A stretch of 64,000 nucleotides of DNA, taken from NCBI RefSeq assembly GCF_028368995.1, contig NZ_JAQNDL010000001.1, positions 672,001-736,000 on the forward strand. The letters are read 5' to 3'. A program made the translations under genes and the position numbers. Shown here in pieces: positions 1 through 64,000 of the stretch. The notes under the pieces were generated by a model. The model saw only the letters and a list, made by a program, of their open reading frames with translations, was not told the DNA's origin and ran no database searches. Origin of the DNA: Nannocystis bainbridge. Lineage in GTDB: Bacteria > Myxococcota_A > Polyangia > Nannocystales > Nannocystaceae. Positions within the stretch are counted from its first letter, which is position 1. Each line of letters starts with the position of its first letter.

Positions 1-2
1 TC

Positions 3-3000
3 GGCTTCACCGGCCGCCCGGGCCCCGGCGGCAACAACGTCCATCAGCAGCTCACCACCTGGATCGCCGCGCTCGGCACCGCGAACGGGCGCAAGTTCTA
101 CGTCCTCGGCCGCACCGACGACCTCAAGCTCAACGGCAACAAGGCCGAGAACGACACCTACAACAACACCCTCGCCACCCGCCGCGCCGAGGCGGCCCGT
201 GACGCGCTGATCGCCGCCGGCGTCGCGCTCACCGACATCACCATCGCCATCGAGTCGGCCGGCTTCGGCTCGCCGCCGGCCGGCAGCCCGCCCGCGCGGT
301 TCTCCGGCGCCCGCCGCCTGGCCTTGCCGTGGCCGCAGTCGCCGACGTTCGCGGCCACCGCGTTCCCGGTGTGGAACCGCAAGTGGAACGCGGACAGCAC
401 CACCGATCGCAGCGCCGCGATCAACGACTCCAACCGCCCGCCGTACCGCTGCGCCGAGATCTACGTGGTCGACACCACCGCCCCGCCGGCGCCGGGGCCC
501 GTGATCCCGGGTCCGGGCGTGCCGACGCGGTTCCTCGTGCCCGGCCCCGACGGCGCCCCCGATCCGGGCGTCAGCTCGACCACCACCAAGCCGCCGCCGA
601 CCGACTACCGCGTGCGCCTGCGCGTCAAGTGGGACAGCCCCACCGTCGTCAGCCCGGCCGACGCCATCCCGACCGAGGCCGAGGCGCTGGTCGCCTGGAA
701 GGCCGCGCAGATCGAGCTGCCCGCGAGCACCAGCGGCAACCCGCCGCCGCTGCCGCCGCCGACCGGGCCCGATTACTGGGAGCTGCTGCTGCGCTGGGCC
801 TACGACGCGCGCAGCGGCCAGACCGAGGCCAGCGGCGCCCTCAGCCTGCCTGACGGCGCGCTGACCTGGCAGAGCGACGCGCTCGCCGGGGCCCTCGCGT
901 TCGGGCCGGTGATCACGGCCCTGGCCGACCCCGCCGACGTCGTCGACGGCGCCTTCGGTCAGTTCGTCGCGGCCGCGGCGATCCTCGCCGTCGGCGCCGC
1001 CATCGGCGAGCTGCTCAACACCGGCAGCGGCCCCGAGAGCAGCGTCGACATCGACAAGCTCGCCATCTCGTACAAGTGGAACGGCGCCGCCCAGGTCGCC
1101 GCCACCGTCGACTACACGATCGACCTGCGGATCAACGTCAGCGTCGCCGGCGCGGGCTCGCTGACCGGGCACCTGCGCATGCGCTACAAGGGCGTCGGCC
1201 TGCGCTTCGCCGGCAAGCCCGAGGGCGGGCTCGCCGGCGTCGCCCTGACCTACGACAGCATGAGCGTCGAGGTCGTCGACCCCGGCACGTGGAGCCTCGG
1301 CGGCCCGCTCGGCAACCTGATCCGGATCGCCGCCTCGCGCATGGGTCACGGCTCGCAGTGGATGGAGTTCGACCTCGAGTTCGCGCTCGACCTCGGCGTC
1401 GTCCGCCTCGAGGGCGCGACCATCCGCGTCAACCTGCCCGACGAGAGCGCCCCGTTCAAGGTCGAGTTCCGCGGCCTCACCGCTTCGATCGACATCCCCG
1501 GCGCGCTCAAGGGCAAGGGCTCGGTCACTCTCGGCGACGGCGGCTCGTTCCGCGCCCTGCTGTCGCTCGAGGTCATCCCGGCCAAGCTCAGCGCCTACGG
1601 GGCGCTCGCCGTCGACCAGGACTTCGTCTCGGTCGAGGTCGGCGTGCAGCTCCCGGTCGGCATCCCGCTCGGCGCCACCGGCTTCGGCATCTTCGGCTTC
1701 ATCGGCCGGTTCGTCGCCAACGGCACCCGCAACCTCGAAGGCCTCACCAACCCCGAGCCGGTGCAGCGCCAGCTCGACTGGTACACCCGCGCGCCCCAGC
1801 TCAAGTACAAGCGCAAGTCGGGCCAGTACGCCTTCGGCGTCGGCGCCGTGGTCGGCACCCTGCCCGACAGCGGCTTCACCTTCAACGCCGAGGGCTCGCT
1901 GACGATCGGCTTCCCCGACGTCTCGGTGATCTTCGGCATCGACGCCAAGCTCGTCACCCAGCGCAAGAGCGCCGCCACCGAGTCGGGCACGGCTGCCCCT
2001 CCCGGCGGCCTGCGGATCCTCGGCATGGTCCTGATCGAGCCCGACTCGATCATGATCGGCGTGCGCGGCTCGTACGACATCCCCAAGGTCCTCAAGCTCG
2101 AGATCCCGATCTCCGCCTACTTCCCGCTCGCCGGCGGCGACGCCTGGTACATCCGGATCGGCTCCGACAACCACGCGACCCGCCCGGGCAACCCGGTCTC
2201 CATCATCCTGCTGCCGACGATCCTCGACGTGCGCGCCTGGGCGTTCGTCATGATCGAGGAGCGCCAGCTCCACGGCCTCGGCGGCACGCTGGTCCCGCTC
2301 GACCTGGCCCAGCCGCTCGACTTCGACGGCTTCTCGATCGGCATGGGCGCGGGCTTCGACCTCAAGTGGTCGGCCGGCCCGTTCAAGCTCGAGATCAGCG
2401 CCTTCTTGCTGGTCGGCCTCGGCACCAAGCCGCTGCTGTTCGCCGGCGCCGCCGGCATCAAGGGCGAGCTCGACCTCGTGCTGATCTCGGTCGGCGTCGA
2501 CGGCCTCGTGCATTTCCACGTGTCGCCCGGCTACAGCTACTTCGAGGGCCACTTCTGCGGCCACGTCGACCTGTTCTTCTTCGAGATCTCCGGCTGCGTC
2601 GACATCCGGATCGGCGACGACCCGCCGTCGAACATCCCGGTGCCCGAGTCGCCGATCGCCGGCATGGACCTGTGCGACCACCTCGCGGTCGTCAAGGGCG
2701 CCGCGGCGCGCAACGGCGTCGGCGCGGCGCCGACGGTGTGGCCCGACACCATCGCCGTGCTGCGCTTCGCCCACTACGCCCAGGACGGCCTCGGCGGCAC
2801 CGCCGACTTCGAGCGCCGGCTGGCCGCTCCGGCCGCGCTGTCGCCGTGGAGCGGCTCGACCGAGCTGAAGTACGCCTTCCGGCTCAAGCAGGTCACGCTG
2901 TGGAGGCTGACCGGCGCCGACCCGAACAACGCGGCGCACTACACCCACGTGCCCGGGCCGTTCGACGCCGCCTGGTGGATGCCGTCGTGGCGCAAGTCGA

Positions 3001-5585
3001 TCATCGAGGGCGGCGACAACACCGGCCCCAGCACCGAGGAGGGCCGCGAGCTCGGGCTGTTCAGCTGGGACCCGCGCGCCTGGTCGCGCTGGCTCGGCGA
3101 GGGCTCGCAGGAGGTCCCCGGCAACCCCGGCAACACCGTCGAGCACCTTTGCGACGAGGTCGCCGCGGCGGGGCCCTCGTGCGCCTACGGCCGCGCCCGC
3201 GTCTACGCGTACGGGGTGCTCGGCGCCTTCACGGCCGAGCCGCCGGCCGGCGCGGTGTTCCCGAGCCGCTTCAAGCTGTTCGCCAGGTTCGCCGACGGCC
3301 TCGACGCCGGCATGCTGGCCGGCCTCGGCGCCGACGCCGGCTGGACCTGGATCCCCGGCGCCGTCGCCCCGCTGCACGGCGCCATCGACCTCCACGGCAC
3401 CGTACTCGAAGAAGGCTGGCGGTTCCCGTCGTGGCGCGCCGTCGGCAAGATCGTCGGCACCGCGCCGATCGTGCTGCCGCTGTCGAAGCCGCTGCTGGAG
3501 GGCGAGCTGGTGCTCGAGGTCTGCAGCGACAAGGAGACCGCGGTCATCACAAGCGGCGTGTGCGACCCGATGCCGAGCGGCGACGGCCTGATCGAGGGCT
3601 TCGTCGGCGCCTCGAAGACCAAATATTCCGGCAGCTCGCTGCAGCCGGTCCTCATCGGCCAGGTGTGGGCGCTGCGCCTGCTGAAGAACGTGCTCGAGGG
3701 CCAGTACCCGGGCACGATCGACGCGGTCGCGGTCGACGTCGACCCCAACGGCAGCACCGCGACCCTGACCGCCTACGGCCCCAACAACGTGGTGCTCGGC
3801 ACGGCCCAGACTGTCGGCGCCGGCCGCCAGTGGCTGCGGATCGAGGCCCCGGGGATCGTCAAGATGCGCCTGACCGGCGAGAAGCAGCCGGTTCTTTACG
3901 AGGTCTGCTGGGGCCGCAAGCGGCCGATCCTCGACCTCGTCCCGTTCAAGCCCAGCGAGTGGCCGCGGGTGATCGCCATCGACATCCACGACAAGCAGAC
4001 CGCGCTCGAGCCCGAGGTCCTCAAGGGCGACGGCGAGTGCCCCAAGGTCCGCTACAAGCTGCCGCAGAGCGACGGCTGGACCCGCCTCGAGGTCGCGCCG
4101 TGGAACCGCGGCGACGTCGCCCTGGTCGCCCTGTGCGGCGTGACCATGGAGGCGCGCGCCGCCCAGCAGGCCGAGGTCGACTACCGCGCCTCGCTCGTGA
4201 ACCTGCTGCAGCTCTGGGTCGCCGCGGCGCTCGACAACAAGCCGACGCACAAGACCTACCTCGAAGACGCCGCGACCTACGAGATCCGGGTCGAATGGCA
4301 GTACCAGGGCTTCCGCCCCGCGAGCCCCGGCCAGGACCCGCCGCCGCCGAGCGCCGGCGGCTGGCTCGACCCACCCGGTTTGCCCGAGCGCTACCGCTTC
4401 AAGACCGCGGCCTTCGGCCTGGCCGCCGCGCCGCCCGCGGTCCAGAGCTCGAGCCTCGAGAACCCGGCCCAGGGCGGCCCGGGCTTCGACGAGCGGACCT
4501 TCGATCCTCGCGGCGTCGCTCGCTACCTCACCCGCGCCGCGCCCTCGCACGAGGATCCGCCGCATTTCCTCGACGACCACGCCGGCTTCTGGTTCATGGT
4601 CGATCACCTCGAGTCGCTGGTCGACAAGTACGACCGCACCTTGCAGGTCAAGGTGCTTCACACGCGGCCGCCGGCCGGCTCGATCGACCCGGCCGCCTCA
4701 CATCCCTCGGGCGGCCTGCACGTGCTCGACGTGACCGTCGCCGTCGAATGGAAGGTCGACACCAGCACCTGGTTCCTCGCCGATCAGCAGCTCGTCGAGG
4801 CCGTCGTCGCCGCCCCGTGCGTCGGCGGCACCCCGGCCGTCGGCTCGTCCTCGGTGTCCGTCACCGCCGACCTCGAGCCGCGCACCGAGTACGACCTGCT
4901 GCTCAACGCCGCGCCGAAGATCGTCGACGCGTTCCCCGAGGTCCCGATCGCCCGCAGCCACTTCCGGACCTCGCGCTACCGCAACCCGACCGAGATGTTG
5001 CGCGCCCTCGGGTTCGCCACCCCGGTCGGCCTGTCCCCGCCGAACGACGCCCTGATCGTCGCCCCGCTGCCCGCTGGATCGCTGGCGATCGGCGACACCG
5101 AGCTCGACGCCGCCCTGACGGCGCTCGGCCTCGACCCGTGGCCGCTGCCGCCCGCCCCGCGCACCACCCTGCTGTGGCAGCAACCGGCCGCGCCGAACCA
5201 GCCCTGGCGCATCGCCGGTGTCTTGATCGAGGCCGACGAGCCGGTGTGGCGCGCCGGGCTGCGCACCGGCGCCCTCAATCAGCCGACCCCGCCGCCGCGG
5301 CTCGAGGTGATGAGCCTCCAGCTCCACCGCACCTTCGAGCAGCTGGTGCCCTTGCCAGCGCCGCCGCACCTCGTCACCGCGCGGGCCCTGCTGGCCTCGC
5401 TCACCGAGCGCGTCCGCAACGCCGCGGGCACCCGCTGCATCTTCACCGCCAACGCCCCGATCGCCATGACCGGCGGCCGCATCTACGACCTCGAGCTCAG
5501 GTTCCGCGAGAACGGCAGCCCGGGCGCCATCGGGGCCGCGCCGCTCGTCGACCGCCCGCTGTTCGTGCTGGAGGAGGGCGACTGA
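3..5585 (+). CDS. Giant uncharacterised protein, 5'-truncated (>1860 aa), with OmpA-like domain followed by long Gly/hydrophobic beta-strand region (DUF6603-like)
   Basis: Frame is open from base 3, upstream of the track's TTG at 324. It reads FYVLGRTDD...YNNTLATRRAEAARDALIAAGV...YRCAEIYV, matching OmpA_C GHTD..YN..LS.RRA.AV...L...RRVEI. Strong GC3 codon bias. Confidence 0.85.
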   Translation, partial: GFTGRPGPGGNNVHQQLTTWIAALGTANGRKFYVLGRTDDLKLNGNKAENDTYNNTLATRRAEAARDALIAAGVALTDITIAIESAGFGSPPAGSPPARFSGARRLALPWPQSPTFAATAFPVWNRKWNADSTTDRSAAINDSNRPPYRCAEIYVVDTTAPPAPGPVIPGPGVPTRFLVPGPDGAPDPGVSSTTTKPPPTDYRVRLRVKWDSPTVVSPADAIPTEAEALVAWKAAQIELPASTSGNPPPLPPPTGPDYWELLLRWAYDARSGQTEASGALSLPDGALTWQSDALAGALAFGPVITALADPADVVDGAFGQFVAAAAILAVGAAIGELLNTGSGPESSVDIDKLAISYKWNGAAQVAATVDYTIDLRINVSVAGAGSLTGHLRMRYKGVGLRFAGKPEGGLAGVALTYDSMSVEVVDPGTWSLGGPLGNLIRIAASRMGHGSQWMEFDLEFALDLGVVRLEGATIRVNLPDESAPFKVEFRGLTASIDIPGALKGKGSVTLGDGGSFRALLSLEVIPAKLSAYGALAVDQDFVSVEVGVQLPVGIPLGATGFGIFGFIGRFVANGTRNLEGLTNPEPVQRQLDWYTRAPQLKYKRKSGQYAFGVGAVVGTLPDSGFTFNAEGSLTIGFPDVSVIFGIDAKLVTQRKSAATESGTAAPPGGLRILGMVLIEPDSIMIGVRGSYDIPKVLKLEIPISAYFPLAGGDAWYIRIGSDNHATRPGNPVSIILLPTILDVRAWAFVMIEERQLHGLGGTLVPLDLAQPLDFDGFSIGMGAGFDLKWSAGPFKLEISAFLLVGLGTKPLLFAGAAGIKGELDLVLISVGVDGLVHFHVSPGYSYFEGHFCGHVDLFFFEISGCVDIRIGDDPPSNIPVPESPIAGMDLCDHLAVVKGAAARNGVGAAPTVWPDTIAVLRFAHYAQDGLGGTADFERRLAAPAALSPWSGSTELKYAFRLKQVTLWRLTGADPNNAAHYTHVPGPFDAAWWMPSWRKSIIEGGDNTGPSTEEGRELGLFSWDPRAWSRWLGEGSQEVPGNPGNTVEHLCDEVAAAGPSCAYGRARVYAYGVLGAFTAEPPAGAVFPSRFKLFARFADGLDAGMLAGLGADAGWTWIPGAVAPLHGAIDLHGTVLEEGWRFPSWRAVGKIVGTAPIVLPLSKPLLEGELVLEVCSDKETAVITSGVCDPMPSGDGLIEGFVGASKTKYSGSSLQPVLIGQVWALRLLKNVLEGQYPGTIDAVAVDVDPNGSTATLTAYGPNNVVLGTAQTVGAGRQWLRIEAPGIVKMRLTGEKQPVLYEVCWGRKRPILDLVPFKPSEWPRVIAIDIHDKQTALEPEVLKGDGECPKVRYKLPQSDGWTRLEVAPWNRGDVALVALCGVTMEARAAQQAEVDYRASLVNLLQLWVAAALDNKPTHKTYLEDAATYEIRVEWQYQGFRPASPGQDPPPPSAGGWLDPPGLPERYRFKTAAFGLAAAPPAVQSSSLENPAQGGPGFDERTFDPRGVARYLTRAAPSHEDPPHFLDDHAGFWFMVDHLESLVDKYDRTLQVKVLHTRPPAGSIDPAASHPSGGLHVLDVTVAVEWKVDTSTWFLADQQLVEAVVAAPCVGGTPAVGSSSVSVTADLEPRTEYDLLLNAAPKIVDAFPEVPIARSHFRTSRYRNPTEMLRALGFATPVGLSPPNDALIVAPLPAGSLAIGDTELDAALTALGLDPWPLPPAPRTTLLWQQPAAPNQPWRIAGVLIEADEPVWRAGLRTGALNQPTPPPRLEVMSLQLHRTFEQLVPLPAPPHLVTARALLASLTERVRNAAGTRCIFTANAPIAMTGGRIYDLELRFRENGSPGAIGAAPLVDRPLFVLEEGD

Positions 5586-5628
5586 TGCCGACGACCACGC
5601 TTCCCACCCCCACCGCGCAGGAGTCACG

Positions 5629-8600
5629 ATGAGCAGCATTCAGGCCCCCGTGTGGGCGTTCCATGCCGAGGCGATCGACGGCGTCGGCGACACGCACCTC
5701 CCGATCGGGATCCACGTCCGTGCCCTGCCGTCGGCGCGCCTCGGCCTGCCTGCCGCGCCGCTGGTCGTGTACCGCGCGGTCCTCGACCTCGACAAGTTCA
5801 AGCACCTCGTGCACGACGGCGGGGTCACCTGGATCGACAGCCACGGCGAGCCGCGCACGATCCCGTTCGAGGTCACCCCGGACAACCCGGTGTACGGCTA
5901 CTTCCCGGCGCCCGACGTGTTCTGGGCCGAGCTGCAGGCCGAGCCGGGTGACAAGCTCGACCCGCCCAAGCCGCCGCCGTTCAAGGACATCGGCGAGCTG
6001 ATCAAGGGCGAGTTCAAGGACGAGAAGGAACTCGAACATTTCGTCGCCACGATCGACCCGATCCTCGGCGACCAGCAGCAGCCCGCGGGCGTGCTGCGCT
6101 TCGAGGCGCTGACCAGCACCGGCGTCGGCTCGGCGCCGATCCTCTCGCGCTCGAGCGAGCGCTACGCCCTCGCCGCGTGGACGATCCAGCGCGTGCGCGT
6201 GGTCGGCAAGGGCAGCGTCAAGGGCATCCGCTGGCTCGACGACGCCGCGCTCAAGAAGGCCCAGATGGGCGATCAGCTGTGGCAGGTGTGGAGCCTGCCG
6301 GTCAAGCAGAAGGCCCGCTACATCCCGACCGCCAACGCCGAGTCGGAGGCCAAGGATCGGGTTCATCGCGCCGGCGCGACCCGCCTGCCCATGTACGTCG
6401 CCCACACCGCGACCGCCCCGGTGACCGCCCCGTCGGCGATCCCCGACGACGCCATGGTGCGCGTCGATCAGGTCCGCAGCGAGATCGATCGCTGGCTCGA
6501 CCTCGTGCTCGACGACACCAGCGTCGAGACCTGGCAGGTCACCGACAAGCAGGACGTCGACGGCAAGGACGGCGACATCCGCGTGCCCGTCGAACCATTC
6601 ATCCTCGCCGGCGCCGTCGACCCCGACGTCGGCCATTTCCTCGGCTTCGGCGACGTCGACACCAAGCCCCCGGCCGGCGCCGGCTCGCTGGTGTTCTACC
6701 GCGTGCGCGGGCTGTGGCGCTGGCGCGCCAAGCAGTGGAACTCGGCCCAGCAGCAGTCGTTCGCCGCGGCCGTGCGCGCCGACAGCAAGGCCGTCCAGGC
6801 CAGCTTCCCCGAGCTCACGGAGTGGGGCATCGGGCCCAAGGAGAAGGGGCCGTTCGTCGACCTCCACGCCACCGCGGTCGCGTTCGTCGGCACCCCGCCC
6901 GAGCTGCCGCCGGCGATGACCTTCGACAGCGCCGAGGACCGCGGCTGGCTCGCCGAGCCGCCGCCGCCCCACGTGCGCCGGGCCCTGCGCCTGCTCGCCA
7001 GCAAATTCCGCCCGCACGCCGTCGCTGCGCTCGCGGCCACCGACGTCCGCGGCGACCGCACCCTGCACGCGTTCCCCAAGTACGGGCGGCTCATCGTCGG
7101 CGAGCCGCTGCCGCCGGGCCTGCCGCTACCGCTGGTGGTGTCGCGCCCGATCGATCAAGGCGGCCCCGGCGAGGGCCGCTTCGAGGAGCGCGACGCCCCC
7201 GCGGGCGCCGTGTTCTACCGCCTCGCCGAGGGCGACTGGTTCGGCCGGTGGTCGCCGTGGCGCACGCTGCTGGCCCCGGCGAAGGCCCGCACGCCGCCGA
7301 TGCGCCCGGTCATCGAGATCTACCCTGAGCCGCCGACCGTCGCCGAGCCGGTGCAGACCGGCCCGCTGCACGGCACCATCACCCTGCGCATCCCGATCCC
7401 CCGCGTCTCCGAGCTGCCGCCCGGCGGCGCCCACCTGGCCAGCCTCGAGCTCGACGAGACCTTCGAGGGCAGCCCCACCACCACCGTCAGCTACATCCTC
7501 GCCAGCCCCGCGCCGGCCGTGATCGACACGGATCCGCCCACGCCTGACATGCTGCGCATCGTCCGTGACGGCCCCGACCTGCCGCGCTGCGGCTCGCGCA
7601 AGGTCACCTACACCGCCCGCTGGTTCGACGTGCTCGGCCTCGTCTCGCCCGACGCCCTGCCGGCCCAGCGCACGATCACCGACCCGCGCCCGCCGCCCCC
7701 GCCGCCCGTGATCACCGAGCTGCGCTGGACCGCCCGGCCCGACGCCGAGGGCCACGCGCGCGTCGACCTCGACTTCACCACCACCGTCGGCACCCGCTAC
7801 CGCGTGTTCGCCAGCAACGAGACCCTGCTGCTCAAGGCGCTGCAGCAGGGCGGCCACGTCACCGCCCGCAACGAGATCCTCGCCGCCGAGCCCGGCGCCC
7901 CGCGGGCCGAGAAGTTCAAGCAGTACAAGGCGCTGTTCGGCTGGGACCACTTCGAGGGCCTGACCAAGCAGCCGATCGTCGCCACCGGCACCACCACCCG
8001 CTTCGTCCACCGCGTGTCGGGCTCGCTCGAGGTGCTGGTGATCTACCGCGTGCTCGGCGAGGGCCCCTCGGGCGCGCTGTCCGAGATGTCGCAGGCCGAC
8101 CTGGTCCCGTTCGCGGTGCCGAACCTCGGCCCGCCGACGCGGCCGCAGGTCGCCGTCCTCAACGCCGGCCTCGATCCGACCACCGACGGCGTCAAGCTGC
8201 GCGTCAAGGTCCCGCGCAGCAAGGCCGCGCCGAAGGCCTGGCGCCTGCGGCGGACCAGCACGCCGACCCGCGAGTCACTCGCCATGCGGATCGTCGACAC
8301 CGGCCCGGTGAGCGGCGCCGAGGTCGACGGCGAGGGCACGAGCTTCGACATCCTCGCCGCCGCCCCGCTGAAGCCGTGGCGCATCTACAAGTTCGCGGTC
8401 GAGGTCCAGGCCGACGACCCACCCGGCGCGCCGACCGTCGGCGTGATCCTGCCCGGCGAGTGGAGCGAGGCCAGCGCCGCGGCCACGGTCTCGGCGATCC
8501 CGCCGGACCCACCCGCGGCCGCGTCCGGCATCGTGGTTCAGAACATCCCCGGCGCGCTGCAGATCACCCTCACCCACCCGCACGCCGACGCGCTGGGCGG

Positions 8601-8808
8601 CACCCCGCTCGGGCCGCACCGCTTCGAGCTGTGGCGGGTCCAGCCCGACGCGCGCCCCGAGCGACGCGAGGTCGCGTTCATCCGCGGCGCCGGCGACACG
8701 TGGATCGGCACCGACCCCGGCGAAGCGCCCGCCGGCACCTACGTCACCGTCTCCATCCTCGACCCCGTCGGCCGCCGCAGCGACGCCGCGCTCTCCAACC
8801 AGATCTGA
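5629..8808 (+). CDS. Large uncharacterised protein with probable Fn3/Ig-like beta-sandwich modules (1059 aa)
   Basis: GGAG RBS; 43 nt after previous stop; motifs VFYRVRGLW, YRLAEGDWFGRWSPW, YKFAVEVQA..GEWSEAS; no signal peptide. Confidence 0.85.
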   Translation: MSSIQAPVWAFHAEAIDGVGDTHLPIGIHVRALPSARLGLPAAPLVVYRAVLDLDKFKHLVHDGGVTWIDSHGEPRTIPFEVTPDNPVYGYFPAPDVFWAELQAEPGDKLDPPKPPPFKDIGELIKGEFKDEKELEHFVATIDPILGDQQQPAGVLRFEALTSTGVGSAPILSRSSERYALAAWTIQRVRVVGKGSVKGIRWLDDAALKKAQMGDQLWQVWSLPVKQKARYIPTANAESEAKDRVHRAGATRLPMYVAHTATAPVTAPSAIPDDAMVRVDQVRSEIDRWLDLVLDDTSVETWQVTDKQDVDGKDGDIRVPVEPFILAGAVDPDVGHFLGFGDVDTKPPAGAGSLVFYRVRGLWRWRAKQWNSAQQQSFAAAVRADSKAVQASFPELTEWGIGPKEKGPFVDLHATAVAFVGTPPELPPAMTFDSAEDRGWLAEPPPPHVRRALRLLASKFRPHAVAALAATDVRGDRTLHAFPKYGRLIVGEPLPPGLPLPLVVSRPIDQGGPGEGRFEERDAPAGAVFYRLAEGDWFGRWSPWRTLLAPAKARTPPMRPVIEIYPEPPTVAEPVQTGPLHGTITLRIPIPRVSELPPGGAHLASLELDETFEGSPTTTVSYILASPAPAVIDTDPPTPDMLRIVRDGPDLPRCGSRKVTYTARWFDVLGLVSPDALPAQRTITDPRPPPPPPVITELRWTARPDAEGHARVDLDFTTTVGTRYRVFASNETLLLKALQQGGHVTARNEILAAEPGAPRAEKFKQYKALFGWDHFEGLTKQPIVATGTTTRFVHRVSGSLEVLVIYRVLGEGPSGALSEMSQADLVPFAVPNLGPPTRPQVAVLNAGLDPTTDGVKLRVKVPRSKAAPKAWRLRRTSTPTRESLAMRIVDTGPVSGAEVDGEGTSFDILAAAPLKPWRIYKFAVEVQADDPPGAPTVGVILPGEWSEASAAATVSAIPPDPPAAASGIVVQNIPGALQITLTHPHADALGGTPLGPHRFELWRVQPDARPERREVAFIRGAGDTWIGTDPGEAPAGTYVTVSILDPVGRRSDAALSNQI

Positions 8809-8815
8809 GGTCCCG

Positions 8816-11800
8816 ATGGCCATCACGCTGAATCCTCCGATCGACAACCTCGGCATCATGGCCCCCGTCCTCGGGCCATGGTTCTCCGCGGCCGACGTCA
8901 ACCTCGGCGTCCCCGACCCCGCGCAGCGGCTCGGGCTGACCGTCGATTTCGCCGCCGACACCGACTGGTTCGCGCCGGCGACCGGCACGCTCAGCCTGTT
9001 CGTCACCGGCGGCGCCACCCCGGCGACCCTCGACGCGCTGCAGGACAGCAGCGGCGCGTTCCCCTTCCCGGCCGGCCGGATCGTCGCCTACTTCCGCCTG
9101 CTGCCCGAGGTCGAGGCCCGGCTGCACGCGCTGGTCGGCCTCGTGCCCGCCGCGACCGCCAACCCCGTCACCGATCCACCGACCGCCGCCGCCGCGCCGA
9201 CCCGCCCGCAGGTCCGCAGCCTGGCGATCGTGCTGCCCGCCGCGACCCCGCTGACGCCCGCCGGCCTCTACCCGTTCTTCGGCGGCGAAGGCGACATCCC
9301 CGGCGGCGACCCGGCCGAGAAGATGGCCGCGATCGGCCTCGCCCTCAATGGCGGCAACCTCGTCAACGCGGCCCTGCCGATGACGTGGTTGCGCCGGCCC
9401 GGCGGCGCCGCGGGCGACCGCGACGTCCTGCTGCAGGACCTCAACGGCGAGGTCCAATTGTGGGCCTTCGATCGCCGCGGCCGCGCCATCGATCCCGGCG
9501 CCGTCGCTTGCTGGTGGTCGTGGTTGCTGGCGACCGCCGTCGGCGACGACCCGGCCACCGGCGACGCCGACATCCAGCTGCTCGCGCCCGACATCGAGGC
9601 CAATGATTATCCGCAGCAGGGCGGCGGACCGGTGGTCGTGCAGTTCGCCGCCCAGCGGACCGCCCACCTCGTCGACGCCCACGAGGGTCCGCTCGCCGCC
9701 CCGTTCCTCGGCGGTCGCCTGCAGGTCGACGGCGCGGTCGCCAACGACGCGCTCGTGCTGGTCGCCGACAACGACGACATCGCCTTGACCTTCGCCGCCC
9801 TGCCCGCGCCGGGCACCCCGCCGACGGCCGACAACCCGCAGGTCGACGACGCCCCGCGGGCCCGCATGGCGGTGCTGCCGACCGGCAACTACGGGACCAC
9901 CGCGACGCTGTGGCCCGGCGGACCGGTGCACGCCGGCCTCACGCGAGACTTCGTGCGCGTGGCCGTGGTCGACGAGGAGCGCCACCTGGTCGGCCTGGCC
10001 CGCCGCGACAGCCGCGAGGACGCCACCACCACCGAGGAGCGCCTGCGGTCGGCCCAGAACCGCCCGAGCACGCGCATCGAGGTCCACCGCACCAGCACCC
10101 CCGACGGCGTGCTGCTGACGCACTCGCAGGCCGCCGCCGACGCCCTGCTCGCGGTGCCCAACACCGACGACCCGTCGCGCCTGGTGCTCGGCCTCGGCGA
10201 TTTCGCGTGGGGCGGGGCCCCGAGCGCCGCGGCCCCGACCCCCGGCGCGGGCCCGCTGCCGACGACCCTCGCCGACAGCGGCGCCGCGGTCCCGACGGCC
10301 GGCCAGTACCGCGTGCGCGCGCTGACCGGCGGCGGCGCGCTGGCCCAGGATCAGCAGACCGTGCTCGTCGAGGTCAACCTCGGCACCGCCTGCGCCGGCG
10401 CGTGGGTGCGGGCCTGGCCGCTCGGCTTCAACCTCGAGGTCGGCCTGCATTTCCGCACCACCGGCGGGGCCGGGCGCGTCAATGCGGCCGGCGTGGCCCA
10501 GTTCACGATGGTGCTGCTCAACGGCACGCTCGGCGCCAGCGGCCTGCTCGGCATGGACACCCTGGTCCTGCTGCCCGACAGCACCGGCGCCGTCGCGGCC
10601 CAGCGCCGCTACGCCGACCGTCGCTTCGCCCGCCCCGCGCCGGTCGGCGGCATCGCGGCGACCACGATCGCCGGCGACTGGGTGGTGTGCGAGACCGGGG
10701 CCACCGGCTCCGGCGCCCTGCCGAACGGCGCGGTGCCCCCGGGCGGCCACGTGGTGCTGCTGACGGCCACGCCGACGATCGTCGATCGCACCGCGATCCC
10801 GGCCGCCGCGTGGGACGCCGACACCTTGCGCAACCGCCTGCAGGCGACCGACATCGTGTCGCTGACGTCGCCCGCGTTCGGCTCGACCCCCGATCGCGCC
10901 GACGTGCTCGGGCGCCCGCTGCCACGCACCCCGACGGCCGGCGGCAACCCGCGCGGCGGCCTCGACACGATCGTCGGCAACCGCCTGCACTACTTCGATC
11001 GCCTGGCCGTCGGCCTGACCTCCGCGTCGTCGACCCCGTACTCGCTGCTCGACCGCCTCGAGGTCGCAGCGGCCACTGTCGGCGACGACGCGGCGACCGC
11101 CGTCATCGGCACCGCGCCGCCGGTTCCGTGGGCGCTCGAGTCGGCCCGCGAGTTCTTCCTCGGTCACCCCGGCGTGCCGGCGGCGATCGAGCTCCACGGC
11201 ACCGGCGTGCGCCTCACCGGCGCGCCGGCGGTCGCGGTCGCCGAGTACGTGCGCGAGCGGACCGCGGGGCTGTCGTTCGCCGAGGTCCAGGCGCTGGTCG
11301 AGCCCGACCGTTCGGCGACGATCCAGAGCGAGCTCGCGGTGGCGGCCGAGGCCGTCACGGCGCTGCCGACGATCGCCGACGGCGCCGATCCGGGCCCGGT
11401 GGTCGCGGTGCTGCGCACCACGGCGCTCGGCATGGAGGGCCGCCCGGGCGTCGGCTACGATGCGGTCGACGACGAGCAGTTCCCCTTCAGCGAGCATGAG
11501 GACGAGCTCGCAGACTGGCTCGACGACAACATCCCGGTCGAGGGCGCCGCCGGCACCGCCCTGCGCGACGCCGTCACCGGCCCCACCGCCTCGATCACCC
11601 GCGCCCTCGACCGCCGGATCCAGACCGCGGCCTCCGGCGCCCGCGAGACCCTCCAGGCCCTGCTCGCGGCGATCGATCGCGCCCAGGACTTCGTCTACGT
11701 CGAGACCCCCGCCGTCGACGCCATGCCCATCGATCACGGCGGCGACAACGTCGAATGGTGGACGCGGCTGGTCGCCCGCATGGGCGCGCGCCCCGGCCTG

Positions 11801-12397
11801 CGCGTGATCCTGTGCGTGCCGAGCCTGCTCGGGCCCGGCACGCCGAAGCGGCTGCAGGAGGTCCGCGACCACTGCCTGCTCACCGCCGTCGACGCCATGC
11901 GGGCCACCCGCGGCGATCGCTTCGCGCTGTTCTCCCCGGGCGCCGGCGCCGACCGGGCCGTGCGGTTCACCAGCACCTCGGTGGTGATCGACGACGCGTT
12001 CGCGCTGACCGGCACGACCCACCTGTGGCGCCGCGGCCTGTCGTGGGACTCGTCGCTGGCGGCCGCGGTGTTCGACGAGCGGGTGATCGACGGCCGCCCG
12101 CAGGATGTCCGCGCGTTCCGGATCCAGCTGCTGGCCGACCGCCTGGGGATCCCGACATCACGCGTGCCCGACGACCCGGCCGAGCTGGTGCGGGCGATCC
12201 GCGAGCTCGACGCCCGCGGCAGCAACCGCCTGTCGGCGATCCCGATCGCGCGCCCGAGCGACACGCCGCAGAACGCCGACATCGACGCGTGGAACGCCGA
12301 CGGCAGCAAGGACGACCTGGACCTCGCCAGCGTCGCGGCCCTGCTGATGGCGTTCATCGCCCTCACCGACGTCGACCACGCGATCGTCGAGGGCTGA
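8816..12397 (+). CDS. Large protein with C-terminal phospholipase D-like domain, HKD motifs degenerate (1193 aa)
   Basis: ELHGTGVRLTGAPAV, ARETLQALLAAIDRAQDFVYVETP and FTSTSVVIDDAFALTGTTHLWRRGLSWDS align with PLD WHD....GPA, AI..A..FIYIE and HSKxxxxDD...GSAN..RS...D; 7 nt after previous stop. Confidence 0.85.
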   Translation: MAITLNPPIDNLGIMAPVLGPWFSAADVNLGVPDPAQRLGLTVDFAADTDWFAPATGTLSLFVTGGATPATLDALQDSSGAFPFPAGRIVAYFRLLPEVEARLHALVGLVPAATANPVTDPPTAAAAPTRPQVRSLAIVLPAATPLTPAGLYPFFGGEGDIPGGDPAEKMAAIGLALNGGNLVNAALPMTWLRRPGGAAGDRDVLLQDLNGEVQLWAFDRRGRAIDPGAVACWWSWLLATAVGDDPATGDADIQLLAPDIEANDYPQQGGGPVVVQFAAQRTAHLVDAHEGPLAAPFLGGRLQVDGAVANDALVLVADNDDIALTFAALPAPGTPPTADNPQVDDAPRARMAVLPTGNYGTTATLWPGGPVHAGLTRDFVRVAVVDEERHLVGLARRDSREDATTTEERLRSAQNRPSTRIEVHRTSTPDGVLLTHSQAAADALLAVPNTDDPSRLVLGLGDFAWGGAPSAAAPTPGAGPLPTTLADSGAAVPTAGQYRVRALTGGGALAQDQQTVLVEVNLGTACAGAWVRAWPLGFNLEVGLHFRTTGGAGRVNAAGVAQFTMVLLNGTLGASGLLGMDTLVLLPDSTGAVAAQRRYADRRFARPAPVGGIAATTIAGDWVVCETGATGSGALPNGAVPPGGHVVLLTATPTIVDRTAIPAAAWDADTLRNRLQATDIVSLTSPAFGSTPDRADVLGRPLPRTPTAGGNPRGGLDTIVGNRLHYFDRLAVGLTSASSTPYSLLDRLEVAAATVGDDAATAVIGTAPPVPWALESAREFFLGHPGVPAAIELHGTGVRLTGAPAVAVAEYVRERTAGLSFAEVQALVEPDRSATIQSELAVAAEAVTALPTIADGADPGPVVAVLRTTALGMEGRPGVGYDAVDDEQFPFSEHEDELADWLDDNIPVEGAAGTALRDAVTGPTASITRALDRRIQTAASGARETLQALLAAIDRAQDFVYVETPAVDAMPIDHGGDNVEWWTRLVARMGARPGLRVILCVPSLLGPGTPKRLQEVRDHCLLTAVDAMRATRGDRFALFSPGAGADRAVRFTSTSVVIDDAFALTGTTHLWRRGLSWDSSLAAAVFDERVIDGRPQDVRAFRIQLLADRLGIPTSRVPDDPAELVRAIRELDARGSNRLSAIPIARPSDTPQNADIDAWNADGSKDDLDLASVAALLMAFIALTDVDHAIVEG

Positions 12398-12411
12398 TAC
12401 GCGGAGCTCCG

Positions 12412-12443
12412 GGCGAGGCCTGACCGAAAGGACAGGTCTCGCC
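12412..12443 (+). terminator. Hairpin downstream of the giant operon (possible terminator or stabiliser)
   Basis: GGCGAGGCCTGACC-GAAA-GGACAGGTCTCGCC imperfect stem with GAAA loop; no U-tract. Confidence 0.45.
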
Positions 12444-12783
12444 CCGCGCCGTCACGACTCGCACTCGAGCTCCGCCTCGAAGCGGCGAGTCGACATGGGC
12501 AGAACGTCTACTACGACCGCGCCTCCCGCCTCTCGGTGACCCACGGTCGGTCCCGCCCGGACATGCGCGCCGGCAGCCTGCCGTTCACGCCTGAGCCGGC
12601 ACCTGCGCAGGCGCCCCTGCGCGCATGTCCGCGTGCGAGTCCGAAGTGAGCCTCGATCCCGACCCCACGCCGCCCGTTCGCGCGCGGCGCAGGCCCGGTT
12701 CCGAGCCGATCCTGCGGCGAGCACCGCACGTTGATCGCCGCCGACCGCGAATGTAAAGATCGTCGGCGACGGAGGGTAGAGGG

Positions 12784-13215
12784 GTGAGTACATCGAGTGT
12801 GGCATCCAAGGCGCAGAGCGACAGCGGCTACAGCGCGGACTCGTGGATCGACGTTCGGCTCGAGCCGATGACCAAGCTGTGGCAGGGCATCGGCGGGGAG
12901 AGCAACTTCTTCCTCAGCGAGAACGACGCCCGCGAGGCGCGGGGGGCTTACCAGGACGCGCGCGGCTACAAGTTCGCCGAGACGCTGTGGCGGCTGGCCC
13001 AGGTCCAGCCCAACGCCGTGCACGGCTATCGCCTCGGGATCCGCGAATTCGTGGTCGACCTGCCGACCCCGGCCGCCTGTGCGGTCTGCGTCGCCAACAC
13101 CAACCTGGGCAGCGGCGGCGTCTTCCAGTACTACATCGTCGACTGGAAGAACTACCTGTTCGAGACCGGTCGTCACTTCCACTTCGGCAGCGCGAGCTGG
13201 CGCGGCACGATCTGA
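12784..13215 (+). CDS. Small protein resembling a stand-alone polymorphic-toxin (TNT/ART-like) domain
   Basis: GGAGG upstream, good codon bias; AQVQPNAVHGYR...ANTNLGSGGVFQYYI recalls the G.GG..QY tail of TNT-like toxin domains. Confidence 0.6.
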   Translation: MSTSSVASKAQSDSGYSADSWIDVRLEPMTKLWQGIGGESNFFLSENDAREARGAYQDARGYKFAETLWRLAQVQPNAVHGYRLGIREFVVDLPTPAACAVCVANTNLGSGGVFQYYIVDWKNYLFETGRHFHFGSASWRGTI

Positions 13216-13242
13216 CGCCAGCGCTCGCGCCATCGGAGCAGG

Positions 13243-13400
13243 GCGCGTCGCTCCGGCGCGAGCATCCGGGCGCGCGCCGCATCGCCGGCGTGCGCACCCT
13301 GACGCGGCACGTGCGGCGCATCGCGGCGCGTCGCTCCCATGCGAGCATCCGGGCCCGCGCCGCGTCGCCGACCTGCACGACCTGGCGCATCGCGGCGACC
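13243..13400. repeat. Imperfect intergenic tandem duplication (unit about 83 bp)
   Basis: GCGCGTCGCTCC...GCGAGCATCCGGGC.CGCGCCGC.TCGCCG...GCGCATCGCGGCG starts at 13243 and 13326. Confidence 0.65.
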
Positions 13401-13468
13401 GCTCGAGCGCGCGACGGCGAGGCGCCGTCGACACGCATCGAGCTCCATGAGACTCGCTCTGCCGCGAC

Positions 13469-14569
13469 TCAGGGCGAGAAGCCGCAGCCGTCAAGGTTGT
13501 CGTAGAGCGCCATGCTGCCCTTGAAGCCGTTCGCCTTCATCAGCGCGTGCGCCATCTCGGCGTTGCCGCACCACAGCTTCTTGTTGTGGCCGAAGTACGC
13601 CGTGCTCTTCGGCAGGAACGCCGCCACGTCGAGGACGTCGACCAGCTCGCCGTTGTATTCGAAGCGGATCTCGCCGTCGATGGTCGCCGCGCCGAGCCCC
13701 ACGAGCGACTCGATCCCGTTGCCGGAGACCTTCACGCTGCCGCCGACGAAGCTCAGCGCCCCGAGCCCTTGCAGATCTTTTAATGAAGGGTGGCCGATCA
13801 GCTCGAAGCGGCCGAACCCCTGCGGCGTGGCCCCGATCGAGGTCAACTTGGCGAGCGCGTGCAGGCTCGCCAGCGGCGCGTTGGCCTCGATGACGAGCTG
13901 ACCGCCGACCTCCTCGAGGCTGTCCAGGCCGTCGAGGCTCGCAAGCGCCGTTTGCACGATCTCGAGATCGCCGCCGACCCGCCGCAAGCACTGCAGCCCG
14001 GCCAGGCTCGTCAAGCCGGGCGCGTGGATCGTCAGGTCGCCCGTGATCTCCCCGTAGGCCGCGAGCGCCGCGACGTCGAGCGAGTTCTCGATCGAGAACG
14101 ATCCGCCCAGCACCTCGAGGTCGGGCGCGCAGTCGATCGGTTCGCCGGTCGAGCCCTCACCCGTCGAGCTGTCCTCGCTCGTCGAGCCCGTCGTGCTGTC
14201 CTCGCCCGTCGAGCTCTCGCCCGTCGCGCTCTCGCTCGTCTCCCCCGTCGAGCTCACCTCGCTCGTCGAGCTCTCGCTCGTCTCCCCGCTCGAGCTGCCC
14301 TCGCTCGTCTCGCCGCCCGAGCTGCCCTCGCTCGATTCGGAGTCCGGCGTGAGCGGGGCGGTCGACTCCTCGGTGGTCGAGGTCGTCGGCCCGGTGGCGT
14401 CGGAGCCCTGCGAGCTCGTGCTCGCGTCAGTCGCCTCCGTGGACGCCGTCTCGGTCCCGGTCCCGCTCTCGCCGGGGCAGGCCGCGAAAAGACTCAAGCC
14501 GGCGGTCAGCACGAGCGAGTCGAGCGCGAGGGCGCGGTGCGACGATGACGATAGGGTCAGCCTGGTCAT
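13469..14569 (-). CDS. Lipoprotein with Ser/Thr/Glu stalk and receptor-L-domain-like leucine-rich repeats
   Basis: Lipobox LFAAC; GETSESS repeats; ITGDLTI..LTSLAGLQCLRRVGGDLEI..LASLDGLDSLEEVGGQLVI. Confidence 0.8.
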   Translation of the reverse strand: MTRLTLSSSSHRALALDSLVLTAGLSLFAACPGESGTGTETASTEATDASTSSQGSDATGPTTSTTEESTAPLTPDSESSEGSSGGETSEGSSSGETSESSTSEVSSTGETSESATGESSTGEDSTTGSTSEDSSTGEGSTGEPIDCAPDLEVLGGSFSIENSLDVAALAAYGEITGDLTIHAPGLTSLAGLQCLRRVGGDLEIVQTALASLDGLDSLEEVGGQLVIEANAPLASLHALAKLTSIGATPQGFGRFELIGHPSLKDLQGLGALSFVGGSVKVSGNGIESLVGLGAATIDGEIRFEYNGELVDVLDVAAFLPKSTAYFGHNKKLWCGNAEMAHALMKANGFKGSMALYDNLDGCGFSP

Positions 14570-14972
14570 AGGATTCTCCTGAGCGCGGAAATAGTGGGTG
14601 CGGCGGCGCCTCGCTCGAGGCGACCGCGCGCGGCCGGTGGGTTTTAAAAAGTAAGTCGCCGCCTCCCGGCCGTTCCGTCACGGCCGCGCCGGAGCCGGCC
14701 AAAACGGCGCCACAGCCCGCAGGAGCCCCCCCTGCGACGTCAAGCGGGCCAGGACCGCCGCGCCGCGGGTCCGAACCGAGACGGATGCCACCTGCATCCG
14801 TCGCTCCCGCAATGACGCGAACTCGGCGGGTGGCTGCACGCCGCGGCCGCTGCCAGCAATGGCGCGACGGCTCGCGGCCCGGGCGACGCACCCCGCACGC
14901 GGTGGATCGGCCGCCCGCGCTTCAACTTTGCCCGGCGCCCTGCTATGCAGGCGCGATGCTCGGAGGCCTCCG

Positions 14973-16364
14973 GTGAGCTACAGCGGCGCCCAGGTGTACT
15001 TGCCTCGCGGCCCCACCGCGGCCGCGATCGCCAGGTGGCTCGCGGAGCGGCTGCCGGACGCCGAGGTCGAGCGCTCCAGCAGCCGGATCGTGCTGCGCCT
15101 GCTGGGCGCCGAGCTCGCGCTGGCGATCGACCGCGCGCCGCACGTGCGGGTGGAGGCGCAGGAGCTCGCGGAGCGGGCACCCGCGGGCGCCGCCAGGCTG
15201 CTGCGCCGCGCGACGCGACGGATCGAGATTTTGCCCCGCGATCCCCGGGCCGACGTCGACGACCTTTACGACGCGTTGCTGCTCGTCTTCGAGACCCTGC
15301 GCGGCATGCCGGAGGTCGTCGGCTTCGACCCGTTCGACGGCGCGTTTTATTGCGCCGACGCGCTCGCTACCGGCGCGGAGCCCATGATCGTGTATCGCGT
15401 CGCCGACCTGCCCGAGGGCCTCGCGCTGGACCTGCCGGCGGACGCAGGACCTCGCGGGTGCTTGTTCTGGATCCACCCGCCCGGCGGCGCCGCGTGCGAG
15501 GCCTTGATGGCGGCGCTGCCCGAGCCGGAGCTCGATCATGTCGACGAGGGCCTGGCGCTCGCCACCCTCGTCATGAGGCTCGGCGGCCGCGGGGGCCGCC
15601 TCGCGGCGATCGTGCCGCCCAGGCTCACCGACGGCGAACCGACGTGGGGCCTCGGCTTCCACACCGGACCCGCCGACGTCACCGAGCAGTTCCTGCGGGC
15701 CGCCGGCCACGACCTGCGCCCGGCCTCGCAGATCCTCGACGGGCTCGCCATCGTCGAGGTGCGGGCCGCCGACGACTCGCCGTGCTCGCAGCTCGTCGAA
15801 CGCACCGTGTGCGACGGCCGATTGCGCCTCGGTGTGCTCCGCACGGCCGGCCGCGGGCTGTTCACCGTCGAGGGGCCGGCGCAGCGCTGGGCGCTGCTCG
15901 ACCGCGAGCGCCGCGAAATGATCGAGCGCGAACTGCCGCCCGCGGGCGTCGTGACGGACATCAAGCTGCGCCCGGTCGCCCCGCGCCGGGCAGCGCGGAC
16001 CCGCGACGCGCTGGAGCGTCTGTGCCGCGAGCACGACCTCGCCGCGCCGGAGCCGGAGATCGGCGCCACAGTGCTGCGCCTGCTGCCGCACGCGGTGCTC
16101 ACCGCGGGCAGCTGGGACGGCCCCGCGGCGGACATCAAGGCCCTCGCCCGTCGCAAGCTCGGCGGCGAGTGGCTGGCGGTGATCGCCGGCGCGTGGGTCG
16201 AGCGGATGTTCCACGACGGCCCCGTCGCGGCGAACCACATCGATCTGTTCACCGCGATCGACGGTTGGCTCGAGCAGGCGATCGGCCGCGAGGCGCTCCG
16301 CGAGGCGACCGTTCGCGCCCTCGAGCGCATCGATCACAGACCACCGGCGCGGGCCAGGACCTGA
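14973..16364 (+). CDS. Hypothetical protein (about 463 aa)
   Basis: GTG at 14973 preceded by GGAGG, in frame with track ORF 14859; protein-like composition; no family recognised. Confidence 0.65.
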   Translation: MSYSGAQVYLPRGPTAAAIARWLAERLPDAEVERSSSRIVLRLLGAELALAIDRAPHVRVEAQELAERAPAGAARLLRRATRRIEILPRDPRADVDDLYDALLLVFETLRGMPEVVGFDPFDGAFYCADALATGAEPMIVYRVADLPEGLALDLPADAGPRGCLFWIHPPGGAACEALMAALPEPELDHVDEGLALATLVMRLGGRGGRLAAIVPPRLTDGEPTWGLGFHTGPADVTEQFLRAAGHDLRPASQILDGLAIVEVRAADDSPCSQLVERTVCDGRLRLGVLRTAGRGLFTVEGPAQRWALLDRERREMIERELPPAGVVTDIKLRPVAPRRAARTRDALERLCREHDLAAPEPEIGATVLRLLPHAVLTAGSWDGPAADIKALARRKLGGEWLAVIAGAWVERMFHDGPVAANHIDLFTAIDGWLEQAIGREALREATVRALERIDHRPPARART

Positions 16365-16437
16365 AGGCCCGCGCCGTCGCGCCTCCCATGGCGCGACGCG
16401 ATCGGTCGTCGAAGCCCACGTGCGCCGCCGCCGAAGG

Positions 16438-18417
16438 TCAGCCGGGCACCGGCAGCGTCACCTCGTTGATCTTCGAGATGTCGCTGCCGGCCGGATAGCC
16501 GTACGACGCCGCCGAATCGGTGCCCCAGACCACCACCCCGAACGGCCCGTCGCTCTCGGCCAGGTGGCGGCTCGTGCCGCAGCCCGCGGCCGGGACGTTG
16601 CCGCGCTCGAGATCGACGTGGGCCACCTCGAACTCCCCCTGCCCGCCGACCGGCATCCAGCCGCCGACAGTGCCGAGGCACTCGACTTTCACGTCGGCGA
16701 ACACGCCGCCCTCGCTGGCGCGCACGATCACGAGGTTGGTCGTCGCATAGGTCGGATCGGTGAAGAAGATGTAGCGGTTCTGGAACTGCCTGGCGCTGAG
16801 CAGGCTGACCCACTCCTCGTCGCCGAGGCCGCACGACTGGTTGGGCGAGCAGCCCGGGCGCGTCACCCCGCCGGTGCCGCTCATGTACTGCGAGAACAGG
16901 AACGGGTGCTCGGGGTCCTGCGAGCGCACCGAGAAGAAGCTGGTGGTCTCGAACTGCACCACCTGCCCGGCCGCCAGCGCCGTGGGGGCCCCGGGCGGCG
17001 CCGACGGGTCCCACGTGAGGGCCGTATCGTCGACCACGCCCACCATGCGATAGGGGACGCTCTCGGGCGCCAGATCGATCAGGCGCGTCACGACGCCGGC
17101 GCCGACGTAAGCGTTGCCCAGCGCCCGGACCGGCGCGATCTGCTGGTGGGCCGAATCACGCCCGCCCGGCCCCAGCGTCGCGCTTGCGACCGCGATATAC
17201 GTGTTGCCCGTCCACAGGCCGATCGGCTTGTCGCTGTCGAGGATCGTCCCGCTCGAATCGAGGTTGTTGCCCTGCTTCGACCATTGAAGGATCTGGCCGG
17301 CGCTCAGCGTGTACTCGGTGGTCACCCCGGCGGGCGCCTCCGCCTGGCCGCCGCCGCCCGGCAGCGTCACCGTCGGCGCGACCTTGACGACCGTGTCGTC
17401 CTCGCGCGCGACCACCATCGTGAACATCCCGCCCTCGCCCGGGGCCGGGGTGATCGACATGTGATTGGTCCCCCACGAGGTCGCCGGGAACAGCAGCGAC
17501 GCGCTCGGCAGGTAGCTGGCCGCGCCGCCGTACGGGTTGATGTCGTAGGCGCTGACCGGGACATCGGTCGTGACGTGGAACGCCTCGCCGACGCCGGTGC
17601 CGGGCACCGCGGTGTCCTGCAGCAGCGCCGGCGGGACCGGGCACTCGAGCGAGGTGCCGTTCTTCACACCTGGCTTGTGGGACAGGAACAGGATCGCGAC
17701 CTCGTCCGGCGGCAAGCCCTCGGGCGGCAGCAGCTCGTAGGTCGTGACGGCGCCGTCGGACTTGGGGATCCGCGCGTGCTGGGTGATGTCGAACGATTGC
17801 CCGCCGCGGCTGACGGTGATGTGGGCCGGGCCGCTCCACGCATTGGCGAGGAACACGGCGAAGCACGGACCGTCGAAGTACTGGCCCAGGCCGTTGGCGT
17901 AAAACGGCGGCGTCGGGGCCCAGAAGTCGCAGCCCGCCGTGCCCTGGAGCGCGCCGAACACGTCGCACACCGGCTGGCACGCGCCGTCGAGGCAGGCCTC
18001 GTCGCTGCCGCAGGTCTCGACGACCGCGTCGAACGGGTCGAGCACGTCGTGTAGGTCGCCCGAGCAATGCAGCACGAGCGGCCCGCCGGTCGTGCCCTCG
18101 CTGGTGCCCTCGCTGGTGCCCGGCGCGGTCGAGGTCCCGGTCGGCTCGCCCGTGGTGGTCGTGCCCGGCTCGGTGGTCGCTGCGGCCTGCGTCTCGCTGC
18201 CCGAGACCGGGTCTTCGGTGGTCGAGCCGGTGGTGGTCGGGGCGTCCGCGGTGGTGCTCGTGCCCTGCGTGGTGACGCCCGAGACAGAGGCCTGGGTCGC
18301 GCCGGACAGCTCGCCCCCGTCATCGCCGCAGGCGAGCACGAACAGCGGCAACAGGGCCCACAGACGGCTCAAAGCGGCGACGTGGACCGTGACGGAGGAC
18401 TGGTTGATTTTGCGCAT
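16438..18417 (-). CDS. IgGFc-binding-domain lipoprotein with Thr-rich stalk
   Basis: Start MRKINQ; lipobox VLAC; GCDFWA, SASLLFPATSWG, DSDKPIGLWTG motifs typical of myxobacterial IgGFc_binding proteins. Confidence 0.8.
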   Translation of the reverse strand: MRKINQSSVTVHVAALSRLWALLPLFVLACGDDGGELSGATQASVSGVTTQGTSTTADAPTTTGSTTEDPVSGSETQAAATTEPGTTTTGEPTGTSTAPGTSEGTSEGTTGGPLVLHCSGDLHDVLDPFDAVVETCGSDEACLDGACQPVCDVFGALQGTAGCDFWAPTPPFYANGLGQYFDGPCFAVFLANAWSGPAHITVSRGGQSFDITQHARIPKSDGAVTTYELLPPEGLPPDEVAILFLSHKPGVKNGTSLECPVPPALLQDTAVPGTGVGEAFHVTTDVPVSAYDINPYGGAASYLPSASLLFPATSWGTNHMSITPAPGEGGMFTMVVAREDDTVVKVAPTVTLPGGGGQAEAPAGVTTEYTLSAGQILQWSKQGNNLDSSGTILDSDKPIGLWTGNTYIAVASATLGPGGRDSAHQQIAPVRALGNAYVGAGVVTRLIDLAPESVPYRMVGVVDDTALTWDPSAPPGAPTALAAGQVVQFETTSFFSVRSQDPEHPFLFSQYMSGTGGVTRPGCSPNQSCGLGDEEWVSLLSARQFQNRYIFFTDPTYATTNLVIVRASEGGVFADVKVECLGTVGGWMPVGGQGEFEVAHVDLERGNVPAAGCGTSRHLAESDGPFGVVVWGTDSAASYGYPAGSDISKINEVTLPVPG

Positions 18418-18610
18418 CGCGTCGACTCGTGGCGTCGAGGATGCCACCCCGCGCCAGCGCGAGGCTCGCGTGCCCCGGATCCGCGGCGCAACGGTTCGCA
18501 CGCGCGGGCGCGACCGCTCGGCCGCGCCCCGAGAGCGCGTGCGAGCGCACGCGGCCTGGCGCCGCGTCCACCCGCGAGCGCCTCCGCCTGAGCCCGGCTC
18601 TCTCCGCGCG

Positions 18611-18880
18611 TCAGACCTGAAAGTAGTTCTGCCAGGCCTGATACAGCAAATCACGGATCGCCTGCGGGACAGCGCCTCCGCCGCGGTGGCTGAAGACCCC
18701 GGTGTACCCGTAGTAGTAGTATTCGTTGTCGTTCGTCGCCATGTGATCGTCGCCCGGATTGTCGACGTGGCGGCTGAAGTGGATGTTGGCGAAGGTGGCG
18801 ATGACGTTGCAGACGTAATAGACCCAGTTCCCGGTGAGGTTCTCCAGGGAGTTCGTGATCTTCCAGTCGGTCATGCTCAT
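18611..18880 (-). CDS. Small aromatic-rich hypothetical protein (89 aa)
   Basis: GGAG RBS, strong codon bias, follows 18917-19237 gene on the same strand. Confidence 0.75.
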   Translation of the reverse strand: MSMTDWKITNSLENLTGNWVYYVCNVIATFANIHFSRHVDNPGDDHMATNDNEYYYYGYTGVFSHRGGGAVPQAIRDLLYQAWQNYFQV

Positions 18881-18916
18881 GGCTGCTGCTCCAAGCGCGG
18901 GCTCGCGTCGGCCCGG

Positions 18917-19237
18917 TCAGGTCTCGGCGAGGGAGATGTTGCCCGTGGGATCGACGGTCATCTTGTAGTCCTGCGGGCTGCTGTTCACGTTGGCGAGGAT
19001 GACCTCGCCCGAGCCATCGTCCCACTCCGCCTTGATCTTCCAGTCGTCGTCCCAGAGGATGCAGCGGCCCCGCCCGGTCTGGACGCTGAGCGGGACGTTC
19101 TTGTGCTGGGAGATCCAGGCGTAGACCTCGGAGTACGACCGCGGGGACACCGTCTGGCTGTCCCCCGGGTGCTCCATGTTCACGATCGAGATGTGGGCGT
19201 TCGATTGATTGTCACAGCCGCGAATGCCTGTCGTCAT
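18917..19237 (-). CDS. Small hypothetical beta-rich protein (106 aa)
   Basis: ATG at 19237 with GAGGA RBS (MTTGIRGCDNQ...); coding-like codon usage. Confidence 0.75.
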   Translation of the reverse strand: MTTGIRGCDNQSNAHISIVNMEHPGDSQTVSPRSYSEVYAWISQHKNVPLSVQTGRGRCILWDDDWKIKAEWDDGSGEVILANVNSSPQDYKMTVDPTGNISLAET

Positions 19238-19536
19238 TGTTCCTCGTGGTTGGCAGCAATATGTACCCGCGGCCGACCAGGCGCCGCTGGCGGAAACAGC
19301 CTGTCGTGCGCCCGACGACACCGCCCGCGCGCAGCCGCCCGCGCCACCGCAGCCGTGCTGCAGCGCGCCCCGTTCGTGACGATCGCGGCGAAACTCCCGC
19401 TCCGGAGCGGAATGCGACCCCCGCCGACGCTTGATTCGCCGCGTCGCCCGATTGGCGACACCGACCGCGAACCTTCGAGCAACCGAGGCCCACGCCTCCG
19501 TCGCCGAGGGCTCTGCAGCCCTCGACTGTCACATCC

Positions 19537-22152
19537 TCACGGCCGCTTGCGCGCCGCCAGCCACGCGTCGATCTCGACCACCGACGCGGCCGTCCTCGCG
19601 TCCGCGGCGAGGGCCTGTCGCGCCTCGCGGGCCAGCGCGACCGCGCGACGCGACTGCCCCAGATCTGCGAGCACCCTGGCCAGCTCGAACTGCACCTCGC
19701 CCAGCCAGGCCGGATCGCCGTCCGCGCCGCGGTTCAGCGCCTCCGCCAGCGCGACGCGGGCCGGCCCTGGCTCGCCGCGGGCGTAGTGCGCCGCGCCGAG
19801 CAGCCGCAGCGGCTCCGCCAGCGGCGGGCTGTCTTCGCCGTACGCTCGCCGCGACACCGCGAGCGCCTGCTCGCACACCGCGATCGCGCGGTCGAGCTCT
19901 GCCAGCAGGTTCAGCGTGCGGCAGCGAATGATATGAGCCTGGGCGCTCTCCGGATTGTCGACCCCGAGCGCCGCGTCGAGGTCAGCCGCGGCGCGGTCGG
20001 CTCTGGCGAGCGCGAGCCGCCCGAGCCGCTCGCGCTCGTCGGGCGCCTCGGTCGCCTCGGCCTGATTGAGGACGCAGATCGCCCAGTCGCGCAGGCACGA
20101 CGCGGTCGTCGGGTGCTGCTCGCCGTGCAGTCGGCTCGCCATCTCGTGCGCGCGCCGCAACGCATCGTCGGCGGCCGCCCACGCGCCCGTCTGCTGCGCG
20201 GTCGCGCCGAGGAAGATCAGCGTCGCCATGACCGCGTCGTGATCGCCGACCAGAGTCCGATCCCACACCGCCAGCGCGCTCTCGAGGCGCGCCAGCGCCT
20301 GCACCGCGTCGCCCTTGTAGAGCAGCGCCTGGCCCTCGACGCGCGCCAGCTCGCCGGCGAGCAGCGGCGTCTGCAGCCGCTCGGCCAGCGGTCGGGCCCG
20401 CGCGGCGTAGGCCAGCGCCGCCTCCGGGTCTTGCAGACCGACGCCGACGATGACGACCAGGTTGACGAGCACCATGGCCCGCCGCGTATCGTCACCGGAC
20501 GCCTCCGCGAGCTCGGCCGCGACCTCGAAGCGGGCCCGCGCGCCCGCCAGATCGCCGGACCTCATGAGCAGGTCGGCCTCGTCGCTCGCCGCCGCCGCCG
20601 CGAGCGGCAAGTAACCCATCTCCCGCGCCCTCGCCTCGATCGCCCGCACCGACTGCAGCGCCTCGTCGACGCGCCCCTCGTCGGCCTTCGCCACCGCCTC
20701 GCGCAGCTCCCGGCGCGCGCGCGCGACCTCCTCGCGCACCGCCGGCTCGGGGCTCGGCAGCAGCGACAGCGGAGCATCGGCCGCGCATCGATCCGGCGCC
20801 GTGAGCCCGTACGACAGCCACTCGACCTGCTGCAGCGCCGCCCGATCGGCGGGGTCGACGGCGCCGAGGAACCCTTCGAGCTCGCCGAAGCCCTCCTCGA
20901 GGCACGCGATCCGGCGCGCCGCGATCGCCCGATCCGCGCCCGCGTCGCGACACACCTCGGTGCGCAGATCGACCCACCGTTGCGCCTGCGCGTCGAGGCG
21001 CGCCTCCAGGCGCTCGCTCAGCAGCTCGCCGCGCGCCAGGCCCCCGCCGGTGATCGCCGCGCGCAGCCGTTGCTTCTGCGCCGCGTTCCACAGCCCGTCC
21101 ATGCGCGCCCGCGGCTCGTCGCACGGATCGGCCGCGACCGCGACGACCGCCGGTGCCTCGCGCAGCGCCCACGCCAGCGCCAGCGCCACCAGGGCCCCGA
21201 ACGCCAGCAGCCCGCCGACCCGCGCCCACCGGGGCTCGATCGCGTTCGCCAGCGCCACCACCAGCGCATCCATCGACGCATAGCGATCGCCTGGCCGCTC
21301 GGCGAGCCCACGACGAACGATCCGCTCGAGCCGCCGCGGCACCCGACCGAGGCACTCCTTCAACGTCAGACACAGCGCGTACTGATCGCTCGCCGCGGTC
21401 GGCTCGCCGCCCGCGCGCAGCTCGGGCGCCAGGTACCCCGGCGTGCCCGCCCTGCCGCTCTCGGGGCTGGTCGGCCAGAGCGGCGCGCCCGGGTCCGTGG
21501 TCGCGCGGGCCAGTCCGAAGTCGGTGACCTGCACGCTGCCGTCCTCACCGACGAGGATGTTGTCCGGCTTGACGTCGCGGTGGAGCACGCCCGCTTTGTG
21601 CGACGCCGCCAGCCCACGCGCCGCGCCCAGACACAGCGCCGCGACCTCGCGCCACGCCGGCCGCGCGCGCGCGCAGTGCTCGCGCAGCGTGCTGCCGCGG
21701 ATCAGCGCCATCGCCACGAACAGCTCCTCGCCCGACTCGCCGGCGTCGAACACGGTGAGGACATTCGGGTGCGCCAGCCGGGCCATCGCCCGCGCCTCAC
21801 GCAGCAGCCGCTCGCGATCGGCCGGGCGGACGTCGAGCGCGTGGATGAGCTTGACCGCGACGTCGCGGTCGAGCACCGGATCGTGCGCGCGATAGACCAG
21901 CCCCATCCCGCCCGAGCCGAGCAGATCGGCGAGCGTGTAACGACCGATCACCACCCCGGTCATCGGATCCGCGCCGCGGTCGTCCTCGCTGCGGACGCCG
22001 ACCTGCCCGCGCGCGAGGCCGGCGACCAGCACGCGACAATCGGTGCACGCCTCGAGGTGACCGTCGAGCGCGGCGCGCTCGTCCGCACCCAGCGCGCCCT
22101 CGAGATACGCGAAGACCGTCTCTTCTTCCGGACAGACGTCCAACGCGCGCAA
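19537..22152 (-). CDS. Ser/Thr protein kinase with N-terminal zf-HC2 anti-sigma zinc finger, TM segment and TPR repeats
   Basis: HLEACTDC; GSGGMGLVY, VAVK, HRDVKPDN, DFG, GTPGYLAPE; TPR-like C-terminus. Confidence 0.92.
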   Translation of the reverse strand: MRALDVCPEEETVFAYLEGALGADERAALDGHLEACTDCRVLVAGLARGQVGVRSEDDRGADPMTGVVIGRYTLADLLGSGGMGLVYRAHDPVLDRDVAVKLIHALDVRPADRERLLREARAMARLAHPNVLTVFDAGESGEELFVAMALIRGSTLREHCARARPAWREVAALCLGAARGLAASHKAGVLHRDVKPDNILVGEDGSVQVTDFGLARATTDPGAPLWPTSPESGRAGTPGYLAPELRAGGEPTAASDQYALCLTLKECLGRVPRRLERIVRRGLAERPGDRYASMDALVVALANAIEPRWARVGGLLAFGALVALALAWALREAPAVVAVAADPCDEPRARMDGLWNAAQKQRLRAAITGGGLARGELLSERLEARLDAQAQRWVDLRTEVCRDAGADRAIAARRIACLEEGFGELEGFLGAVDPADRAALQQVEWLSYGLTAPDRCAADAPLSLLPSPEPAVREEVARARRELREAVAKADEGRVDEALQSVRAIEARAREMGYLPLAAAAASDEADLLMRSGDLAGARARFEVAAELAEASGDDTRRAMVLVNLVVIVGVGLQDPEAALAYAARARPLAERLQTPLLAGELARVEGQALLYKGDAVQALARLESALAVWDRTLVGDHDAVMATLIFLGATAQQTGAWAAADDALRRAHEMASRLHGEQHPTTASCLRDWAICVLNQAEATEAPDERERLGRLALARADRAAADLDAALGVDNPESAQAHIIRCRTLNLLAELDRAIAVCEQALAVSRRAYGEDSPPLAEPLRLLGAAHYARGEPGPARVALAEALNRGADGDPAWLGEVQFELARVLADLGQSRRAVALAREARQALAADARTAASVVEIDAWLAARKRP

Positions 22153-22240
22153 TGTCGTCGAGATCGCCGCGACGCGTCAACCGCCGCCGACGCCGCAGTG
22201 TTGACCCGCGAGAAGTCGCAGATCTAGCATCGCCGCGCCG

Positions 22241-23044
22241 GTGCACGACCTCGCCGAATCGGTCCTCGAGCAAGCGCGCGTCGCGTGGCCCGCGGCGCCG
22301 TGGCAGCGCGAGGACATCGCGCGGCGACTGACCGGCGTGGACCCGCAGCTATGGTCCGAGCCGGCGGCCGCCGACCGCCGCGCCGAGCTCCTGCTCGCCT
22401 GGGCCTGTCTGCTCGGCGACCGCGACGCCGTCCGCCACGTCGAGGCCCGCTACGTCCGCGACGTGCTGCCGAACCTCCGCGCGCTCGACCTCGCGGGGGC
22501 CGAGCTCGACGAGGTGGTGCAGACCCTGCGCGTCGCGCTGCTGATCGGCGCGCCCGGTGGCGAGCCGAAATTCACCCGCTACGCCGGCCGCGGCGCGCTG
22601 GGCGGCTTCGTGCGGACCGTCGCGGTAAGGCTGGCGCTCGATCGCAAGCGTGCGCGCCGCCCTCCGGATCTCGGCGAGCTGGCCCGCCGCCTCATCACCC
22701 CGCTCAGCGATCCGGACGTCGACTATCAAAAGCAGCTCTACACCACGCGCTTCACCGAGGCGCTCGAGGCCGCGTGGGCGCGCCTGCCGATGGCCGAGCG
22801 CCTGCTCCTCCGCTACCACTTGCTCGATCAGGTCGGCATCGACGAGCTCGCGGTCATCTACCGGATCCACCGCTCGACCGCGGCGCGCCGCTGCGCCTCC
22901 GCGCGCCAGCGCCTGGTCACCGGCACCCGCGCCGAACTCGGTCGCGCCATTGGGGTGAGCACCCGCACGGTCGAGAGCATCCTCCGACTGATCGCCACCC
23001 GGCTGGACGCCGGACCCGAGCCGCTGCCCGTAGAACCGGCCTGA
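22241..23044 (+). CDS. ECF-type sigma-70 factor, myxobacterial family
   Basis: LLLAWACLLGDRDA, YAGRGALGGFVRTVAVRLALD, region-4 HTH IDELAVIYRIHRSTAARR; divergent from kinase. Confidence 0.85.
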   Translation: MHDLAESVLEQARVAWPAAPWQREDIARRLTGVDPQLWSEPAAADRRAELLLAWACLLGDRDAVRHVEARYVRDVLPNLRALDLAGAELDEVVQTLRVALLIGAPGGEPKFTRYAGRGALGGFVRTVAVRLALDRKRARRPPDLGELARRLITPLSDPDVDYQKQLYTTRFTEALEAAWARLPMAERLLLRYHLLDQVGIDELAVIYRIHRSTAARRCASARQRLVTGTRAELGRAIGVSTRTVESILRLIATRLDAGPEPLPVEPA

Positions 23045-23145
23045 AGGGGCCGTGCGAGCCGAATTGCTCGCGCGTGTCGTTTTCGCCGCGACCTCGGAGC
23101 CCGGGCTCCGTCTGGTCGGCGAACCAGTCCCAAGAAGGCCTCCTC

Positions 23146-23568
23146 ATGCGAATCACTCTGCTCTCGGCGCTCGCCCTCTCCCTCCTCGGCTCCCTCCCGG
23201 CCTGCAACGACGACGGCGGCGCCGACACCGACACCGCCGGCGACAGCGACGGCGACGCCTGCTCCGGCCCGATCACCGACTGCCGCCTCGCCGACCTCTC
23301 GGAGGAGCAGCAGGCCACCTACTGCGAGACGCTGCTCGCCGCCATCGACGACGAGCCCGGCACGCAATACACCTGCGACGCCGACGGCGCTTACTTGACG
23401 GTCACCACCTCCGCCGAGTGCATCGCCAACGAGGTCTCGCAGGATTGCGCCATCACCGTCGGCGACCTCATCGACTGCTACAAGGCGGCCAAGGTCGACG
23501 CCTGCGCCGCCTTCGCCGAGGACGGCGCCTGCGGGCCCGTGTTCAGCCAGGGCGCAGCCTGCGTCTGA
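23146..23568 (+). CDS. Small Cys-rich lipoprotein (140 aa)
   Basis: MRITLLSALALSLLGSLPAC lipobox; acidic, many Cys. Confidence 0.8.
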   Translation: MRITLLSALALSLLGSLPACNDDGGADTDTAGDSDGDACSGPITDCRLADLSEEQQATYCETLLAAIDDEPGTQYTCDADGAYLTVTTSAECIANEVSQDCAITVGDLIDCYKAAKVDACAAFAEDGACGPVFSQGAACV

Positions 23569-23830
23569 TCGCGCCGCCTCGCAGCGACGATCCGCGGGCC
23601 GCGGATCGTCCGGCCCCGCGCCAGCTCGCGTCGTCCACGCTCTCCGACCTCCGCGAGATCGAAGGACCCATCACGACCTGCGACGCCCGCTTCGCGGCAC
23701 GATCGCGCGACGTGCTCGCGGTCTCGAGCCGTGAGAAATGACAGCGCCCGCGCGGGACCTCCTCACCGCGGTGAAGCCTCGGCGGGGCCCAGATTGACCC
23801 CGCCCGGCCTGCCATGCTCAGGTGGGCCGC

Positions 23831-25777
23831 ATGCAATGGAAGAGGTTCTCGCTCGGGGTGTTGTGGATGGCGGCGTGCGGCGACAGCGGCGTGCGCGACG
23901 ACTCGGCGACGGGCAGCGCTGCCACGTCCACCGTCACCGACAGCACCGGCGCTTCGACGCTGCCGACCACCACCATCGGCGAGACCGACTCGGAGGCCGG
24001 CACCGCGACCGCCAGCGCCACCGAGGTCCCGACCAGCAGCACCACCGACGACCCTGGCGAGACCGGCACCACCGGCCTCGACATGACCTGCGTCGACACG
24101 CCGCCGCCCGGCTTCACCGGCCCGACCGATCCGGCGTGCGCCGCCGCCCCGCAGGTCGGGACCTTCGAGCCGATGCTCGAGTGGAACCGCGCCACCTGGA
24201 CCACCGCGCCCACCTCGGACCAGGTGCTGATGTCGCCGATCGTCGCCTCGCTCGACGGTGACGCGGTGCCCGACGTCGCGTTCGTCACCTACGTCGCCGG
24301 CAACCACTACGGCCCCGGGGTCCTGCGCGCGATGTCAGGCGACGGCCAACAGGAGCTCCTCAACGTCGAGGGCCAGGACGTGTGCGGCCACTCCGGGCTC
24401 GCGGCCGGCGACATCGACGGCGACGGCCAGGTCGAGCTGGTCGTCGTCACCATCGACGGCGCGATCAAGGTGTTCGAGCACGACGGCGCGCCCAAGTGGA
24501 CCAGCGAAGTGTACGGCCTGCACTGCTCGACCTCGCCGGGCATCGCCGACTTCGACGGCGACGGCACGCCCGAGGTCTACGCCGGCGCGGTGATCCTCGA
24601 CGCCGACGGCAACGAGCGCGGCGTCGGCCCGCACGGCAACGGCTTCCGGATCTCGGTCGCCGCCGACATCGACGAGGACGGCCAGCAGGAGCTCGTGGTC
24701 GGCAACGCCGTCTACGACGGCCTCGGCGAGCCCGAGTGGTTCAACATGGAGGCCGACGGGATCCCCGGCGTCGCCGACTTCACGGGCGACTCCAAGCCCG
24801 AGATCGTGGTCAGCGCGTCCGGGACCGTGCGCCTGCAGGACAACCAGGGCGTGGTGCTGTGGACCGCCATGGTCCCCGGCGGAGGCGGCGGCGCGCCGAC
24901 GATCGCCGACTACGACGGCGACGGCGAGCCCGAGGTCGGCGTCGCCGGCAGCGAGTATTACGTGGTGTTCGACACCGACGGTACCCTGATGTGGCAAGCG
25001 CCGATCTCCGAGACCGAGTCGGCCACCGGCTCGATCGTCTACGACTTCGAGGGCGACGGGATCGCCGACGTGATCCACGCCGACGAGAACCGCGTGTGGG
25101 TGTTCTCCGGCCTCGACGGCGCGGTCAAGCTCGAGTTCGGCGGCCACGGCAGCGCGACCCAGCTCGAGTCGCCCGTGGTCGTCGACGTCGACGGCGACGG
25201 CCAGGTCGAGATCGTGTTCGGCAACAATCAATACTACGACCCCGCGGCCCCGAAGGGCATCTCGGTGATCGGCGACGCGGCGATGTCCTGGCGGCCCGGG
25301 CGGAAGATCTGGAACCAGTTCCAGTACTCGATCACCAACGTCGCCGACGACGGCACCATCCCGGCGATGCCGGCCTACAACTGGACCACCCACAACAACT
25401 ACCGCTCGGGCGACGACTCCCCGCCCGACGGCCTGGCCGCGCCCGACCTCGTGCTCGAGGCCAACATCTGCCAGTACCTGTGCCAGGACACCGACCTGCA
25501 GCTATGGGTCAACGTCGGCAACGCGGGCGCCTCGGCGCTCACCGCCGGCGCCACGATCGAGGTCTACGGCGAGCTCGACGGCCAGGAGACGCTGCTCGCC
25601 TCGCAGCCCTTTTTGAAGGTCTTGCCGGCCGGCGAGTACGCGACCGCGATCGGCTTCGACATCGACGCCGCCGGCTACGACGCCCTGCTCGTCCGCGCCG
25701 TCGCCGGCGAGCAGGAGTGCAAGCTCGACAACAACGTCGCCGCGCTGCCGACCCCGTTCTGCAACCCGCCCGAGTGA
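23831..25777 (+). CDS. FG-GAP/VCBS repeat lipoprotein
   Basis: MAAC lipobox, Thr stalk, repeated D[IFYV]DGDG.PE motifs, WNQFQYSITNV. Confidence 0.88.
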   Translation: MQWKRFSLGVLWMAACGDSGVRDDSATGSAATSTVTDSTGASTLPTTTIGETDSEAGTATASATEVPTSSTTDDPGETGTTGLDMTCVDTPPPGFTGPTDPACAAAPQVGTFEPMLEWNRATWTTAPTSDQVLMSPIVASLDGDAVPDVAFVTYVAGNHYGPGVLRAMSGDGQQELLNVEGQDVCGHSGLAAGDIDGDGQVELVVVTIDGAIKVFEHDGAPKWTSEVYGLHCSTSPGIADFDGDGTPEVYAGAVILDADGNERGVGPHGNGFRISVAADIDEDGQQELVVGNAVYDGLGEPEWFNMEADGIPGVADFTGDSKPEIVVSASGTVRLQDNQGVVLWTAMVPGGGGGAPTIADYDGDGEPEVGVAGSEYYVVFDTDGTLMWQAPISETESATGSIVYDFEGDGIADVIHADENRVWVFSGLDGAVKLEFGGHGSATQLESPVVVDVDGDGQVEIVFGNNQYYDPAAPKGISVIGDAAMSWRPGRKIWNQFQYSITNVADDGTIPAMPAYNWTTHNNYRSGDDSPPDGLAAPDLVLEANICQYLCQDTDLQLWVNVGNAGASALTAGATIEVYGELDGQETLLASQPFLKVLPAGEYATAIGFDIDAAGYDALLVRAVAGEQECKLDNNVAALPTPFCNPPE

Positions 25778-25940
25778 CAGCCCGCGTCGGCTCCGCGGCC
25801 GCGCATGCGACCCCGACCGCCGCGAGCACGGCCGGGGTCGCTAGCTTCCCGGCGTCGCCGCCCGGCCACGCATCAACCTGTCCCATGGGCCATCTGTCAC
25901 GATTTCGTCCCTCCTGTAGGGACCGCCGCCCGACGCCCGC

Positions 25941-26705
25941 TCAACCCCGCCGAAGCGCCCGCTCGTGCCGGCGGTCCGACACCGCGCGGCCGATCAGGAT
26001 CAGCGTCCCGAGGCCCAGCCAGCTCAGGCCGATGACCCGCAGCGCCCTCACCCACCTTGCCCACAGCGCCTCGACGTGGCTCCCGGGCCGGTCCCAGACC
26101 ACGAACGCCACCGCGTCGAGGTTCGTCCCGGCCGGCACCAGCTCGCGGTAGCACGCCGCCTGATCGGCCGGCACGCGCACCAGCTCGTCGCTCGCCACGC
26201 TCCACGCGTCGCTGCAGCCGCGATCGATCGCCACGTTGTAGCAGGCGGCGAACACCTGCACCGGCTCGCCGGGCTGCCACGACGCCGGCACCACCGGTGC
26301 CACCGCGTGGTCCCGCCGGGGCGACGCTTTGCCGTTGTCGTGGCGATGCGACACCTTGACCGCGCGCGACCCGTCGACCCGCGCCGCCTCCGTCAAGGTC
26401 GCGCGCTCGACCTCCGGGCGCCCGGCGAACTCGGCCAGCGACAGCGCGACCGGCTCGCCGCCGGTGATCCGACCGTACTCCGCCAGCGGCATCCCGCCGA
26501 GGAACACCAGCAGCCCCGCCCCGGCCAGCCCGAACCCGCCCCAGACGCCGCGCAGCACCAGCGGCAGCCCGAGCACCAGCGTGGCGCCGGTCCCGGCGGC
26601 CAGCGAGCAGCTCTGGTACGTCACGGCCACCCCGAGCCCGACCAGCGCCGCCGCGGCCGCGGTGACCAGCACGAACTCGCGCACCTGCTGGGACGTCCCC
26701 GACAC
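25941..26705 (-). CDS. Hypothetical membrane protein
   Basis: Several hydrophobic segments at N- and C-terminus; start uncertain (GTG 26705). Confidence 0.65.
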   Translation of the reverse strand: MSGTSQQVREFVLVTAAAAALVGLGVAVTYQSCSLAAGTGATLVLGLPLVLRGVWGGFGLAGAGLLVFLGGMPLAEYGRITGGEPVALSLAEFAGRPEVERATLTEAARVDGSRAVKVSHRHDNGKASPRRDHAVAPVVPASWQPGEPVQVFAACYNVAIDRGCSDAWSVASDELVRVPADQAACYRELVPAGTNLDAVAFVVWDRPGSHVEALWARWVRALRVIGLSWLGLGTLILIGRAVSDRRHERALRRG

Positions 26706-26771
26706 CTCGCGCCGAGGATATCGACCGACTCGCCGGTCGACAACCGCGCGCGAGCGATCGACGCCTCCCAC

Positions 26772-26821
26772 CACATGTCCTGTTGGCCCTGTCGTAGCAG
26801 CCATGTTCTATGGAACATGTC
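26772..26821. repeat. GACATGTC-type array, 14-bp period, 4 units
   Basis: CATG/CCTG cores at 26774, 26788, 26802, 26816. Confidence 0.7.
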
Positions 26822-27185
26822 CCACGCGTCGGCGATCCAAGCTTGCGCGCCTGCAACGTTCCGTCTCCGGTCCGGCGATCGTCGCACTGCCGCGAATGCA
26901 CCCACCCGGTGCGGCCAATCGCGTCCCTTCCCACGCCCCCGGCGCTGGCCCCACGAATTCACCGCCCGGGCCGCCGACTGTCGCCGGCGTCATGTTCCTC
27001 GCCCGCCTCGTTCGAATGCGAGCGTCTCATGTCAATACCGCGGCGCGCCTGCGCCCGGCACCGCGCAATCGGGCCCACGATTCCCGAATCACAGGTGCTG
27101 CGGTGCCGCCACCTCGCATTGACACGGCGCTGCGGCGCCTCGTAAGGTGCCCGGTCGAAGAGCCACCATCGGCTCCGGCCTATCG

Positions 27186-29108
27186 ATGAGCGACAACGAA
27201 CTCGTAGCACTCTCGTCCGTGCTGGCCAGCGGCAAGCCTGTCTTCGAGCTCACCGTCGGCAGCACGCCGATGCGGGTCGTCAGCTTCTCGGGCACCGAGG
27301 AGCTGTCGGCGCTGTTCGACTTCAAGGTCGAGGTCGCCGGCCTCGACTTCGACCCCGAGGCCCTGCTCGGCCAGCCCGCGCTGCTCACCCTCCACGGCGC
27401 CGAGCTGCCGCGCCTGGTCCACGGCCTCGTCGCCGAGGCCGAGTACGTCGGCTACACGCGCAGCCTCCAGCTCTACGAGCTGCGGATCGTGCCCTGGGCC
27501 CACCGCCTGGCCCACCGCGAGGACTGCCGCGTGTTCCAGGACAAGACCACCGAGCAGATCGTCACCGAGGTCCTGACCGGCGCCGGCCTGGCCCGCGACT
27601 GGTTCCGCTTCGCCCTCGCCGAGTCGTACGCCCCGCGCAACTACTGCGTGCAATACCGCGAGACCGACCTCGACTTCGTCACCCGGCTGCTCGAGGAGGA
27701 CGGCGTGTTCTATTTCTTCGAGCACGACGAGCAGAAGCACGTGTGGGTCATGGCGGACAACGCCCAGGCCCACACCCCGATCAAGGGCACCTCGACGCTG
27801 TGGTTCAACCCGCCGCGCGGCACCGTGCAGGACCGCGAGCACATCCGCACCTTCCGCTTCGGCGGCCGCGTGCGCCCCGGCAAGGTGACCCTGCGCGACT
27901 ACAACATCCACAAGCCCGACCTCGACCTCGAGGTGCGCGAGGCCGCCAAGGTCGACGCCGACCTCGAGATCTACGAGTTCCCGGGCGAATACCAGGACCC
28001 CGGGCGCGGCGGCCCGCACCAGGGCCAATCGCTGGCCAAGATCCGGCTCGAATCGTTGCAGGCGACCCGCCGCGCCGGCACCGGCGACAGCGACTGCTCG
28101 CGCCTCACCCCCGGGCTGACCCTGCAGATCGCCGGCCACCCCAAGCACGAGCTCAACGCCGAGTACCGCCTGGTCCAGGTCCGCCACACCGGCAGCCAGC
28201 CGCAGGTGCTCGACCAGGACGGCGAGGACGAGAGCAGCTACACCAACGTCTTCAGCGTCACCGAGCTCAAGGTCCCGTTCCGGCCCATGCGCCGCACCTC
28301 GCGGCCGGTGATGCGCGGCGTCCAGACGGCCACGGTCGTCGGGCCCGAGGGCGAAGAGGTGCACACCGACGCCCACGGCCGCGTGCGCGTGCAGTTCCAC
28401 TGGGACCGCGCCGGTGGCCACGACGAGAACAGCGCGACGTGGGTCCGCGTCAGCCAGATGTGGGCCGGCAACGGCTACGGCACGATGTTCCTGCCGCGCA
28501 TCGGCCACGAGGTGCTGATCGACTTCATCGAGGGCGACCCCGACCGGCCGATCATCATCGGCCGCATCTACCACGGCAACAACCAGACCCCGTACCCGCT
28601 GCCCGACGAGAAGACCAAGAGCACCATCAAGTCCGAGAGCTCGCTCGGCGGCGGCGGCTTCAACGAGCTGCGCTTCGAGGATCGCAAGGGCTCGGAGGAG
28701 ATCTTCCTCCACGCCCAAAAGGACTGGAACACCGAGATCCTCAACAACCTCACCGAGAGCGTCGGCGCCGACCGCAACGCCACGATCGGCGCCAGCGACT
28801 CGACCCTGGTCGGCACCGTCCACACTGTCACGATCGCCCAGGCCTCCTCGCCGCCGCCGGCGGTCCCGCCGACGGGCACGAAGATGCAGGACACCTTCTT
28901 CAGCGTCACCACCGGCTCCGCGAAGATCACCATCAACGGCGCCGACGTGTTCGTCGAGGCGGAGGGCAACATCACCCTCGCCGCCGGCGGCGACATCACG
29001 ATCGCCGCGGGCGGCACGATCAACGTCGTCAGCGGCGGGCCGACGTCTGTCCAGGCGAGCGCCGAGGCCCTGAACCTCAAGGGCCCGCTGGTGAAGATCA
29101 ACTGCTGA
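27186..29108 (+). CDS. vgrG: Type VI secretion spike protein VgrG (TssI)
   Basis: YCVQYRETDLDFVTRLLEEDGVFYFFEH, GVQTATVVGP, GRVRVQFHWDR, LPRIGHEVLIDFIEGDPDRP, NELRFED.KG.EEIFLHAQKD; no C-terminal effector extension. Confidence 0.96.
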   Translation: MSDNELVALSSVLASGKPVFELTVGSTPMRVVSFSGTEELSALFDFKVEVAGLDFDPEALLGQPALLTLHGAELPRLVHGLVAEAEYVGYTRSLQLYELRIVPWAHRLAHREDCRVFQDKTTEQIVTEVLTGAGLARDWFRFALAESYAPRNYCVQYRETDLDFVTRLLEEDGVFYFFEHDEQKHVWVMADNAQAHTPIKGTSTLWFNPPRGTVQDREHIRTFRFGGRVRPGKVTLRDYNIHKPDLDLEVREAAKVDADLEIYEFPGEYQDPGRGGPHQGQSLAKIRLESLQATRRAGTGDSDCSRLTPGLTLQIAGHPKHELNAEYRLVQVRHTGSQPQVLDQDGEDESSYTNVFSVTELKVPFRPMRRTSRPVMRGVQTATVVGPEGEEVHTDAHGRVRVQFHWDRAGGHDENSATWVRVSQMWAGNGYGTMFLPRIGHEVLIDFIEGDPDRPIIIGRIYHGNNQTPYPLPDEKTKSTIKSESSLGGGGFNELRFEDRKGSEEIFLHAQKDWNTEILNNLTESVGADRNATIGASDSTLVGTVHTVTIAQASSPPPAVPPTGTKMQDTFFSVTTGSAKITINGADVFVEAEGNITLAAGGDITIAAGGTINVVSGGPTSVQASAEALNLKGPLVKINC

Positions 29109-29124
29109 GGCGACCGGGCCGATC

Positions 29125-31242
29125 GTGCGGACCTCGCTCGCAGCACCGCTCCCCGGACCCGACCGCGACGCGCCGCCACCCGGCGAGCGCGGCTCGCCGC
29201 AGCCCGGCGACCGACTCGCGGGCCGCTACAAGCTGCTCACGCGCGTGCGGGGCGAGGGCGCCGCGCACGTCTACCTCGCCCACGACGGGCACGCCGAGGT
29301 CGGGCTCCTGGCCGTCGATCCCGCGCGCTGCGACCCGCGCGACTGGGTCGTCTTCACCGACGTCGTCGCCTTCGCCAGCGCTGCGCGGATCCCCGGCCTC
29401 GCCCTGTTCCACGGCCTCTCCGCCGCCCCCGCCCCGCCGTTCTGCCTCGCCCACGCGTCCGGCCGGACCCTCGCGCACCTGCTGCGCGAAGAGGGCCCGA
29501 TCGCCTGGCAGCGCGCCCTCGCGCTCGGCGAGCGCCTCGCCACGATCCTCGCCGCCGTCGAATCGACGCTGGGGATCGCCCACCGGGCATTGACGCCCGA
29601 CCGCTGCGTCCTCACCAGCGATCACGACCTCCACATCCTCGACTACGGCGTCGCCGAGATCGAGCCCTTCGCCAGCCCGGACGACGCCACCCACCGCGCC
29701 CCCGAGCAGCGCCGCGGCCCTGGCGATCACCGCAGCGATGTCTACTCGCTCGCCGCGATCCTGTTCGAGCTCATCGCCGGCGAGCGCCCCTCGGGCCGGC
29801 TCACGCCGCGCCTGCGCTCGTCGGTCCGCGACGCGCCGCAGCACGTCGACGACCTGTTCGCCCGGGCTCTCGCCCCCGATCCCGAGCGGCGCTACCCCGA
29901 CCTCGAGTCCCTGCGCGTCGCGCTTCACGCAGCGCTCGCGCAGGCCCCAGTCGCCCGCGTCGTCACGCCGGCGAGCCCGATCCTCGCGCGACCGACCGAG
30001 CCTGCCACCCTTCGCCCCGCGCCCGCGATCGTCCCCGCCGCGGCTGCCATGCTCGACCTGCGCACCGGCCCGGCGCCGCTCGCCGCGCCCGCCCCCGCGG
30101 CCTCGGTCCGCATCCTCGCTCCCGGCGTCACTCCTGCTCCCATGGTCGACCCCGGCCCAGCGCCCACCGCAGCTCCTGCTGCCATTCGCGCGACCGACCG
30201 CGGGGTCCAGGCTCCTGCTGTCATTCCCGCGCCCGACCGCCGGATGCAGGCTCCTGCTGTCATTCCCGCGCCCGCCCGCCGGGTCCAGGCTCCTGCTGTC
30301 ATTCCCGCCCCCAGGCCCACCGCGGCCCCTGCTGCCATTCGCCAGCCCGACCGCGCTCCGGCGATCGCCGCCGACCCCCGGTTCGCCGCTCCTGCCGCCA
30401 TTCGCAGCCCTGCCGCCGCCTCTGCCCCCCTCTTCGCCGCTCGCCCGGCGGCAGCCGTCACTCCCGCCGCTGCGACCCTGCGCGACCCGTCGCCCGCGGT
30501 CGCGCGCCTGAACCCGCCGCGCGCCACTGTGTCGGCGGCGCTGACAGAGATTATCCCGCCCGCCACCCCTGTCCGGGTCCAAGAGTCACCTGTCCGTCGG
30601 GACATCCTGTCTTCCCTCGCTCCCGCGTTCATCAGCCCGCCGTCCCCCGAGCTGCCTGCCCGCGACGGCACCACCCTCATCGATCCGCCCAGCCTGCGCC
30701 CCGTCGTCCGGGCCGCTCCGAAGCCCGACGCGACCGAGCTTTTGCCCGACCTCCCGGCCCGCCTCGCCTCCGCCAGCTCGCAGCTCCGCGCCGACGCCCG
30801 CCTCGCCCAGCCCGCCGCCTCCATCAGCTCGCAGCAGCTCCGCGCCGACGCCCGGGACCCTGCCGCCGCCATCAGCTCGCAGCAGCTCCGCGCCGCCGCC
30901 CGGGTCCCTGCCGCCGCCATCCGCTCGCAGCAGCTCCGCGCCGACGCCCGGGTCCCTGCCGCCGCCATCAGCTCGCAGCAGCTCCGCGCCGCCGCCTCGC
31001 GCCCCAATCCTCCTGCCCCGCTCGAGCCCGAGCCCCTGGCGCCCTCGCCCGCGCCTGTGCGTCCCACTCAGCTGGCCGCACGCCCGGCCAGCCCGCCTCC
31101 GCAGCCCCGCGTCGCCTCCTCTGCCGCGACCTCCGACCCGCACCCGAAATCCGGCCCTCCCGATCGGCGGCTCCTGATCGCCGCCGTCTTCGTCATCAAC
31201 CTCTCGCTCGCGCTGATCGTCCTGTACCTGTTCATGCGCTGA
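29125..31242 (+). CDS. Ser/Thr pseudokinase with Pro/Ala-rich repeat linker and C-terminal TM helix
   Basis: Kinase fold remnants (GRYKL, HRALTPDRC for HRDLKPxN, DYG, APEQ, DVYSLAAILFEL); C-terminal LLIAAVFVINLSLALIVLYLF. Confidence 0.75.
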   Translation: MRTSLAAPLPGPDRDAPPPGERGSPQPGDRLAGRYKLLTRVRGEGAAHVYLAHDGHAEVGLLAVDPARCDPRDWVVFTDVVAFASAARIPGLALFHGLSAAPAPPFCLAHASGRTLAHLLREEGPIAWQRALALGERLATILAAVESTLGIAHRALTPDRCVLTSDHDLHILDYGVAEIEPFASPDDATHRAPEQRRGPGDHRSDVYSLAAILFELIAGERPSGRLTPRLRSSVRDAPQHVDDLFARALAPDPERRYPDLESLRVALHAALAQAPVARVVTPASPILARPTEPATLRPAPAIVPAAAAMLDLRTGPAPLAAPAPAASVRILAPGVTPAPMVDPGPAPTAAPAAIRATDRGVQAPAVIPAPDRRMQAPAVIPAPARRVQAPAVIPAPRPTAAPAAIRQPDRAPAIAADPRFAAPAAIRSPAAASAPLFAARPAAAVTPAAATLRDPSPAVARLNPPRATVSAALTEIIPPATPVRVQESPVRRDILSSLAPAFISPPSPELPARDGTTLIDPPSLRPVVRAAPKPDATELLPDLPARLASASSQLRADARLAQPAASISSQQLRADARDPAAAISSQQLRAAARVPAAAIRSQQLRADARVPAAAISSQQLRAAASRPNPPAPLEPEPLAPSPAPVRPTQLAARPASPPPQPRVASSAATSDPHPKSGPPDRRLLIAAVFVINLSLALIVLYLFMR
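30200..30310 (+). repeat. 39-bp coding tandem repeat (QAPAVIPAP), 3 copies
   Basis: CAGGCTCCTGCTGTCATTCCCGC at 30208, 30247, 30286. Confidence 0.85.
30775..30995 (+). repeat. 48-bp coding tandem repeat (ISSQQLRADARVPAAA), 4 copies plus partial
   Basis: CAGCAGCTCCGCGCCG at 30832, 30880, 30928, 30976. Confidence 0.85.
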
Positions 31243-31290
31243 GCCCCGCCGAGCTCGCGCGAATCAGGCGAGCGCGAGCGCACGCCCCAT

Positions 31291-31749
31291 TCACCGCAAT
31301 CGCAGCGGCGGCAGCGAGCCCTCGATCGCCCGATCGAACCATGCCACGAACACCTCGCGCTCGCGACCCTGCCGCTCGCACGCCGTCACCCGCCACGCCT
31401 CGAGCACCTCCGGGATGTCGACGTGGAGCGCTTCGCCGTCGCCGCGCTCCACCCGGATCCCGATTCGCTTGTCCGGGCGTCGCTCCCAGCGCGCCCGCGC
31501 ATGCTCGCAGATCGTCTCACCGAAATACTGCCCCGCCGTCGCGATCATGTCTTTGAGCGACTGCGCCGACTCGCCGCGCGCTGCCATCATCAGCCAGTCC
31601 GACAGCCGCAGCAGCGACGCCCGCGAGAAATCGAGGCACGGCTCGGTGAAGTCCCAGCGCGCCCCCCAGATCCCCGTCTGCAGCACCGACCAGGCGCTCT
31701 GCGCCCGGATCTCGAACCCCTCGAGCGCGTCGTCGACAACCTCGCTCAT
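31291..31749 (-). CDS. Probable immunity protein (DUF3806/DUF6278-like)
   Basis: LDFSRASLLRLSDWL...AGQYFGETI....ARW pattern; directly downstream of PAAR effector. Confidence 0.6.
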   Translation of the reverse strand: MSEVVDDALEGFEIRAQSAWSVLQTGIWGARWDFTEPCLDFSRASLLRLSDWLMMAARGESAQSLKDMIATAGQYFGETICEHARARWERRPDKRIGIRVERGDGEALHVDIPEVLEAWRVTACERQGREREVFVAWFDRAIEGSLPPLRLR

Positions 31750-31765
31750 GCTCGCTCCGTCCGCC

Positions 31766-32833
31766 TCACGCCGGCTCGAGCCACGAAGTATCGTCGCACG
31801 ACGGGTGCTCCGGGATCGCCGCCTCGCGCTCCGCCTCGCGCCAGCCTCGCCACACGTCGACCGTCAGCTGCGCCAGGATCCCCGCGCCCGCCATCTTCCA
31901 CGACGGCGGCTGCGCCAGCCTCGGCGCCACCGCCGGGGCCCGCCGCGCGACCGCCTGGCCGACCAGGTTGTTGCTCAGGTACCGGGCCCGCGACCACGGC
32001 ACCTGGCCCGCCGCCGTCTTGCGCGCCACATAATCGGCGTACATCGCGTTCTGGGCCGCCCGGCGGCTCGCCGCGTTGGCAGCATTGGTCCGCGCCACTT
32101 GCTGCGCGTTGTGATAGCCGATGCTCTGGGCGTCGGCGACGGTGGCCGCCCCGCCCCCGGCGACGATCGCCCCGCGGTTGACGTCGGTGCCCGAGACCAC
32201 CCCCGGCTCCGAGTGCATGCTGCGTTGCCACGCGTCGGAGATGCCGACGATCACCCCAGTGACGGCGAAGCCGGCCAGCGTCCCGCCCGCGAAGATCACC
32301 GTCAGGTACACGCTCCCGTAGTCGAGGATCGTGTCGAGGAAGCTCCGCCGCGTCCCCTTGATCCGGACCGCCGGGCCGCCGATGAGCACGTTCTCCGAGC
32401 CGGTCGCGATCTTCGCGTCGCACAGCAGCGCGTCGCCCTTGCGGGCCGCCGGCCGGCACGCGTAGAAGACCGTCTTGCTGCCCTCGACGATCGCCTTGGG
32501 CCCGTGGTTGTAGACCACCGGGAAGTAGCACACCGAAAGATCGGTCACCGCCGCCGCGTCGCGGTTGTTGATCAGGACGTTCGAGGTCCCCGGTCCGACC
32601 CCGCCGGTCTCGACCCCCGGGCTCGGCGCCAGCGCGTCGTAAAGCGCCGCCGCCCCGAGCCCCGCCGCCCCGCCGACCGCCGCCAGCCCGGCGATCGCCC
32701 CCAGCGCCAGGCCGCCCGTGCCCACCACCAGCAGCCCGATCGCCACCGCCGCCACCGCACCGACGAAGAAGCCGAGCAGCTTCGACGAGTGCTTGATGGT
32801 GTCGTCCATGCGGGCTGCCAGCGCGAAGCTCAT
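31766..32833 (-). CDS. prePAAR-TMD-PAAR T6SS effector with unrecognised C-terminal domain
   Basis: N-terminal AARMDDTIKH (prePAAR AARxxDxxxH), Gly/Ala TMD, PAAR core GSKTVFYACRPAARKGDALLCDAKIATGSENVLIGG, second hydrophobic segment. Confidence 0.88.
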   Translation of the reverse strand: MSFALAARMDDTIKHSSKLLGFFVGAVAAVAIGLLVVGTGGLALGAIAGLAAVGGAAGLGAAALYDALAPSPGVETGGVGPGTSNVLINNRDAAAVTDLSVCYFPVVYNHGPKAIVEGSKTVFYACRPAARKGDALLCDAKIATGSENVLIGGPAVRIKGTRRSFLDTILDYGSVYLTVIFAGGTLAGFAVTGVIVGISDAWQRSMHSEPGVVSGTDVNRGAIVAGGGAATVADAQSIGYHNAQQVARTNAANAASRRAAQNAMYADYVARKTAAGQVPWSRARYLSNNLVGQAVARRAPAVAPRLAQPPSWKMAGAGILAQLTVDVWRGWREAEREAAIPEHPSCDDTSWLEPA

Positions 32834-32849
32834 GACAACCTCCCTCGCG

Positions 32850-33311
32850 TCACGGACGGTTCGGATCGGCCGGCGGCGTCACCGTGGCAGTGGCGAGGAT
32901 CTCGTCCCACAGCGGCTGGATCTCGCGGACCCCCTTGCGGGTCGCCGACATCACGATCGACACCACGCTGCCCTTCATGTCGATCGCCACCACCTGGCGC
33001 TGCTCGTACTCGACCCCGCGGGCGGTCAGCGTATAGAGAAACTCGCCCGCCGGCACCGAACCGAGGGTGCGGCTGCGGCGGTCGATCAGCGCGAACTCCG
33101 GCATCGTCCGCGCGAACTCCACCAGCATCCCGTCCATGTATTGCTGCAGCGTCGTCCGCGGGTCGATCGACTCGCGCCGCACCACCACCGACGCGCCCTT
33201 CTCGCCCTCTTCGCCGTTGGAGAACACCACCATCGCGTTGCGCTTCCACGTCGGCGGCACCGCCAGCTGCACGCCCTCGCCGGCGTTGATCAGGTTGTTG
33301 GGTGTAGCCAT
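32850..33311 (-). CDS. DUF1795/DcrB-family Eag effector chaperone
   Basis: EG...VPPTW....VF......SVVVRRE.....TLQQY...L..F....F.......EQRQV pattern; immediately upstream of prePAAR effector. Confidence 0.82.
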   Translation of the reverse strand: MATPNNLINAGEGVQLAVPPTWKRNAMVVFSNGEEGEKGASVVVRRESIDPRTTLQQYMDGMLVEFARTMPEFALIDRRSRTLGSVPAGEFLYTLTARGVEYEQRQVVAIDMKGSVVSIVMSATRKGVREIQPLWDEILATATVTPPADPNRP

Positions 33312-33720
33312 CGCAATCAGCCTCTCCGTCGCCGCGAGCCCACGGTCCGATCGACCTATCCTGTCCCCGCGACGGCTGTCAAGGCGGAGTCGCCCGCGAA
33401 TGCGAGCACCCGCCCGCTCGCGCCCACCGCCGCGGCCGAGCGCGCTCGGGCGGCGCGGCAGCGAGCGCCGACGGGCGACCGGCACCACGCATATTCGTGT
33501 CATTCACGGCGGGTGTCGTCTACCCCGCGCAAACACGGTGCCCAGATTCGCCCGCGCCTATCGTCGCACCCGCCGCTCGCCGCGAAATGTATCGACCGCG
33601 AAAGGATTCGGACGGGGCTCGAGCCGCGCGGCGAATGATAGGATCCTACCACGGGGCGCGCTCCGGTGGCCCAGGCCCGCGCTCCGTCGAACCGACCGAC
33701 GAACGCCGCCGAGCCGGCGC

Positions 33721-34620
33721 TCAGAACACCCACGTATAGCCGCCGCTGACACTCGCGCTCAGCTCGCCCCCGCCGCTGAGCGACACCACGATGCCGACGG
33801 GCGCCGGCGTCGTCTCGCCGCTGACGAGCGCGAGCCACCCGGCCTCGTCGTCGGGCACGGCGAAGACCACCTGAAGGCCGGCGCCCGGGCCGACCGCGAC
33901 CTCGACGGTCACCGCGAAGTACGGGCCCTTCAGATCGGCGGGCCGCGGCGTCCACACGCCGAGCTGGTCCCCCAGCGACGCGCCGATCGAGACCGCCACC
34001 CCGCCGACCCCGAAGAAGCCGCCGATCGCCGCCGCGTCGGGCAACGTGCACGCGTAGCCGAAGCAGCCCTCGGCGCCTGCCCCGTAGGCCGCGCTGCCGC
34101 CCCCGCCCAGCGACAGCGTGGCGAACTTTCCGCACGTCGCGGCGATCGCCCGCAGCTCGGGCCGGCCTGCCAGCGCCTTCACCGACGCCAGCGTCACCGC
34201 GTCACGCTGCCTGCCGGCCGCGGCGAGGACGACCCGCTCGAATTCCGCCGCGCCCCTGGCGTCGGCGAGCAGCGCCGTCCCGCCCGCGACCATCGCGTCG
34301 ATCAGCGCCTTCTGCCCGCGGACCGTCGCCATCGCCGCGGCGAGCAGCAGGTCGACGAGGCCGTCGTCGAGCCAGCGCTCCAGCGCCGCCAGCGTCTCGT
34401 TCCACGCGCTCTCGCCCAGCCGCAGCGCGTCTTCGTACGTCGATTCCGCCAGCGCCCCGGCCTGCGCGCCGACGCCTGCGAGCGTCGACCCGGCGACGTC
34501 CGCCCCCTGCACGGCCCCGTCGGCGACCTTGTCGGCCGCGTCCTTGACCGCGCCCGTCGCCTTGTGGGTCGCCTTCTTCAACTTCTTGCCGGCCTTCTTG
34601 AACGCCTTGCCGATACCCAT
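33721..34620 (-). CDS. Hypothetical protein with cationic amphipathic N-terminus and Gly-rich beta C-terminus
   Basis: GGAG RBS before MGIGKAFKKAGKKLKK; C-terminal alternating G/hydrophobic strands ending GYTWVF. Confidence 0.75.
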   Translation of the reverse strand: MGIGKAFKKAGKKLKKATHKATGAVKDAADKVADGAVQGADVAGSTLAGVGAQAGALAESTYEDALRLGESAWNETLAALERWLDDGLVDLLLAAAMATVRGQKALIDAMVAGGTALLADARGAAEFERVVLAAAGRQRDAVTLASVKALAGRPELRAIAATCGKFATLSLGGGGSAAYGAGAEGCFGYACTLPDAAAIGGFFGVGGVAVSIGASLGDQLGVWTPRPADLKGPYFAVTVEVAVGPGAGLQVVFAVPDDEAGWLALVSGETTPAPVGIVVSLSGGGELSASVSGGYTWVF

Positions 34621-34860
34621 ATGCAGTGCTCCCTTCGAGGAGCTGCGGTGATAGCCAGGCGATGTGGAGAGAGTATGGAGGAGGCGCTCGTCGCATTCGC
34701 GCGCACGTCTCATTCATGACACCGACGTCGAGCGGCGAGGTCTGCCATCGCCCAGAAGCACGGCCGTCATGCGCTCCGCCCTCGGCGGCGCCGCGGCCAG
34801 GAAGCGCGCATCGCCGCCCCGCGACCGCCCCGCGAGCGAGCGCCCGCGGGGCGCACGACC

Positions 34861-36939
34861 TCACGGCTTCAGCGTCAGCGTCAGCGTCACGCTGTCGAGC
34901 GTGCCGGTGTCCTGCGGCGCCCGGTCGCCGGCGCAGAACTTCCACACGCCCTTGGCCGAAACGCCGTCGAAGTCGCCGAAGTTGAGGCCGGGGCCCGCGC
35001 CGTGGTTGGGGAAGTAGTCGCAGGCCCCATCGCCCTGGCACACCACCCCGCTGTCGGCCAGCGTGTTGCCCATCAGCTCGGCGTCCTTGACCCCGCCGTC
35101 GCGGAACAGCACGGGGAAGTCCTTCGACAGGTTGGAGCTGTCGCCGGCGGTCCCGGACGTGCCGTCGTCGGCGAACTCGGTGTAGCCGGGCCGGCTCATC
35201 ACCGTCAGCACCTTGGCGCCGCCGGGGCTGACCAGCTTGAACACCAGGTCGCCGATCCACGTGTGCGTGATGCCGACCTGCAGCGTGACGTCGTCGACCT
35301 TGTTGGCGTTGACGACGTTGAGGTCGACGCAGACCATCTGCGCCAGCTGCCCCTTGTACATGTTGTCGGGCACGGCCGCGCCCAGGCCGGTGAGCTTGAC
35401 CTGCGCGCCGAGCTCGAGCTTGCAGCTGGCGTCGCAGCCGTCGCCGGCCACCGCGTTGCCGTCGTCGCACTGCTCGAGGTCCATGCGGATGAACCCGTCG
35501 CCGCACTTGGCGGTCTTGCACTGCGCGCACGCGTCGGTGTCGACGAGGTTGCCGTCGTCGCACTCCTCGACGCCCGCCTGCACCTTCGCGTCGCCGCAGG
35601 TCGCCGTCTGGCACGACGACGTGCACGCCGCGTCGTCGGCGTTGGCCTGGCCCTCGTCGCACGTCTCGCCCGGCTGGACGAAGCCGTCGCCGCACGCCGC
35701 GTTCTTGCACACCGCCGTGCAGGCGTCGTCGTTGCTCTGATTGCCGTCGTCGCACTCCTCGCCGGGGCCCTTGAAGCCGTCGCCGCAGACGTTGTCGGTG
35801 CAGTCCGCCTTGCAGGCCTTGTCGTCGCCGTTCATGGCCCCCTCGTCGCACTGCTCGTGGTTGTCCCACACCAGGCCGTCGCCGCAGGCCGCCAGCTTGC
35901 AGCCGAACGTGCAGTCGCCGGTGTCCTTGTTGAGCGGACCGGCGTCGCAGGTCTCCATCAAGCTGGCCTGGGTGAACCCGTCGCCGCACACCGGCGCCTT
36001 GCAGAGGCTCGTGCACGCGTCGTCGTTGTCGGCGTTCCCGTCGTCGCAGACCTCGCCGACGTCCATCGTCCCGTTGCCGCACGCCTCGAGCTCGCAGGCC
36101 GCGTTGCAGCCGTCGCCCGGCGCGTCGTTGCCGTCGTCGCAGGCCTCGCTCGGGCTCGGATCGCCGTCGCCGCACACGTTGGCGACGCAGCCCTCCAGGC
36201 ACTCCTGCCCGGGCCCGTTGTCCTTGCCGAGATCGCAGGCCTCGACCCCGTCCAGCACGAAGCCGTCGCCGCAGGCCGCCAGCTTGCACGTCGGCGTACA
36301 CATCGCGCCCTGCCCGTTGCCCGCCCCGTCGTCGCACTCCTCGCCGACGCCGTCCTGGATCAGCGAATCACCGCACGCCGCCAGGGTGCACGCATTGGTG
36401 CACGCGTCGGTGTCGACGTCGTTGCCGTCGTCGCACGCCTCCATCAGCCCGGCGATGCCGTCACCGCACTCGGGCACCGCGCACGCGTTGGTGCACGCGT
36501 CGCCGTCGCGGCGGTTGCCGTCGTCGCAGCCCTCGCCCGGCCCGACCGCCCCGTCGCCGCACTCGTTCGGCGAACAGTCGGCCTTGCAGGCCTTGTCGTC
36601 GCCGTTGTCGGCCCCGTTGTCACAGCCCTCGCCGGCCTCGACCACCCCGTTGCCGCACTCCACCGGCGCGCCGGTCGTCGAGTCGGTGTCCGTGTCGGTC
36701 GGGTCGGTCGTGGTGGTGGTCGTGGTCCCGTCCGTCGAGGTCCCGGTCGTCGGCGCCGTCGTCGTCGAGGTCGTCGGTGTGCCCGTGCTCGCCTCCACGT
36801 CCGTCGTCGCGTCGGTGCTCGTCCCGTCGGTCCCCGTCTCCGAGGTCGTCGCGCTCGGTCCGCTGCACCCGACCACCAGCGCCGCGGTCACCGCCAGCGC
36901 GCCCACCTCTCGCTCGCCAATCCAACGATTCCATCGCAT
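34861..36939 (-). CDS. Myxobacterial cysteine-rich repeat (DUF4215) lipoprotein with C-terminal proprotein-convertase P-domain
   Basis: VVGC lipobox; many CG[ND]G......E.CDDGN...D.C...C repeats; ITHTWIGDLVFKLVSPGG...G.WKF...D....DTGTL. Confidence 0.9.
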   Translation of the reverse strand: MRWNRWIGEREVGALAVTAALVVGCSGPSATTSETGTDGTSTDATTDVEASTGTPTTSTTTAPTTGTSTDGTTTTTTTDPTDTDTDSTTGAPVECGNGVVEAGEGCDNGADNGDDKACKADCSPNECGDGAVGPGEGCDDGNRRDGDACTNACAVPECGDGIAGLMEACDDGNDVDTDACTNACTLAACGDSLIQDGVGEECDDGAGNGQGAMCTPTCKLAACGDGFVLDGVEACDLGKDNGPGQECLEGCVANVCGDGDPSPSEACDDGNDAPGDGCNAACELEACGNGTMDVGEVCDDGNADNDDACTSLCKAPVCGDGFTQASLMETCDAGPLNKDTGDCTFGCKLAACGDGLVWDNHEQCDEGAMNGDDKACKADCTDNVCGDGFKGPGEECDDGNQSNDDACTAVCKNAACGDGFVQPGETCDEGQANADDAACTSSCQTATCGDAKVQAGVEECDDGNLVDTDACAQCKTAKCGDGFIRMDLEQCDDGNAVAGDGCDASCKLELGAQVKLTGLGAAVPDNMYKGQLAQMVCVDLNVVNANKVDDVTLQVGITHTWIGDLVFKLVSPGGAKVLTVMSRPGYTEFADDGTSGTAGDSSNLSKDFPVLFRDGGVKDAELMGNTLADSGVVCQGDGACDYFPNHGAGPGLNFGDFDGVSAKGVWKFCAGDRAPQDTGTLDSVTLTLTLKP

Positions 36940-37180
36940 CGGCGCACATTAGAGCGGCCCCGCGACGCCGGCAACGCGCAATGTCGTGCGCCGCTGCAGT
37001 CGCCGACACTCGTATGATTCCGCCCCCGGGTGGAACTCCTCGCGGGCGACCGCAGACTTCGACGCCAGCGCCCCGTCAGGGCCCGCGTCTCCACTCGCGG
37101 GTCCGCGCCCACACCACGCATCACCCCTCGGGGATGGCACACGCACGCGCGGACCGACGCCCGCGGCGAGTCCCCATCAC

Positions 37181-37639
37181 TTACGACGGCGGCGCACACA
37201 CGCACGCGCAGGCCGGATGCGCGGCGCCGTCTGGGTCGCCGGCCTCGCACGCGTCGTAGCCGAGCGGATCGGCGGTGCAACCATTGACCAGCCGCGTGAT
37301 GCCCGGCGCCTCCTCGCGGAAGGCGGGCGCGATCAGCCGCTCCGGCGCCTCCCCGTCGCCCTGGCAGCCGCGGATCGGCAGACAGGCCGGCGGGCCCGGC
37401 GTGTCGACATAGGCCACGCAGCGCAGCTCGTCCGCGGTCTCGCAATCGCCCGTGACGACCACGCTCCGCACCCACGCGCAGCGAAACTCCGCCCCGCCGG
37501 ACGCCAGGCAGGCCTCGTTCGTCTCGGCGGCCGCGCACTCCCGCATCGCCTCCGCCGTCCGCTCGTCCTCGCGCCCCTCGCAGCCGGTCGCCGCCAGCGA
37601 CAGCAGCGCCACGAGTCCTTTCAATGATGACATGCGCAT
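37181..37639 (-). CDS. Small Cys-rich lipoprotein
   Basis: LSLAATGC lipobox; GAGGAG RBS; Cys-rich. Confidence 0.7.
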   Translation of the reverse strand: MRMSSLKGLVALLSLAATGCEGREDERTAEAMRECAAAETNEACLASGGAEFRCAWVRSVVVTGDCETADELRCVAYVDTPGPPACLPIRGCQGDGEAPERLIAPAFREEAPGITRLVNGCTADPLGYDACEAGDPDGAAHPACACVCAPPS

Positions 37640-37651
37640 GCCCGCTCCTCC

Positions 37652-38785
37652 TCACCGCAGCGAGCGGTACCCGCCCGCCACGCCGCGCTTCGACAGCACG
37701 ATCTGCCACAGTTGATTGCGACAGCCGGCGCGGAACGACCCTGCCATCGTCTGCAAATAATAGCTCCACATCCGCCGAAACCGCGCCGGCATCGCCGCCC
37801 CGCGGGCCTCCGCGTGGGCCACGAAGTTCGCGTGCCAGGCCATCACCGTGCGGTCGTAGTCGGCGCGGAAGTTGTGCCAGTCCTCGATCACGAACAGCCC
37901 GTGGGCCGCCCGGCTGATGTCGGCGGTGGCCGGCAGGGCCCCGTTGGGGAAGATGTGGCGATTGAGCCACGCGTCGGTGCGCCCGTGCTCGTTGCCGATC
38001 GTGTGCAGCAAGAACAGCCCGTCGTCGCGCAGCAGCCGGTGCGCCGACTCGAAGAACGCCCGGTAGTTGCGGTGGCCGACGTGCTCGAACATGCCGACGC
38101 TGGCCAGCTTGTCGAACGGGCCCATGCCCAGCAGCGCCGGGTCGCGCCAGTCGAGCGCGTGGTAGCTGCCGCCGTGCCCTTCGTCGTGCGCGGCCGCCCA
38201 GTCGCGCTGCGGCGCCGACACCGTGATCCCGGTCGCTCGCGCCCCGCGGCTGGCGATCGCGTGGCGGACCAGCCCGCCCCAGCCGCAGCCGATGTCGAGC
38301 AGCGACTCACCTGTCCCGAGGTACAGCTTGGAACAGACCAGCTCGAACTTGGCCCGCTGGGCCGCGTCGAGGTCCGCGGCCGCGCGCCAGTAGCCGCACG
38401 AGTAGGCCATCGTCGGCCCCAGCATCGCCGCGAACAGCTCGGTGTCGAGGTCGTAGTGGACCTCCGCCACCTGGCCCGAGCGCCCCGTCGTCTGCAGGTT
38501 CACCAGCCGCGACGCCGTCGCCAGCGCCGCCGTGCGCCAGTCGAGCACCGCCTCGTCGCCGCTGGTCGCCAGCACCCGCGCCGTCAGCTCGTCGATCGCC
38601 GCGCAGTCCCACCAGCCGTCCATGTAGCTGTCGCCGAGCGCCAGCGACCCGCCGAGCGCGACCCGCCGCCACAGCCGCGGGTCGTGCACGTGGATGTCCC
38701 ATGGGTCAGGTCCGCCCACGCGCGCCCCGGCGCGCTCCAGCGCCCGCTCGACCGCCCGGCGCGCCGCGCTGTCGAGCCCGCCCAC
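37652..38785 (-). CDS. cfa: Cyclopropane-fatty-acyl-phospholipid synthase family methyltransferase
   Basis: LGDSYMDGWWDC, HYDL, YSCGYW, LLDIGCGWGG, SVGMFEHVG, IFPNG, EDWHNF..DYDRT. Confidence 0.93.
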   Translation of the reverse strand: MGGLDSAARRAVERALERAGARVGGPDPWDIHVHDPRLWRRVALGGSLALGDSYMDGWWDCAAIDELTARVLATSGDEAVLDWRTAALATASRLVNLQTTGRSGQVAEVHYDLDTELFAAMLGPTMAYSCGYWRAAADLDAAQRAKFELVCSKLYLGTGESLLDIGCGWGGLVRHAIASRGARATGITVSAPQRDWAAAHDEGHGGSYHALDWRDPALLGMGPFDKLASVGMFEHVGHRNYRAFFESAHRLLRDDGLFLLHTIGNEHGRTDAWLNRHIFPNGALPATADISRAAHGLFVIEDWHNFRADYDRTVMAWHANFVAHAEARGAAMPARFRRMWSYYLQTMAGSFRAGCRNQLWQIVLSKRGVAGGYRSLR

Positions 38786-38786
38786 G

Positions 38787-39557
38787 TCAGTCCCGCTTCT
38801 TGAGGCCCGCCAGCGCGCTGGCCTGGGCGCGCACGCTGTCGGGGGCCATGACGACCTGCATCGCCATGCGGTCGAGCTCCGGGTGCGCGGCGATCGCCGC
38901 CATCGTCGGCTGCTGCAGCGCCAGCTTGCTGGCCGCGTAGGCCGACGCGCTGTCGACCCCGATCCGCCGCGCCTCTGCCAGCGCCGTCGCCAGCAGCTGC
39001 TCGGGCGCGACCACGCGGTGCAGCACCCCGAGCCGCTCGGCCGCGGCGACGTCGTAGAGCTGGCCCGACAGCGTCATCGCGGCGGTCGCCGGCGTGCCGA
39101 TCGCGTAGCGCACCATCTCGATGTACGTCCACGGCATCGGGATCCCGACCGGCACCTCGTTGATGGCGAAGCGGGCCCGGCCCTCGGCGCCGACCCGCAC
39201 GTCGCACGCGACCGCCAGGATCAGCCCGCCGGCGAAGGTGTTGCCGTTGATCGCCGCGACCGTGCGCCGCGGCAGGCTGAACACCCGTAACAGACTGCGG
39301 CGGAATTCGTCGAACCACGCCTGCAGCTCGTCCATGTCGTTGCGGGCGAACCGCGGGAACACGTCCTCGAAGTCGAGCCCCGCCGAGAACGTCTTGCCTT
39401 CCGCCGTCAGCACCACCGGCAGCGCCGGGTGGTCGTGCTCGACCGCGTCGAACGCGGCGTGCAGGTCGGCGAAGAACTCCGGGTTCATGCGGTTGACCGG
39501 GTTCGAGCGCATCGTGACGATCACGGCGCCCTCGCTGCGCTCCACGCTCCACTTCAT
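38787..39557 (-). CDS. Enoyl-CoA hydratase/isomerase family protein
   Basis: Start MKWSVER overlaps upstream stop (ATGA); FSAGLD, AAINGNTFAGG, NEVPVGI. Confidence 0.88.
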   Translation of the reverse strand: MKWSVERSEGAVIVTMRSNPVNRMNPEFFADLHAAFDAVEHDHPALPVVLTAEGKTFSAGLDFEDVFPRFARNDMDELQAWFDEFRRSLLRVFSLPRRTVAAINGNTFAGGLILAVACDVRVGAEGRARFAINEVPVGIPMPWTYIEMVRYAIGTPATAAMTLSGQLYDVAAAERLGVLHRVVAPEQLLATALAEARRIGVDSASAYAASKLALQQPTMAAIAAHPELDRMAMQVVMAPDSVRAQASALAGLKKRD

Positions 39558-40420
39558 ACGAATGGCTCCCCGCGCTCGCTGGCGCCGGCTGTCCCTTGCG
39601 ACAGGTTGCTCGGCGTCTTCAGGTCCCACACCAGGCCGAGCGCCGCCCACAGGCGCAGCACGTACCAGCCGACGTCGAACTCCCACCACACGTGGCCCTG
39701 GCGGGCCGACGACGAGAACCGGTGATGATTGTTGTGAAACTCGCCGAGCGCCAGGACCCCGAGCGGCCAGTGGTTGCGGCTGAAGTCCTCGCAGGCGTAG
39801 CGGCGGTAGCCGCCCCAGGCGTGGCTGAACGACTGCACCCAGTGCGTGATCTCCCAGATCAGCACCGTCGGCAGCAGCCCGCCCCACAGCACGCCCTCCG
39901 CCCCCCGATGACAGTAGAGCCCGGCGCACATCGCCGCGAACGGCACGAAGTGCCAGGTGTCGAGCCAGCGCAATTCGGGGTAGCGCGCCAGGTCCGGGAT
40001 CGCCTCGAGGTGGGTCACGCGGTGGCGGCGGTCGAGGAACCACAGGTAATGCGAATAGAAGAACCCCTGGTAATGCGGCGAGTGCAGGTCGCGGCTGGTG
40101 TCGGCGTTGCGGTGGTGGCGGCGGTGCGTCTCGGCCCACCAGATCACCCCGCCCTGCAGGGTCGTGCTGCCGAGCAGCGCCAGCAGGAACTGGAACGGCC
40201 GCGACGTCTTGAACGCGCGGTGGGCGAAATATCGGTGGAACCCGACCGTCAGCGCGAACATCCGCGCCGCGAAGCAGGCGGCGAACAGCGCGAACGCCGG
40301 CCACGACAGCCCGGTGACGACCACCCCGAGGCACAGCGCGTGGACCAGCAGGTAGAAGCCCGCCGCCGACCACGAGAGCTGCGCCAGCGGCAGCGAAGCC
40401 TTGCGCCGGTCGTCTCGCAT
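39554..40420 (-). CDS. Acyl-CoA (delta-9-type) fatty acid desaturase
   Basis: His boxes HRYFAH, HRRHH, HNNHH. Confidence 0.92.
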   Translation of the reverse strand: MRDDRRKASLPLAQLSWSAAGFYLLVHALCLGVVVTGLSWPAFALFAACFAARMFALTVGFHRYFAHRAFKTSRPFQFLLALLGSTTLQGGVIWWAETHRRHHRNADTSRDLHSPHYQGFFYSHYLWFLDRRHRVTHLEAIPDLARYPELRWLDTWHFVPFAAMCAGLYCHRGAEGVLWGGLLPTVLIWEITHWVQSFSHAWGGYRRYACEDFSRNHWPLGVLALGEFHNNHHRFSSSARQGHVWWEFDVGWYVLRLWAALGLVWDLKTPSNLSQGTAGASERGEPFV

Positions 40421-40424
40421 CGCC

Positions 40425-41249
40425 TCAGCTCCCGGCCGCCTCGAGCGGCCCCGCGTCGCCCGGGCGCACCGCCGGCAGCGGCGCCCCCGGCCGCCACTTG
40501 CGGTCGTACACGTAGAGCTCGCGCGCCAGCCCGCACGCCGCCAGCGCGCGGATGACCGCCCAGCCGACGTCGAACTCCCACCAGCGGTTCGAGAACTTGG
40601 CCGAGCGCGGGAACCGGTGATGGTTGTTGTGAAGCTCCTCGCCGGCGATCACCAGCGCCAGCGGGACCACGTTGCGGCTGCCGTCGCGGGTCGCGTGATT
40701 GCGGTACCCCGCGTGGTGCCCGAGCCCGTTGATCACCCCGGCGCACAGCGGCATCCACATCAATTGCAGCACGAACCCCAGCAGCCCCAGCCCCGGCCCC
40801 AGCAGCCCGACATAGATGGCAGCCAGCAGCAGCAGCCCGAGGTTGCTGCGGCCCTCGTAGAGGCCCCGCTCGAGCCAATCGTCGGGGCAGTCGTGGCCGA
40901 ACCGCCGCAGCGTCGCCTCGTTGGTGCTCTCGCGGAAGTAATAGCGGTACCCGGCGAAGAAGATCTGCGCGATCCCGTGGACCACCGGCGAGTGTGGGTC
41001 GCCCTCGCGGTCGACGTAGGCGTGGTGCTTGCGGTGCACCGCCACCCACGCGCGCACCCGCGTGCCCGTGGTCAAGAAGATGAGGAAGCGGAACACGTGC
41101 GCCGGCAGCGGGTGCAGCGCGACCGCCCGGTGGGCCAGCGCGCGGTGGGCATAGACGCTGATGCTGATGTTGGCCAGCCAGCCGAACCCGACGCAAAGAA
41201 GGAGGACCTGGAGCACCGCGCCGATCCTTATCAGGCGCCGCCCGGGCAA
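40425..41249 (-). CDS. Fatty acid desaturase (start uncertain)
   Basis: His boxes HRALAH, HRKHH, HNNHH; DPHSP; WWEFDVGW. Confidence 0.9.
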   Translation of the reverse strand: MPGRRLIRIGAVLQVLLLCVGFGWLANISISVYAHRALAHRAVALHPLPAHVFRFLIFLTTGTRVRAWVAVHRKHHAYVDREGDPHSPVVHGIAQIFFAGYRYYFRESTNEATLRRFGHDCPDDWLERGLYEGRSNLGLLLLAAIYVGLLGPGLGLLGFVLQLMWMPLCAGVINGLGHHAGYRNHATRDGSRNVVPLALVIAGEELHNNHHRFPRSAKFSNRWWEFDVGWAVIRALAACGLARELYVYDRKWRPGAPLPAVRPGDAGPLEAAGS

Positions 41250-41306
41250 GTCAACGCCGCCCGCGCCCCGCGCCCCGCCGGCTCGCCCCGGCCCGCTTCA
41301 CCCCAT

Positions 41307-41342
41307 GACATGACCTTTGGGCCATGCCGCATCGCGCATGTC
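41307..41342. repeat. GACATGTC-type array, 14-bp period, 3 units
   Basis: CATG at 41309, 41323, 41337. Confidence 0.65.
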
Positions 41343-41348
41343 CCAAAG

Positions 41349-42209
41349 TTAACCTCGCGCCGCGTCCGCCCGCGGAGCGACCCGGGCGACCGCCCGCTCG
41401 ACCGCCGGCGGATCGATCACCGCCAGGTACAGCAGCACCATCGTCGCCGAGAACGTGTGGACTGGCAGCAGCACGTACAGCGCCGCGTGCAGCAGCACGC
41501 CCAGCGGCAGCAGCACGCGGTGCCAGCGGGGTCGCCACACCCCGATCGCCAGCGCGAACTCCAGGGCGACGATCGACGACGCCGCGATCGCCGAGGCGAT
41601 CGTCATAGCTGTCCCGAGAGGCAGGTCCGATCCGAAATAATAAAAGCCCGCGAGCTGCTCGAGCCGCGCCCCTGACAGGAAGCCTGGCTCGCACTTGTCG
41701 ATCGCGCTCCACAGGTAGATCGCCGACAGCTGCGCCGTCATCAGCCGCAGCCCCAGCAAGGGTCCGCGCTCGTCCGGCGCGGGCGCCCCGAGCCGACTGG
41801 CCCGCGCCAGCGCTCGCCCGCGATCGATCGACAGCGACCGCCCGCACGGCGTCAGCGCGCACAGCACCGTCGCCGACATCAGCAGGAAATGGTGGTGGTG
41901 GATCCACGCCGTGCGCCCGCCCGCGGCCCCGACCCCGAAGTACATCGTCGCCACCACGATCGCCGCCGTCGCCGTGGCCGCCCGCGTCCACAGGCCGACG
42001 AACATCAGGGCCGTCGCTGTGAAGAAGCCCAGCGACAGCGCCACCATGGCCGGCCCGTCGGCGTGGACCAGCACCATGTCCTCGCCCCAGCGGGCCCACA
42101 GCAGCAGCGCGAGGCCGATCCGCACCAGCGCCATCGGTACCGTCGAGCCCTCGGCCGCGGCCCACGCGACCAGGCGGGCCCACGCGGATTCACCGGTCTT
42201 CGTGGCCAC
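41349..42209 (-). CDS. HTTM-domain membrane protein (SdpB / vitamin-K carboxylase-like)
   Basis: ALVRIGLA, VGLWTR, HHHFL, SLSID, QLSAIYLWSAIDK, GVLLH. Confidence 0.8.
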   Translation of the reverse strand: MATKTGESAWARLVAWAAAEGSTVPMALVRIGLALLLWARWGEDMVLVHADGPAMVALSLGFFTATALMFVGLWTRAATATAAIVVATMYFGVGAAGGRTAWIHHHHFLLMSATVLCALTPCGRSLSIDRGRALARASRLGAPAPDERGPLLGLRLMTAQLSAIYLWSAIDKCEPGFLSGARLEQLAGFYYFGSDLPLGTAMTIASAIAASSIVALEFALAIGVWRPRWHRVLLPLGVLLHAALYVLLPVHTFSATMVLLYLAVIDPPAVERAVARVAPRADAARG

Positions 42210-42654
42210 GCGGCCGCGTCCCCGGGATCTGCGGCCGCGGCGGCAGCGGCCGGCACAGGTCGTGTTCGCCGGCGTGCAGCAGCACCCAGCCGCGCATCGT
42301 GGCGATGCGGGCCCGCGCGCGCAGGTCGACCGACCCCAGGCGCGCGCACAGCTCGCCTGCCACGCGCATGAGCCCCGCCTCGCCCGTCATCGTCCGCAAC
42401 CACCGCGGCGCCGTCGCTCGCTCGCGGCCGAGCGCCGCGTAGCGATCGATCGGCGCCTCGCGCCCTTGCCCGTCGCGGACGCTGAACTCCGCGACCACCA
42501 GCCCGACACCGACCTCGTTGAACAGCTCCCAGTCGCGCACGAACCGGCTGCGCCCGCCGAACAGCTGGCGATACGCCGGGATCAGCAACAGCCCCGCCGC
42601 GACCGCGACGAACACGATCGCCCGCGCCCGCCTCGCCGTCGTCGTGGTCGCCAC
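42190..42654 (-). CDS. Small single-TM partner of HTTM protein (SdpA/DUF5819-like)
   Basis: N-terminal TM, W.LF motif (RDWELFNE), two Cys; overlaps HTTM start. Confidence 0.6.
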   Translation of the reverse strand: MATTTTARRARAIVFVAVAAGLLLIPAYRQLFGGRSRFVRDWELFNEVGVGLVVAEFSVRDGQGREAPIDRYAALGRERATAPRWLRTMTGEAGLMRVAGELCARLGSVDLRARARIATMRGWVLLHAGEHDLCRPLPPRPQIPGTRPRGHEDR

Positions 42655-42847
42655 ACCACGACCGTAACAGATCCTCCGACCTCGCCGCGCGCTGACGGGC
42701 CTCGCACCGGCCCCATCCGCGAGCGACCGCCGCGGCTTGCAATCGCGCCTGTGCTGCGCCGCCCTCCTCGGCCCTCGCGTTGACGGCTCGCCGGACTGCT
42801 GGCCATCTCCCTCGGAGGGGCACGTGCTCGCCCCGGTCGAGACCTCT

Positions 42848-43702
42848 ATGCCGACACGTCGCTCGCCGCTCCTCGTCCCGCTGGTCCTCTTCGCCTGCAC
42901 CGATCGCCCGCTCGGCGAGACCGAAGCCAGCACCGCCGGGCCGAACACCAGCGAATCGCCGCCTGCCACCGGCACCACCGACGACCCGCCGGGCACCGCG
43001 ACCACGCCGACCTCCACCACGACGTCGCCGCTGCCGACCACCGCGACCACCGACGCGACCACGGCCACCACGATCGATCCCGGCGCCACCACGACCGTCG
43101 ATCCGAGCGCCACCACGGCCGTCGATCCCAGCACTGGCACCACCGTCGATCCCGGCGGCACGACCGTCGATCCCGGCGGCACCACCGACGATCCGCAGCC
43201 GAAGCTCGACCTCTTCGAACCGGAGCCGACCTCCGGCCTGTTCGGTTGCACCCTCGACGCTCCCGCCGGCACCATGGTCAGCGGCAGCTCGACGCTCGGC
43301 CCATTCGCCGCCCAGCGCGCCTATTTCGGCTTCGACACCCTCGGGGAGGAGCCGTACTCGCCGCGGCTCCTGTTCGTCTCGCCCGCCGCCGATCCGGCCG
43401 TCGAGGTACAGCAGCTCAATGGCAGCACCGGCCCGATCCTCCACGGCTTCGCGTGGAGCGATCCGTTCGAAAAAGGCGGCTGGATCGGCCAGTGGCCGCT
43501 CTCGGCCTACGTCTTCGCGGAGGGCATGGTGGGTGACATCGCCCGGCCCGAGACCGTAGTCATCGACGCGCGGCTCGGCAACTGGGACGCGCACGATCCC
43601 GCCGATCCGCCCCGGCTCGTCGGCAGCCTGCAGGGCGGGGTCTCCGGCCCCTTCGACGCCGTGTTCTGCGACAAGCTGGTGGCGATCATCATCCCCGAGT
43701 GA
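42848..43702 (+). CDS. Lipoprotein with TTVDP repeat stalk
   Basis: LVLFAC lipobox; six T.[VID]DP repeats; globular C-terminus. Confidence 0.8.
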   Translation: MPTRRSPLLVPLVLFACTDRPLGETEASTAGPNTSESPPATGTTDDPPGTATTPTSTTTSPLPTTATTDATTATTIDPGATTTVDPSATTAVDPSTGTTVDPGGTTVDPGGTTDDPQPKLDLFEPEPTSGLFGCTLDAPAGTMVSGSSTLGPFAAQRAYFGFDTLGEEPYSPRLLFVSPAADPAVEVQQLNGSTGPILHGFAWSDPFEKGGWIGQWPLSAYVFAEGMVGDIARPETVVIDARLGNWDAHDPADPPRLVGSLQGGVSGPFDAVFCDKLVAIIIPE

Positions 43703-43723
43703 GCCGCCCGCGAGCTTCGGCGC

Positions 43724-43745
43724 GACATGGTCTTCGGGACATGTC
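43724..43745. repeat. GACATGTC-type pair, 14-bp period
   Basis: GACATGGT-CTTCGG-GACATGTC between convergent genes. Confidence 0.55.
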
Positions 43746-44466
43746 AGTCGAGGTCCCAGTCCCAGGAGAAGCTGGCCAGCCACTCGAGGAACCCGTCGGA
43801 CTCTCGCCGCGGATCGCTCTCGGCCGAGCAGTGAAAGATCCGCCCGGCGCCGGCCGGCGACAGATCGATGCAGCTTACGGAGTCCTCGATGCCGCCGAGC
43901 ACGAACCACTGCGCATCGAGCAGATCGGCGAGGTACCGCTGCTGCTCGCGGATGAACGCGAGCGGCCACAGGTACGGGAAATCGTCGCCTGCGCTGCCGT
44001 CGTGGCGCCGGTACCAGGCCCGCACGTCCTCGGGCAGCGTCACGCCGAGCGCCTTCTCGGTGCGCGCGATCTCCCGCGCCGAGGCGCCGTCCCGCAGCTC
44101 GACCCCGACCTCCTCGGCGCGCGCCTCGACCTCGACGAACACCTCCTCGGCCGTGCGCGGCGCGACCGGCTGCTTCGCGGCCTTCTTGCTCGCCGACTTT
44201 GCCGTCTTGCCCGCGGCCGACTTCGCCGTCTTCTTGCTCACCGACTTCGCGGTCTTCTTGCTCGCCGACTTCGCGGCCTTCTTGCTCGCCGACTTCGCCG
44301 GCTTCTTCGCCGTCTTGCCCGCGGCCGCTTTCACCGGCTTCTTCGTCCCCGGCTTCGCGGCCGTCGTGCTCGCCGACTTCGCAGTCTTCTTGCTCGCTGA
44401 CGGCGCCGAACGGGTGATCTTCCTGGCAGCGGGCTTGGTGGTCGTCACGCTCTGACAGCGTCCCAT
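43744..44466 (-). CDS. SMI1/KNR4 (SUKH) domain protein with histone-H1-like Lys/Ala N-terminus
   Basis: KKxAKSAS repeats (24 bp); GASAREIARTEKALGVTLPEDVRAWYRRHDG, IDLSP..GRI, FLEWL. Confidence 0.85.
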   Translation of the reverse strand: MGRCQSVTTTKPAARKITRSAPSASKKTAKSASTTAAKPGTKKPVKAAAGKTAKKPAKSASKKAAKSASKKTAKSVSKKTAKSAAGKTAKSASKKAAKQPVAPRTAEEVFVEVEARAEEVGVELRDGASAREIARTEKALGVTLPEDVRAWYRRHDGSAGDDFPYLWPLAFIREQQRYLADLLDAQWFVLGGIEDSVSCIDLSPAGAGRIFHCSAESDPRRESDGFLEWLASFSWDWDLD

Positions 44467-44556
44467 CTCCTCGCGCGGGTTTCAATCCGGCCGCGCGCCG
44501 AGACGCGAAGCATCACCACCCGCGGCGCTGCCCCGGCGCGTCGGCGCGTCCGCGCT

Positions 44557-45060
44557 TCAGAACCGCAGCCGCAGCCCGCCCGGCCCGAGCCCGAGCTGCG
44601 GCGCTCGTTCGGGCATTCGTTGATACAGCAAACGGTCGGTGAAGATCGCCGCCGGCACCAACCCTGCCAATGCCACTGCTGCGAAGATCGGCGCCGTGAT
44701 CTCGGCCCAGCGGCGATCGGGGCAGTCGCGCACGTAGCTGCCCGTGTGCGTGTCGCCGCAGGTGCCGAGGAACGCCAGCGGAACGGCCGTGCCGATCAGC
44801 CCCACGATCGCCACCGTCCACGACACGGCGGCCTGGATCTTCACCTTGCGCCGCTGCGCCTGCCACTGCTTCTCCGGGATCACCGGCGGCAGCAGGTCGG
44901 GCGGCGTGATCGCCACCATCGGCGTCGGCACTGTCCGCGGCGTCGGCTCGCCCTCATGATCCGGGCGCACCATCTCGCGGTCCTCCGGCGGAGCGCCGCG
45001 CGCCGCCACCGGCGCCATGAGAGCGACGCCGATCGCCAGCGCCCACCTGCTCGCCCGCAT
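44557..45060 (-). CDS. Hypothetical exported/membrane protein
   Basis: Signal peptide MRASRWALAIGVAL; two TM segments; ends GPGGLRLRF; TGATG overlap with upstream gene. Confidence 0.7.
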   Translation of the reverse strand: MRASRWALAIGVALMAPVAARGAPPEDREMVRPDHEGEPTPRTVPTPMVAITPPDLLPPVIPEKQWQAQRRKVKIQAAVSWTVAIVGLIGTAVPLAFLGTCGDTHTGSYVRDCPDRRWAEITAPIFAAVALAGLVPAAIFTDRLLYQRMPERAPQLGLGPGGLRLRF

Positions 45061-46274
45061 CACGACTCCGGCCGCAGCTCGACCTTCAGCCACCCTGGCT
45101 GGCGCAGGTCGAACGCCTTGTAGGCCGCGATGACGTCGGTCAGCGGCTCGACGCGGGTGATGAATTGCAGCGGGTCGACGGTGCCGCGCTGGACCAGGTC
45201 GAGCAGCTTCGGGATGTATTTGCGGTGGTGGCAATTGCCCATCTTCACCGTCAGGTTCTTGTTCATCGCCTGGCCGATCGGGAAGAACTTCGCCGTCGGC
45301 GGATACACCCCGACGATCGACAGCGTGCCCGCCTTGGCCAGCGCCTCGACCGCCCACTCGAGCGCCTGCGACGGCGCGTCACCGGGGTGCCAGTGCTCGC
45401 CGTCGGGCCTGGCGTGCGGCGCCACGGCCTCGAGCTCGCGCGCGTGCTGGTCGTACTTGCGCTCGGCCTCGGCGCGGGCGGCCCCGCGGTGCGCGTGGCA
45501 GGCGTCGACGCCCACGGCATCGATCGCCCGGTCGGGCCCGATCCCGCCGGTCAGCGCGCGCAGCGTCTGGACCGGGTGATCGACCTCGAAGTTGATGATC
45601 TCGGCCCCCTGGGCCTGCGCCATGGCCAGGCGCGTCGGCTCGTTGTCGACCGCGAAGACCCGCCCCGCGCCCATCAGCTTGGCGCTCAGGATCGCAAACT
45701 GCCCGACCGGCCCGCAGCCGAACACCACCACCGTATCGCCGTCCTTGATCTCCGCATATTCGGCGCCCATGTAGCCGGTCGGGAAGATGTCCGAGAGCAG
45801 CAGCGCCTGGTCGTCGCTGACCTCGTCGGGCAGCTTGACCAGGTTGACCGCCGCGTACGGGATGCGCGCCTTCTCGGCCTGCAGCCCGTGGAACGGCCCC
45901 GTCTCGGTCGGACCGCCGTAGAACGCGGTGCCCGCCTGCGACCCCTTGGGGTTGGCGCGGTCGCACTGCGCGAAGTAACCGGCGCGGCAGTACGAGCAAT
46001 GACCGCAGGCGATCGTCGAAGGGATCACCACGCGATCGCCGACGCGGAAGTTGCGGACCTCCTTGCCCACCGCCTCGATCACGCCGACCCCCTCGTGGCC
46101 GAGGATCGTGCCCGGCTGCATGCCCGGCATGCTGCCGCGGATCATGTGGAGGTCGGTCCCGCAGATCGCGCTGGCGGTCAGCCGCACGATCGCGTCGGTT
46201 GGTTCGCGCAGCTTCGGTTCGGCGACATCCTCGAGGCGGATGTCCCCCACATCACGAAATACGACGGCTCGCAT
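45060..46274 (-). CDS. Zinc-dependent alcohol/formaldehyde dehydrogenase (MDR family)
   Basis: ICGTDLH, GHEGVG, CGHCSYC..C, LSDIFPTG, GCGPVG. Confidence 0.93.
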   Translation of the reverse strand: MRAVVFRDVGDIRLEDVAEPKLREPTDAIVRLTASAICGTDLHMIRGSMPGMQPGTILGHEGVGVIEAVGKEVRNFRVGDRVVIPSTIACGHCSYCRAGYFAQCDRANPKGSQAGTAFYGGPTETGPFHGLQAEKARIPYAAVNLVKLPDEVSDDQALLLSDIFPTGYMGAEYAEIKDGDTVVVFGCGPVGQFAILSAKLMGAGRVFAVDNEPTRLAMAQAQGAEIINFEVDHPVQTLRALTGGIGPDRAIDAVGVDACHAHRGAARAEAERKYDQHARELEAVAPHARPDGEHWHPGDAPSQALEWAVEALAKAGTLSIVGVYPPTAKFFPIGQAMNKNLTVKMGNCHHRKYIPKLLDLVQRGTVDPLQFITRVEPLTDVIAAYKAFDLRQPGWLKVELRPES

Positions 46275-46537
46275 CGCTGCGCTTATGCGACGTTTCGCCC
46301 GCGGGTCAACCGACCGGCCGCGGGCCTCGACGTTGCACGAGGTTGCGCGAGCCACCTTGTCGAGACCGCTGCCGGCGAATGCTTCGACCGGGCGGTGGCG
46401 GCGCGAGCGTGGGCTTGCGCCCGCCTCGGCAGCGCCAGCCCCGTGATTCGCAGTTCCCCACCGAGCGCGTGGCCCGCGACGCCAGCCGCCGCCATGGTGC
46501 CCTCGTGGAGGAGCGCGGCGGGGTGGCTGCGAGCGCG

Positions 46538-48712
46538 ATGACCAAGCCCGCGGACGACGAAGAGGACCGCTTCCAGATCCTCGCCACCGCCTCGCTCACC
46601 CTGAGCGGCGCCCGCGTGCTCAAGCAGGGCGACACCTTCGCCGTGTTCGACCGCTTCGGCGACATCCGCCCGTCCGGTGCCTTCGGCGCCCAGGGCCTCT
46701 ACCACGACGGCGCCCGCTTCCTCTCGGCCCTGCGCCTGCGCCTCGGCGGCCAGCCGCTCCCGCTGCTCAGCTCGACCGTCGGCGCCGACAACATGGTGTT
46801 CGTCGTCGACATGATGAACCCCGAACTCCCGCCCGGCGGCGACGTCGTCGTCCATCACGGCACCCTGCACGTCGCGCGCGAGAAGTTCCTGTGGCAGGCC
46901 GCCTGCCACGAGCGGATCCACGTCACCAACTACGGCCCCGACGCGGTCGAGCTCGAGCTCGAGCTCGCCTTCGCCGCCGACTTCGCCGACGTGTTCGAGG
47001 TCCGCGGCACCCGCCGCGACCGTCGCGGGGCCATGCATGCACCTGTCCTCGGGGACAGCTCCGTCGAGCTCGCCTACACCGGCCTCGACGGCCTCGTGCG
47101 GCGCACCCGACTCGGCTTCGACCCCGCGCCCGCGGTCTGCGCCCCCGACCGCGCGCTGTACCGGCTTCACCTCCCCGCCCGGGTCACCCAGGAGCTCCAC
47201 GTCACCGTCGCCTGCGAGCTCGGCGACGACGAGCCCGCCGCCTGCCCGCGCTTCGCCGTCGCCCACGCCCGCGCGGCCGAGCGCCTGCACGAGCTCGCCG
47301 CCCGCGACTGCACCATCGAGAGCTCGAGCGAGCAGTTCGACGACTGGATCCGCCGCTCGCTCGCCGATCTGCGGATGATGATCACGCGCACGCCCGCCGG
47401 CCTGGTCCCGCACGCCGGCGTGCCGTGGTTCTGCGCCCCGTTCGGGCGCGACGCGATCGTCACCGCCCTCGCGGCGATGTGGGTCAGCCCCGACCTCGCG
47501 CGCGGCGTCCTGCGCTTCCTCGCCGCCACCCAGGCCGATCGTGCGGACCCGGCCACCGACGCCGAGCCCGGCAAGATCGTCCACGAGATCCGCGGCGGCG
47601 AAATGGCCACGCTCGGCGAGATCCCGTTCCGCCGCTACTACGGCAGCGTCGACGCCACCCCGCTGTTCGTCGTGCTCGCCGCCGCCTACCACGAGCACAC
47701 CGGCGACGGCGCGACGATCGCCGAGCTGTGGCCGCAGGTCGAGCGCGCCCTGCTGTGGATCGAGCGCCACGGCGACTGCGACGGCGACGGCTTCGTCGAG
47801 TACGGCCGCCGCGCCGAGCACGGCCTGGTCCATCACGGCTGGAAGGACTCGCACGACGCCGTGTTCCACGCCGACGGCAGCCCGGCCGAGGGCCCGATCG
47901 CGCTGTGCGAGGTCCAGGGCTACGTGTACGCCGCGTACCAGGGCGGGGCGCGGCTGGCCGAGCTGCTCGGCGACGAGGCCCGGGCCCGGGTCTTGCGGGC
48001 CCGCGCCGAGCGCCTGCGGGCCCGCTTCGACGCCGCGTTCTGGTGCGAGGAGCTCGAGGGCTACGCGCTCGCGCTCGACGGCGGCAAGCGGCCGTGTCGC
48101 GTGCGCACCTCGAACGCCGGCCAGTGTCTGTTCAGCGGCATCGCCCTGCCCGAGCGCGCGCCTCGCCTCGCCGACCGCCTGCTCGCCGACGACATGTTCT
48201 CCGGCTGGGGCATCCGCACCGTCAGCGCGTGCGAGCGGCGCTACAACCCGATGTCGTACCACAACGGCTCGATCTGGCCCCACGACAACGCGCTTATCGC
48301 CCTCGGCCTGGCGCGCTACAACCTCAAGGACCACGTCCTGCGCGTCCTGCAGGCCATGTTCGAGGCCTCGGGCGCCGCCGAACTCAGCCGCCTGCCCGAG
48401 CTGTTCTGCGGCTTCCCCCGCCGCGACGGCGCCGGCCCGACGATGTACCCCGTCGCCTGCTCGCCGCAGGCGTGGGCCGCCACCGCCCCGCTGCTGCTGC
48501 TGCAGGCCGCCCTCGGCATGCAGGTCGAGGGCGCCGAGGGCCGCGTCCTCTTCCTCCGCTCCGCCCTGCCCCCCGCCCTCGAGCGCGTCTCGATCCGCAA
48601 CCTCCGCGTCGGCGCCGGCACCATCGACCTCGCCCTCCATCGCCACCCCGAAGACGTCGGCATCCACATCCTCGGCCGCCGCGGCCCCGTCGAGATCGTC
48701 GCCGTCAAGTGA
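46538..48712 (+). CDS. Amylo-alpha-1,6-glucosidase (glycogen debranching family)
   Basis: LKQGDTFAVFD, AGVPWF..FGRD, AEPGKIVHE, YYGSVDATPLF, GWKDS, YHNGSIWPHDN, CSPQAWA. Confidence 0.92.
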   Translation: MTKPADDEEDRFQILATASLTLSGARVLKQGDTFAVFDRFGDIRPSGAFGAQGLYHDGARFLSALRLRLGGQPLPLLSSTVGADNMVFVVDMMNPELPPGGDVVVHHGTLHVAREKFLWQAACHERIHVTNYGPDAVELELELAFAADFADVFEVRGTRRDRRGAMHAPVLGDSSVELAYTGLDGLVRRTRLGFDPAPAVCAPDRALYRLHLPARVTQELHVTVACELGDDEPAACPRFAVAHARAAERLHELAARDCTIESSSEQFDDWIRRSLADLRMMITRTPAGLVPHAGVPWFCAPFGRDAIVTALAAMWVSPDLARGVLRFLAATQADRADPATDAEPGKIVHEIRGGEMATLGEIPFRRYYGSVDATPLFVVLAAAYHEHTGDGATIAELWPQVERALLWIERHGDCDGDGFVEYGRRAEHGLVHHGWKDSHDAVFHADGSPAEGPIALCEVQGYVYAAYQGGARLAELLGDEARARVLRARAERLRARFDAAFWCEELEGYALALDGGKRPCRVRTSNAGQCLFSGIALPERAPRLADRLLADDMFSGWGIRTVSACERRYNPMSYHNGSIWPHDNALIALGLARYNLKDHVLRVLQAMFEASGAAELSRLPELFCGFPRRDGAGPTMYPVACSPQAWAATAPLLLLQAALGMQVEGAEGRVLFLRSALPPALERVSIRNLRVGAGTIDLALHRHPEDVGIHILGRRGPVEIVAVK

Positions 48713-48728
48713 GGCGCGCTGACGAAGA

Positions 48729-48788
48729 GGACATGTCCATCTCGACATGTCCTCTCGAACATGCCGCAGAGGACATGTCCTCTGCGAC
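48729..48788. repeat. GACATGTC-type array, 14-bp period, 4 units
   Basis: CATG at 48732, 48746, 48760, 48774; two perfect GGACATGTCC. Confidence 0.8.
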
Positions 48789-48798
48789 ACCCGCGCGA

Positions 48799-49230
48799 CT
48801 ACGACTGGCGCAGCGACGCCTTGAGCGTGATCGTGCGGACCCCGGCGAGCGCCTTGGACACCGGGCAGGCCTTCTTGGTCGCCTCGGCGATCTCCGCGAA
48901 CTTGCCCTCGTCGAGGCCCGGCACGTCGGCCTCGGTGGTCAGCTCGATGGTGGTGATCGAGAAGCCCTCGCCGTCCTTCTCGAGCTTCACCGCCGCCGAG
49001 GTGTGGATCGACCGCGGCGGCGTCCCGGCCTTCTCGAGGCCGAGCGACAGCGCCATCGAGAAGCAGCCCGCCAGCGCCGCGCCCACCACCTCTTCGGGGT
49101 TGCTGGCCGGCTGGCCCTCGAACCGCGAGGCGAACGAGAACGGGATCTCGGGCGCGTGCTCGGGCTTCATCGTGCCCTTGCCGGTCTTGATCGAACCTTC
49201 CCACTGAGCGCTGGCTTTGCTGATTCCCAT
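48799..49230 (-). CDS. osmC: OsmC family peroxiredoxin
   Basis: ASAQWEGSIKTGKG, SRFEG..SNPEE..GAALAGCFSMAL, KKACPVSKAL. Confidence 0.92.
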   Translation of the reverse strand: MGISKASAQWEGSIKTGKGTMKPEHAPEIPFSFASRFEGQPASNPEEVVGAALAGCFSMALSLGLEKAGTPPRSIHTSAAVKLEKDGEGFSITTIELTTEADVPGLDEGKFAEIAEATKKACPVSKALAGVRTITLKASLRQS

Positions 49231-49657
49231 CGATGATTCTCCGGCGCGCAACGTAGCACGTCCCCCGCGCGCGGCGGCGGGCCCCGCGACCGCCGGGCCC
49301 CGCCGCAGCGGGCTCGGCCGGCAGGCTCGGCCGGCAGGCTCGGCCGGCGAACCACGGGCGAGCAGCGTTTGTCGTCCTCGCTGCCCGCGGGCGATCACCC
49401 CGCGACCGCCGCGAGCCCGACCCACTCACGCCCCGCGCAGAAGCCGTGCCCACCCGCTGCGCGAGCGCCCGACCCCGGCACCCGCCATCGAAGCGCCGGC
49501 CGCTCGATCCCGACGCGCCCTCGCGGCGCTGGCACATTCGCGGTCGCCAGCCCCGCCCGATCGCCGCGATGCGTCGCTCACCCGCCCGCGAGCCCGTCCC
49601 GATCGATCACAGCCGCGAGCGCGTCATGCGAACGACCACGCGGATCATGGAAGGCCC

Positions 49658-50059
49658 ATGCAGCATTGCATCCTCACCGCGGCCCTCTGCCTCTCGCTCG
49701 CTGCGACCGCGGAGCCGCCCGCCAGCCCGGTCGCGGAGCCCCGGACGCCAGCAGCCGCGCAGGCACCCGCGCTCGCGGCAGAGACCGACCCTGGCCCCCG
49801 GATCGCCGAACTGCCGCGCGCCGCCGGGCCGACGACCGCTCCGGGCCCGACGCTCCCGCTCGCAGCGACCGGCAGGAACCCCGCGTGCAGCGTGACCCGG
49901 TGGGGCCTCAAGGCCCTGACCTACGCCGCCAACATCACCTGCTGCCTCGGCGGCCTGGTCGCCTGCGTGGTCTGCTCGGTCGGGCTCGACCCCGTCAAGG
50001 ACGGCATCAAGGCGATCGACTGCAGCAAGGAGTGCCGGCCCGACTGTCCGCTCGCCTAG
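49658..50059 (+). CDS. Secreted small protein with Pro/Ala propeptide and 8-Cys C-terminal domain (bacteriocin-like)
   Basis: Signal peptide MQHCILTAALCLSLAATA; core CSVTRWGLKALTYAANITCCLGGLVACVVCSVG...CSKECRPDC. Confidence 0.7.
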   Translation: MQHCILTAALCLSLAATAEPPASPVAEPRTPAAAQAPALAAETDPGPRIAELPRAAGPTTAPGPTLPLAATGRNPACSVTRWGLKALTYAANITCCLGGLVACVVCSVGLDPVKDGIKAIDCSKECRPDCPLA

Positions 50060-50063
50060 TCGT

Positions 50064-50128
50064 CGCCTGTCCTCTCGCGCATGCCCCGACGGGCATGCCC
50101 CATGCGACATGCCCCTTCAGACATGTCC
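50064..50128. repeat. GACATGTC-type array, 14-bp period, 5 units
   Basis: CCTG/CATG cores at 50066, 50080, 50094, 50108, 50122. Confidence 0.8.
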
Positions 50129-50130
50129 CA

Positions 50131-51345
50131 TCAGCCCTTCGTCCGCCGCACCAGCGCCTCCGCGGCCGCCAGGCGCTGCTCCGCGTGGTCGATGTCCCCC
50201 GCGATCGCCCCGCCGCAGCCCGGGCACGTCGTCGCTTCGCGCGTCAGCAGCGCCCGGCACTCCGGCTCCGAGCAGCACGGGCGTCGCCGTCGGCCGAGCA
50301 GACGCACCACCAGGATCATCACCACGATCACTGCCACGATCCACCCCGGGTGGATCAGCGCCACGCCGATGCACGCCAGCAGCCCGACGAGCCCCATGGG
50401 CACCGCCAGCGCCGCGAGATCGGTCCGGCTGCGCCGCCACACCCGGAACACCGGGCGCCCCGCGTTCGACGGCTTGTCCGGCAGGGCCGGCGGCTCCTCC
50501 TGCTCGAGCTCGTCGTGCGTGTCGCCCAGCGCCCGCGTCAGCGTCGCCACGCTGTCGGGCGGCGGCCAGCGCTCGCGCGGCGGCAGCCCCAGCTCGCTCG
50601 CCAGCGCCGGCCGCTCGCGCTCCAGCCAGCGCAGGGCCGCGCGGAAGTAGCTGGCCTGATTGGTCTCGAGGCAGGCCAGCACCACCTCGCGGCCGGCCTC
50701 GCGCACCTTCACCTGCGCCGCCAGGGCGAAGCACAGCTCCTGCGGCGTCAGGTAGCCGATCCGCTGCACCGACCAGCTCGAGCGGAACGTGCCGTCGAAG
50801 ACCTGCTGCGAGCGGTGGCGCAGCGCCGCGTTGGCGCTCAGCACCCCGAACCCGAGGAACACCGCCGTCAGATCGGTCAGCTCCTCCTCCTCGTCGCGGT
50901 CGTCGACGCACAGCGCGTGGTGCGAGCGGAACGCGTGCGCCACCTCGTGGGCCAGCGTCGCCGTGATCCCGCCGGCGTCGTCGAGCAGCGTCAGGTCGGC
51001 GCCGAAGTGCGCCACCTCGCCCTCGATGCCCATGAACAGCCCCGCCGCGCCCTCGTGGTGCTGCGACGCCCCGATCAGTGTGGGCTCCTCGGGCGTCGGC
51101 GGTCGCCCCTCGTACAGCTCGACCTCCGCCCCCAGCTCGAGGTCCGCGTAGCGAAACAGCCGCCGGATCAGCCGCACCACCCCCGCCGCGGTGCGCGTGA
51201 AGCGGTCGGGGAAGAACTCCGGCCGCGGCAGCACGATCGGCGTGCACACGAAATGTTGCCAGTCGGCCCGCCGCAGCAGATCGGCCAGCTGCGCCAGCAG
51301 CCACGCCCGGCGCTCCTCCGCCGGCAAGGCGTCGAACTCGGACAC
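50131..51345 (-). CDS. HExxH metallopeptidase-like membrane protein with C-terminal zinc ribbon
   Basis: TLAHEVAH..EELTDLTAVFLGFG; two TMs; CSEPEC...CPGCG. Confidence 0.75.
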   Translation of the reverse strand: MSEFDALPAEERRAWLLAQLADLLRRADWQHFVCTPIVLPRPEFFPDRFTRTAAGVVRLIRRLFRYADLELGAEVELYEGRPPTPEEPTLIGASQHHEGAAGLFMGIEGEVAHFGADLTLLDDAGGITATLAHEVAHAFRSHHALCVDDRDEEEELTDLTAVFLGFGVLSANAALRHRSQQVFDGTFRSSWSVQRIGYLTPQELCFALAAQVKVREAGREVVLACLETNQASYFRAALRWLERERPALASELGLPPRERWPPPDSVATLTRALGDTHDELEQEEPPALPDKPSNAGRPVFRVWRRSRTDLAALAVPMGLVGLLACIGVALIHPGWIVAVIVVMILVVRLLGRRRRPCCSEPECRALLTREATTCPGCGGAIAGDIDHAEQRLAAAEALVRRTKG

Positions 51346-51620
51346 GCCCGTCAATGTAGCGAGCGCCGCCGCCCCCTGTCCACCGCCCCGAGTTTCACGC
51401 GGCGTACAAAAACTCGAGCCGCGCGGCGTGAGCCACCCGCCCCCCGTCGTCCGCGGCCCTGCGCGCCCCGTGAGCCCGCGACGCGGCGCCCAGCGCCCCC
51501 CGCTCGCGGCGTCAGCGATCGGCCCCAGGACCGCGGAGCGGCGCGGATGCACCCGCGCGTGCGGCCCAGCGCACGTCCCCTGCGGCCCCCGCGGCGCGTC
51601 ACCTCGCCTATCATCCTCGC

Positions 51621-52838
51621 GTGTCCACGCCGGGCTTGCTCGCCAACCGGGGTTTCCGGCGCCTGTGGCTGGCCCAGGCCGTGTCGCTGTTCGGCGACTG
51701 GTTCACCTACGTCGCCGTCGGCACCCTCGCCCTGTCCGAAAGCACAGGTCTCGCCGGCGTCGCCGCCGTGCTGGTCGCCCACACCTTGCCGCGGGCCGTG
51801 CTCGCCCCGTTCGCCGGTCGCCTCGCCGATCGGCGTGATCGCGGCGTCATCCTCGTCGTCGGCAGCCTGCTGCGGGCCCTCGTCGTCCTCCTCATGATCG
51901 CCGTCGTCGGCAGCGGCGACGCCGGCACCGTCGCCCTCGCCGGCCTCGTGTTCCTGCGCATGGCCCTGTCGGCCTTCACCGATCCGGCCGCCAGCGCCGC
52001 GCTGCCGCAGCTCGTCCCGGCCCACCAGCTCGGGTCCGCCAACGCCCTGCTCGGCGCCACCTGGAGCACCCTCTTCTCGCTCGGCGTCGCCGCGGGCGGC
52101 TTCGTCACCGCCTTTGTCGGCCCGCGCGGCGCCCTCGCGATCGACGCCGCCACCTTCTTGCTCGCCGCCCTGCTGTTCGCCACCCTCCCGCGCCTGCGCC
52201 CCGGCGAGCCGATCGCCAGCGAGGCCTCCGCCTCCGCGATCGACTCGCCCGACTTCCTCGCCGCCTGGCGCCGCACCTGGCGCGACCCGGCCCTGCTGCA
52301 AGCCGCCCTCGCCAAGATGCCCGTCGCCCTCGCCAACGGCGGCGGATGGTTCCTGCTGCACGCCTATGCCGGCCTGCAGGGCGTCGGGGCCGTCGCCGTC
52401 ACTCTCGGCGTCATGCACGGCGTGCGCGGCCTCGGCACCGGCCTCGGCCCGCTGCTGTGGGCCCGCGTCGAGCGGCTGCGCGGCACCGTGCCCGGCATCC
52501 ACCTCGGCACCGCCGTCACCCTCGCTGGCGTGGCCCTGTTCGCCGCCTTCGACCTGCCCGCCGTGCTCGTCGTCGCCTCGATCCTGTGGGGCCTCGGCAT
52601 GGGCGCCACGTGGGTCACCTCGACCACTCGCCTGCAGCTGCTCACGCCCAACGCCCTGCTCGGCCGCCTCGCCGCCATCGACCTCATGGCCCACACCTGC
52701 GCCCAGTGCCTCGGCGGCCTGCTCGGGGCGCTCGTCGCCGACGCCCTGCTGTTCCCCGCCGCCGCCGGCTGGCTCGGCGCCGCCGGCGGCCTGCTCGCCT
52801 GGGGCCTGCTCGTCCTGCTGGTCCGCTCGCGCGCGTGA
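51621..52838 (+). CDS. MFS transporter (DHA3/macrolide-efflux-like)
   Basis: FRRLWLAQAVSLFGDW, GRLADRRDR, about 12 hydrophobic segments. Confidence 0.9.
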   Translation: MSTPGLLANRGFRRLWLAQAVSLFGDWFTYVAVGTLALSESTGLAGVAAVLVAHTLPRAVLAPFAGRLADRRDRGVILVVGSLLRALVVLLMIAVVGSGDAGTVALAGLVFLRMALSAFTDPAASAALPQLVPAHQLGSANALLGATWSTLFSLGVAAGGFVTAFVGPRGALAIDAATFLLAALLFATLPRLRPGEPIASEASASAIDSPDFLAAWRRTWRDPALLQAALAKMPVALANGGGWFLLHAYAGLQGVGAVAVTLGVMHGVRGLGTGLGPLLWARVERLRGTVPGIHLGTAVTLAGVALFAAFDLPAVLVVASILWGLGMGATWVTSTTRLQLLTPNALLGRLAAIDLMAHTCAQCLGGLLGALVADALLFPAAAGWLGAAGGLLAWGLLVLLVRSRA

Positions 52839-52850
52839 GCGACCTGTCAC

Positions 52851-53045
52851 GGCATGTCCCACGGGACATGTCGCCTCAGGCTCGCGTCACACCATGACCA
52901 GGACGAACAGGCGCCTGTCCCATGAGACAGCCTCGGTTCACGTGCTCAGGATGGACAACAGCCTGTCCCATGAGACAGATTTTGCATGTCCTAGCGACGA
53001 ACACGCGCCTGTCCCATGAGACAGATTCCGTTCACGTGCTCACGG
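52851..53045. repeat. Intergenic repeat block: GACATGTC pair plus three copies of GCCTGTCCCATGAGACAG
   Basis: CATG at 52853 and 52867; 18-mers at 52913, 52961, 53007 (spacing 48, 46). Confidence 0.8.
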
Positions 53046-53860
53046 AAGACCCCGCGCCTCGGCGATCGCGGCCCGCTCCCACGCGGCCGAGCGCGACCTC
53101 CCCTCCGCCTCGAAGAACGCCTCGATCTCCCGGACCGGGCCGTTGCGCGCCCCCGAGCGCGCGTCCTCGTAGGGCAGCGGATGCGCCCACAGGCCCGGCT
53201 CCGGCCCGAACGCATCCATCACAAGGACGCCCTCCGCGATCCGTGCCCCCCCCGACACACGCTCCGCGATCGGGACACGCTCGCCGCTGACGATGTCGAC
53301 CAGCGCGAAATCTCGCAACTCGAGCACCGGCCAACCGGGCCCGCTGCTCGGGGGCGCCATCACCTCGCGCGTGGAATTACCTCGAAAAACTTCGTCTCGT
53401 TGAGACGAAACGACGCCATCCCCACGCCCGTCAGCAGCCGCTCCCTCTCGCCGCTGGCGAGATCGACCCGCCAAAAGCTGCCTATGCCGGCTTGGTCCTG
53501 GCCGGGCAACCAGTACACCACCCGATCGCCATCGAGTTCGCGCAGGGAGAGCCCATCATTGCGCGACGTGTGCCGGTAGAAATCACGGACCTCGCCGGTC
53601 CGCGGATCCCAGAATGCCTCCACCTCGCCGGCGTCGCTCGCTCGCAAGATCCGGAACTGATCTTCAAACCAACCGCGTTGCTCGAGGTGCTCCGGCACCG
53701 CGATCGCAGCGCCCGTATCGAGCCGTGCGGCGGCCACGTAACGGTTGTCGGGGCCGACCATGGCCGCCCGTCGCGGCCCGTATGGGCTACGGACGGCGAG
53801 TTCAGTGAGCCTTCCATGTCCCAGGTCGCGCTCGTTTTCGTCCTGTCGTCGCGGACCATA
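53040..53860 (-). pseudogene. Probable frameshifted remnant of a beta-propeller-like protein
   Basis: Protein-like text (VVYW..GSFWRVDLASGERERL) ends at 53360 and continues in another frame (FALVDIVSGERVPIAE..GLWAHPLP); weaker codon bias. Confidence 0.45.
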
Positions 53861-53866
53861 AATTCA

Positions 53867-54784
53867 TCAATCCGCCGCGGGCCCGGCGAACTCCACCATC
53901 CCCACGCTGCCGACCCGCAGCCCCGCGCTCGCCCCCTCGTGCAGCCGCGCCTCCGCGAACAGCAGCCGCGTCCCCGCATCGATCTCGGGCGCGATCGCCA
54001 TCACTTCGCCCTCCACCGTCCGCCCCTCCTCGACGAACGCCACCTTCACCGCCGCGCCCAATCGCAGCCCCGCGCTGCGCGCCTCGGGCACCGCGAATCG
54101 CACCCGCCGCGCGTCCGAGATCAGCTGCACCACCGCCCGGCCCGGCTCGACCGTCGCGCCTGCGTCCACGTGGCGTCGCGCGACCTCCCCGGCGAACGGC
54201 GCCCGCAGCTGCGCCTCGACGATCCTCGCCGACGCGTCCTCCACCGTGCTGCGCTGCCGCTGCAGCGACGCGCTGGCGCTGCGCTTGCGGGCCGCCGCCA
54301 GCTTCTCGGCGTAGCGGTGCTCGCGGACCTCCGCCCCCGAGACCACCCCCTCCAGCTGCTCGGTGTCCGCGCGCAGCTCCCTCGCCCGCTGCAGCTCGAG
54401 CTCCAGTCGCTCGAGCTCGGCCTTGCTCGCAGCCCACGCCGCCGTCGCCCCTGCCAGCTCGTGGCGCTCCTCGCGGACATCGAGCGCCGCGATCACCTCG
54501 CCCGCGTTCACGTGGTCGCCGACCTGCACCTCGATGCGATCGATCCGCGAGAATTCCGGCGCCGTCAGCACCACCTCCGCCTCGGGCACCAGCACCCCGA
54601 TCATCGGCTCCGAAGCAATGACGGCAGCCGCGACCGCCGCCTCGTCCGCGCGCACCGCAGCGGGCTGTGGTGATTCGCCGGGGCCGTCCTCGTGGGAATC
54701 ACAAGCCACCGCGAAGCACCACAATCCCCACGCCGCGATCGCTGCGTGACGACGTCCTGCTGCCCTCATTACCGCGCGCCTCAT
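53867..54784 (-). CDS. Efflux periplasmic adaptor subunit (HlyD/RND MFP), possible lipoprotein
   Basis: VQVGDHVNAGEVIAALD, coiled coil, LRAPFAGEV..RHVDAGATV; FAVAC. Confidence 0.88.
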   Translation of the reverse strand: MRRAVMRAAGRRHAAIAAWGLWCFAVACDSHEDGPGESPQPAAVRADEAAVAAAVIASEPMIGVLVPEAEVVLTAPEFSRIDRIEVQVGDHVNAGEVIAALDVREERHELAGATAAWAASKAELERLELELQRARELRADTEQLEGVVSGAEVREHRYAEKLAAARKRSASASLQRQRSTVEDASARIVEAQLRAPFAGEVARRHVDAGATVEPGRAVVQLISDARRVRFAVPEARSAGLRLGAAVKVAFVEEGRTVEGEVMAIAPEIDAGTRLLFAEARLHEGASAGLRVGSVGMVEFAGPAAD

Positions 54785-56988
54785 GACTCCTCCCTCTCAT
54801 AAAGCCGGCGGTACGCGCCGCCGTGGCTCATCAACTGGCGGTGCGTCCCCGACTCGACGATCCGTCCGCCGTCCATCACAAGGATCAGGTCCGCGTCGAC
54901 CACCGTCGACAGCCGATGCGCGATCACCACGCGGGTGCAGCGCAGCGACGCCAGCGAGCGCTGAATCGCCGCCTCGGTCACCGTATCGAGGTTGCTGGTC
55001 GCCTCGTCGAGCAGCAGCATCGCCGGCGCGCCGACCAGCGCGCGCGCCAGCACCAGTCGCTGGCGCTGGCCGCCCGACAGCGACGCCCCGCGGTCGGCCA
55101 GGATCGTGTCGTAGCCCATCGGCAGGGCCGCGATCTCGTCGTGGATCGCCGCCCGCCTGGCCGCGTCGATCACCTCGTCGAGGCTGATCTCGGGCCGCCC
55201 GAGCGCGATGTTCTCGCGCACCGACACCCCGAACAGGTCGCCGCGCTGCGTCACCACCCCGAGCTGCTCGCGGACGCTGCGCAGATCGAGCCCGGCGATG
55301 TCGAGGCCGTCGTAGAGCACCCGCCCGCCCTGCGGCGCATAAAGGCCGACCAGCAGCTTGGCCAGGGTCGACTTGCCTGCTCCCGACGCGCCGACCACCG
55401 CCACGAACTGGCCCGGCTCGACCCGCACCGACACCTCGCGGACCGCCGGCGGCACCGACTCCGAGTAGCGGAACGTCACCGCCTCGGCCTGGATCCGCCC
55501 CGACAGCCGCGGCGCCCGCTGGACCCGCGACGCGTCCTGCTCGGGCTCGGTCTGCATCACGTCTTCGATGCGCTCGAGGTAGCTGCCCAGCACCTGGAAC
55601 TTGACCGCGACGCCGACCAGCGTGGTCATCGGCCGCAAGAACCCCGAGCCCAGCGCCGACAGCCCGAGCATCGCCCCGAGCCCGAGCTCTCCGTCCAGCA
55701 CCAGCTTGGTGCCCACGCCCAGGATCACCAGCGGCGCCGCCATCGCGAACGCGTCGAGCAGCGAGCCGATGGTCGCGTCGAGGCGACCGCGCCGCAGCGA
55801 CACGTTGAGCGAGTCGACGAACAGGTTGGACCAGCGATCGACCGCCCGGTACTCGGCGCCCATGCTCTTGAGCGTCTCGATGCCGGTGAGCATCTCGACC
55901 TCGTAGCTCGAGGTCCGCGCCTGCACCGCCAGGCCCTCGGTCATCAGGTCGCGCTGGACCCGGCGCGTCGCAGCGTACAGCGCCAGCTGCAGCGACGCGA
56001 GCACCAGCACCACCGCGCCCATCAGCGGGCTGACCCAGAAGATCAGCACCAGGTACACGCTGACCAGCGTGCCGTCGAGCAGGGCCGACATGGCCCCCGA
56101 CGTGAGGATCTCGCGGACGGTGGCGTTGCTGCCGAGCCGCATCAACAGGTCGCCGGCCGACCGCTTGTGAAAGAACGAGTACGGCAGGTCGATCAGGTGA
56201 TCGAGGAAGCCGATCGTCATGTCAGCGTCGAGCAGCGTGCGCAGCTGCACCAGCAGGTTGGCGCGCACCAGCGAGCTGACGAAGGTGAAGAGCACCATCA
56301 TCGCCAGCCCGGCGACCAGCACCCCGAGCAGGTCTGTGTCGTGGCGCGGGAGGATGCGGTCGACCAGCAGCGTGGTCATCAGCGGCAGCGCCAGCGCCAG
56401 CAGCTGCACCAGCACCGACATCAGCAGCGCGCGGCTCCACAGCGCGGGGTAGGCCAGGATCCGGCCGAAGTAACGGCGCACCAGCGGCTGCTGGCGACCG
56501 CCGGCCGCGAACGCCTCGCCGGGCTCGAGCAGCAGCGCCACCCCGGTGAACGCCTGCTCGAACTCGGCCCGCGACACCCGACGCCGCCCGTGCGCCGGAT
56601 CGAGGATCACCGGACCGCGGCGATCGACCCGTTCGAACACCACGAAGTGGTTGAACTCCCAGTGGAGGATCGCGCCGGCCTGCAGCATCTCGAGCTCGTC
56701 GAGGTCGTCGATGCGCACGCCGCGGCCGCGCAGCCCGTAGCCGCGAGCGGCCCGCAGGATGCCGAGCGCGCTGACGCCGTTGTGGTCGACCCCCATCGCG
56801 TCGCGCAGCTCGTCGAGCGGGTGGGCCCGGCCGTGATAACGCAGCACCATGCTCAGGCAGGCCGCGCCGCAGTCGGTCGCGGTCATCTGCTGCACGTGCT
56901 CGAGCCGACGCGGCTGCCCGATCGCCCCCAGACGCTGCAGGGCAGGGAAGCGCCGCGACAGCGCACGATCTCGTTCGGTAGTTGGCAT
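54781..56988 (-). CDS. C39 peptidase-containing ABC transporter (PCAT)
   Basis: QQMTATDCGAAC, LHWEFNHFVV, ILDPA; Walker A GASGAGKS; LSGGQRQ; LLLDEAT. Confidence 0.95.
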   Translation of the reverse strand: MPTTERDRALSRRFPALQRLGAIGQPRRLEHVQQMTATDCGAACLSMVLRYHGRAHPLDELRDAMGVDHNGVSALGILRAARGYGLRGRGVRIDDLDELEMLQAGAILHWEFNHFVVFERVDRRGPVILDPAHGRRRVSRAEFEQAFTGVALLLEPGEAFAAGGRQQPLVRRYFGRILAYPALWSRALLMSVLVQLLALALPLMTTLLVDRILPRHDTDLLGVLVAGLAMMVLFTFVSSLVRANLLVQLRTLLDADMTIGFLDHLIDLPYSFFHKRSAGDLLMRLGSNATVREILTSGAMSALLDGTLVSVYLVLIFWVSPLMGAVVLVLASLQLALYAATRRVQRDLMTEGLAVQARTSSYEVEMLTGIETLKSMGAEYRAVDRWSNLFVDSLNVSLRRGRLDATIGSLLDAFAMAAPLVILGVGTKLVLDGELGLGAMLGLSALGSGFLRPMTTLVGVAVKFQVLGSYLERIEDVMQTEPEQDASRVQRAPRLSGRIQAEAVTFRYSESVPPAVREVSVRVEPGQFVAVVGASGAGKSTLAKLLVGLYAPQGGRVLYDGLDIAGLDLRSVREQLGVVTQRGDLFGVSVRENIALGRPEISLDEVIDAARRAAIHDEIAALPMGYDTILADRGASLSGGQRQRLVLARALVGAPAMLLLDEATSNLDTVTEAAIQRSLASLRCTRVVIAHRLSTVVDADLILVMDGGRIVESGTHRQLMSHGGAYRRLYEREES

Positions 56989-56994
56989 GACGAC

Positions 56995-57960
56995 CTACAG
57001 GCGTTTGAGCGCCGGGATGAGGGCCTCGAGCACGGTCTCGGAGCGCAGGCGGGCCTCGAGCACGCCCTGCATGCCGTCGTAGACCCGGTACTCGGTGTCG
57101 TCGGCGACGAAGGTGTCCGCCGGCAGCTCGGTCTCCACCACCACCACCGGGCCCGCCAGCGCGATCGCACCTTCACGATCGCGCCCGAGGTAGCGCATCG
57201 CCTCGGCGGGGCCGACCACCTCGTCGGCCACCACGCGCAGCGCCACCTCGTGCCGGCTGTCCGGGAACCCCTCGAGCTCGAGGAACAACCGGCTGTCCCC
57301 CGCGCGCAGCAGCGGCCGGTAGTGCCCGGGGAACAGCCCGAACACGACCGTGCGCGCCGTGTCCTGCTCGACCGCCACCACCGCGTCGCCCGGCGCCACC
57401 GGCTGCCCCGGCCGCACGCGCACGTCCGACACCCTGCCCGGCTGCGGCGCGACGATCTGCCGCTCGCGCACCCGCGCCTGCGCCAATTGCAGCTGCGCCT
57501 TCAGGATCGCCAGCCGCTCGCGCCTGGCGTCGTCGGCCGGCGCGCGCAGCAGCTCGACGAGTCGCTGGCGGTACTCCTGCTCCACGCGCGCCAGCTCGGC
57601 CCGCGGCGCGGCGTCGTCGAGCTGGACCAGCACCTGCCCGGTAGCGACGCGCTGACCAGTGCTCACCGCGATGTGCTGCACGGTGCCGGGCACGTCCGAG
57701 GTGACCGCCACGCGGCCCTCGCGGCGCACCACCGCGACGCCCTGCGCGTACTCGCCGATGCTCGCGCTGGTGGCGAACGCGACGCTCGCGACCAGCAGCG
57801 CCAGCGTCACGCCGACGGCCCAGCGCGTCCACGTCGCCACGATGTGCAGCGGGCGGCCCGGTCCCGCGCCGCGGCGGTGCGCCTGCACGGCCGCCTCGCG
57901 GAAGATGGCCCGCCGCGCCCCCGGCGAAGCGCTGCTCGGCTCGTCGAACGACTCGGTCAT
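56995..57960 (-). CDS. HlyD-family secretion adaptor
   Basis: IFREAA, N-terminal TM, GTVQHIAVSTGQRVATGQ, IVAPQPGRV. Confidence 0.88.
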   Translation of the reverse strand: MTESFDEPSSASPGARRAIFREAAVQAHRRGAGPGRPLHIVATWTRWAVGVTLALLVASVAFATSASIGEYAQGVAVVRREGRVAVTSDVPGTVQHIAVSTGQRVATGQVLVQLDDAAPRAELARVEQEYRQRLVELLRAPADDARRERLAILKAQLQLAQARVRERQIVAPQPGRVSDVRVRPGQPVAPGDAVVAVEQDTARTVVFGLFPGHYRPLLRAGDSRLFLELEGFPDSRHEVALRVVADEVVGPAEAMRYLGRDREGAIALAGPVVVVETELPADTFVADDTEYRVYDGMQGVLEARLRSETVLEALIPALKRL

Positions 57961-59153
57961 CGCACCCCCCGTTCCCCGATCACGTCGTGACGCGCCGGCT
58001 CCTCGCGGCGCACCACGACCAGCCCGTCGAGGACCTCGTGCCAGGCTGCGCGCTGAAATTCATGGTTGATGGGGCGAGCCTCGACGGAGCCCAGCGCCCG
58101 CAGCTCCGCCGCGTCGAGGTAGCGCAGCGCCTGCTCGGGCCCCAGCGCCCGGCCCTCGAGCGACGCGGGCGGCGCGACCGAGAGCTCCCGACCCGCGCGC
58201 CCGCGCGGCTGGGTGGCCCCCGACCAGGCGGAGAAGCCGATCGCCGCGGCCCGCTCGCCGTACTGCGCGTGCACGTACTGCCCGAGCGGCGAGAACCCGC
58301 GATAGGCCGCGATCGCCTCGAGATCCTTGGCCGCGTGCACGGTCGCGCACCACACGATCGTCTTGCCCGCGTCGCCCTGCCGCCGCCGATGCCACACGAA
58401 GTTGGCGAACATCGACCGGTCGCGTTCATTAAAACCATCGCGCCGATCGACGACAAAATCTCGCGCGACCCACCGCGCCAGGTTGCTCGCCATGACCAGG
58501 TCCTCGGCCGCTTTCGGCGACGGCGCCGCGCCGGCGATCGCCGCCTGGATGTCCGCGAGACATTTCACGAGCGCCGCCTGCGTCTCCGGCGAATGCGGGT
58601 GGTCCTCGTCGTAGGTCCACAGGTGATGCCGCGCGATCTGGGCCTCGCACGCGTCCTTGCGCCCCGGCGGCAGCCAGGCCGCCAGCACCGCCGGCAGCTC
58701 TCGCTGCGCATAATAAGCCGTGGAGTGGAGCTGGTCGTCGAGCCCGCGCAGCTTCAACCGGCCCGCCGCCGCCGCCGCGTGCATGAACCCGATCCACGGC
58801 TGCGTCTCGCGGGCCTCCGACCACACCGCGCCGATGGCGTTCGCCACGTCGCGCGCCGTCGCAGTGCCCGCGGCGTACTTGTGCTCGAGCGCGAGCATCT
58901 CGTAGATGTCGCTCTCGATGAACAGCGCCTCGAACCCGCACGAATCGACCAGCGCGCGCACCAGCGCGGTCTTGATCGCCCAGGTGCGACCGTCCCCGTG
59001 CTCGCTCTCGCCGAGCAGCACGACCTGCTTGTCGCAGACATCGGCGACCAGGCGCTCGAGCTCGCGCTGCTCCGCGCTCGCGCTCGCCGGCGCCGAGGCG
59101 GGCCCCGGCGCGCACGCGGCGAGGGCCAGAAACACGATCGTGGGCCGCTTCAT
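57957..59153 (-). CDS. Erythromycin esterase (EreA/B) family lipoprotein
   Basis: MKRPTIVFLALAAC lipobox; VVLLGESEHG, GFEALFIES, GLDDQ, RDRSMFAN, KTIVWCATVH. Confidence 0.85.
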   Translation of the reverse strand: MKRPTIVFLALAACAPGPASAPASASAEQRELERLVADVCDKQVVLLGESEHGDGRTWAIKTALVRALVDSCGFEALFIESDIYEMLALEHKYAAGTATARDVANAIGAVWSEARETQPWIGFMHAAAAAGRLKLRGLDDQLHSTAYYAQRELPAVLAAWLPPGRKDACEAQIARHHLWTYDEDHPHSPETQAALVKCLADIQAAIAGAAPSPKAAEDLVMASNLARWVARDFVVDRRDGFNERDRSMFANFVWHRRRQGDAGKTIVWCATVHAAKDLEAIAAYRGFSPLGQYVHAQYGERAAAIGFSAWSGATQPRGRAGRELSVAPPASLEGRALGPEQALRYLDAAELRALGSVEARPINHEFQRAAWHEVLDGLVVVRREEPARHDVIGERGVR

Positions 59154-59170
59154 GGTCGTCGCCTCGACCT

Positions 59171-60316
59171 TCAGCCCCGCACGATCGGCAGGTGCACGCG
59201 CGCCTGGTAGTGCGCCAGCGCGGCCGCGGCGCCCGCCCGAGTCTGCCAGTCGGCCCACGTATCGGTGTACGGATCGTAACCGCACTTGAGCGGCTTGCTG
59301 TCCTCGACCGCCGGGTCGGCCAGCAGCGCCCGGCAGCCGGTGCACGCATAACGGTACGGACAATCGCGGCAGACCTCGATCTCGTCGTTGCGGGCGGCCC
59401 AGACCCGGCGAAACGCCTCGTCCGCGACCACCTGCGCCAGCGAGACCGCCCGGTGGTCGCCGAACGACCCGCGCATGGCCGGGCAGTTGCGGACCTCGCC
59501 GCGCTCGTCGATCGCCAGCTTGCGATTCAGGCAGCCGCTGAATTGCCGCAGCTCGTTGAAGGTCGGCGTGGTCGGCGGCAGCAGCTGCCGCTTGCCGATC
59601 TGCCCGCAGTCCAGCGCCGACTCGAGCGGCTTGACGGTCATCGAGATCTCGAGCGTCAACAGCGTCGCGGCGTCCCCACGCGCCCCGTAGTCGACCGCGA
59701 GCCGCCGCTCCTGCGGCGCCGAATGGACCGTGAGCCCGGTGATGAGGCGATGGGCGCCGACCACCGCCACGTAGTCGTCGTCGCTGCGCCCGGGCTCGTG
59801 GGCGAGGATCGCCTCCAGCGTCTGGATCGACGAGCCCCGGCACAGGCGCGCCAGCTCGTCGAGCTCGGCCAGGCCGAACACCCCGGCGTAGCCCCGCACC
59901 TGGAGGTGCTGGCAGCCGAGGCCGCTCAGCTCGGCGACGATCTTGCGATAGTCGTGGTGCTGCCCGCGGACGTCGACGATGGCGTTGTGGATCGCGCAAG
60001 GCGCGTCCCAGGCCCTGGAGATCTCCGGAAACGCCGCCGCGTCGGCGACGACCGCCACGTATTCGTTCGCCAGCAAGAAATCCAGGAACGCCACGAAATC
60101 GTCGTGCTCCTCGGGCGACAGCGCGTCCACGATCTCGCCCAGGCGGCGGGCCCGGAACAGCGCGAAGAACGGGAAATAGGCCGACGGGAACGTCGAGATG
60201 TGCTTGCGGGTGAGGTCGTAGATCGCCGACGCGGCGGCCCCCTCGACCGGCACGCAGTCGGAGAAGAGGAACACGTACTCGTCGCGTCGGTCGCGTAACA
60301 ATTGAGTGGAGTCCAT
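59171..60316 (-). CDS. Grasp-with-SPASM system SPASM-domain peptide maturase
   Basis: FSDCVPVEG..SAIYDL.R, NAIVD, CLNRKLAID..G.VRNCP.M, IEVCRDC.YRYAC.GCR, KPLKCGYDPY; no CxxxCxxC radical-SAM motif. Confidence 0.88.
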   Translation of the reverse strand: MDSTQLLRDRRDEYVFLFSDCVPVEGAAASAIYDLTRKHISTFPSAYFPFFALFRARRLGEIVDALSPEEHDDFVAFLDFLLANEYVAVVADAAAFPEISRAWDAPCAIHNAIVDVRGQHHDYRKIVAELSGLGCQHLQVRGYAGVFGLAELDELARLCRGSSIQTLEAILAHEPGRSDDDYVAVVGAHRLITGLTVHSAPQERRLAVDYGARGDAATLLTLEISMTVKPLESALDCGQIGKRQLLPPTTPTFNELRQFSGCLNRKLAIDERGEVRNCPAMRGSFGDHRAVSLAQVVADEAFRRVWAARNDEIEVCRDCPYRYACTGCRALLADPAVEDSKPLKCGYDPYTDTWADWQTRAGAAAALAHYQARVHLPIVRG

Positions 60317-60319
60317 CGT

Positions 60320-60520
60320 TCAAAGCTCCGGTTTGGAGATCGGTTTGCCCGCGTGACGGGCGTACATCACCGAATGGCGGTACTTCGGCAGCTCGAGCGT
60401 CGCCCGCTGCGTCGCCTCGGCGTCGACGATCGCGGCGCTGATGACGATCCGCGCGTAGCCCAGCGGCAGGCTCGCCTTGAGAAGGGGGGTCAGGGTCATC
60501 TCTTCAAACTCTTTGCTCAC
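60320..60520 (-). CDS. Small accessory protein of grasp-with-SPASM cluster (66 aa)
   Basis: Overlaps ATP-grasp stop, ends 3 nt before SPASM start; good codon bias. Confidence 0.7.
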   Translation of the reverse strand: MSKEFEEMTLTPLLKASLPLGYARIVISAAIVDAEATQRATLELPKYRHSVMYARHAGKPISKPEL

Positions 60521-61499
60521 GCGCCACCAGCCTCTCTGCGATCATTCGCTCGATCGCCATGTTGCAGCGCTCCGACAGCGGGCCGAACTGCCCGACCGGG
60601 TTGACCTCGAGCAGGTAGTATTCGCCGTGCGCGTCGACGATCATGTCGAACGAGCCGGTGTTCAGATCGAGCGAGCGCGCCAGCAGGGACAGCTTGGCCT
60701 CGATCTCCGGCGGCAGGCGAAACGGGACCACCCGGTTCGGTCTTTCGCTGTTGTACTTGCGATAGTCGACGCGGGTCTGCGCGTCGCTCTGCGAGAAGAT
60801 GGCCGCCGCGCGAAACTGGTCGTCGAGGAAGAACACCCGCAGCTCGAAGGCCTTGTCGACGTACCGCTGGAACAGCGACGGCGCCATGCGCTCGCCCACG
60901 CCCTCGAGCACCCGCGGCTCGAGCGCCTCGGTGTACGTGAAGTACCCGGTCCTGCTCTCGGTCGTGTCGAACAGATAGAGGCCGTCGGACATCGCCTTGG
61001 TCACGTAGCCGCAGCCCGAAGCCACCAGGCTCTGCGCGTGGCTGCGCAGGTTCGACACGCTGTACGGCGGCGTGCGCAGGCCGACCTCGCGCGCGCGCCC
61101 CAGCACCACCAGCTTGTTGGGGGCCGAGCCGTTGGCGCTGCCCAGCACGGCGCTGCGCCGCCGCAGCAGGTCGTGAAAGTGGTCGCGCAGGGTGCGGTTC
61201 TCCAGGTCGAGCTTGTGTTGCAGGTGCCGCGCCAGCGCCGGGTGCTCGGGCGCCGCCACGCTCGGGAACAGGCCCTTGAACCAGAAGCCGCCCTTGCGCA
61301 GCCAGACGCTCGTCACGTCCTCGAGGCCGAACGCGTCCTCGTCGACCCGGACGGAGAAATCATCGTCCGAGATCGTCAGCTCGACGCTGTACTCCTCGTC
61401 CGCGTTGATCCGCACGACCTTCGCGTCGCTCAGGTGGTCGATCCATCGCATCACGTCGAGGGTCGAAGGATCCCCGGAATTGCTGAAGATCAAGATCAT
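60504..61499 (-). CDS. ATP-grasp peptide maturase (graspetide synthetase, grasp-with-SPASM type)
   Basis: ATG 61499 with GGAG RBS; SVWLRK, NKL..L..A..VGL.TP, TKAMSD, PSLFQRYVDKAFELRVF, VDYR, LNTGSFDMI, LEVNPVGQFG. Confidence 0.92.
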   Translation of the reverse strand: MILIFSNSGDPSTLDVMRWIDHLSDAKVVRINADEEYSVELTISDDDFSVRVDEDAFGLEDVTSVWLRKGGFWFKGLFPSVAAPEHPALARHLQHKLDLENRTLRDHFHDLLRRRSAVLGSANGSAPNKLVVLGRAREVGLRTPPYSVSNLRSHAQSLVASGCGYVTKAMSDGLYLFDTTESRTGYFTYTEALEPRVLEGVGERMAPSLFQRYVDKAFELRVFFLDDQFRAAAIFSQSDAQTRVDYRKYNSERPNRVVPFRLPPEIEAKLSLLARSLDLNTGSFDMIVDAHGEYYLLEVNPVGQFGPLSERCNMAIERMIAERLVAREQRV

Positions 61500-61591
61500 G
61501 GCAGGCTCCATCGCTCGTATCGCCCGCATCGGGCCGGAGAGGCGCGGCCTCCACCGGCACATGCCGGTAGAGGCCACGACCCTCGCGCGGG

Positions 61592-61753
61592 TCAGTCGTT
61601 GTCGTTGACGCCGTCGATGTGGCACTTCGACTTCGTGCCCGAGCTCTCCGGGGGCATCCCGCCGGTCACCTGGCACAGCTCGTCCGCGCCGAGCGTGTTG
61701 GCCGTGAACTTGGGCAGCTGCTTCTCTTCGTTCTTTCTAAGGTTCTTTTTCAT
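61592..61753 (-). CDS. RiPP precursor 3 (double-glycine leader; core MPPESSGTKSKCHIDGVNDND)
   Basis: MKKNLRKNEEKQLPKFTANTLGADELCQVTGG|core; paralogous to two upstream ORFs. Confidence 0.88.
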   Translation of the reverse strand: MKKNLRKNEEKQLPKFTANTLGADELCQVTGGMPPESSGTKSKCHIDGVNDND

Positions 61754-61860
61754 GACACGATTCCATCTCTCCCCGTTCGCACGGGGTTCTCTCCGCGCTC
61801 GCCCCGTACCATCGGGGGCGAGCCTCATGGTCCATTCTTGCGTGTTCGCTTCGCCGCGGC

Positions 61861-62043
61861 TCAGGCCACGCCGCCGCCGCCGTCGCCGTCGTCGATGCCG
61901 TCGATGTGGCAGATCGACCACGTGCTGCCGGACTCCGGCTCCCTCCCGCCGGTCACCCGGCACAGCTCGTCCGCGCCGAGCGTGCGGCCGCTGAACTTGG
62001 GGAGCTTGTTCTCGTGGTCTCGCTTCTTCATGGGCTTATTCAT
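61861..62043 (-). CDS. RiPP precursor 2 (core REPESGSTWSICHIDGIDDGDGGGGVA)
   Basis: Leader ...LPKFSGRTLGADELCRVTGG; GGAAGGAATGGA upstream. Confidence 0.88.
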   Translation of the reverse strand: MNKPMKKRDHENKLPKFSGRTLGADELCRVTGGREPESGSTWSICHIDGIDDGDGGGGVA

Positions 62044-62113
62044 GGTCTAGTTCCATTCCTTCCCGCAGGTGCGGGAAAATCATCGTTCAAGACGGTACCG
62101 CTGCCAGTCACTG

Positions 62114-62281
62114 TCAGTTGCAGCCGTCACAAGTACCGTCGACGTGGCAGACGCTGTGCGTGTTGGCGGTCTCCGGCGGCATCCCGCCCTTGACCTGGCA
62201 CAGCTCGTCCGCGCCGAGGGTCTGGCCGTGGAACCTCGGCAGCTTCTTCTCGTCGTCGCGCTTCTTCATGGGCTTGTTCAT
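62114..62281 (-). CDS. RiPP precursor 1 (core MPPETANTHSVCHVDGTCDGCN)
   Basis: Leader ...LPRFHGQTLGADELCQVKGG; upstream sequence nearly identical to that of precursor 2. Confidence 0.88.
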   Translation of the reverse strand: MNKPMKKRDDEKKLPRFHGQTLGADELCQVKGGMPPETANTHSVCHVDGTCDGCN

Positions 62282-62319
62282 GTCTAGTTCCATTCCTTCC
62301 CGTTTCGCACGGGACAATC

Positions 62320-62490
62320 ATTCAAGGGTATTCCCCGCACCGCGTGATACGGGGGTAGGTGTAAGTCATCGCCGCTAATCGAACTCAAGTCGACGATGCA
62401 CCTCGGACACGCGTCCCCTCGCCGCTGGTTTCGAAAAAATTTTAAATCATCAAAGCACCACGACCGGGCCTGATTTTCCCCGAATAGCGC
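62320..62490 (-). promoter_or_regulatory. AT-rich probable promoter region of RiPP cluster
   Basis: TTTCGAAAAAATTTTAAATCATC island in a high-GC background, upstream of first precursor; exact elements not assigned. Confidence 0.4.
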
Positions 62491-62828
62491 GGGCTGGACG
62501 ATGATTCGCCGCCCCTGACATTCGTGTCGCGGCGAAACGCCGGGGCGACACGCGAGAATCCTCGACCGCCGCGCGAGGCCGTCTCCGCGCAATCGAGAAC
62601 TCGTTGGTCGGCGCTCCGTGAGCTCCGACACTATCCCCATCGCCGGCCCGCGACCAGCGCAGCGAGGGTCCGGGCGACCCACTGCATGGATTGCCCGCCC
62701 GCTGCGAGACGGCCGCTCTCCATGGCCATTCACCGCACCACGAATGGCCATACCCCCGCGATGCTCCCCGGTGCGCGAGGGCCGAACTGCCGCTTCGCCG
62801 GCGGCCGCGACCCGGTTATGCTCCGCGC

Positions 62829-63818
62829 ATGCGCCCCGCGCCTCACCGCCTGACGATCGCCCTCGCGGCGCTCCTCGCGTGCGGCCCGGCCCGCGACGAG
62901 GCCCCGGCCCCGCTCCCGGTCCCGCATGCGCCCGCGGACCCGCCCGGGCCCGCCGCGCCCCTCGAAGCACCCCCCGCCTCGCGCGACGACGCTTCCGTGC
63001 ATCACCAGGCATTCGCCCGCCGCGTCCTCTACACCTGGACCACCCCGGCCCAGATCGACGCCCTGCGCCGCTCCCGACGCCTGCTGGTCGCCGACAGCGA
63101 CGTCGGCGAGCGCTCGCCCTACCTGCGCGCGCTCGACCGCCTCGCCGGCACCCACCCGCTCGCCGCGATCCTGCGCGACCACCCCGGCCATCGCCGGCGC
63201 CGTTACGCCTGGACCAGCCCGCTCGCCACCACCCTCGGCCTCGGCGAGCGCCGCTACGGCGACGCCCTGATCCGCATCGACCTCACGGACGACGCCCTCG
63301 TGGTCGGCTTCCGCCCGCACGCCGCCGAGCCGTTTGTCCTCGAGGACATGTCCGGAGAGCCAGTCGATCTCGCCGTCGCCCTCGCCGACCCCGGGCGGAT
63401 CGCCGCCGTTTATCACGTCCGCGACGGCCCCGACGACGCCGTCGCCTTCCGCGAGTACGTCGTCTGCAACGAGTCGCGGATCGCCGCCTGGTCGGTCGCC
63501 ACGCCGGAGCTCCGCGCCCGCGTCGACGCCGACATCGCCCTGCTCGAGGCGCGGCGCCGCGACCTGGCCCATCTGCCCGCCGCCGCCGTGCGCAGCCCGG
63601 CCACCGCCGTGTGGGCCACCGCGCCGGACCGCCCGACCCCGCTCGATCTCTGGCACGCCCGGCTCGCCTTCGACAACGAGCGCTACCGGCCCACGCCTGC
63701 CAACCTCGCCGCCATCATCGCCGCGCTACGCGACTACGACCCCGCCGGCGAGCCGCTGATCCACCGGCCCGATGCCGCCTTCCCCGAAGGTCAGCTCGCG
63801 TCCCAGACCGCGCGGTAG
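62829..63818 (+). CDS. Hypothetical lipoprotein, possible ADP-ribosyltransferase-like fold
   Basis: ALAALLAC lipobox; LYTWTT, YAWTSP, YG..LIRIDL, FREYVV. Confidence 0.7.
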   Translation: MRPAPHRLTIALAALLACGPARDEAPAPLPVPHAPADPPGPAAPLEAPPASRDDASVHHQAFARRVLYTWTTPAQIDALRRSRRLLVADSDVGERSPYLRALDRLAGTHPLAAILRDHPGHRRRRYAWTSPLATTLGLGERRYGDALIRIDLTDDALVVGFRPHAAEPFVLEDMSGEPVDLAVALADPGRIAAVYHVRDGPDDAVAFREYVVCNESRIAAWSVATPELRARVDADIALLEARRRDLAHLPAAAVRSPATAVWATAPDRPTPLDLWHARLAFDNERYRPTPANLAAIIAALRDYDPAGEPLIHRPDAAFPEGQLASQTAR

Positions 63819-64000
63819 CGGGCCTGCAGCTCCGCCCACTCCTCCGGCGCGCCGACGAAGATCCCCTCGCTCCACGAGAACACGTCGCTCGGGCGATCGT
63901 CGGCCTCGTACAGCGGGATCACGTGCACGTGCAAGTGACGCGACGTCTGCGTCATCTCGCCCGCGCTGCTGCCCGTCGACGCCACATAGCAGCGGCGCGG
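63791..64000 (-). CDS. HIT family protein (5'-truncated)
   Basis: HLHVHVIP histidine triad. Confidence 0.8.
   Translation of the reverse strand, partial: PRRCYVASTGSSAGEMTQTSRHLHVHVIPLYEADDRPSDVFSWSEGIFVGAPEEWAELQARYRAVWDAS

Follow-up and report, generated by a model that had tools for sequence, protein, structure and literature searches.

The first three genes of the window (the whole stretch of 64,000 nt that was analysed) form a self-contained, conserved unit whose relatives span at least eight phyla, the single-membrane Actinomycetota among them. The first protein (P0004) carries a diverged OmpA-like segment and a beta-rich core, the second (P0002) is predicted to hold five FN3-like domains and the third (P0003) is predicted to adopt a PLD fold that appears to lack the canonical catalytic residues of its C-lobe. 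We tentatively read the cassette as a horizontally mobile, wall-anchored and membrane-engaging assembly, sitting on the surface or released, with a non-catalytic PLD head. Its roughly 14 kb of coding sequence have been kept whole under purifying selection in bacteria of many phyla from soil and water; they belong to no assigned family, have no relative of solved structure and are not mentioned in the literature searched.

All three open reading frames lie on the + strand. The frame of gene 1 covers positions 3..5585 with its 5' end open. Retrieving the upstream sequence added 1,935 nt, back to an ATG at G000:C1:670065 (whole genome), and completed a product of 2,506 aa; ∼770 nt of non-coding DNA lie ahead of this start. 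The gaps are 43 nt between genes 1 and 2 and 7 nt between genes 2 and 3, so the three closely spaced giant genes described in the first-pass annotation were recovered as the same frames with the same spacing. The GC content at the third position is 0.96-0.97 in all three frames, and the dN/dS of genes 2 and 3 against two relatives is 0.24-0.51. Promoter and terminator scans of the cassette returned nothing exceeding the shuffles. The features are listed in Table 1.

Table 1. Genes and predicted features of the cassette; positions are those of the window, residues those of the complete proteins.
Feature	Positions	Strand	Remarks
Gene 1, 3' 5,585 nt	1..5585	+	encodes the giant putative scaffold protein P0004
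OmpA-like peptidoglycan-binding module	1..305	+	aa ∼634-747; first 13 residues precede the window
Proline-rich spacer	462..764	+	aa ∼800-900; 24 Pro per 100 residues
Conserved hydrophobic Ala/Gly-rich helix	936..1022	+	aa ∼958-986; candidate membrane-interacting segment
DUF6603-like Gly/hydrophobic beta-rich core	1347..2639	+	aa ∼1095-1525
Cysteine-bearing C-terminal region	2556..4820	+	aa 1498-2252; ten conserved Cys
Gene 2, P0002	5629..8808	+	1,059 aa; N-terminal alpha/beta domain, then five FN3-like domains
Predicted N-terminal alpha/beta domain of protein 2	5629..6888	+	aa 1-420; no match
Predicted FN3-like array of protein 2	6907..8805	+	aa ∼427-1059; five domains
Gene 3, P0003	8816..12397	+	1,193 aa; compact; beta-rich N-terminal domains and two-lobed PLD fold
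Predicted two-lobed PLD fold of protein 3	9989..12295	+	aa ∼390-1160
Putative C-lobe remnant of the PLD signature	11954..12049	+	aa 1047-1078

The order and strand of the three genes are kept in 53 of 66 related loci. Among the other 13 loci, five begin within gene 2, in seven the DNA upstream is missing, and L036 holds gene 3 alone. A GTGA overlap was observed at the junction in L033, L038 and L049, and in L051 gene 2 runs into gene 3 in frame with no stop codon between them. No conserved fourth gene was found downstream in the related loci or in the 12 kb upstream in six genomes, and the comparison across phyla thus agrees with the earlier view that the three genes are one unit. An apparent fusion of genes 1 and 2 in L049 arises artefactually from an alternative frame that stays open and was rejected. 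No longer protein with a fused protein 2 was found in a search for such forms, which is weak evidence. Gene 1 has 68 relatives of ∼2,400-2,700 aa. The family profile was present in eight of the 61 relatives searched (own genome counted) and, within the same genus, in four of ten other genomes. For gene 3 we observed identities of 65-69% to the copies of Acetobacteraceae and Methylibium and of just 35-36% to those of Corallococcus and another Nannocystis MAG. The GC content of the operon is also higher than that of its flanks in several hosts. This patchy distribution, the gene 3 identities and the GC contrast make it possible that the cassette moves horizontally, and we include this in our preferred reading with the same reserve.

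The OmpA-like segment of protein 1 appears to be real but diverged, as judged from profile and residue comparisons. Pfam OmpA matched aa 673-728 of P0004 with 17.3 bits, below the cut-off of 27.2; in the gene-1 relatives it matched at E ≤ 0.1 in 8 of 19 and reached the cut-off in none. The family profile of protein 1 detected OmpA C-terminal domains in the PDB with E values from 1.8e-6 to 1e-4. Across 30 relatives R683, N700, L703 and R707 do not vary and D686 hardly varies, and these positions align with the corresponding OmpA residues. The Asp and Arg of the TD ... NxxLxxR pattern are ligand contacts in OmpA-like domains. The OmpA-like domain that had been assigned to protein 1 can thus be kept in this diverged form. 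The hydrophobic helix has a 19-residue Kyte-Doolittle mean of 1.92, and in 24 of 30 aligned relatives the hydropathy of the entire protein peaks here. The helix has no flanking Lys or Arg and hence may simply be buried in the fold. The Gly/hydrophobic beta-rich stretch noticed earlier past the OmpA-like module is present and is also the best-conserved part of the protein. Ten conserved cysteines occur only in the C-terminal 60%, several of them spaced 10-13 residues apart: C1498, C1511, C1696, C1706, C1820, C1992, C2024 and C2252 are kept in 30/30 relatives, C1833 and C1948 in 28/30. These cysteines could bind metal instead of forming disulfides.

The core of protein 1 is probably a remote homologue of DUF6603. 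Using hhalign, protein 1 aligned with the DUF6603 alignment at a probability of 58% (E 9.9e-5, 379 collinear columns), and a core-only alignment reached 76% (E 2.2e-5, 389 collinear columns); proteins 2 and 3 served as controls and gave ∼0.1%. The Pfam model of DUF6603 (PF20248) showed no match at E ≤ 1 for P0004 and 18 other gene-1 relatives. The DUF6603 guess of the first-pass annotation would hold as a probable distant relationship, which the Pfam model misses. In a second set of 18 core-carrying proteins there was one sub-threshold Pfam match, P0270 (E 5.2e-4, 19.2 bits), in the same register as the hhalign alignment. The ESM Atlas gave a weak lead for protein 1, with DUF6603 on 16% of a cluster at 0.83. 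A search of the host genome for DUF6603 returned no match, and the literature searched held no mention of the family. The core profile matched 1,278 cluster representatives at E ≤ 1e-3. DUF6603 cassettes likewise consist of several genes and encode giant leaderless proteins. Five myxobacterial DUF6603 loci gave no matches to the profiles of proteins 1, 2 or 3, and six large neighbours in two of these loci showed no similarity to proteins 2 or 3 (probability ≤ 1.1%), so the gene content of the present cassette differs.

For protein 2 the AlphaFold2 model (pLDDT 87.8) predicts an FN3 beta-sandwich fold. Foldseek matched the model to FN3/Ig arrays, and we obtained VIA Z values of 10-11 for aa 427-686, 553-687, 688-960 and 832-1059. 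The single FN3 domains at aa 553-687 and 832-960 matched with an rmsd of 2.2-3.4 over 92-110 residues, and tandem FN3 matches cover aa 427-1059. Pfam fn3 had no match on this protein. The beta-sandwich motifs that had been noted from the sequence correspond to the five FN3-like domains of the model. The viral structure library yielded nothing more specific than FN3 arrays of phage tail proteins, with a TM of 0.1-0.19. A complex prediction for aa 2100-2506 of P0004 with aa 1-420 of P0002 scored 0.00 (mark 0.32) and is uninformative on binding either way.

Protein 3 was modelled by AlphaFold2 with a pLDDT of 91.3 and a pTM of 0.93, and Foldseek related the model to plant and human PLD (E 6e-12). 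The match to human PLD2 (7svp_D) had a VIA Z of 28.0 and an rmsd of 3.3 over 417 residues (model range 392-1160), and further fold matches had values of 24.3 (6kz9), 22.0 (7v55) and 22.4 (9fhk_B); the fold is nearest to lipid-acting PLDs. The statement that the protein ends in a PLD fold was correct as to the fold, whereas its extent was understated: the predicted fold is two-lobed and stretches over aa ∼390-1160. It is common to the PLD enzymes (human PLD1/2, plant PLD alpha, Pseudomonas PldA) and to the degenerate vaccinia F13, from which protein 3 stands apart by an N-terminal extension of ∼390 residues and by a large beta-rich insertion that lies between its two lobes. The protein 3 profile found 0 matches in the PDB, Pfam PLDc and PLDc_2 gave no match at E ≤ 0.1, and a six-frame search of the host genome with PF13091 hit ten places, none of them in the operon. 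The ESM Atlas listed PLDc at 0.82, a weak lead.

The signature of the PLD superfamily is HxK(x)4D, with a catalytic His and Lys in each lobe. We set the register of the C-lobe signature by hhalign and counted residues over 69 aligned relatives. At the His position (1052), 56 of the 69 sequences have Ala and none has His, the Lys position (1054) is Thr in all 69, and D1059 is kept throughout. R1047, T1054, D1059, G1066, R1072, G1074 and D1078 are the invariant residues of this lobe. Where the PLD enzymes have the His, Ala or Thr is thus found here; an invariant Thr takes the place of the Lys, and a His that of the Asn. No column anywhere in protein 3 holds Lys in ≥ 80% of the 69 sequences. For the N-lobe signature the candidates are L866-R-T868 and H794-G-T796. 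Taken together, model and alignment suggest a PLD fold without the canonical C-lobe His and Lys. We found no support for the proposal of a PLD-type cargo acting as a phospholipase, as the C-lobe positions are never His or Lys in these relatives. The conserved His 284, 289, 794 and 1069 and many invariant Arg, as seen in the alignment, would leave room for a non-canonical active site.

A Kyte-Doolittle scan (≥ 1.5, 19-residue window) found no hydrophobic window near the N-terminus of proteins 1, 2 or 3, and thus a classical signal peptide is absent from all three. The first-pass annotation had stated this for proteins 2 and 3, and it applies to protein 1 as well. An LPxTG motif near the C-terminus was absent from 14 actinobacterial relatives. 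Searches of Pfam, NCBIfam, PHROGs and PADLOC returned nothing for the three proteins but the weak OmpA match: NCBIfam gave OmpA-type matches alone, far beneath the cut-offs, PHROGs gave 0 matches and PADLOC-DB 2.0 gave 0 families at E ≤ 1 for all three. Of the Pfam families that had been named for a check, OmpA was found below threshold and DUF6603 and PLDc_2 did not match the cassette proteins. The family libraries and the PDB sequence searches also led to no characterised system, in line with the earlier remark that the genes resemble no secretion system that could be named. No domain common to the three proteins was detected by hhalign (probability ≤ 0.5%).

We infer that the product is envelope-associated or released, based on the OmpA-like module, the FN3 array, the ten cysteines, the lipid-PLD-like fold and the hydrophobic helix. 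The three genes would encode one self-contained mobile assembly working at the cell envelope, in which the proteins form a complex and exit from the cytoplasm through lysis or along a non-classical route. Protein 1 would be the scaffold: its OmpA-like module may grip peptidoglycan and be followed by the proline-rich spacer and the hydrophobic helix, the DUF6603-like core and the C-terminal half with putative disulfide-type cysteines. The N-terminal domain of protein 2 would dock and its FN3 domains act as a stalk, and protein 3 would be a globular head that has lost the catalytic His/Lys and would probably bind a ligand with a phosphate, for instance the head group of a phospholipid, without cleaving it. 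Intimin/invasin-type adhesins pair a module that binds the wall with a beta-rich domain close to the membrane, and carry a distal head on an Ig-like stalk. The likeness of these wall-anchored stalked adhesins to the cassette is by analogy only, as the parts of the cassette are on three polypeptides, have no signal peptide and occur in single-membrane bacteria as well. The missing signal peptides and LPxTG motifs speak against our preferred reading, as does the lack of secretion, lysis or phage genes consistently near the cassette. We consider it somewhat doubtful that the cassette represents an undescribed class of three-component envelope machines, spread to at least eight phyla by horizontal transfer and reaching the surface or the medium without a classical export signal, in which a DUF6603-type scaffold anchored to the wall, a stalk of FN3 domains and a PLD-fold head whose catalytic site is rewired engage the membranes of other cells (antagonism or predation) or the cell's own envelope. 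An envelope machine would reveal a new means by which bacteria bring very large proteins out of the cytoplasm and would offer a first functional handle on the DUF6603 superfamily, whose size is given above for the core alone. It would also add an ancient pseudo-PLD, with Thr replacing the catalytic Lys, to the known uses of the PLD fold.

Several features would also suit a Tc-toxin-like or bacteriocin-like particle that is assembled in the cytoplasm, freed by lysis of a subpopulation and attacks other cells with protein 3 as an active non-HKD payload: leaderless giant proteins, a wall-binding module combined with an FN3 stalk and a lipid-enzyme fold, patchy horizontal spread and FN3 arrays that generically resemble phage minor tail proteins. 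Tc (ABC) toxins, whose first protein has ∼2,500 aa, also consist of three large leaderless proteins per operon. We regard such a particle as unlikely, since the resemblance is an analogy only: no common family or fold was detected, the three proteins have no TcA, TcB or RHS-type Pfam family and no RHS repeats, and protein 3 has a predicted PLD fold and not a cocoon. Furthermore, no holin, endolysin or phage genes adjoin the cassette, either in the window or in 28 loci of which 130 downstream ORFs were scanned, and the canonical catalytic residues are missing.

The patchy distribution, horizontal transfer and absent export signals are likewise compatible with a cytoplasmic anti-phage or anti-plasmid conflict system, in which the giant proteins would detect an invader and the PLD-fold protein would have nucleic acid or membrane as its target. 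Nucleases with a PLD fold are found in defence systems, and restriction or STAND genes adjoin a few loci (L060, L012). This explanation seems improbable to us: PADLOC matched none of the proteins, defence- or mobile-type neighbours occur in just a few of the 28 loci scanned, the other neighbours being housekeeping genes, the proteins have no NTPase or nuclease domain, and protein 3 has no catalytic His and Lys. It would also be unusual for cytoplasmic proteins to have FN3 arrays, a wall-binding module and conserved cysteines in pairs. The first-pass annotation had further considered a bridge of the AsmA/TamB kind that transfers lipids across the envelope, in which the Gly-rich beta region of protein 1 would form a hydrophobic groove. 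The length of this region after the wall-binding module and a partner with a lipid-enzyme fold agree with it. However, AsmA, TamB and related Pfam families were absent at E ≤ 1 from 19 gene-1 relatives, which leaves the bridge without sequence support, and the region aligns with DUF6603 instead. As there is also no signal peptide and the cassette occurs in single-membrane Actinomycetota, we consider a bridge highly improbable.

A gene-1 class of 1,650-1,860 aa had no member in this range among the 251 Actinomycetes genomes searched. Five of these genomes matched, with open frames of 1,404-2,472 aa, and one of them is an already known carrier of the cassette.

The three open reading frames of the cassette lie at the start of the window, and their coordinates confirm the gaps of 43 and 7 nt that the first-pass annotation had claimed between the genes. 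The host genome has a size of 11.05 Mb and a GC content of ∼72%; the window corresponds to G000:C1:672001-736000. Gene 1 starts with an ATG 1,935 nt upstream of the window, which gives a product of 2,506 aa (P0004), and is preceded by ∼770 nt of non-coding DNA and then an aminotransferase gene. Third-position GC was 0.96-0.97 in each of the three frames, and dN/dS against two relatives was 0.24-0.51 for genes 2 and 3. Judged by the reading frames, the third-position GC and dN/dS, the three ORFs are real genes.

Coordinates of the cassette genes, the protein 2 domains, a second cassette in a congener and the type VI spike genes (window positions unless stated otherwise)
Feature	Location	Strand	Remark
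Gene 1 ORF, in-window part	3..5585	+	open at 5' end
Gene 2 ORF	5629..8808	+	
Gene 3 ORF	8816..12397	+	
FN3/Ig domains of protein 2	aa ~427-550, 553-687, 688-830, 832-960, 965-1059		Foldseek, VIA-align
VgrG	27147-29105	+	Phage_GPD + Gp5_C
705-aa ORF	29125-31239	+	directly after VgrG; no assignment
PAAR protein	31769-32833	-	
DcrB-like protein	32853-33503	-	
Second cassette of G158	6303-20022		joined coordinates of L107+L108 (G158:C1:392001-430000)

A scan with protein 3, using one genome per species, returned 155 stretches encoding a relative; 66 loci were kept and compared with the three proteins by tblastn. The three genes form a conserved unit: order and strand were kept in 53 of the 66 loci. 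Five loci begin within gene 2 and seven begin within gene 3, with no upstream DNA. The locus of Herbidospora solisilvae (gene 3 relative at L036:10001-13009) has neither gene 1 nor gene 2 despite 10 kb upstream, and no match to a gene-1-class protein was found in that genome. The gene junctions are tight, with a GTGA overlap in three loci (L033, L038 and L049). In an Acidimicrobiia MAG (L051, 7142-13366) no stop codon separates gene 2 from gene 3 and the reading frame is continuous, which reflects either a genuine fusion or a misassembly. We observed no conserved fourth gene downstream (the largest cross-locus ORF cluster covered 12 loci, the next 4) and no common ORF in the 12 kb upstream of gene 1 across six genomes including another Nannocystis (blastp, 1e-6). 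The 130 downstream ORFs of 28 loci searched with Pfam were mainly unrelated housekeeping genes. The cassette of Ornithinimicrobium cavernae is immediately followed on its 3' side by a gene for a 3,138-aa RHS/PKD protein (L040:13457-22870).

By record title the cassette occurs in Myxococcota, Pseudomonadota (alpha, beta and gamma), Actinomycetota, Chloroflexota, Bacteroidota, Acidobacteriota, Gemmatimonadota and Nitrospirota, and one relative protein is named as from Planctomycetota. A large protein collection held 105 relatives of protein 3 and 68 of protein 1, called 'hypothetical protein' or 'OmpA family protein' where a name was given. The distribution is patchy: a match was present in 8 of 61 relatives searched, counting the host genome, and in 4 of the 10 same-genus genomes other than the host. 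Named Nannocystis genomes carry copies 78-81% identical to the N. bainbridge one; identity falls to 65-69% for the Acetobacteraceae and Methylibium copies and to only 35-36% for Corallococcus and another Nannocystis MAG. The congener G158 has an additional, divergent cassette in which the gene order is kept (profile E 3e-98, 8e-28 and 9.5e-55), and in several hosts the GC content of the operon exceeds that of its flanks, e.g. 0.747 vs 0.638 in L060. This pattern indicates that the cassette is a self-contained module that has spread horizontally. A gene 2-like and a gene 3-like ORF were also found at a contig end in G187 (L109, G187:C78, 5226-13123). In the same-genus genome G156 (C1:566066-569652) the gene 3 match is split in two, with a TGA inside one part, and may represent a frameshift or a pseudogene.

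For protein 1 the family profile matched OmpA C-terminal domains in the PDB (E 1.8e-6) at aa ∼606-746, where the TD and NxxLxxR positions are conserved. This module is followed by a proline-rich spacer and a hydrophobic Ala/Gly-rich helix (aa ∼958-986) without flanking positive charges; hydropathy along the entire protein peaks at this helix in 24 of 30 relatives. Ten Cys between aa 1498 and 2252, several of them 10-13 residues apart, are kept in 28-30 of the 30 relatives; the first 1,000 residues contain 0-4 Cys. The best-conserved region is a core at aa ∼1070-1535 (40-94% identity across loci). It is collinear with the DUF6603 alignment, which is built from seven myxobacterial proteins: the full alignment gave a probability of 58% (E 9.9e-5, 379 columns) and the core alone 76% (E 2.2e-5, 389 columns), compared to ∼0.1% for proteins 2 and 3 as controls. 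The Pfam DUF6603 model itself had no match in protein 1 or the host genome, and one of 18 tested core proteins (P0270) showed a sub-threshold match in the same register. Searches of five DUF6603 loci from other myxobacteria with the three protein profiles returned no match, and proteins 2 and 3 showed no relation to six large neighbours of DUF6603 genes. Thus this cassette and the DUF6603 cassettes probably have no more than a remote core domain in common. DUF6603 had no mention in the literature searched, and a broader search, judged from its listings, likewise held no relevant work. The core profile retrieved 1,278 cluster representatives at E<=1e-3, 388 of them at <=1e-30, in two length classes of ∼2,200-2,960 aa and ∼1,650-1,860 aa. 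Members of the short class (P0267-P0320) have the core at aa ∼450-950 and align to gene 1 only from ∼aa 800 onward, and so lack its N-terminal part, the OmpA-like module included. A search for the genes around short-class members yielded no neighbourhood.

The model of protein 2 (49 relatives from the loci) reached a pLDDT of 87.8 and a pTM of 0.62, and Foldseek and VIA-align identified FN3/Ig arrays with Z 10-11. Its N-terminal 420 residues had no structural match in an output crowded by long FN3 lists. Among viral structures protein 2 matched generic FN3 arrays of phage tail proteins. For protein 3 the AlphaFold2 model (69 aligned relatives) had a pLDDT of 91.3 and a pTM of 0.93. The top Foldseek matches were plant and human PLDs (E 6e-12), and VIA-align superposed model residues 392-1160 on human PLD2 with Z 28.0 (rmsd 3.3, 417 residues); Z was 24.3 for plant PLD alpha, 22.0 for Pseudomonas PldA and 22.4 for vaccinia F13. 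The modelled protein thus has both lobes of a PLD fold in full, extended at the N-terminus by ∼390 residues and carrying a beta-rich insert. The fold escaped both Pfam and a six-frame search of the host genome with PF13091.

The C-lobe register was taken from a low-probability (0.39%) profile alignment to a host protein resembling cardiolipin synthase. In this register the His position of the HKD signature (1052) is Ala in 56 and His in none of the 69 aligned relatives, the Lys position (1054) is Thr in all 69, Asp1059 is kept in all 69, and the Asn position is His in 68. No alignment column has Lys in at least 80% of the 69 sequences, and only columns 284, 289, 794 and 1069 pass this mark for His. 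The C-lobe replacements and the lack of a conserved Lys column indicate that canonical HKD chemistry has been lost. Candidates for the N-lobe signature are L866-R-T868 (L and T invariant) and H794-G-T796. In the divergent G187 copy the C-lobe His is present and the Lys is replaced by Ser. The many invariant Arg residues (R1047, R1072, R1073 and others) would fit a role in binding an anionic ligand. At ∼33-40% overall identity the extreme N-termini of protein 1 (aa 1-20; G6, L10, D11 and L12 nearly invariant) and protein 3 (aa 1-25; P17 and W22 invariant) are strongly conserved and could be docking or recognition peptides.

The gene unit, its spread and the domain assignments are established by these results. 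From the wall-binding module, the FN3 stalk, the conserved Cys pattern, the lipid-enzyme fold and the hydrophobic helix we infer that the three proteins form one complex acting at the envelope. Against this count the absence of signal peptides in the three proteins, of sortase motifs in 14 actinobacterial relatives and of linked export or lysis genes. We tentatively favour an assembly that is anchored to the wall and engages membranes, and whose PLD head is non-catalytic. We consider it unlikely that the cassette encodes a particle, Tc- or bacteriocin-like, that is released with an active payload. No secretion, lysis or phage genes recurred among the 130 downstream ORFs of the 28 loci.

A cytoplasmic conflict system seems quite improbable; restriction, STAND, transposase or RHS neighbours were only scattered among the same 28 loci. 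Pfam, NCBIfam, PHROGs and PADLOC searches of the three proteins gave no match beyond a sub-threshold OmpA in protein 1. We regard a bridge of the AsmA/TamB type as very improbable.

The type VI spike genes at 27147-33503 form an orphan island that is not conserved beside the cassette in other loci. At 53870-57960 a C39-peptidase ABC exporter (54784-56988, minus strand) lies between two HlyD-type genes and looks like a bacteriocin-type export set. Upstream of the window, the minus strand encodes a 1,433-aa protein with Ser/Thr kinase, cyclase, AAA_16 and TPR domains (L001:5112-9413).

Follow-up and report, generated by a model that had tools for sequence, protein, structure and literature searches.

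A grasp-with-SPASM peptide operon of Nannocystis with a proposed lactone-ring and scaffold mechanism

The closest described relatives of the locus analyzed here are the grasp-with-SPASM systems, the genes of which are named gwsG and gwsS in a preprint (10.64898/2026.08.04.741601). In Makarova et al. 2022 (PMC8939145), these systems constitute ATP-grasp "branch 5", which is called "highly specific for Bacteroides"; the same paper is the source of the family name LPL. They are probably also the "group 14" graspetides of Carter et al. 2026, and that paper (PMC13097080) states that every group 14 member co-occurs with a SPASM protein. It further describes a rosaritide ligase that works in complex with a strictly co-occurring partner, MirC. 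No paper reporting a product for the grasp-with-SPASM family was found in the literature as it can be searched.

The locus described here is probably a working operon of this type in a Nannocystis, a myxobacterium of soil, and a mechanism based on lactone rings and a scaffold is proposed for it. The family itself is already catalogued. What is new is the assignment of a 66-aa protein to the LPL family, the fold of a GwsS without a CxxxCxxC motif, and a predicted complex of ligase, LPL protein and GwsS. An original prediction for this stretch of DNA is supported in part: its gene inventory, host, family and exporter hold, whereas the invariance of T8, S10 and H13 and the novelty of the core in myxobacteria do not. 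A third donor/acceptor pair had been missed.

The operon and its family

The window, meaning the whole stretch of 64,000 nucleotides that was analyzed, comes from a Nannocystis, and the predicted myxobacterial host is thus correct. Ten genes of the grasp-with-SPASM operon lie on its minus strand at positions 53867-62281 (ORF calls with refined starts), and all ten ORFs, predicted to be intact, were recovered at the coordinates originally given:

62114..62281, minus strand: precursor A of 55 aa, with 33 leader residues, the last two GG, followed by 22 core residues (ORF, start refined)
61861..62043, minus strand: precursor B of 60 aa, in which a Gly-rich tail follows the core (ORF)
61592..61753, minus strand: precursor peptide C, 53 aa (ORF, start refined)
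61544..61577, minus strand: hairpin (stem of 16 bp) that separates the ligase gene from the last of the precursor genes (RNA folding)
60504..61511, minus strand: ATP-grasp peptide ligase (GwsG), 335 aa (TIGR04192)
60320..60520, minus strand: 66-aa LPL-family protein, predicted bridge between ligase and SPASM protein (motifs and complex model)
59171..60316, minus strand: GwsS, 381 aa, with a predicted RRE, radical-SAM-like barrel without the SAM cluster motif, and SPASM domain (TIGR04193, AlphaFold model)
57957..59153, minus strand: erythromycin-esterase-family lipoprotein, 398 aa (PF05139, signal peptide)
56995..57960, minus strand: HlyD-type membrane-fusion adaptor, 321 aa (PF13533, PF16576, PF13437)
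54781..56988, minus strand: C39 peptidase-containing ABC exporter (PCAT), 735 aa (PF03412, PF00664, PF00005)
53867..54784, minus strand: second adaptor, a probable lipoprotein of 305 aa and of the RND-adaptor (membrane-fusion) type (TIGR01730)

The enzyme and transport genes are tightly coupled, as had been predicted. Overlaps amount to 17 nt between the 66-aa and ligase genes and to 4 nt both between the esterase and adaptor genes and between the exporter and second adaptor genes; the remaining junctions are gaps of 3 to 17 nt. From the ligase gene to the GwsS gene there are 188 nt, and the 66-aa ORF is the sole gene between them. Folding of 96 nt around the hairpin gives -57.2 kcal/mol (z -5.2), a value that 0 of 200 shuffled sequences equalled, and a hairpin of other sequence occupies the equivalent place in all eight related loci that were folded.

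Both enzymes were compared with the NCBI grasp-with-spasm models by HMM search. The ligase scores 263.1 bits against TIGR04192, with an equivalog cut-off of 230 (262.7 bits in a whole-genome search), and GwsS, encoded close to the ligase gene, scores 261.5 bits against TIGR04193, with a cut-off of 175. Because both cut-offs are exceeded, the locus is a member of the catalogued family, in agreement with the original assignment. Scores of the operon genes against curated families range from 1e-18 to 1e-187. The operon is syntenic in six Nannocystaceae genomes, with all seven non-precursor genes in order in five of the six loci and six of the seven in the sixth. The system was found in one of 401 sampled Myxococcota genomes and in seven of 61 close relatives. 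As far as sequence comparison can tell, the operon and its precursor set are far beyond chance, and the operon should make exported ring-closed peptides. A point counted against a working operon is the high dN/dS of the short genes (0.43-0.87 in a simple estimate). A single 295-nt contig from a rhizosphere RNA library spans 62030-62280 and gives a weak hint that precursor A is transcribed.

Precursor core and proposed rings

All three leaders in the window end in LGADELCxVxGG, exactly as the original prediction had it. In a search of the organism's own genome with precursor profile A4, precursors A, B and C were recovered at E values of 5e-28, 5e-27 and 2e-25, respectively, and a fourth precursor is located on another contig, outside the window. 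Precursor A has a repeated ribosome-binding stretch ahead of its ATG. Precursor B has an orthologous paralogue with the same Gly-rich tail in N. punicea, and database searches with precursor C gave six relatives at E<=1e-3, some of them annotated as hypothetical proteins in N. punicea, N. pusilla and Nannocystis sp. ILAH1. It is mainly in their tails that the precursors differ from one another.

The three window cores all keep P3, E4, T8, S10, C12, H13, D15, G16 and D19, and the seven positions from T8 onward had been listed as shared in the original prediction. Among 17 distinct Nannocystaceae precursors, picked by their leaders, C12, D15, G16 and D19 are present in 17 of 17, together with T/S5 and no other position. 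The remainder vary in orthologues: T8 is replaced by Cys in two precursors, S10 by Cys in three, and H13 by Ala or Ser in three. Position 4 is Glu in 15, Asp in one and Gly in one. In the five precursors with Cys at T8 or S10, this residue would be compatible with a nucleophile but odd for an ester.

The core had been taken for a myxobacterial novelty, which it is not. When 1.84 billion proteins were searched with a profile of 36 such peptides, 40 representatives scored at E<=1e-10. Of 128 profile hits, 120 contain the core T5-x-x-T8-x-S10-x-C12-H13-x-D15-G16-x-x-D/E19-x-D21, preceded by leaders of at least four types. Metagenome loci with ligases only 40-47% identical also encode T-x-S-x-C-H-x-D-G-x-x-D/E after leaders of the Bacteroidota type and others, and the core extends well outside the myxobacteria. 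In the 120 hits that carry C..DG, T/S5 is present in 105, T8 in 114, S10 in 109, H13 in 97, D/E19 in 116 and D/E21 in 86. The pair of T/S5 and D/E21 is a third donor/acceptor pair that the earlier reading had missed.

In one ligase clade (support 100/99), 25 of the 28 loci that could be assessed have a precursor with this core, compared with 0 of 10 loci in its sister clade; the core tracks this well-supported ATP-grasp clade. It is covered by no curated precursor model. None of TIGR04194, TIGR04149, TIGR04497 and PF14406 matched the three window precursors above its cut-off, and the sole match was to TIGR04497 (14.1 bits against 32). Nine related precursors reached at best 24.0 bits against 25 for TIGR04149, in the leader only, and 14.4 against 25 for PF14406.

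The ligase aligns with relatives of solved structure (AMdnB at 7.7e-23, the ATP-grasp ligase 5ig8 at 1.4e-21 and CdnC at 6.3e-16), and all 32 sequences compared have K172, K220, R225, E302 and N304. By homology it is assigned to the microviridin-ligase superfamily. In the proposed mechanism, it would activate the core carboxylates D15, D/E19 and D21 with ATP and join them to the hydroxyls of S10, T8 and T/S5, so that two or three lactone rings would be nested about Cys12-His13. Cores that have lost T/S5 tend to have lost D/E21 as well (odds ratio 6.75, p 0.001, with kinship ignored), largely in one subfamily, and this co-loss makes three rings as plausible as two. The topology, number and partners of the rings, and the role of the Cys12-His13 pair, are what we infer from these patterns.

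Two other fates of the conserved residues have to be weighed. Some graspetide ligases, such as microviridin MvdC/MdnB, form side-chain amides with Lys, and the ligase could in principle make lactams rather than esters. However, Lys is conserved nowhere in the core, where it is confined to the variable positions 9 and 11, and we give amide formation very little credence. It is somewhat less improbable, if still unlikely, that the acidic D-G-x-x-D-x-D stretch and Cys-His form a metal or calcium site in the mature peptide, with some or none of the proposed acids esterified and a metal-binding or metal-dependent peptide as the product. Cys-His beside Asp/Gly loops is a common metal ligand set, and the acidic positions are well kept (D15-G16 in 120 of 128 hits, D/E19 in 116 of 120, Asp at position 18 in 48 and Asp/Glu at position 21 in 86 of 120). 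However, the motif differs from the textbook D-x-D-x-D-G loop, the co-loss of T5 and D21 fits pairing better than metal binding, and an ATP-grasp ligase needs carboxylates and hydroxyl or amine partners, of which exactly three each are conserved. Nested lactones are the preferred reading.

GwsS, the LPL protein and the lipoprotein

The "SPASM protein" of the original prediction does have a SPASM domain (PF13186, 25.3 bits against 21.5). Ten Cys are invariant in GwsS, but CxxxCxxC is present in none of 30 aligned family members, and Radical_SAM (PF04055) matches 0 of 30 at E<=1. C262, C278, C316, C319, C325, C328 and C345 are invariant in the 30 sequences, as is C237, and the spacing of the first seven is what we take to be the seven-cysteine SPASM motif. 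Sequence searches found no solved relative of GwsS (best E 0.36-0.6). Its AlphaFold model (pLDDT 86.9) matches barrel-plus-SPASM folds at Z 10.0-10.9 overall (VIA-align), including PqqE, BtrN and SuiB at 10.9 and CteB at 10.3 over 287 residues. Residues 8-91 match RRE domains: PbtF at Z 9.1 (rmsd 2.5, 80 residues), a lasso B1 protein at 8.4, TbiB1 at 8.0 and PqqD at 7.4. The ESM Atlas agrees, with TM values of 0.49-0.57 to Radical_SAM domains. In these models GwsS has three parts, namely an RRE for leader recognition, a barrel resembling that of radical-SAM enzymes, and SPASM, and its sequence is that of an iron-sulfur protein without the SAM-cleaving cluster motif. Since that motif is missing, it would be unsafe to ascribe the usual SPASM chemistry to GwsS.

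The 66-aa protein shares LP[LIM]G[YF] and KPISK motifs with the small ORF that occupies its place in related loci, and S62 is invariant in 31 sequences. By motifs and position, as compared with these loci, it is assigned to the published LPL family (PMC8939145). It matches no Pfam or NCBIfam family, PqqD included. The role proposed for LPL proteins is that of a PqqD-like stand-alone RRE; the Atlas model of the 66-aa protein alone is poor (pTM 0.30, pLDDT 0.51). Modelled between the ligase and GwsS, it gives scores of 0.89, 0.88 and 0.89, compared with 0.00 and 0.00 when the partner is replaced and 0.40, the best control, when GwsS is replaced. Of 80 solved complexes 58 attain the mark applied, and of 110 mismatched pairs 2 do; this calibration is only rough for the present model, which was built from custom alignments. 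At least 92% of the contacts are common to the runs, with a partner pLDDT of at least 78. No contacts fall on GwsS residues 1-92, and the RRE therefore stays free in the model. The complex was modelled without iron-sulfur clusters, and the part of the interface at GwsS 236-240, 261-262, 326, 328 and 344 may be an artefact because it sits at the cluster-binding cysteines. The LPL protein is thus predicted to bridge the ligase and the SPASM protein. GwsS would perform no radical chemistry and would instead provide the leader-recognition domain and a scaffold, to which the LPL protein would clamp the ligase, with its conserved KPISK tail in the dead GwsS barrel and its middle on the N-terminal and central domains of the ligase.

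After ring closure, the exporter would cleave behind GG and secrete the peptides. The C39 type that had been predicted fits its domains (PF03412 at 124.1 bits, PF00664 at 99.2, PF00005 at 108.6), and it falls under the cut-off of the NHLP exporter equivalog TIGR03796 (622.8 bits against 853.3). In six of six related loci the exporter is 82-91% and the first adaptor 77-85% identical. The second adaptor (TIGR01730, 116.8 bits against 94.9) is likewise present in all six, and has an N-terminal signal-like stretch ending A-V-A-C. The esterase-like protein scores 68.1 bits against PF05139 (gathering threshold 26.4), has a signal peptide ending L-A-A-C and aligns with 2rad/2qgm from B. cereus. Both His motifs are kept, and E49, H52, E80, R244, D245, H273 and K276 are invariant in nine orthologues. 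An identity as the resistance enzyme EreB is ruled out (16.2 bits against 750). Outside the cytoplasmic membrane, this lipoprotein might open lactones of re-entering or mis-made peptide, as self-protection, or trim the product. It is not essential, because its gene is absent from N. radixulma and from several related metagenome loci in which the core is unchanged.

The roles given here to GwsS and to the lipoprotein both have rivals that we hold possible but doubtful. GwsS may still be a catalyst, in which its two auxiliary iron-sulfur clusters, perhaps with His121/Asp122 replacing the SAM-cluster loop, modify the invariant Cys12 to a thioether, another sulfur cross-link or an oxidized form, so that the product would have a second type of bridge besides its lactones. 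The ten Cys, H121, D122, H198 and S199 are invariant or nearly so in 30 sequences down to 35% identity, and the nearest folds are peptide-modifying enzymes, including the thioether synthase CteB. Its proposed target, C12, is in 17 of 17 leader-selected precursors and C..DG in 120 of 128 profile hits; a disulfide is excluded as its general role because C12 is the single Cys in 44 of 120 cores. However, without CxxxCxxC or a Radical_SAM match, no 5'-deoxyadenosyl radical would arise by the established route. GwsS is also retained in the sister ligase clade, whose precursors do not have the Cys motif (0 of 10 loci), and in the predicted complex the barrel is filled by the LPL tail. In a similarly tentative alternative to self-protection, the lipoprotein would be a maturation enzyme, trimming an N- or C-terminal tail or opening one ring to give the active form. 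Its gene lies between those of GwsS and the exporter in five of six Nannocystaceae loci, with the catalytic-type residues conserved, and tails are the main difference among precursors. For an erythromycin-esterase homologue of another branch, Makarova et al. 2022 (PMC8939145) leave both roles open. Maturation is harder to reconcile with the loci that have the core and no esterase, and a lipoprotein beyond the cytoplasm would meet the peptide only after export.

Comparison with known systems

In comparison with microviridin-type ligases (AMdnB 7m4s, 5ig8, 5ig9, CdnC 7mgv), the Nannocystis ligase has full-length homology, and Thr/Ser and Asp/Glu are conserved in its precursors as in theirs. However, it scores far under the cut-offs of the MvdC (125 bits against 425) and MvdD (105 against 475) models, it is strictly linked to a SPASM protein and an LPL protein, and its precursor core has an invariant Cys. 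GwsS in turn resembles the RRE-radical SAM-SPASM maturases (CteB 5wgg, SuiB 5v1q, PqqE 6c8v, TigE 8vpo) in a three-part fold (Z 10.2-10.9) of N-terminal leader-recognition domain, partial TIM barrel and SPASM domain with conserved cluster cysteines, but it has neither CxxxCxxC nor a Radical_SAM Pfam match. The esterase-like protein passes the Pfam model of the erythromycin esterase family (PF05139; 2rad/2qgm) and conserves the two His-containing motifs; it differs in being a lipoprotein inside a peptide operon.

The predicted complex has a parallel in the rosaritide ligase and MirC, as described by Carter et al. 2026 (PMC13097080), in that a ligase has a strictly co-occurring partner, although the Nannocystis complex is a prediction and its partners, the 66-aa LPL protein and a dead radical-SAM protein, are unrelated to MirC. 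Among grasp-with-SPASM systems, the locus differs from branch 5 as Makarova et al. (PMC8939145) present it in having a myxobacterial host and not Bacteroides. Nearly every branch 5 locus encodes a secreted lipoprotein, "cluster 23". The leader of the Nannocystis precursors is of the LPKF type, and the locus adds an erythromycin-esterase-like lipoprotein and a second adaptor, which are the only lipoproteins encoded, and has no outer-membrane gene. It nevertheless shares with them a small LPL gene directly before the SPASM gene, GG-leader precursors upstream, and a C39 exporter with an HlyD-type adaptor.

The operon and its place in a known family

Ten tightly packed minus-strand genes occupy positions 53867-62281 of the window, an arrangement put forward in the original prediction and borne out by ORF calls, refined starts and family scans. 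The common ending of the three precursor leaders, also predicted, is indeed present in all of them.

Genes of the cluster, with the evidence for each (window coordinates)
62114-62281, minus strand, precursor ORF A, 55 aa (leader ending LGADELCxVxGG)
61861-62043, minus strand, precursor ORF B, 60 aa (leader ending LGADELCxVxGG)
61592-61753, minus strand, precursor ORF C, 53 aa (leader ending LGADELCxVxGG)
60504-61511, minus strand, ATP-grasp protein, 335 aa (TIGR04192)
60320-60520, minus strand, 66-aa ORF (shares 17 nt with the 3' end of the ligase gene)
59171-60316, minus strand, SPASM protein, 381 aa (TIGR04193)
57957-59153, minus strand, erythromycin-esterase family lipoprotein, 398 aa (PF05139)
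56995-57960, minus strand, HlyD-type adaptor, 321 aa (family scan)
54781-56988, minus strand, C39-peptidase ABC exporter, 735 aa (family scan)
53867-54784, minus strand, RND-adaptor-type adaptor, 305 aa (family scan)

The grasp-with-spasm system is defined by two NCBI equivalog models, TIGR04192 and TIGR04193, against which the original prediction proposed that the ATP-grasp and SPASM proteins be checked. The ATP-grasp ligase scores 263.1 bits (cut-off 230) and the SPASM protein, GwsS, 261.5 bits (cut-off 175); since both cut-offs are passed, the locus is a true member of the family and not a look-alike. NCBI records already give the grasp-with-spasm name to public Nannocystis proteins that are 74-76% identical to GwsS. 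The cluster is real, intact and well conserved. In the same genome, two adjacent ATP-grasp genes on contig 3 (1965959-1970505, loci L002 and L003) have partial TIGR04192 matches of 82 and 57 bits, far below the cut-off, and may belong to another graspetide-type locus.

Grasp-with-SPASM clusters are common, yet the family, though known, is chemically unexplored. It corresponds to the ATP-grasp "branch 5" of Makarova et al. 2022 (PMC8939145), there described as highly specific for Bacteroidetes and as including a SPASM enzyme and a small "LPL family" protein; the core motifs considered below are absent from the main text of that paper. Carter et al. 2026 (PMC13097080) also cover it, probably as their group 14, every member of which co-occurs with a SPASM protein. 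The family is further treated in a 2026 Porphyromonas gingivalis preprint (10.64898/2026.08.04.741601), which uses the gene names gwsG and gwsS, locates the genes on conjugative elements, and reports clusters from soil bacteria, the human gut and P. gingivalis mobile elements. In the searchable literature, no product or enzyme mechanism was found for any grasp-with-SPASM cluster, no paper joins graspetides with Nannocystis, and full-text searches with the core pentapeptides gave unrelated papers only. What is new here is a member from another phylum, with an extra esterase and a second adaptor.

The closest loci are those of N. exedens DSM 71, N. punicea FL3, N. pusilla, Nannocystis sp. RBIL2, N. 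radixulma and an uncultured Nannocystaceae genome, with ligase identities of 70-80%. Five of these six keep the whole set of seven non-precursor genes in the same order; the sixth, that of N. radixulma, lacks the esterase gene. At the N. pusilla locus (L020:9159-11522), only residues 1-261 of the SPASM protein and 150-390 of the esterase can be aligned, which suggests frameshifts or assembly errors there. The ligase exceeds its cut-off in 7 of 61 related genomes, own genome included (six in the same genus, one in a second), and among 401 evenly drawn Myxococcota genomes, again including this one, the SPASM model matches at E<=1e-10 in this genome only. A related metagenome locus (L030:7137-13137) has a precursor-ligase-LPL-SPASM module followed by ROK, SIS and sugar-ABC genes and is without exporter or esterase; the export genes are thus not a fixed part of the module.

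Third-position GC is 0.89-0.96 in the cluster genes against 0.85-0.97 in their neighbours within the window, so the cluster is long resident. At 324-12397 on the plus strand, three very large ORFs follow one another (1753, 1059 and 1193 aa, all with third-position GC of 0.96-0.97), in which no Pfam family is detected at E<=1e-5. The flanks of the cluster have no synteny to other Nannocystis loci. In other Nannocystis an AraC-type regulator gene lies upstream of the precursors (L018:5192-6016, minus strand, with equivalents in L019, L020, L022 and L023); it is not present beside the window's cluster, and the best homologue that this genome encodes, at 53% identity, lies on contig 4. A further precursor found upstream in other Nannocystis species is likewise missing here. 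Recent horizontal transfer was considered and rejected, given the native-like third-position GC and the lack of any mobile-element gene in the flanks scanned; the unshared flanks and displaced regulator point instead to rearrangement. A fourth precursor, of the type missing from the window and first in the N. exedens and Nannocystis sp. RBIL2 clusters, is encoded on contig 5 (437153-437317, minus strand; L105:6154-6318). It matches the precursor profile at E 6e-24, has Cys at core position 10, and is solitary: none of the other cluster genes lies within 6 kb of it.

A 16-bp hairpin (z -5.2) follows the last precursor gene, and a hairpin of different sequence occupies the same place in all eight related loci folded, as expected of an element that sets the ratio of precursor to enzyme transcript. 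Ahead of each precursor gene lie a short CCCG...CGGG hairpin and a ribosome-binding stretch that is purine-rich and GGAAGGAATGGAA-like (62046-62110, 62282-62330 and 61754-61800, minus strand), so this upstream element was duplicated along with the gene. A sigma-70 promoter scan gave no sites; terminator-like sites number four against 2.5 expected, with none at an operon end that matters. Between 24 and 59% of sampled words were present in four soil metagenome runs of one study, and 5% in one RNA run. A 295-nt contig from a rhizosphere RNA library covers precursor A over a 251-nt piece with two mismatches, a weak hint of expression only; a second piece from the RNA run, of 34 nt, was regarded as spurious, and stretches lacking coverage are uninformative. 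The dN/dS values of the short genes (0.43-0.87) are uninformative.

The precursor core

Core positions are counted after the GG of the leader. The three window cores share P3, E4, T8, S10, C12, H13, D15, G16 and D19, in agreement with the original prediction, but three of the residues it listed as kept are not invariant in orthologues. In 17 distinct Nannocystaceae precursors selected by leader, T/S5, C12, D15, G16 and D19 are present throughout, and position 4 holds E in 15, with D and G once each; T8 is replaced by Cys in two, S10 by Cys in three, and H13 by Ala or Ser in three.

The original prediction also held this core to be a novel myxobacterial one. That claim fails, because the core is a family-wide signature. 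Among 80 metagenome loci retrieved using the SPASM alignment, T-x-S-x-C-H-x-D-G-x-x-D/E precursors occur upstream of ligases that share no more than 40-47% identity with that of the window, behind Bacteroidota-type MKKF and other leaders and on contigs of 30-63% G+C. A profile of 36 core-bearing peptides, searched against 1.84 billion representative proteins, gave 128 matches at E<=1e-3 (40 at E<=1e-10), of which 120 have C..DG. These 120 keep T/S5 in 105, T8 in 114, S10 in 109, H13 in 97, D/E19 in 116 and D/E21 in 86; because the 120 were chosen for C..DG, they have C12, D15 and G16 by construction, and the conservation of these three can be judged only from the leader-selected precursors and from the 120/128 count itself. 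The core is kept in at least 120 sequence clusters; the leaders before it are of at least four types, and the contigs range from 30 to 72% G+C. The core-bearing peptides stay below the cut-off of every curated precursor model.

In a ligase tree of 42 rows, every locus with a core-type precursor falls in one clade (support 100/99). Such a precursor is present in 25 of the 28 assessable loci of that clade, the other three carrying a different peptide, and in none of the ten assessable loci of the sister clade of low-GC loci; core and ligase clade thus go together. In a mid-GC subclade of the same ligase clade, locus L037 has two upstream 38-aa paralogues (3672-3788 and 4459-4575, plus strand) with neither the C-H-x-D-G core nor a GG leader, which may be a different precursor type.

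The core conserves hydroxyl residues at positions 5, 8 and 10 and acidic residues at 15, 19 and 21, and has no conserved Lys, a pattern that fits ester rather than amide bonds. Judged from these residues, three nested rings (S10-D15, T8-D19 and T5-D21) would be permitted. The acid at position 21 is absent in 10 of 15 peptides without a hydroxyl at position 5 against 24 of 105 others (odds ratio 6.75, p 0.001), a hint only, as the association comes largely from one subfamily and the statistic ignores kinship. The ring topology we infer could be either this three-ring form or the bicyclic one originally proposed, both being compatible with the conserved residues.

GwsS, the LPL protein and their predicted complex with the ligase

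An AlphaFold model of GwsS (mean pLDDT 86.9, pTM 0.79) was compared with 48,161 solved chains. Residues 8-91 match leader-recognition (RRE) domains: PbtF at Z 9.1 (rmsd 2.5 over 80 residues), a lasso-peptide B1 protein at 8.4, TbiB1 at 8.0, and PqqD and LynD at 7.4. Residues from about 104 to 350 match radical-SAM/SPASM enzymes (PqqE, BtrN and SuiB at Z 10.9, anSME at 10.0), and CteB matches at Z 10.3 over 287 residues spanning 20-354. The ESM Atlas model agrees: its TM is 0.49-0.57 against Radical_SAM domains and 0.53 against a "pseudo-rSAM" cluster; sequence searches against solved structures gave nothing useful (best E 0.36-0.6). Among 30 GwsS family members, down to 35% identity, none has CxxxCxxC or a Pfam Radical_SAM match at E<=1, and 15 have a SPASM match. 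A nearly invariant His121-Asp122 stands at the place expected for the cluster loop, after the first barrel strand. Together, the fold matches and the absent motif indicate an enzyme architecture from which the SAM-cleaving cluster site has been lost. Cys21 was considered as a remnant of the lost motif and rejected, as it lies within the RRE and the barrel begins near residue 104.

In the main rival explanation, GwsS would still be an enzyme that modifies the core's invariant Cys. Ten cysteines are invariant in the 30 family members (C21, C135, C237, C262, C278, C316, C319, C325, C328 and C345), which could suit such an activity; the lost cluster site speaks for the preferred reading, in which GwsS would recruit the substrate.

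The 66-aa protein, without a Pfam or NCBIfam match, is the LPL family protein of Makarova et al. ORFs in the same position, between the ligase and SPASM genes, of related loci have two motifs in common with it, LP[LIM]G[YF] and, at the C-terminus, KPISK, and in an alignment of 31 sequences S62 is invariant and P19, K59, P60 and K63 nearly so. On its own it is poorly modelled (pTM 0.30), as would be expected if it folds only on its partners. A role as a PqqD-like RRE found no support, with no family match and a poor stand-alone model, and GwsS has an RRE of its own.

Ligase, GwsS and LPL protein were co-folded from alignments made for this analysis, and the LPL protein was scored as the partner. 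The scores of 0.89, 0.88 and 0.89 (0.00 and 0.00 with the partner replaced, 0.40 with GwsS replaced) are to be read against a mark that was attained in 58 of 80 solved complexes and in 2 of 110 mismatched pairs, a calibration that is only rough here, and support binding without demonstrating it. Contact agreement between runs is at least 92% and partner pLDDT at least 78. In the predicted ligase-LPL-GwsS complex, LPL residues 44-50 would lie on ligase residues 12-22 and 34-36, and I61 and S62 on GwsS residues 111, 113, 137 and 139 in the barrel; a caveat is that the model is without iron-sulfur clusters and that some of the interface sits at cluster cysteines. The ligase interface also covers residues 171-213, by alignment to 5ig9 the central-domain region where microviridin leaders bind. 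GwsS residues 1-92 make no contacts in the model, which would leave the RRE free.

A proposed maturation route and its comparison with known systems

With families, folds, conservation and synteny established for the cluster, the chemical route favoured here can be inferred. GwsS would recruit the precursor via its RRE and be tied to the ligase by the LPL protein, and the ligase would close two or three lactones. The C39 exporter would then cleave after GG and secrete the peptide with the two adaptors. The esterase-like lipoprotein, which passes PF05139, has His motifs invariant in nine orthologues and aligns with 2rad and 2qgm, could act on the lactones outside the cytoplasm, in self-protection or trimming. 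Any role of the Cys12-His13 pair is likewise conjectural.

In its fullest form this becomes a tentative and, taken whole, rather unlikely proposal: a previously undescribed three-protein maturation machine, in which a radical-SAM maturase minus its SAM cluster, with RRE and auxiliary clusters retained, has become the substrate-recruiting subunit of an ATP-grasp ligase. The LPL protein, folding only on binding, would clamp the two, its invariant Ser62 in the dead active site, and the product would be a tricyclic lactone hairpin presenting a free or further-modified Cys-His pair, a pharmacophore kept in at least 120 sequence clusters.

The locus itself is ordinary within a known family, and its worth is that the family's open chemistry becomes approachable. 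Three results are of use: the family-wide core signature, the RRE domain of GwsS and the bridging role predicted for the LPL protein. Testable points are the conserved 17-residue core with its three possible rings, the predicted ligase-LPL-GwsS complex, and the esterase, which may open rings. Cultured strains with the same operon include N. exedens DSM 71 and N. punicea FL3, so the peptide could be sought directly. Among characterized maturases, CteB and SuiB are alike to GwsS in architecture, but the SAM-cleaving cluster site has been lost in GwsS.

Follow-up and report, generated by a model that had tools for sequence, protein, structure and literature searches.

Nannocystis bainbridge carries, inside a graspetide operon, the gene of an erythromycin-esterase-like (Ere-like) lipoprotein that, from its sequence and gene context, probably acts on the ring-closed peptides of its own cluster, outside the cytoplasm. 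The operon lies in a stretch of 64,000 nucleotides (contig NZ_JAQNDL010000001.1, positions 672,001 to 736,000), which we refer to as the window and whose numbering is used throughout. Our preferred, and tentative, reading is that of a catalytically competent exported hydrolase of the Ere family, lipid-anchored outside the cytoplasmic membrane and possibly taken up by the operon as an accessory of its own that it can do without. The parts of this reading differ in strength: family, fold, residues, the predicted export signal, embedding in the operon and the conserved linkage come from the analysis itself, the cluster's own peptide is rather likely to be the substrate, an ester is a possible target bond overall, held with some reserve, and the role would be protection or turnover rather than maturation.

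The Ere-like gene shows the coding pattern of its host genome (72% GC), with GC1/2/3 values of 0.74/0.51/0.91 at the codon positions. Its product was matched by the Pfam model PF05139 (Erythro_esteras) with 68.1 bits (E 1.4e-18; gathering score 26.4), the sole Pfam family with E<=0.01 in this protein; the model of the TraB/PrgY/Tiki family gave no match at that threshold. Lipoproteins were recognized by a basic n-region, a hydrophobic h-region and a lipobox of the form [LVI][ASTVI][GAS]C, and the N-terminus, MKRPTIVFLALAAC, displays all three, its lipobox being L-A-A-C with Cys14. Of the 17 homologues with >=55% identity in alignment A1, which are the closest, 15 carry a lipobox or lipobox-like motif, and remoter homologues have signal-peptide-like N-termini without the lipobox Cys. 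Further, C40, C72, C169 and C198 are invariant in 38/38 homologues, as expected for disulfides formed outside the cytoplasm. The protein is predicted to be extracytoplasmic and lipid-anchored. The gene follows the SPASM maturase gene (TIGR04193) after a gap of 17 bp, and its TGA overlaps the ATG of the HlyD-type adaptor gene in the tetranucleotide ATGA (57957-57960). A 4-nt stop/start overlap (ATGA, GTGA or TTGA) was preserved in all 6 related clusters having both genes, an arrangement that couples the translation of the Ere-like and adaptor genes. The family membership, the lipobox, the overlap with the adaptor start and the location between a maturase and an exporter had all been read from the sequence in the original prediction, and each of them was borne out. 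The dN/dS of the Ere-like gene ranged from 0.25 to 0.53 (15 pairs), similar to that of the SPASM gene (0.24-0.51).

The operon is arranged in the order of three precursors with GG leaders, ATP-grasp maturase, small LPL-family-like protein, SPASM maturase, Ere-like protein, HlyD-type adaptor, C39/ABC exporter and second adaptor (Table 1).

Table 1. Genes of the graspetide operon, with window coordinates.
Feature	Coordinates	Strand	Remarks
Precursor peptide A, 55 aa from MNKPMKK	62114..62281	minus	leader ends ELCQVKGG; core MPPETANTHSVCHVDGTCDGCN
Precursor peptide B, 60 aa	61861..62043	minus	GG leader; core REPESGSTWSICHIDGIDDGDGGGGVA
Precursor peptide C, 53 aa	61592..61753	minus	GG leader; core MPPESSGTKSKCHIDGVNDND
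ATP-grasp maturase, 335 aa from MEPAM, start uncertain	60504..61511	minus	TIGR04192, 262.9 bits (cut-off 230)
Small LPL-family-like protein, 66 aa, GTG start	60320..60520	minus	motif SLPLGY; overlaps end of ATP-grasp gene
SPASM-domain maturase, 381 aa	59171..60316	minus	TIGR04193, 261.5 bits (cut-off 175); PF13186 at residues 263-320
Ere-like lipoprotein, 398 aa	57957..59153	minus	PF05139 match; lipobox LAAC (Cys14)
HlyD-type membrane-fusion adaptor, 321 aa	56995..57960	minus	PF13533, PF16576, PF13437
Peptidase-C39/ABC exporter, 735 aa	54781..56988	minus	PF03412 (124.1 bits), PF00664, PF00005
Second periplasmic adaptor, RND-MFP type, 305 aa	53867..54784	minus	TIGR01730, 116.8 bits (cut-off 94.9); PF13437, PF16576

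Adjacent matches to TIGR04192 and TIGR04193, both above cut-off, define grasp-with-spasm loci, and the operon contains this pair together with further graspetide features, namely GG-leader precursors, cores with Thr/Ser and Asp/Glu, and an LPL protein encoded upstream of SPASM. By these features, the host operon is a grasp-with-spasm graspetide system. Orthologues of the ATP-grasp maturase are 66-80% identical in 7 related loci, and copies of the small SLPLGY protein (48-61% identical) occupy the equivalent place in 7 related loci; this small protein matched none of the Pfam or NCBIfam families and resembles the 'LPL family', described in the pertinent section of Makarova et al. (2022; PMC8939145) as small proteins encoded directly upstream of SPASM genes. 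A Radical_SAM Pfam match was absent from the SPASM maturase. The exporter reached 622.8 bits against TIGR03796, under the cut-off of 853.3, and its C39 domain should cleave off the GG leader as the peptide is exported. The second adaptor has its own lipobox-like motif (FAVAC), and its gene and the exporter stop overlap. The reading frame of precursor A, as listed, begins at a TTG at 62317.

Precursor A was aligned with 21 further precursors of related clusters. It gave no match to an NCBIfam family at E<=1; precursor B matched TIGR04497 ('putative ATP-grasp target RiPP') weakly (14.1 bits, under the cut-off of 32), and no NCBIfam model was above cut-off for the precursors or the small ORF. The cores of the 22 aligned precursors follow the consensus MPPE[T/S]..[S/T].[S/C].CH[I/V]DG..D.D, in which Thr/Ser and Asp/Glu are conserved and Lys is rare, so that the conserved cross-links should be esters. 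The peptide rings are predicted, from the family and the core residues, to be lactones, and the conserved PPE[T/S] residues just past the GG site are likely ring partners. The C-termini of the precursors differ in length.

The structural comparison placed the Ere-like protein among the members of its Pfam family. The AF2 model (pLDDT 93.1, pTM 0.90) has the two-lobed Ere fold, and Foldseek matched it to BcR135/136 (2RAD, 3B55, 2QGM; E 1e-16 to 1e-17, TM 0.67-0.70) and to EreC (6XCQ; E 2e-13, TM 0.68); the profile matches were 8.1e-19 for BcR135 and 0.0027 for EreC. The catalytic residues to which roles are assigned in the relevant part of the EreC report (PMC7979712), E47, H50, E78, R261 and H289, correspond in the profile alignment to E49, H52, E80, R244 and H273 of the Ere-like protein, and all five are invariant among 38/38 homologues. 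Judged from family, fold and these residues, the Ere-like protein genuinely belongs to PF05139, and its catalytic set is complete. An orthologue of EreA-D, and with it the antibiotic-resistance reading, was rejected, as among the NCBIfam models of EreA, EreB and EreD the only one to appear was that of EreB (NF000209), which scored 16.2 bits where 750 are required; by its sequence, the gene is almost certainly not an antibiotic-resistance gene.

Among 73 genomes of the order to which Nannocystaceae belong, an orthologue of the Ere-like gene (57-100% identity) was found in 7, in every case directly downstream of the SPASM gene, and the genomes without the cluster were also without the orthologue, counts that overstate independence because these genomes are related to one another and pass on the cluster as one unit. 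The sole other match at E<=1e-20 in these genomes (G425) is 37% identical and lies on a 2.4-kb contig. For a homologue with 61% identity to the Ere-like protein, named Pyxidicoccus parkwayensis (P0008), no SPASM protein on a contig of equal length was among the 120 SPASM matches listed out of 155. Roughly 55 SPASM proteins show identities of 51% or more. Where the exporter genes are absent (G463/L088 and the metagenome locus L040), the Ere-like gene is still accompanied by the ATP-grasp, LPL and SPASM genes. In one relative (G436), approximately 1.15 kb has been cleanly deleted inside the Ere-like gene, leaving a 23-codon remnant with the signal peptide and lipobox; the remaining operon is intact, and thus the enzyme is not needed for keeping the cluster. 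Another candidate for a cluster lacking the gene (L089) was set aside, since its ATP-grasp gene is fragmentary and an exporter is missing, so that it looks like a remnant. Three operon genes and one precursor are frameshifted in G435, which was not counted as gene decay because assembly indel errors are equally likely.

Association with SPASM genes was also observed outside the orthologous group. A different Ere-like lineage (41-42% identity) is placed tail-to-tail with the SPASM gene in three metagenome loci (L056, L058 and L060), and in the tree the SPASM-linked Ere-like sequences form two separate clades, each at 100/100. A third PF05139 gene (124.6 bits) is located at the end of a co-directional gene run in a Bacteroidia cluster (L116). 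In the best 80 of 538 candidate stretches, taken as genomic grasp-with-spasm loci, a PF05139-like gene was present in 5, four of the Nannocystaceae type and one among the 74 others; the remaining 75 had none in the DNA examined. The Ere-like gene is not a regular component of grasp-with-spasm systems. Members of the Ere-like subfamily were found in 45 metagenomic loci, and in 41 of them the DNA examined contained neither a SPASM nor an ATP-grasp gene; 22 of these solitary loci span 6 kb or more, with unrelated housekeeping, transport and regulatory genes as neighbours.

On the reading that we prefer, the cytoplasmic ATP-grasp ligase would close side-chain ester rings in the core, and the SPASM protein, aided by the small LPL protein, would act on the conserved Cys of the core; the C39-ABC exporter with the HlyD adaptors would then strip the GG leader and expel the peptide, and only after this export would the Ere-like lipoprotein encounter the finished peptide, beyond the cytoplasm. 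There, a water activated by E49, H52, E80 and H273, with R244 stabilizing the oxyanion as in EreC, would hydrolyze a Thr/Ser-Asp/Glu omega-ester cross-link, reopening the ring with a gain of 18 Da. Such an opening may inactivate or turn over peptide staying in, or returning to, the producer envelope, as self-protection or quenching. In its boldest form, which we consider doubtful, the protein would be a lactonase dedicated to graspetides, the first of its kind, envelope-anchored and reopening the omega-ester rings of the producer's peptide, in a role gained independently at least twice by grasp-with-spasm clusters. The intact catalytic set, the predicted export, the operon embedding and the retention beside maturases in related clusters partly support the original prediction of an extracytoplasmic enzyme that opens graspetide rings or trims the peptide; the deletion in G436 and the 75 loci devoid of a PF05139-like gene argue against a required immunity role. 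If graspetides were generally self-toxic, loci without such a gene would need a different protection. Moreover, the tripartite exporter might bypass the periplasm entirely, which counts against a role on peptide in the periplasm.

The bond that is cut bears on the main alternative, an extracytoplasmic peptidase similar to Tiki, RRSP or PrgY that, once the C39 domain has cut, shortens the exported peptide at N-terminal residues or in the variable acidic/Gly tail, or that degrades the producer's peptide. The PF05139 reactions established in the parts of PMC7979712 and PMC6254334 dealing with this family are ester hydrolyses only, but the fold and its 2His/2Glu motif are shared with RRSP, a metal-independent endopeptidase, and with the protease Tiki (PMC6254334); since these residues also cleave peptide bonds, they favor neither ester nor amide, and sequence cannot separate ring opening from trimming. 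Precedents point the same way, as PrgY is described as a peptidase that works outside the cell and clears the cCF10 made endogenously (PMC7117660), Tiki/TraB proteins of graspetide branch 2 are listed as candidate peptidases in the corresponding section of Makarova et al. (2022; PMC8939145), and CgnD, a myxobacterial RiPP 'esterase', proved to be a leader peptidase (PMC10885120); the variable C-terminal length of the precursors would likewise suit trimming. Conversely, the protein matched PF05139 and not the TraB/PrgY/Tiki family, its closest structures are Ere-family proteins, leader removal is already accounted for by the C39 domain, and the conserved PPE[T/S] just after the GG site, with its likely ring partners, leaves little to trim. 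On this evidence we regard a peptidase as unlikely, although still a serious contender; leader peptidase as the main role was rejected, given the C39 domain and the GG leaders.

It is less probable still that the protein is a secreted esterase of general scope, acting on substrates that have nothing to do with the cluster's peptide (foreign macrolactones, depsipeptides or other esters encountered in soil), and merely rides in the operon. The solitary metagenomic loci, the dispensability of the gene in G436 and the scarcity of PF05139-like genes in genomic grasp-with-spasm loci are what such a passenger would leave, but its coupling to the adaptor gene is preserved in every cluster with both genes, the orthologue is confined to cluster-bearing genomes among the 73, the gene remains beside the maturases where the exporter is missing, and linkage to SPASM came about, or was retained, in two gene arrangements and in two to three lineages. 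Very improbable, in our assessment, is a non-catalytic lipoprotein that sequesters the peptide (immunity by binding) or partners the HlyD/ABC machine in the envelope. Its translational coupling to the adaptor would fit such a partner, and ChaN (2g5g), a binding lipoprotein of the same fold, was among the structural matches (E 3.8e-4); that match is weak, however (TM 0.33/0.49), clusters without an exporter retain the gene, and the invariance of the five catalytic residues in all 38 homologues argues for catalysis.

We know of no enzyme that undoes graspetide cross-links and of no immunity or turnover route for graspetides, and, to our knowledge, natural substrates have been established for hardly any PF05139 protein besides EreA-D. 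Here, a candidate substrate of the Ere-like protein is encoded a few genes away. If the lactonase reading is true, it would constitute a graspetide self-protection or signal-quenching route mirroring esterase-mediated macrolide resistance; if the protein is instead a peptidase, it would add a second-step, post-export type of protease to graspetide maturation. With either outcome, a widespread branch of secreted Ere-family proteins would acquire a function, and G436 offers a natural deletion strain for comparison with its intact relatives. Literature searches found no experiments on the Ere-like protein or any close relative, or on Ere homologues of graspetide loci. The original prediction knew of no such resistance route for graspetides, but the idea itself had already been hypothesized: Makarova et al. 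(2022; PMC8939145), in the part covering branch 4, describe an Ere homologue ('cluster 575') in graspetide loci and propose "modification or resistance". By description in the sections concerned, these loci and the branch-2 loci with Tiki/TraB proteins resemble the present operon in joining a hydrolase of the Ere family or its superfamily to an ATP-grasp maturase, a double-glycine peptidase and a precursor with a GG leader; they differ in being gammaproteobacterial (cluster 575) or from candidate phyla (Tiki/TraB), whereas the present operon is SPASM-containing, branch-5-like and from Nannocystaceae. The name 'Nannocystis' was not found in 11 supplementary files of that paper, one of them covered in part.

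Among characterized proteins, EreA, EreB, EreC (6XCQ/6XCS) and EreD share the Pfam family, the fold and the five catalytic residues with the Ere-like protein, and hydrolyze the macrolactone ester by an activated water, as set out in the mechanistic part of PMC7979712. Identity to EreC is just 16-17% over the structural alignment; unlike EreA-D, the Ere-like protein has a lipoprotein signal and four invariant Cys, and its gene resides in a RiPP operon rather than on a resistance element. BcR135/BcR136 of Bacillus cereus are the best matches in both sequence and structure (profile E 8.1e-19, Foldseek E 1.5e-17; 17-18% identity), with a different genomic setting. The closest analogue in logic to the proposed role is PrgY/TraB, involved in pheromone shutdown by enterococcal plasmids, which belongs to the same superfamily and whose extracytoplasmic domain is thought to destroy the cell's exported peptide (PMC7117660); it differs in its Pfam family, in being a Gram-positive membrane protein and in its linear pheromone substrate. 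Annotations routinely present members of the secreted branch of the Ere family as antibiotic-resistance genes. Lasso-peptide isopeptidases likewise are hydrolases encoded beside a RiPP cluster that reopen a maturase-closed ring, but they have an unrelated fold (serine peptidase), cut an isopeptide bond and not an ester, and serve a catabolic role.

The Ere-like gene of the window comprises 398 codons with GC1/2/3 values of 0.74/0.51/0.91, typical of coding sequence in a window of 72% GC, and its product belongs to PF05139 (Erythro_esteras; 68.1 bits against a gathering score of 26.4, E 1.4e-18), with no second Pfam family at E<=0.01. A lipoprotein signal whose lipobox is L-A-A-C14 forms the N-terminus (MKRPTIVFLALAAC), and a lipid anchor outside the cytoplasmic membrane is predicted. 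A gap of 17 bp separates the gene's start from the stop codon of the SPASM maturase gene, and at the other end its TGA and the ATG of the adaptor gene that follows overlap as ATGA; coordinates, Pfam matches and signal thus confirmed everything that the original prediction had observed, namely the placement between maturase and exporter, the overlap and the lipobox. The gene is likely co-translated with the export adaptor.

Searched as a single sequence against solved structures, the protein matched only BcR135 and BcR136, Bacillus cereus members of the Ere family; with a profile of 38 homologues these matches rose to 8.1e-19 and 5.5e-12, and EreC was added (0.0027). An AlphaFold2 model built on the same alignment was confident (pLDDT 93.1, pTM 0.90), and Foldseek matched it to BcR135/136 (E 1e-16 to 1e-17, TM 0.67-0.70) and EreC (2e-13, TM 0.68), with ChaN far weaker (3.8e-4, TM 0.33/0.49) and no further convincing match. 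According to the available text of Zielinski et al. (2021, PMC7979712), EreC is metal-independent, with H50 as base oriented by E47, a water held by E78 and H289, and R261 stabilizing the transition state. In the profile alignment these residues, numbered as in the paper (20 lower than in the deposited chain at each of the five catalytic positions), correspond to E49, H52, E80, R244 and H273 of the Ere-like protein, all invariant in 38/38 homologues. C40, C72, C169 and C198 are invariant as well and, combined with the export signal, suggest two disulfides outside the cytoplasm. The sole NCBIfam Ere model matched was EreB, whose cut-off of 750 bits far exceeds the score obtained (16.2 bits), and orthology to the resistance enzymes was rejected.

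Genes of the grasp-with-spasm graspetide operon, in window coordinates
Feature	Position	Strand	Family or basis
Precursor gene	62114-62281	-	precursor alignment
Precursor gene	61861-62043	-	precursor alignment
Precursor gene	61592-61753	-	precursor alignment
ATP-grasp maturase	60504-61511	-	TIGR04192, 262.9 bits, cut-off 230
66-codon gene, overlapping 3' end of ATP-grasp gene	60320-60520	-	no family
SPASM-domain maturase	59171-60316	-	TIGR04193, 261.5 bits, cut-off 175
Ere-like gene	57957-59153	-	PF05139
HlyD-type adaptor	56995-57960	-	Pfam match
C39-peptidase ABC exporter	54781-56988	-	Pfam/NCBIfam matches
Second adaptor, lipoprotein RND-MFP type	53867-54784	-	Pfam/NCBIfam matches

The operon is flanked by an MFS transporter gene on the opposite strand and a gene without an assigned family, both of which look unrelated to it. 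The 66-codon gene, for which neither Pfam nor NCBIfam yielded a family, encodes the motif SLPLGY and has equally placed counterparts of 48-61% identity in 7 related clusters; by motif and position, it fits the LPL family, whose members are described as invariably adjoining SPASM genes on the upstream side, with a proposed PqqD-like role (Makarova et al., 2022, PMC8939145). The single Pfam match of the SPASM maturase was the SPASM domain (residues 263-320), with no Radical_SAM Pfam match, and no CxxxCxxC was seen in its N-terminal part. The second adaptor bears its own lipobox-like FAVAC, and a lipoprotein-like start (LLAC) is also present in the gene just upstream of the cluster (62691-63818, +; 375 aa, without Pfam match), while 52839-53866, about 1 kb downstream of the operon, holds no confident gene. 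Among 22 aligned precursors from this and related clusters, a common leader (...LPKF...TLGADELCQVTGG) precedes a core with a consensus close to MPPE[T/S]..[S/T].[S/C].CH[I/V]DG..D.D. Since Thr/Ser and Asp/Glu are conserved in these cores and Lys is rare, the conserved ATP-grasp cross-links should, from the chemistry of the family, be esters.

In a phylum sample of 401 genomes, no genome but that of the window had TIGR04193, and the matches to the Ere-like protein, spread over nine other genomes, were all distant (<=32% identity). Within the order (73 genomes, one family), TIGR04193 exceeded its cut-off in 7 genomes and was split in an eighth, G435. Ere-like orthologues (57-100% identity) were present in 7/73 genomes of three genera (G000, G433, G434, G435, G439, G423 and G463), directly downstream of the SPASM gene in 7/7, counts that overstate independence because these genomes are kin and the cluster is inherited as a block; the sole additional match at E<=1e-20 lay on a 2.4-kb contig of genome G425 (37% identity). 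All six clusters that have both genes retain the overlap between Ere-like stop and adaptor start (ATGA x3, GTGA x2, TTGA x1). Over 15 pairs, dN/dS of the Ere-like gene was 0.25-0.53, with 0.24-0.51 for SPASM, 0.12-0.45 for ATP-grasp and 0.13-0.28 for the adaptor. Two clusters keep the Ere-like gene beside the ATP-grasp, LPL and SPASM genes despite a missing exporter, whose place is taken by an S41-like peptidase (28.8 bits) and then a PGAP1-like alpha/beta hydrolase, with no HlyD/ABC, in G463 (locus L088, 12385-15029, +), and by an integrase in the metagenome locus L040. The former has three consecutive hydrolases behind its maturases; in the latter (11267-13037, +), a third precursor gene follows the Ere-like gene, then the phage-type integrase (PF00589) with no exporter nearby, a hint that an integrative element may carry the cluster.

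Metagenome contigs were scanned with the 38-homologue profile and one peptide pattern, covering part of the family only, and 4 of the resulting 45 loci carry a SPASM gene beside the Ere-like gene. L040 shares the gene order of the window (61% identity to its protein), and in L056, L058 and L060 (41-42%) the Ere-like gene and the SPASM-LPL-ATP-grasp genes converge tail to tail. Proteins linked to SPASM fall into two distinct clades (100/100 each) of a 42-row maximum-likelihood tree, with unlinked proteins between them, and the linkage label requires two changes. In L116, a Bacteroidia MAG locus, a co-directional grasp-with-spasm run ends with a third and far remoter PF05139 gene (13772-15133, +; 124.6 bits), whose product has a lipoprotein-like N-terminus and Q for the first Glu (GQSTHG vs GE..HG). 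Additionally, eight contig sizes coincide among the matches listed for Ere-like and SPASM homologues (17028, 4407, 212599, 12477, 12266, 6535, 46657 and 4988), which points to further shared contigs.

The co-occurrence with ATP-grasp loci proposed as a check in the original prediction holds in the order, where all orthologues adjoin the SPASM gene, but not generally: among the best 80 of 538 candidate genomic grasp-with-spasm stretches, mostly from Bacteroidota, Acidobacteriota and Gemmatimonadota, only 5 have a PF05139-like ORF (L085, L086, L088 and L090, all Nannocystaceae, and L116), as searched with the profile and 11 diverse PF05139-like queries, which remoter superfamily members could escape. 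Furthermore, the operon of genome G436 is otherwise intact (proteins 75-90% identical) and lacks the gene. The 128 bp between its SPASM and adaptor genes (L039, G436:C13, 9385-9512) encode MTLRSIALLAFAACAQGTKGEVP and then a stop, that is, 23 codons of signal peptide and lipobox still ending in a GTGA overlap with the adaptor, and blastn sets the deletion edges about 1.15 kb apart on a relative's intact gene. This is a clean internal deletion, and the rest of the cluster can therefore be kept without the enzyme. The G436 cluster has one precursor gene, against three or four in others. L089, also without the gene, looks like a cluster remnant. The Ere-like enzyme is a lineage-specific accessory, not a core part of the grasp-with-spasm system.

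Regarding function, the substrate is probably the cluster's own peptide. Because ester hydrolysis is the only established chemistry of PF05139 and the predicted product has side-chain esters, our tentative first choice is that the enzyme reopens the omega-ester ring. From its place outside the cytoplasm it would have access to the peptide only after export or on re-entry, and would not interfere with biosynthesis. Its extracytoplasmic location and its dispensability both favour a role in protection, turnover or quenching over one in biosynthesis. A peptidase that trims or degrades the peptide is unlikely, and is nonetheless a serious rival because RRSP uses the same 2His/2Glu motif to cut peptide bonds without metal, Tiki acts as a protease and PrgY is considered to break down the pheromone that its own host exports (PMC6254334, PMC7117660), and because one RiPP enzyme from myxobacteria, despite its annotation as an esterase, turned out to be a peptidase acting on the leader (PMC10885120).

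Of the 45 metagenomic loci, 41 (22 of them at least 6 kb) had no SPASM or ATP-grasp gene within the sequence scanned, and the neighbours of these genes (134 ORFs scanned) are unrelated transporters, regulators and housekeeping enzymes; the subfamily is therefore a widespread secreted enzyme, mostly standing alone. That a general esterase is hitch-hiking here is improbable; the gene stays beside the maturases through selection or repeated recruitment. By its residue set the protein appears to be a catalytically intact PF05139 hydrolase, and a non-catalytic binder is very improbable. Overall, the preferred reading of an enzyme acting on the cluster's peptide is putative but plausible.

The original prediction knew of no such resistance route for graspetides. 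The idea is already in print: the available text of Makarova et al. (2022, PMC8939145) reports an erythromycin-esterase homologue in other graspetide loci, with modification or resistance proposed, and Tiki/TraB proteins in graspetide branch 2, so that the gene bears on a question raised before; experiments on any such enzyme were not found in the full-text literature, a scope that excludes most subscription journals. New here are the SPASM-containing Nannocystaceae setting with coupling to the adaptor of the exporter, a secreted form of the enzyme with predicted lipidation and disulfides, the indications that recruitment took place two to three times separately, and the natural deletion.

Several minor observations were made in related loci. 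In G435 (L038, G435:C2, 6167-14006), frameshifts break each of the SPASM, Ere-like and C39-ABC genes into two pieces and one precursor enters an aberrant 97-aa frame, reflecting either cluster decay or indel errors of the assembly, which consists of two contigs and has a completeness rating of 80%. The 502-aa database protein P0024, named 'biotin/lipoyl-binding protein' in one source and 'erythromycin esterase family protein' in another, matches the Ere-like protein over its C-terminal 53% and is most likely a gene call running from a frame-shifted Ere-like gene into the adaptor of a G435-type genome. In L116, two family-less ORFs (533 and 277 aa) precede the PF05139 gene, and in the convergent cluster L058 a PepX_C-domain gene fragment (X-Pro dipeptidyl-peptidase / CocE-NonD type; 4087-4743, -) shares the strand of the precursor region and lies upstream of it.
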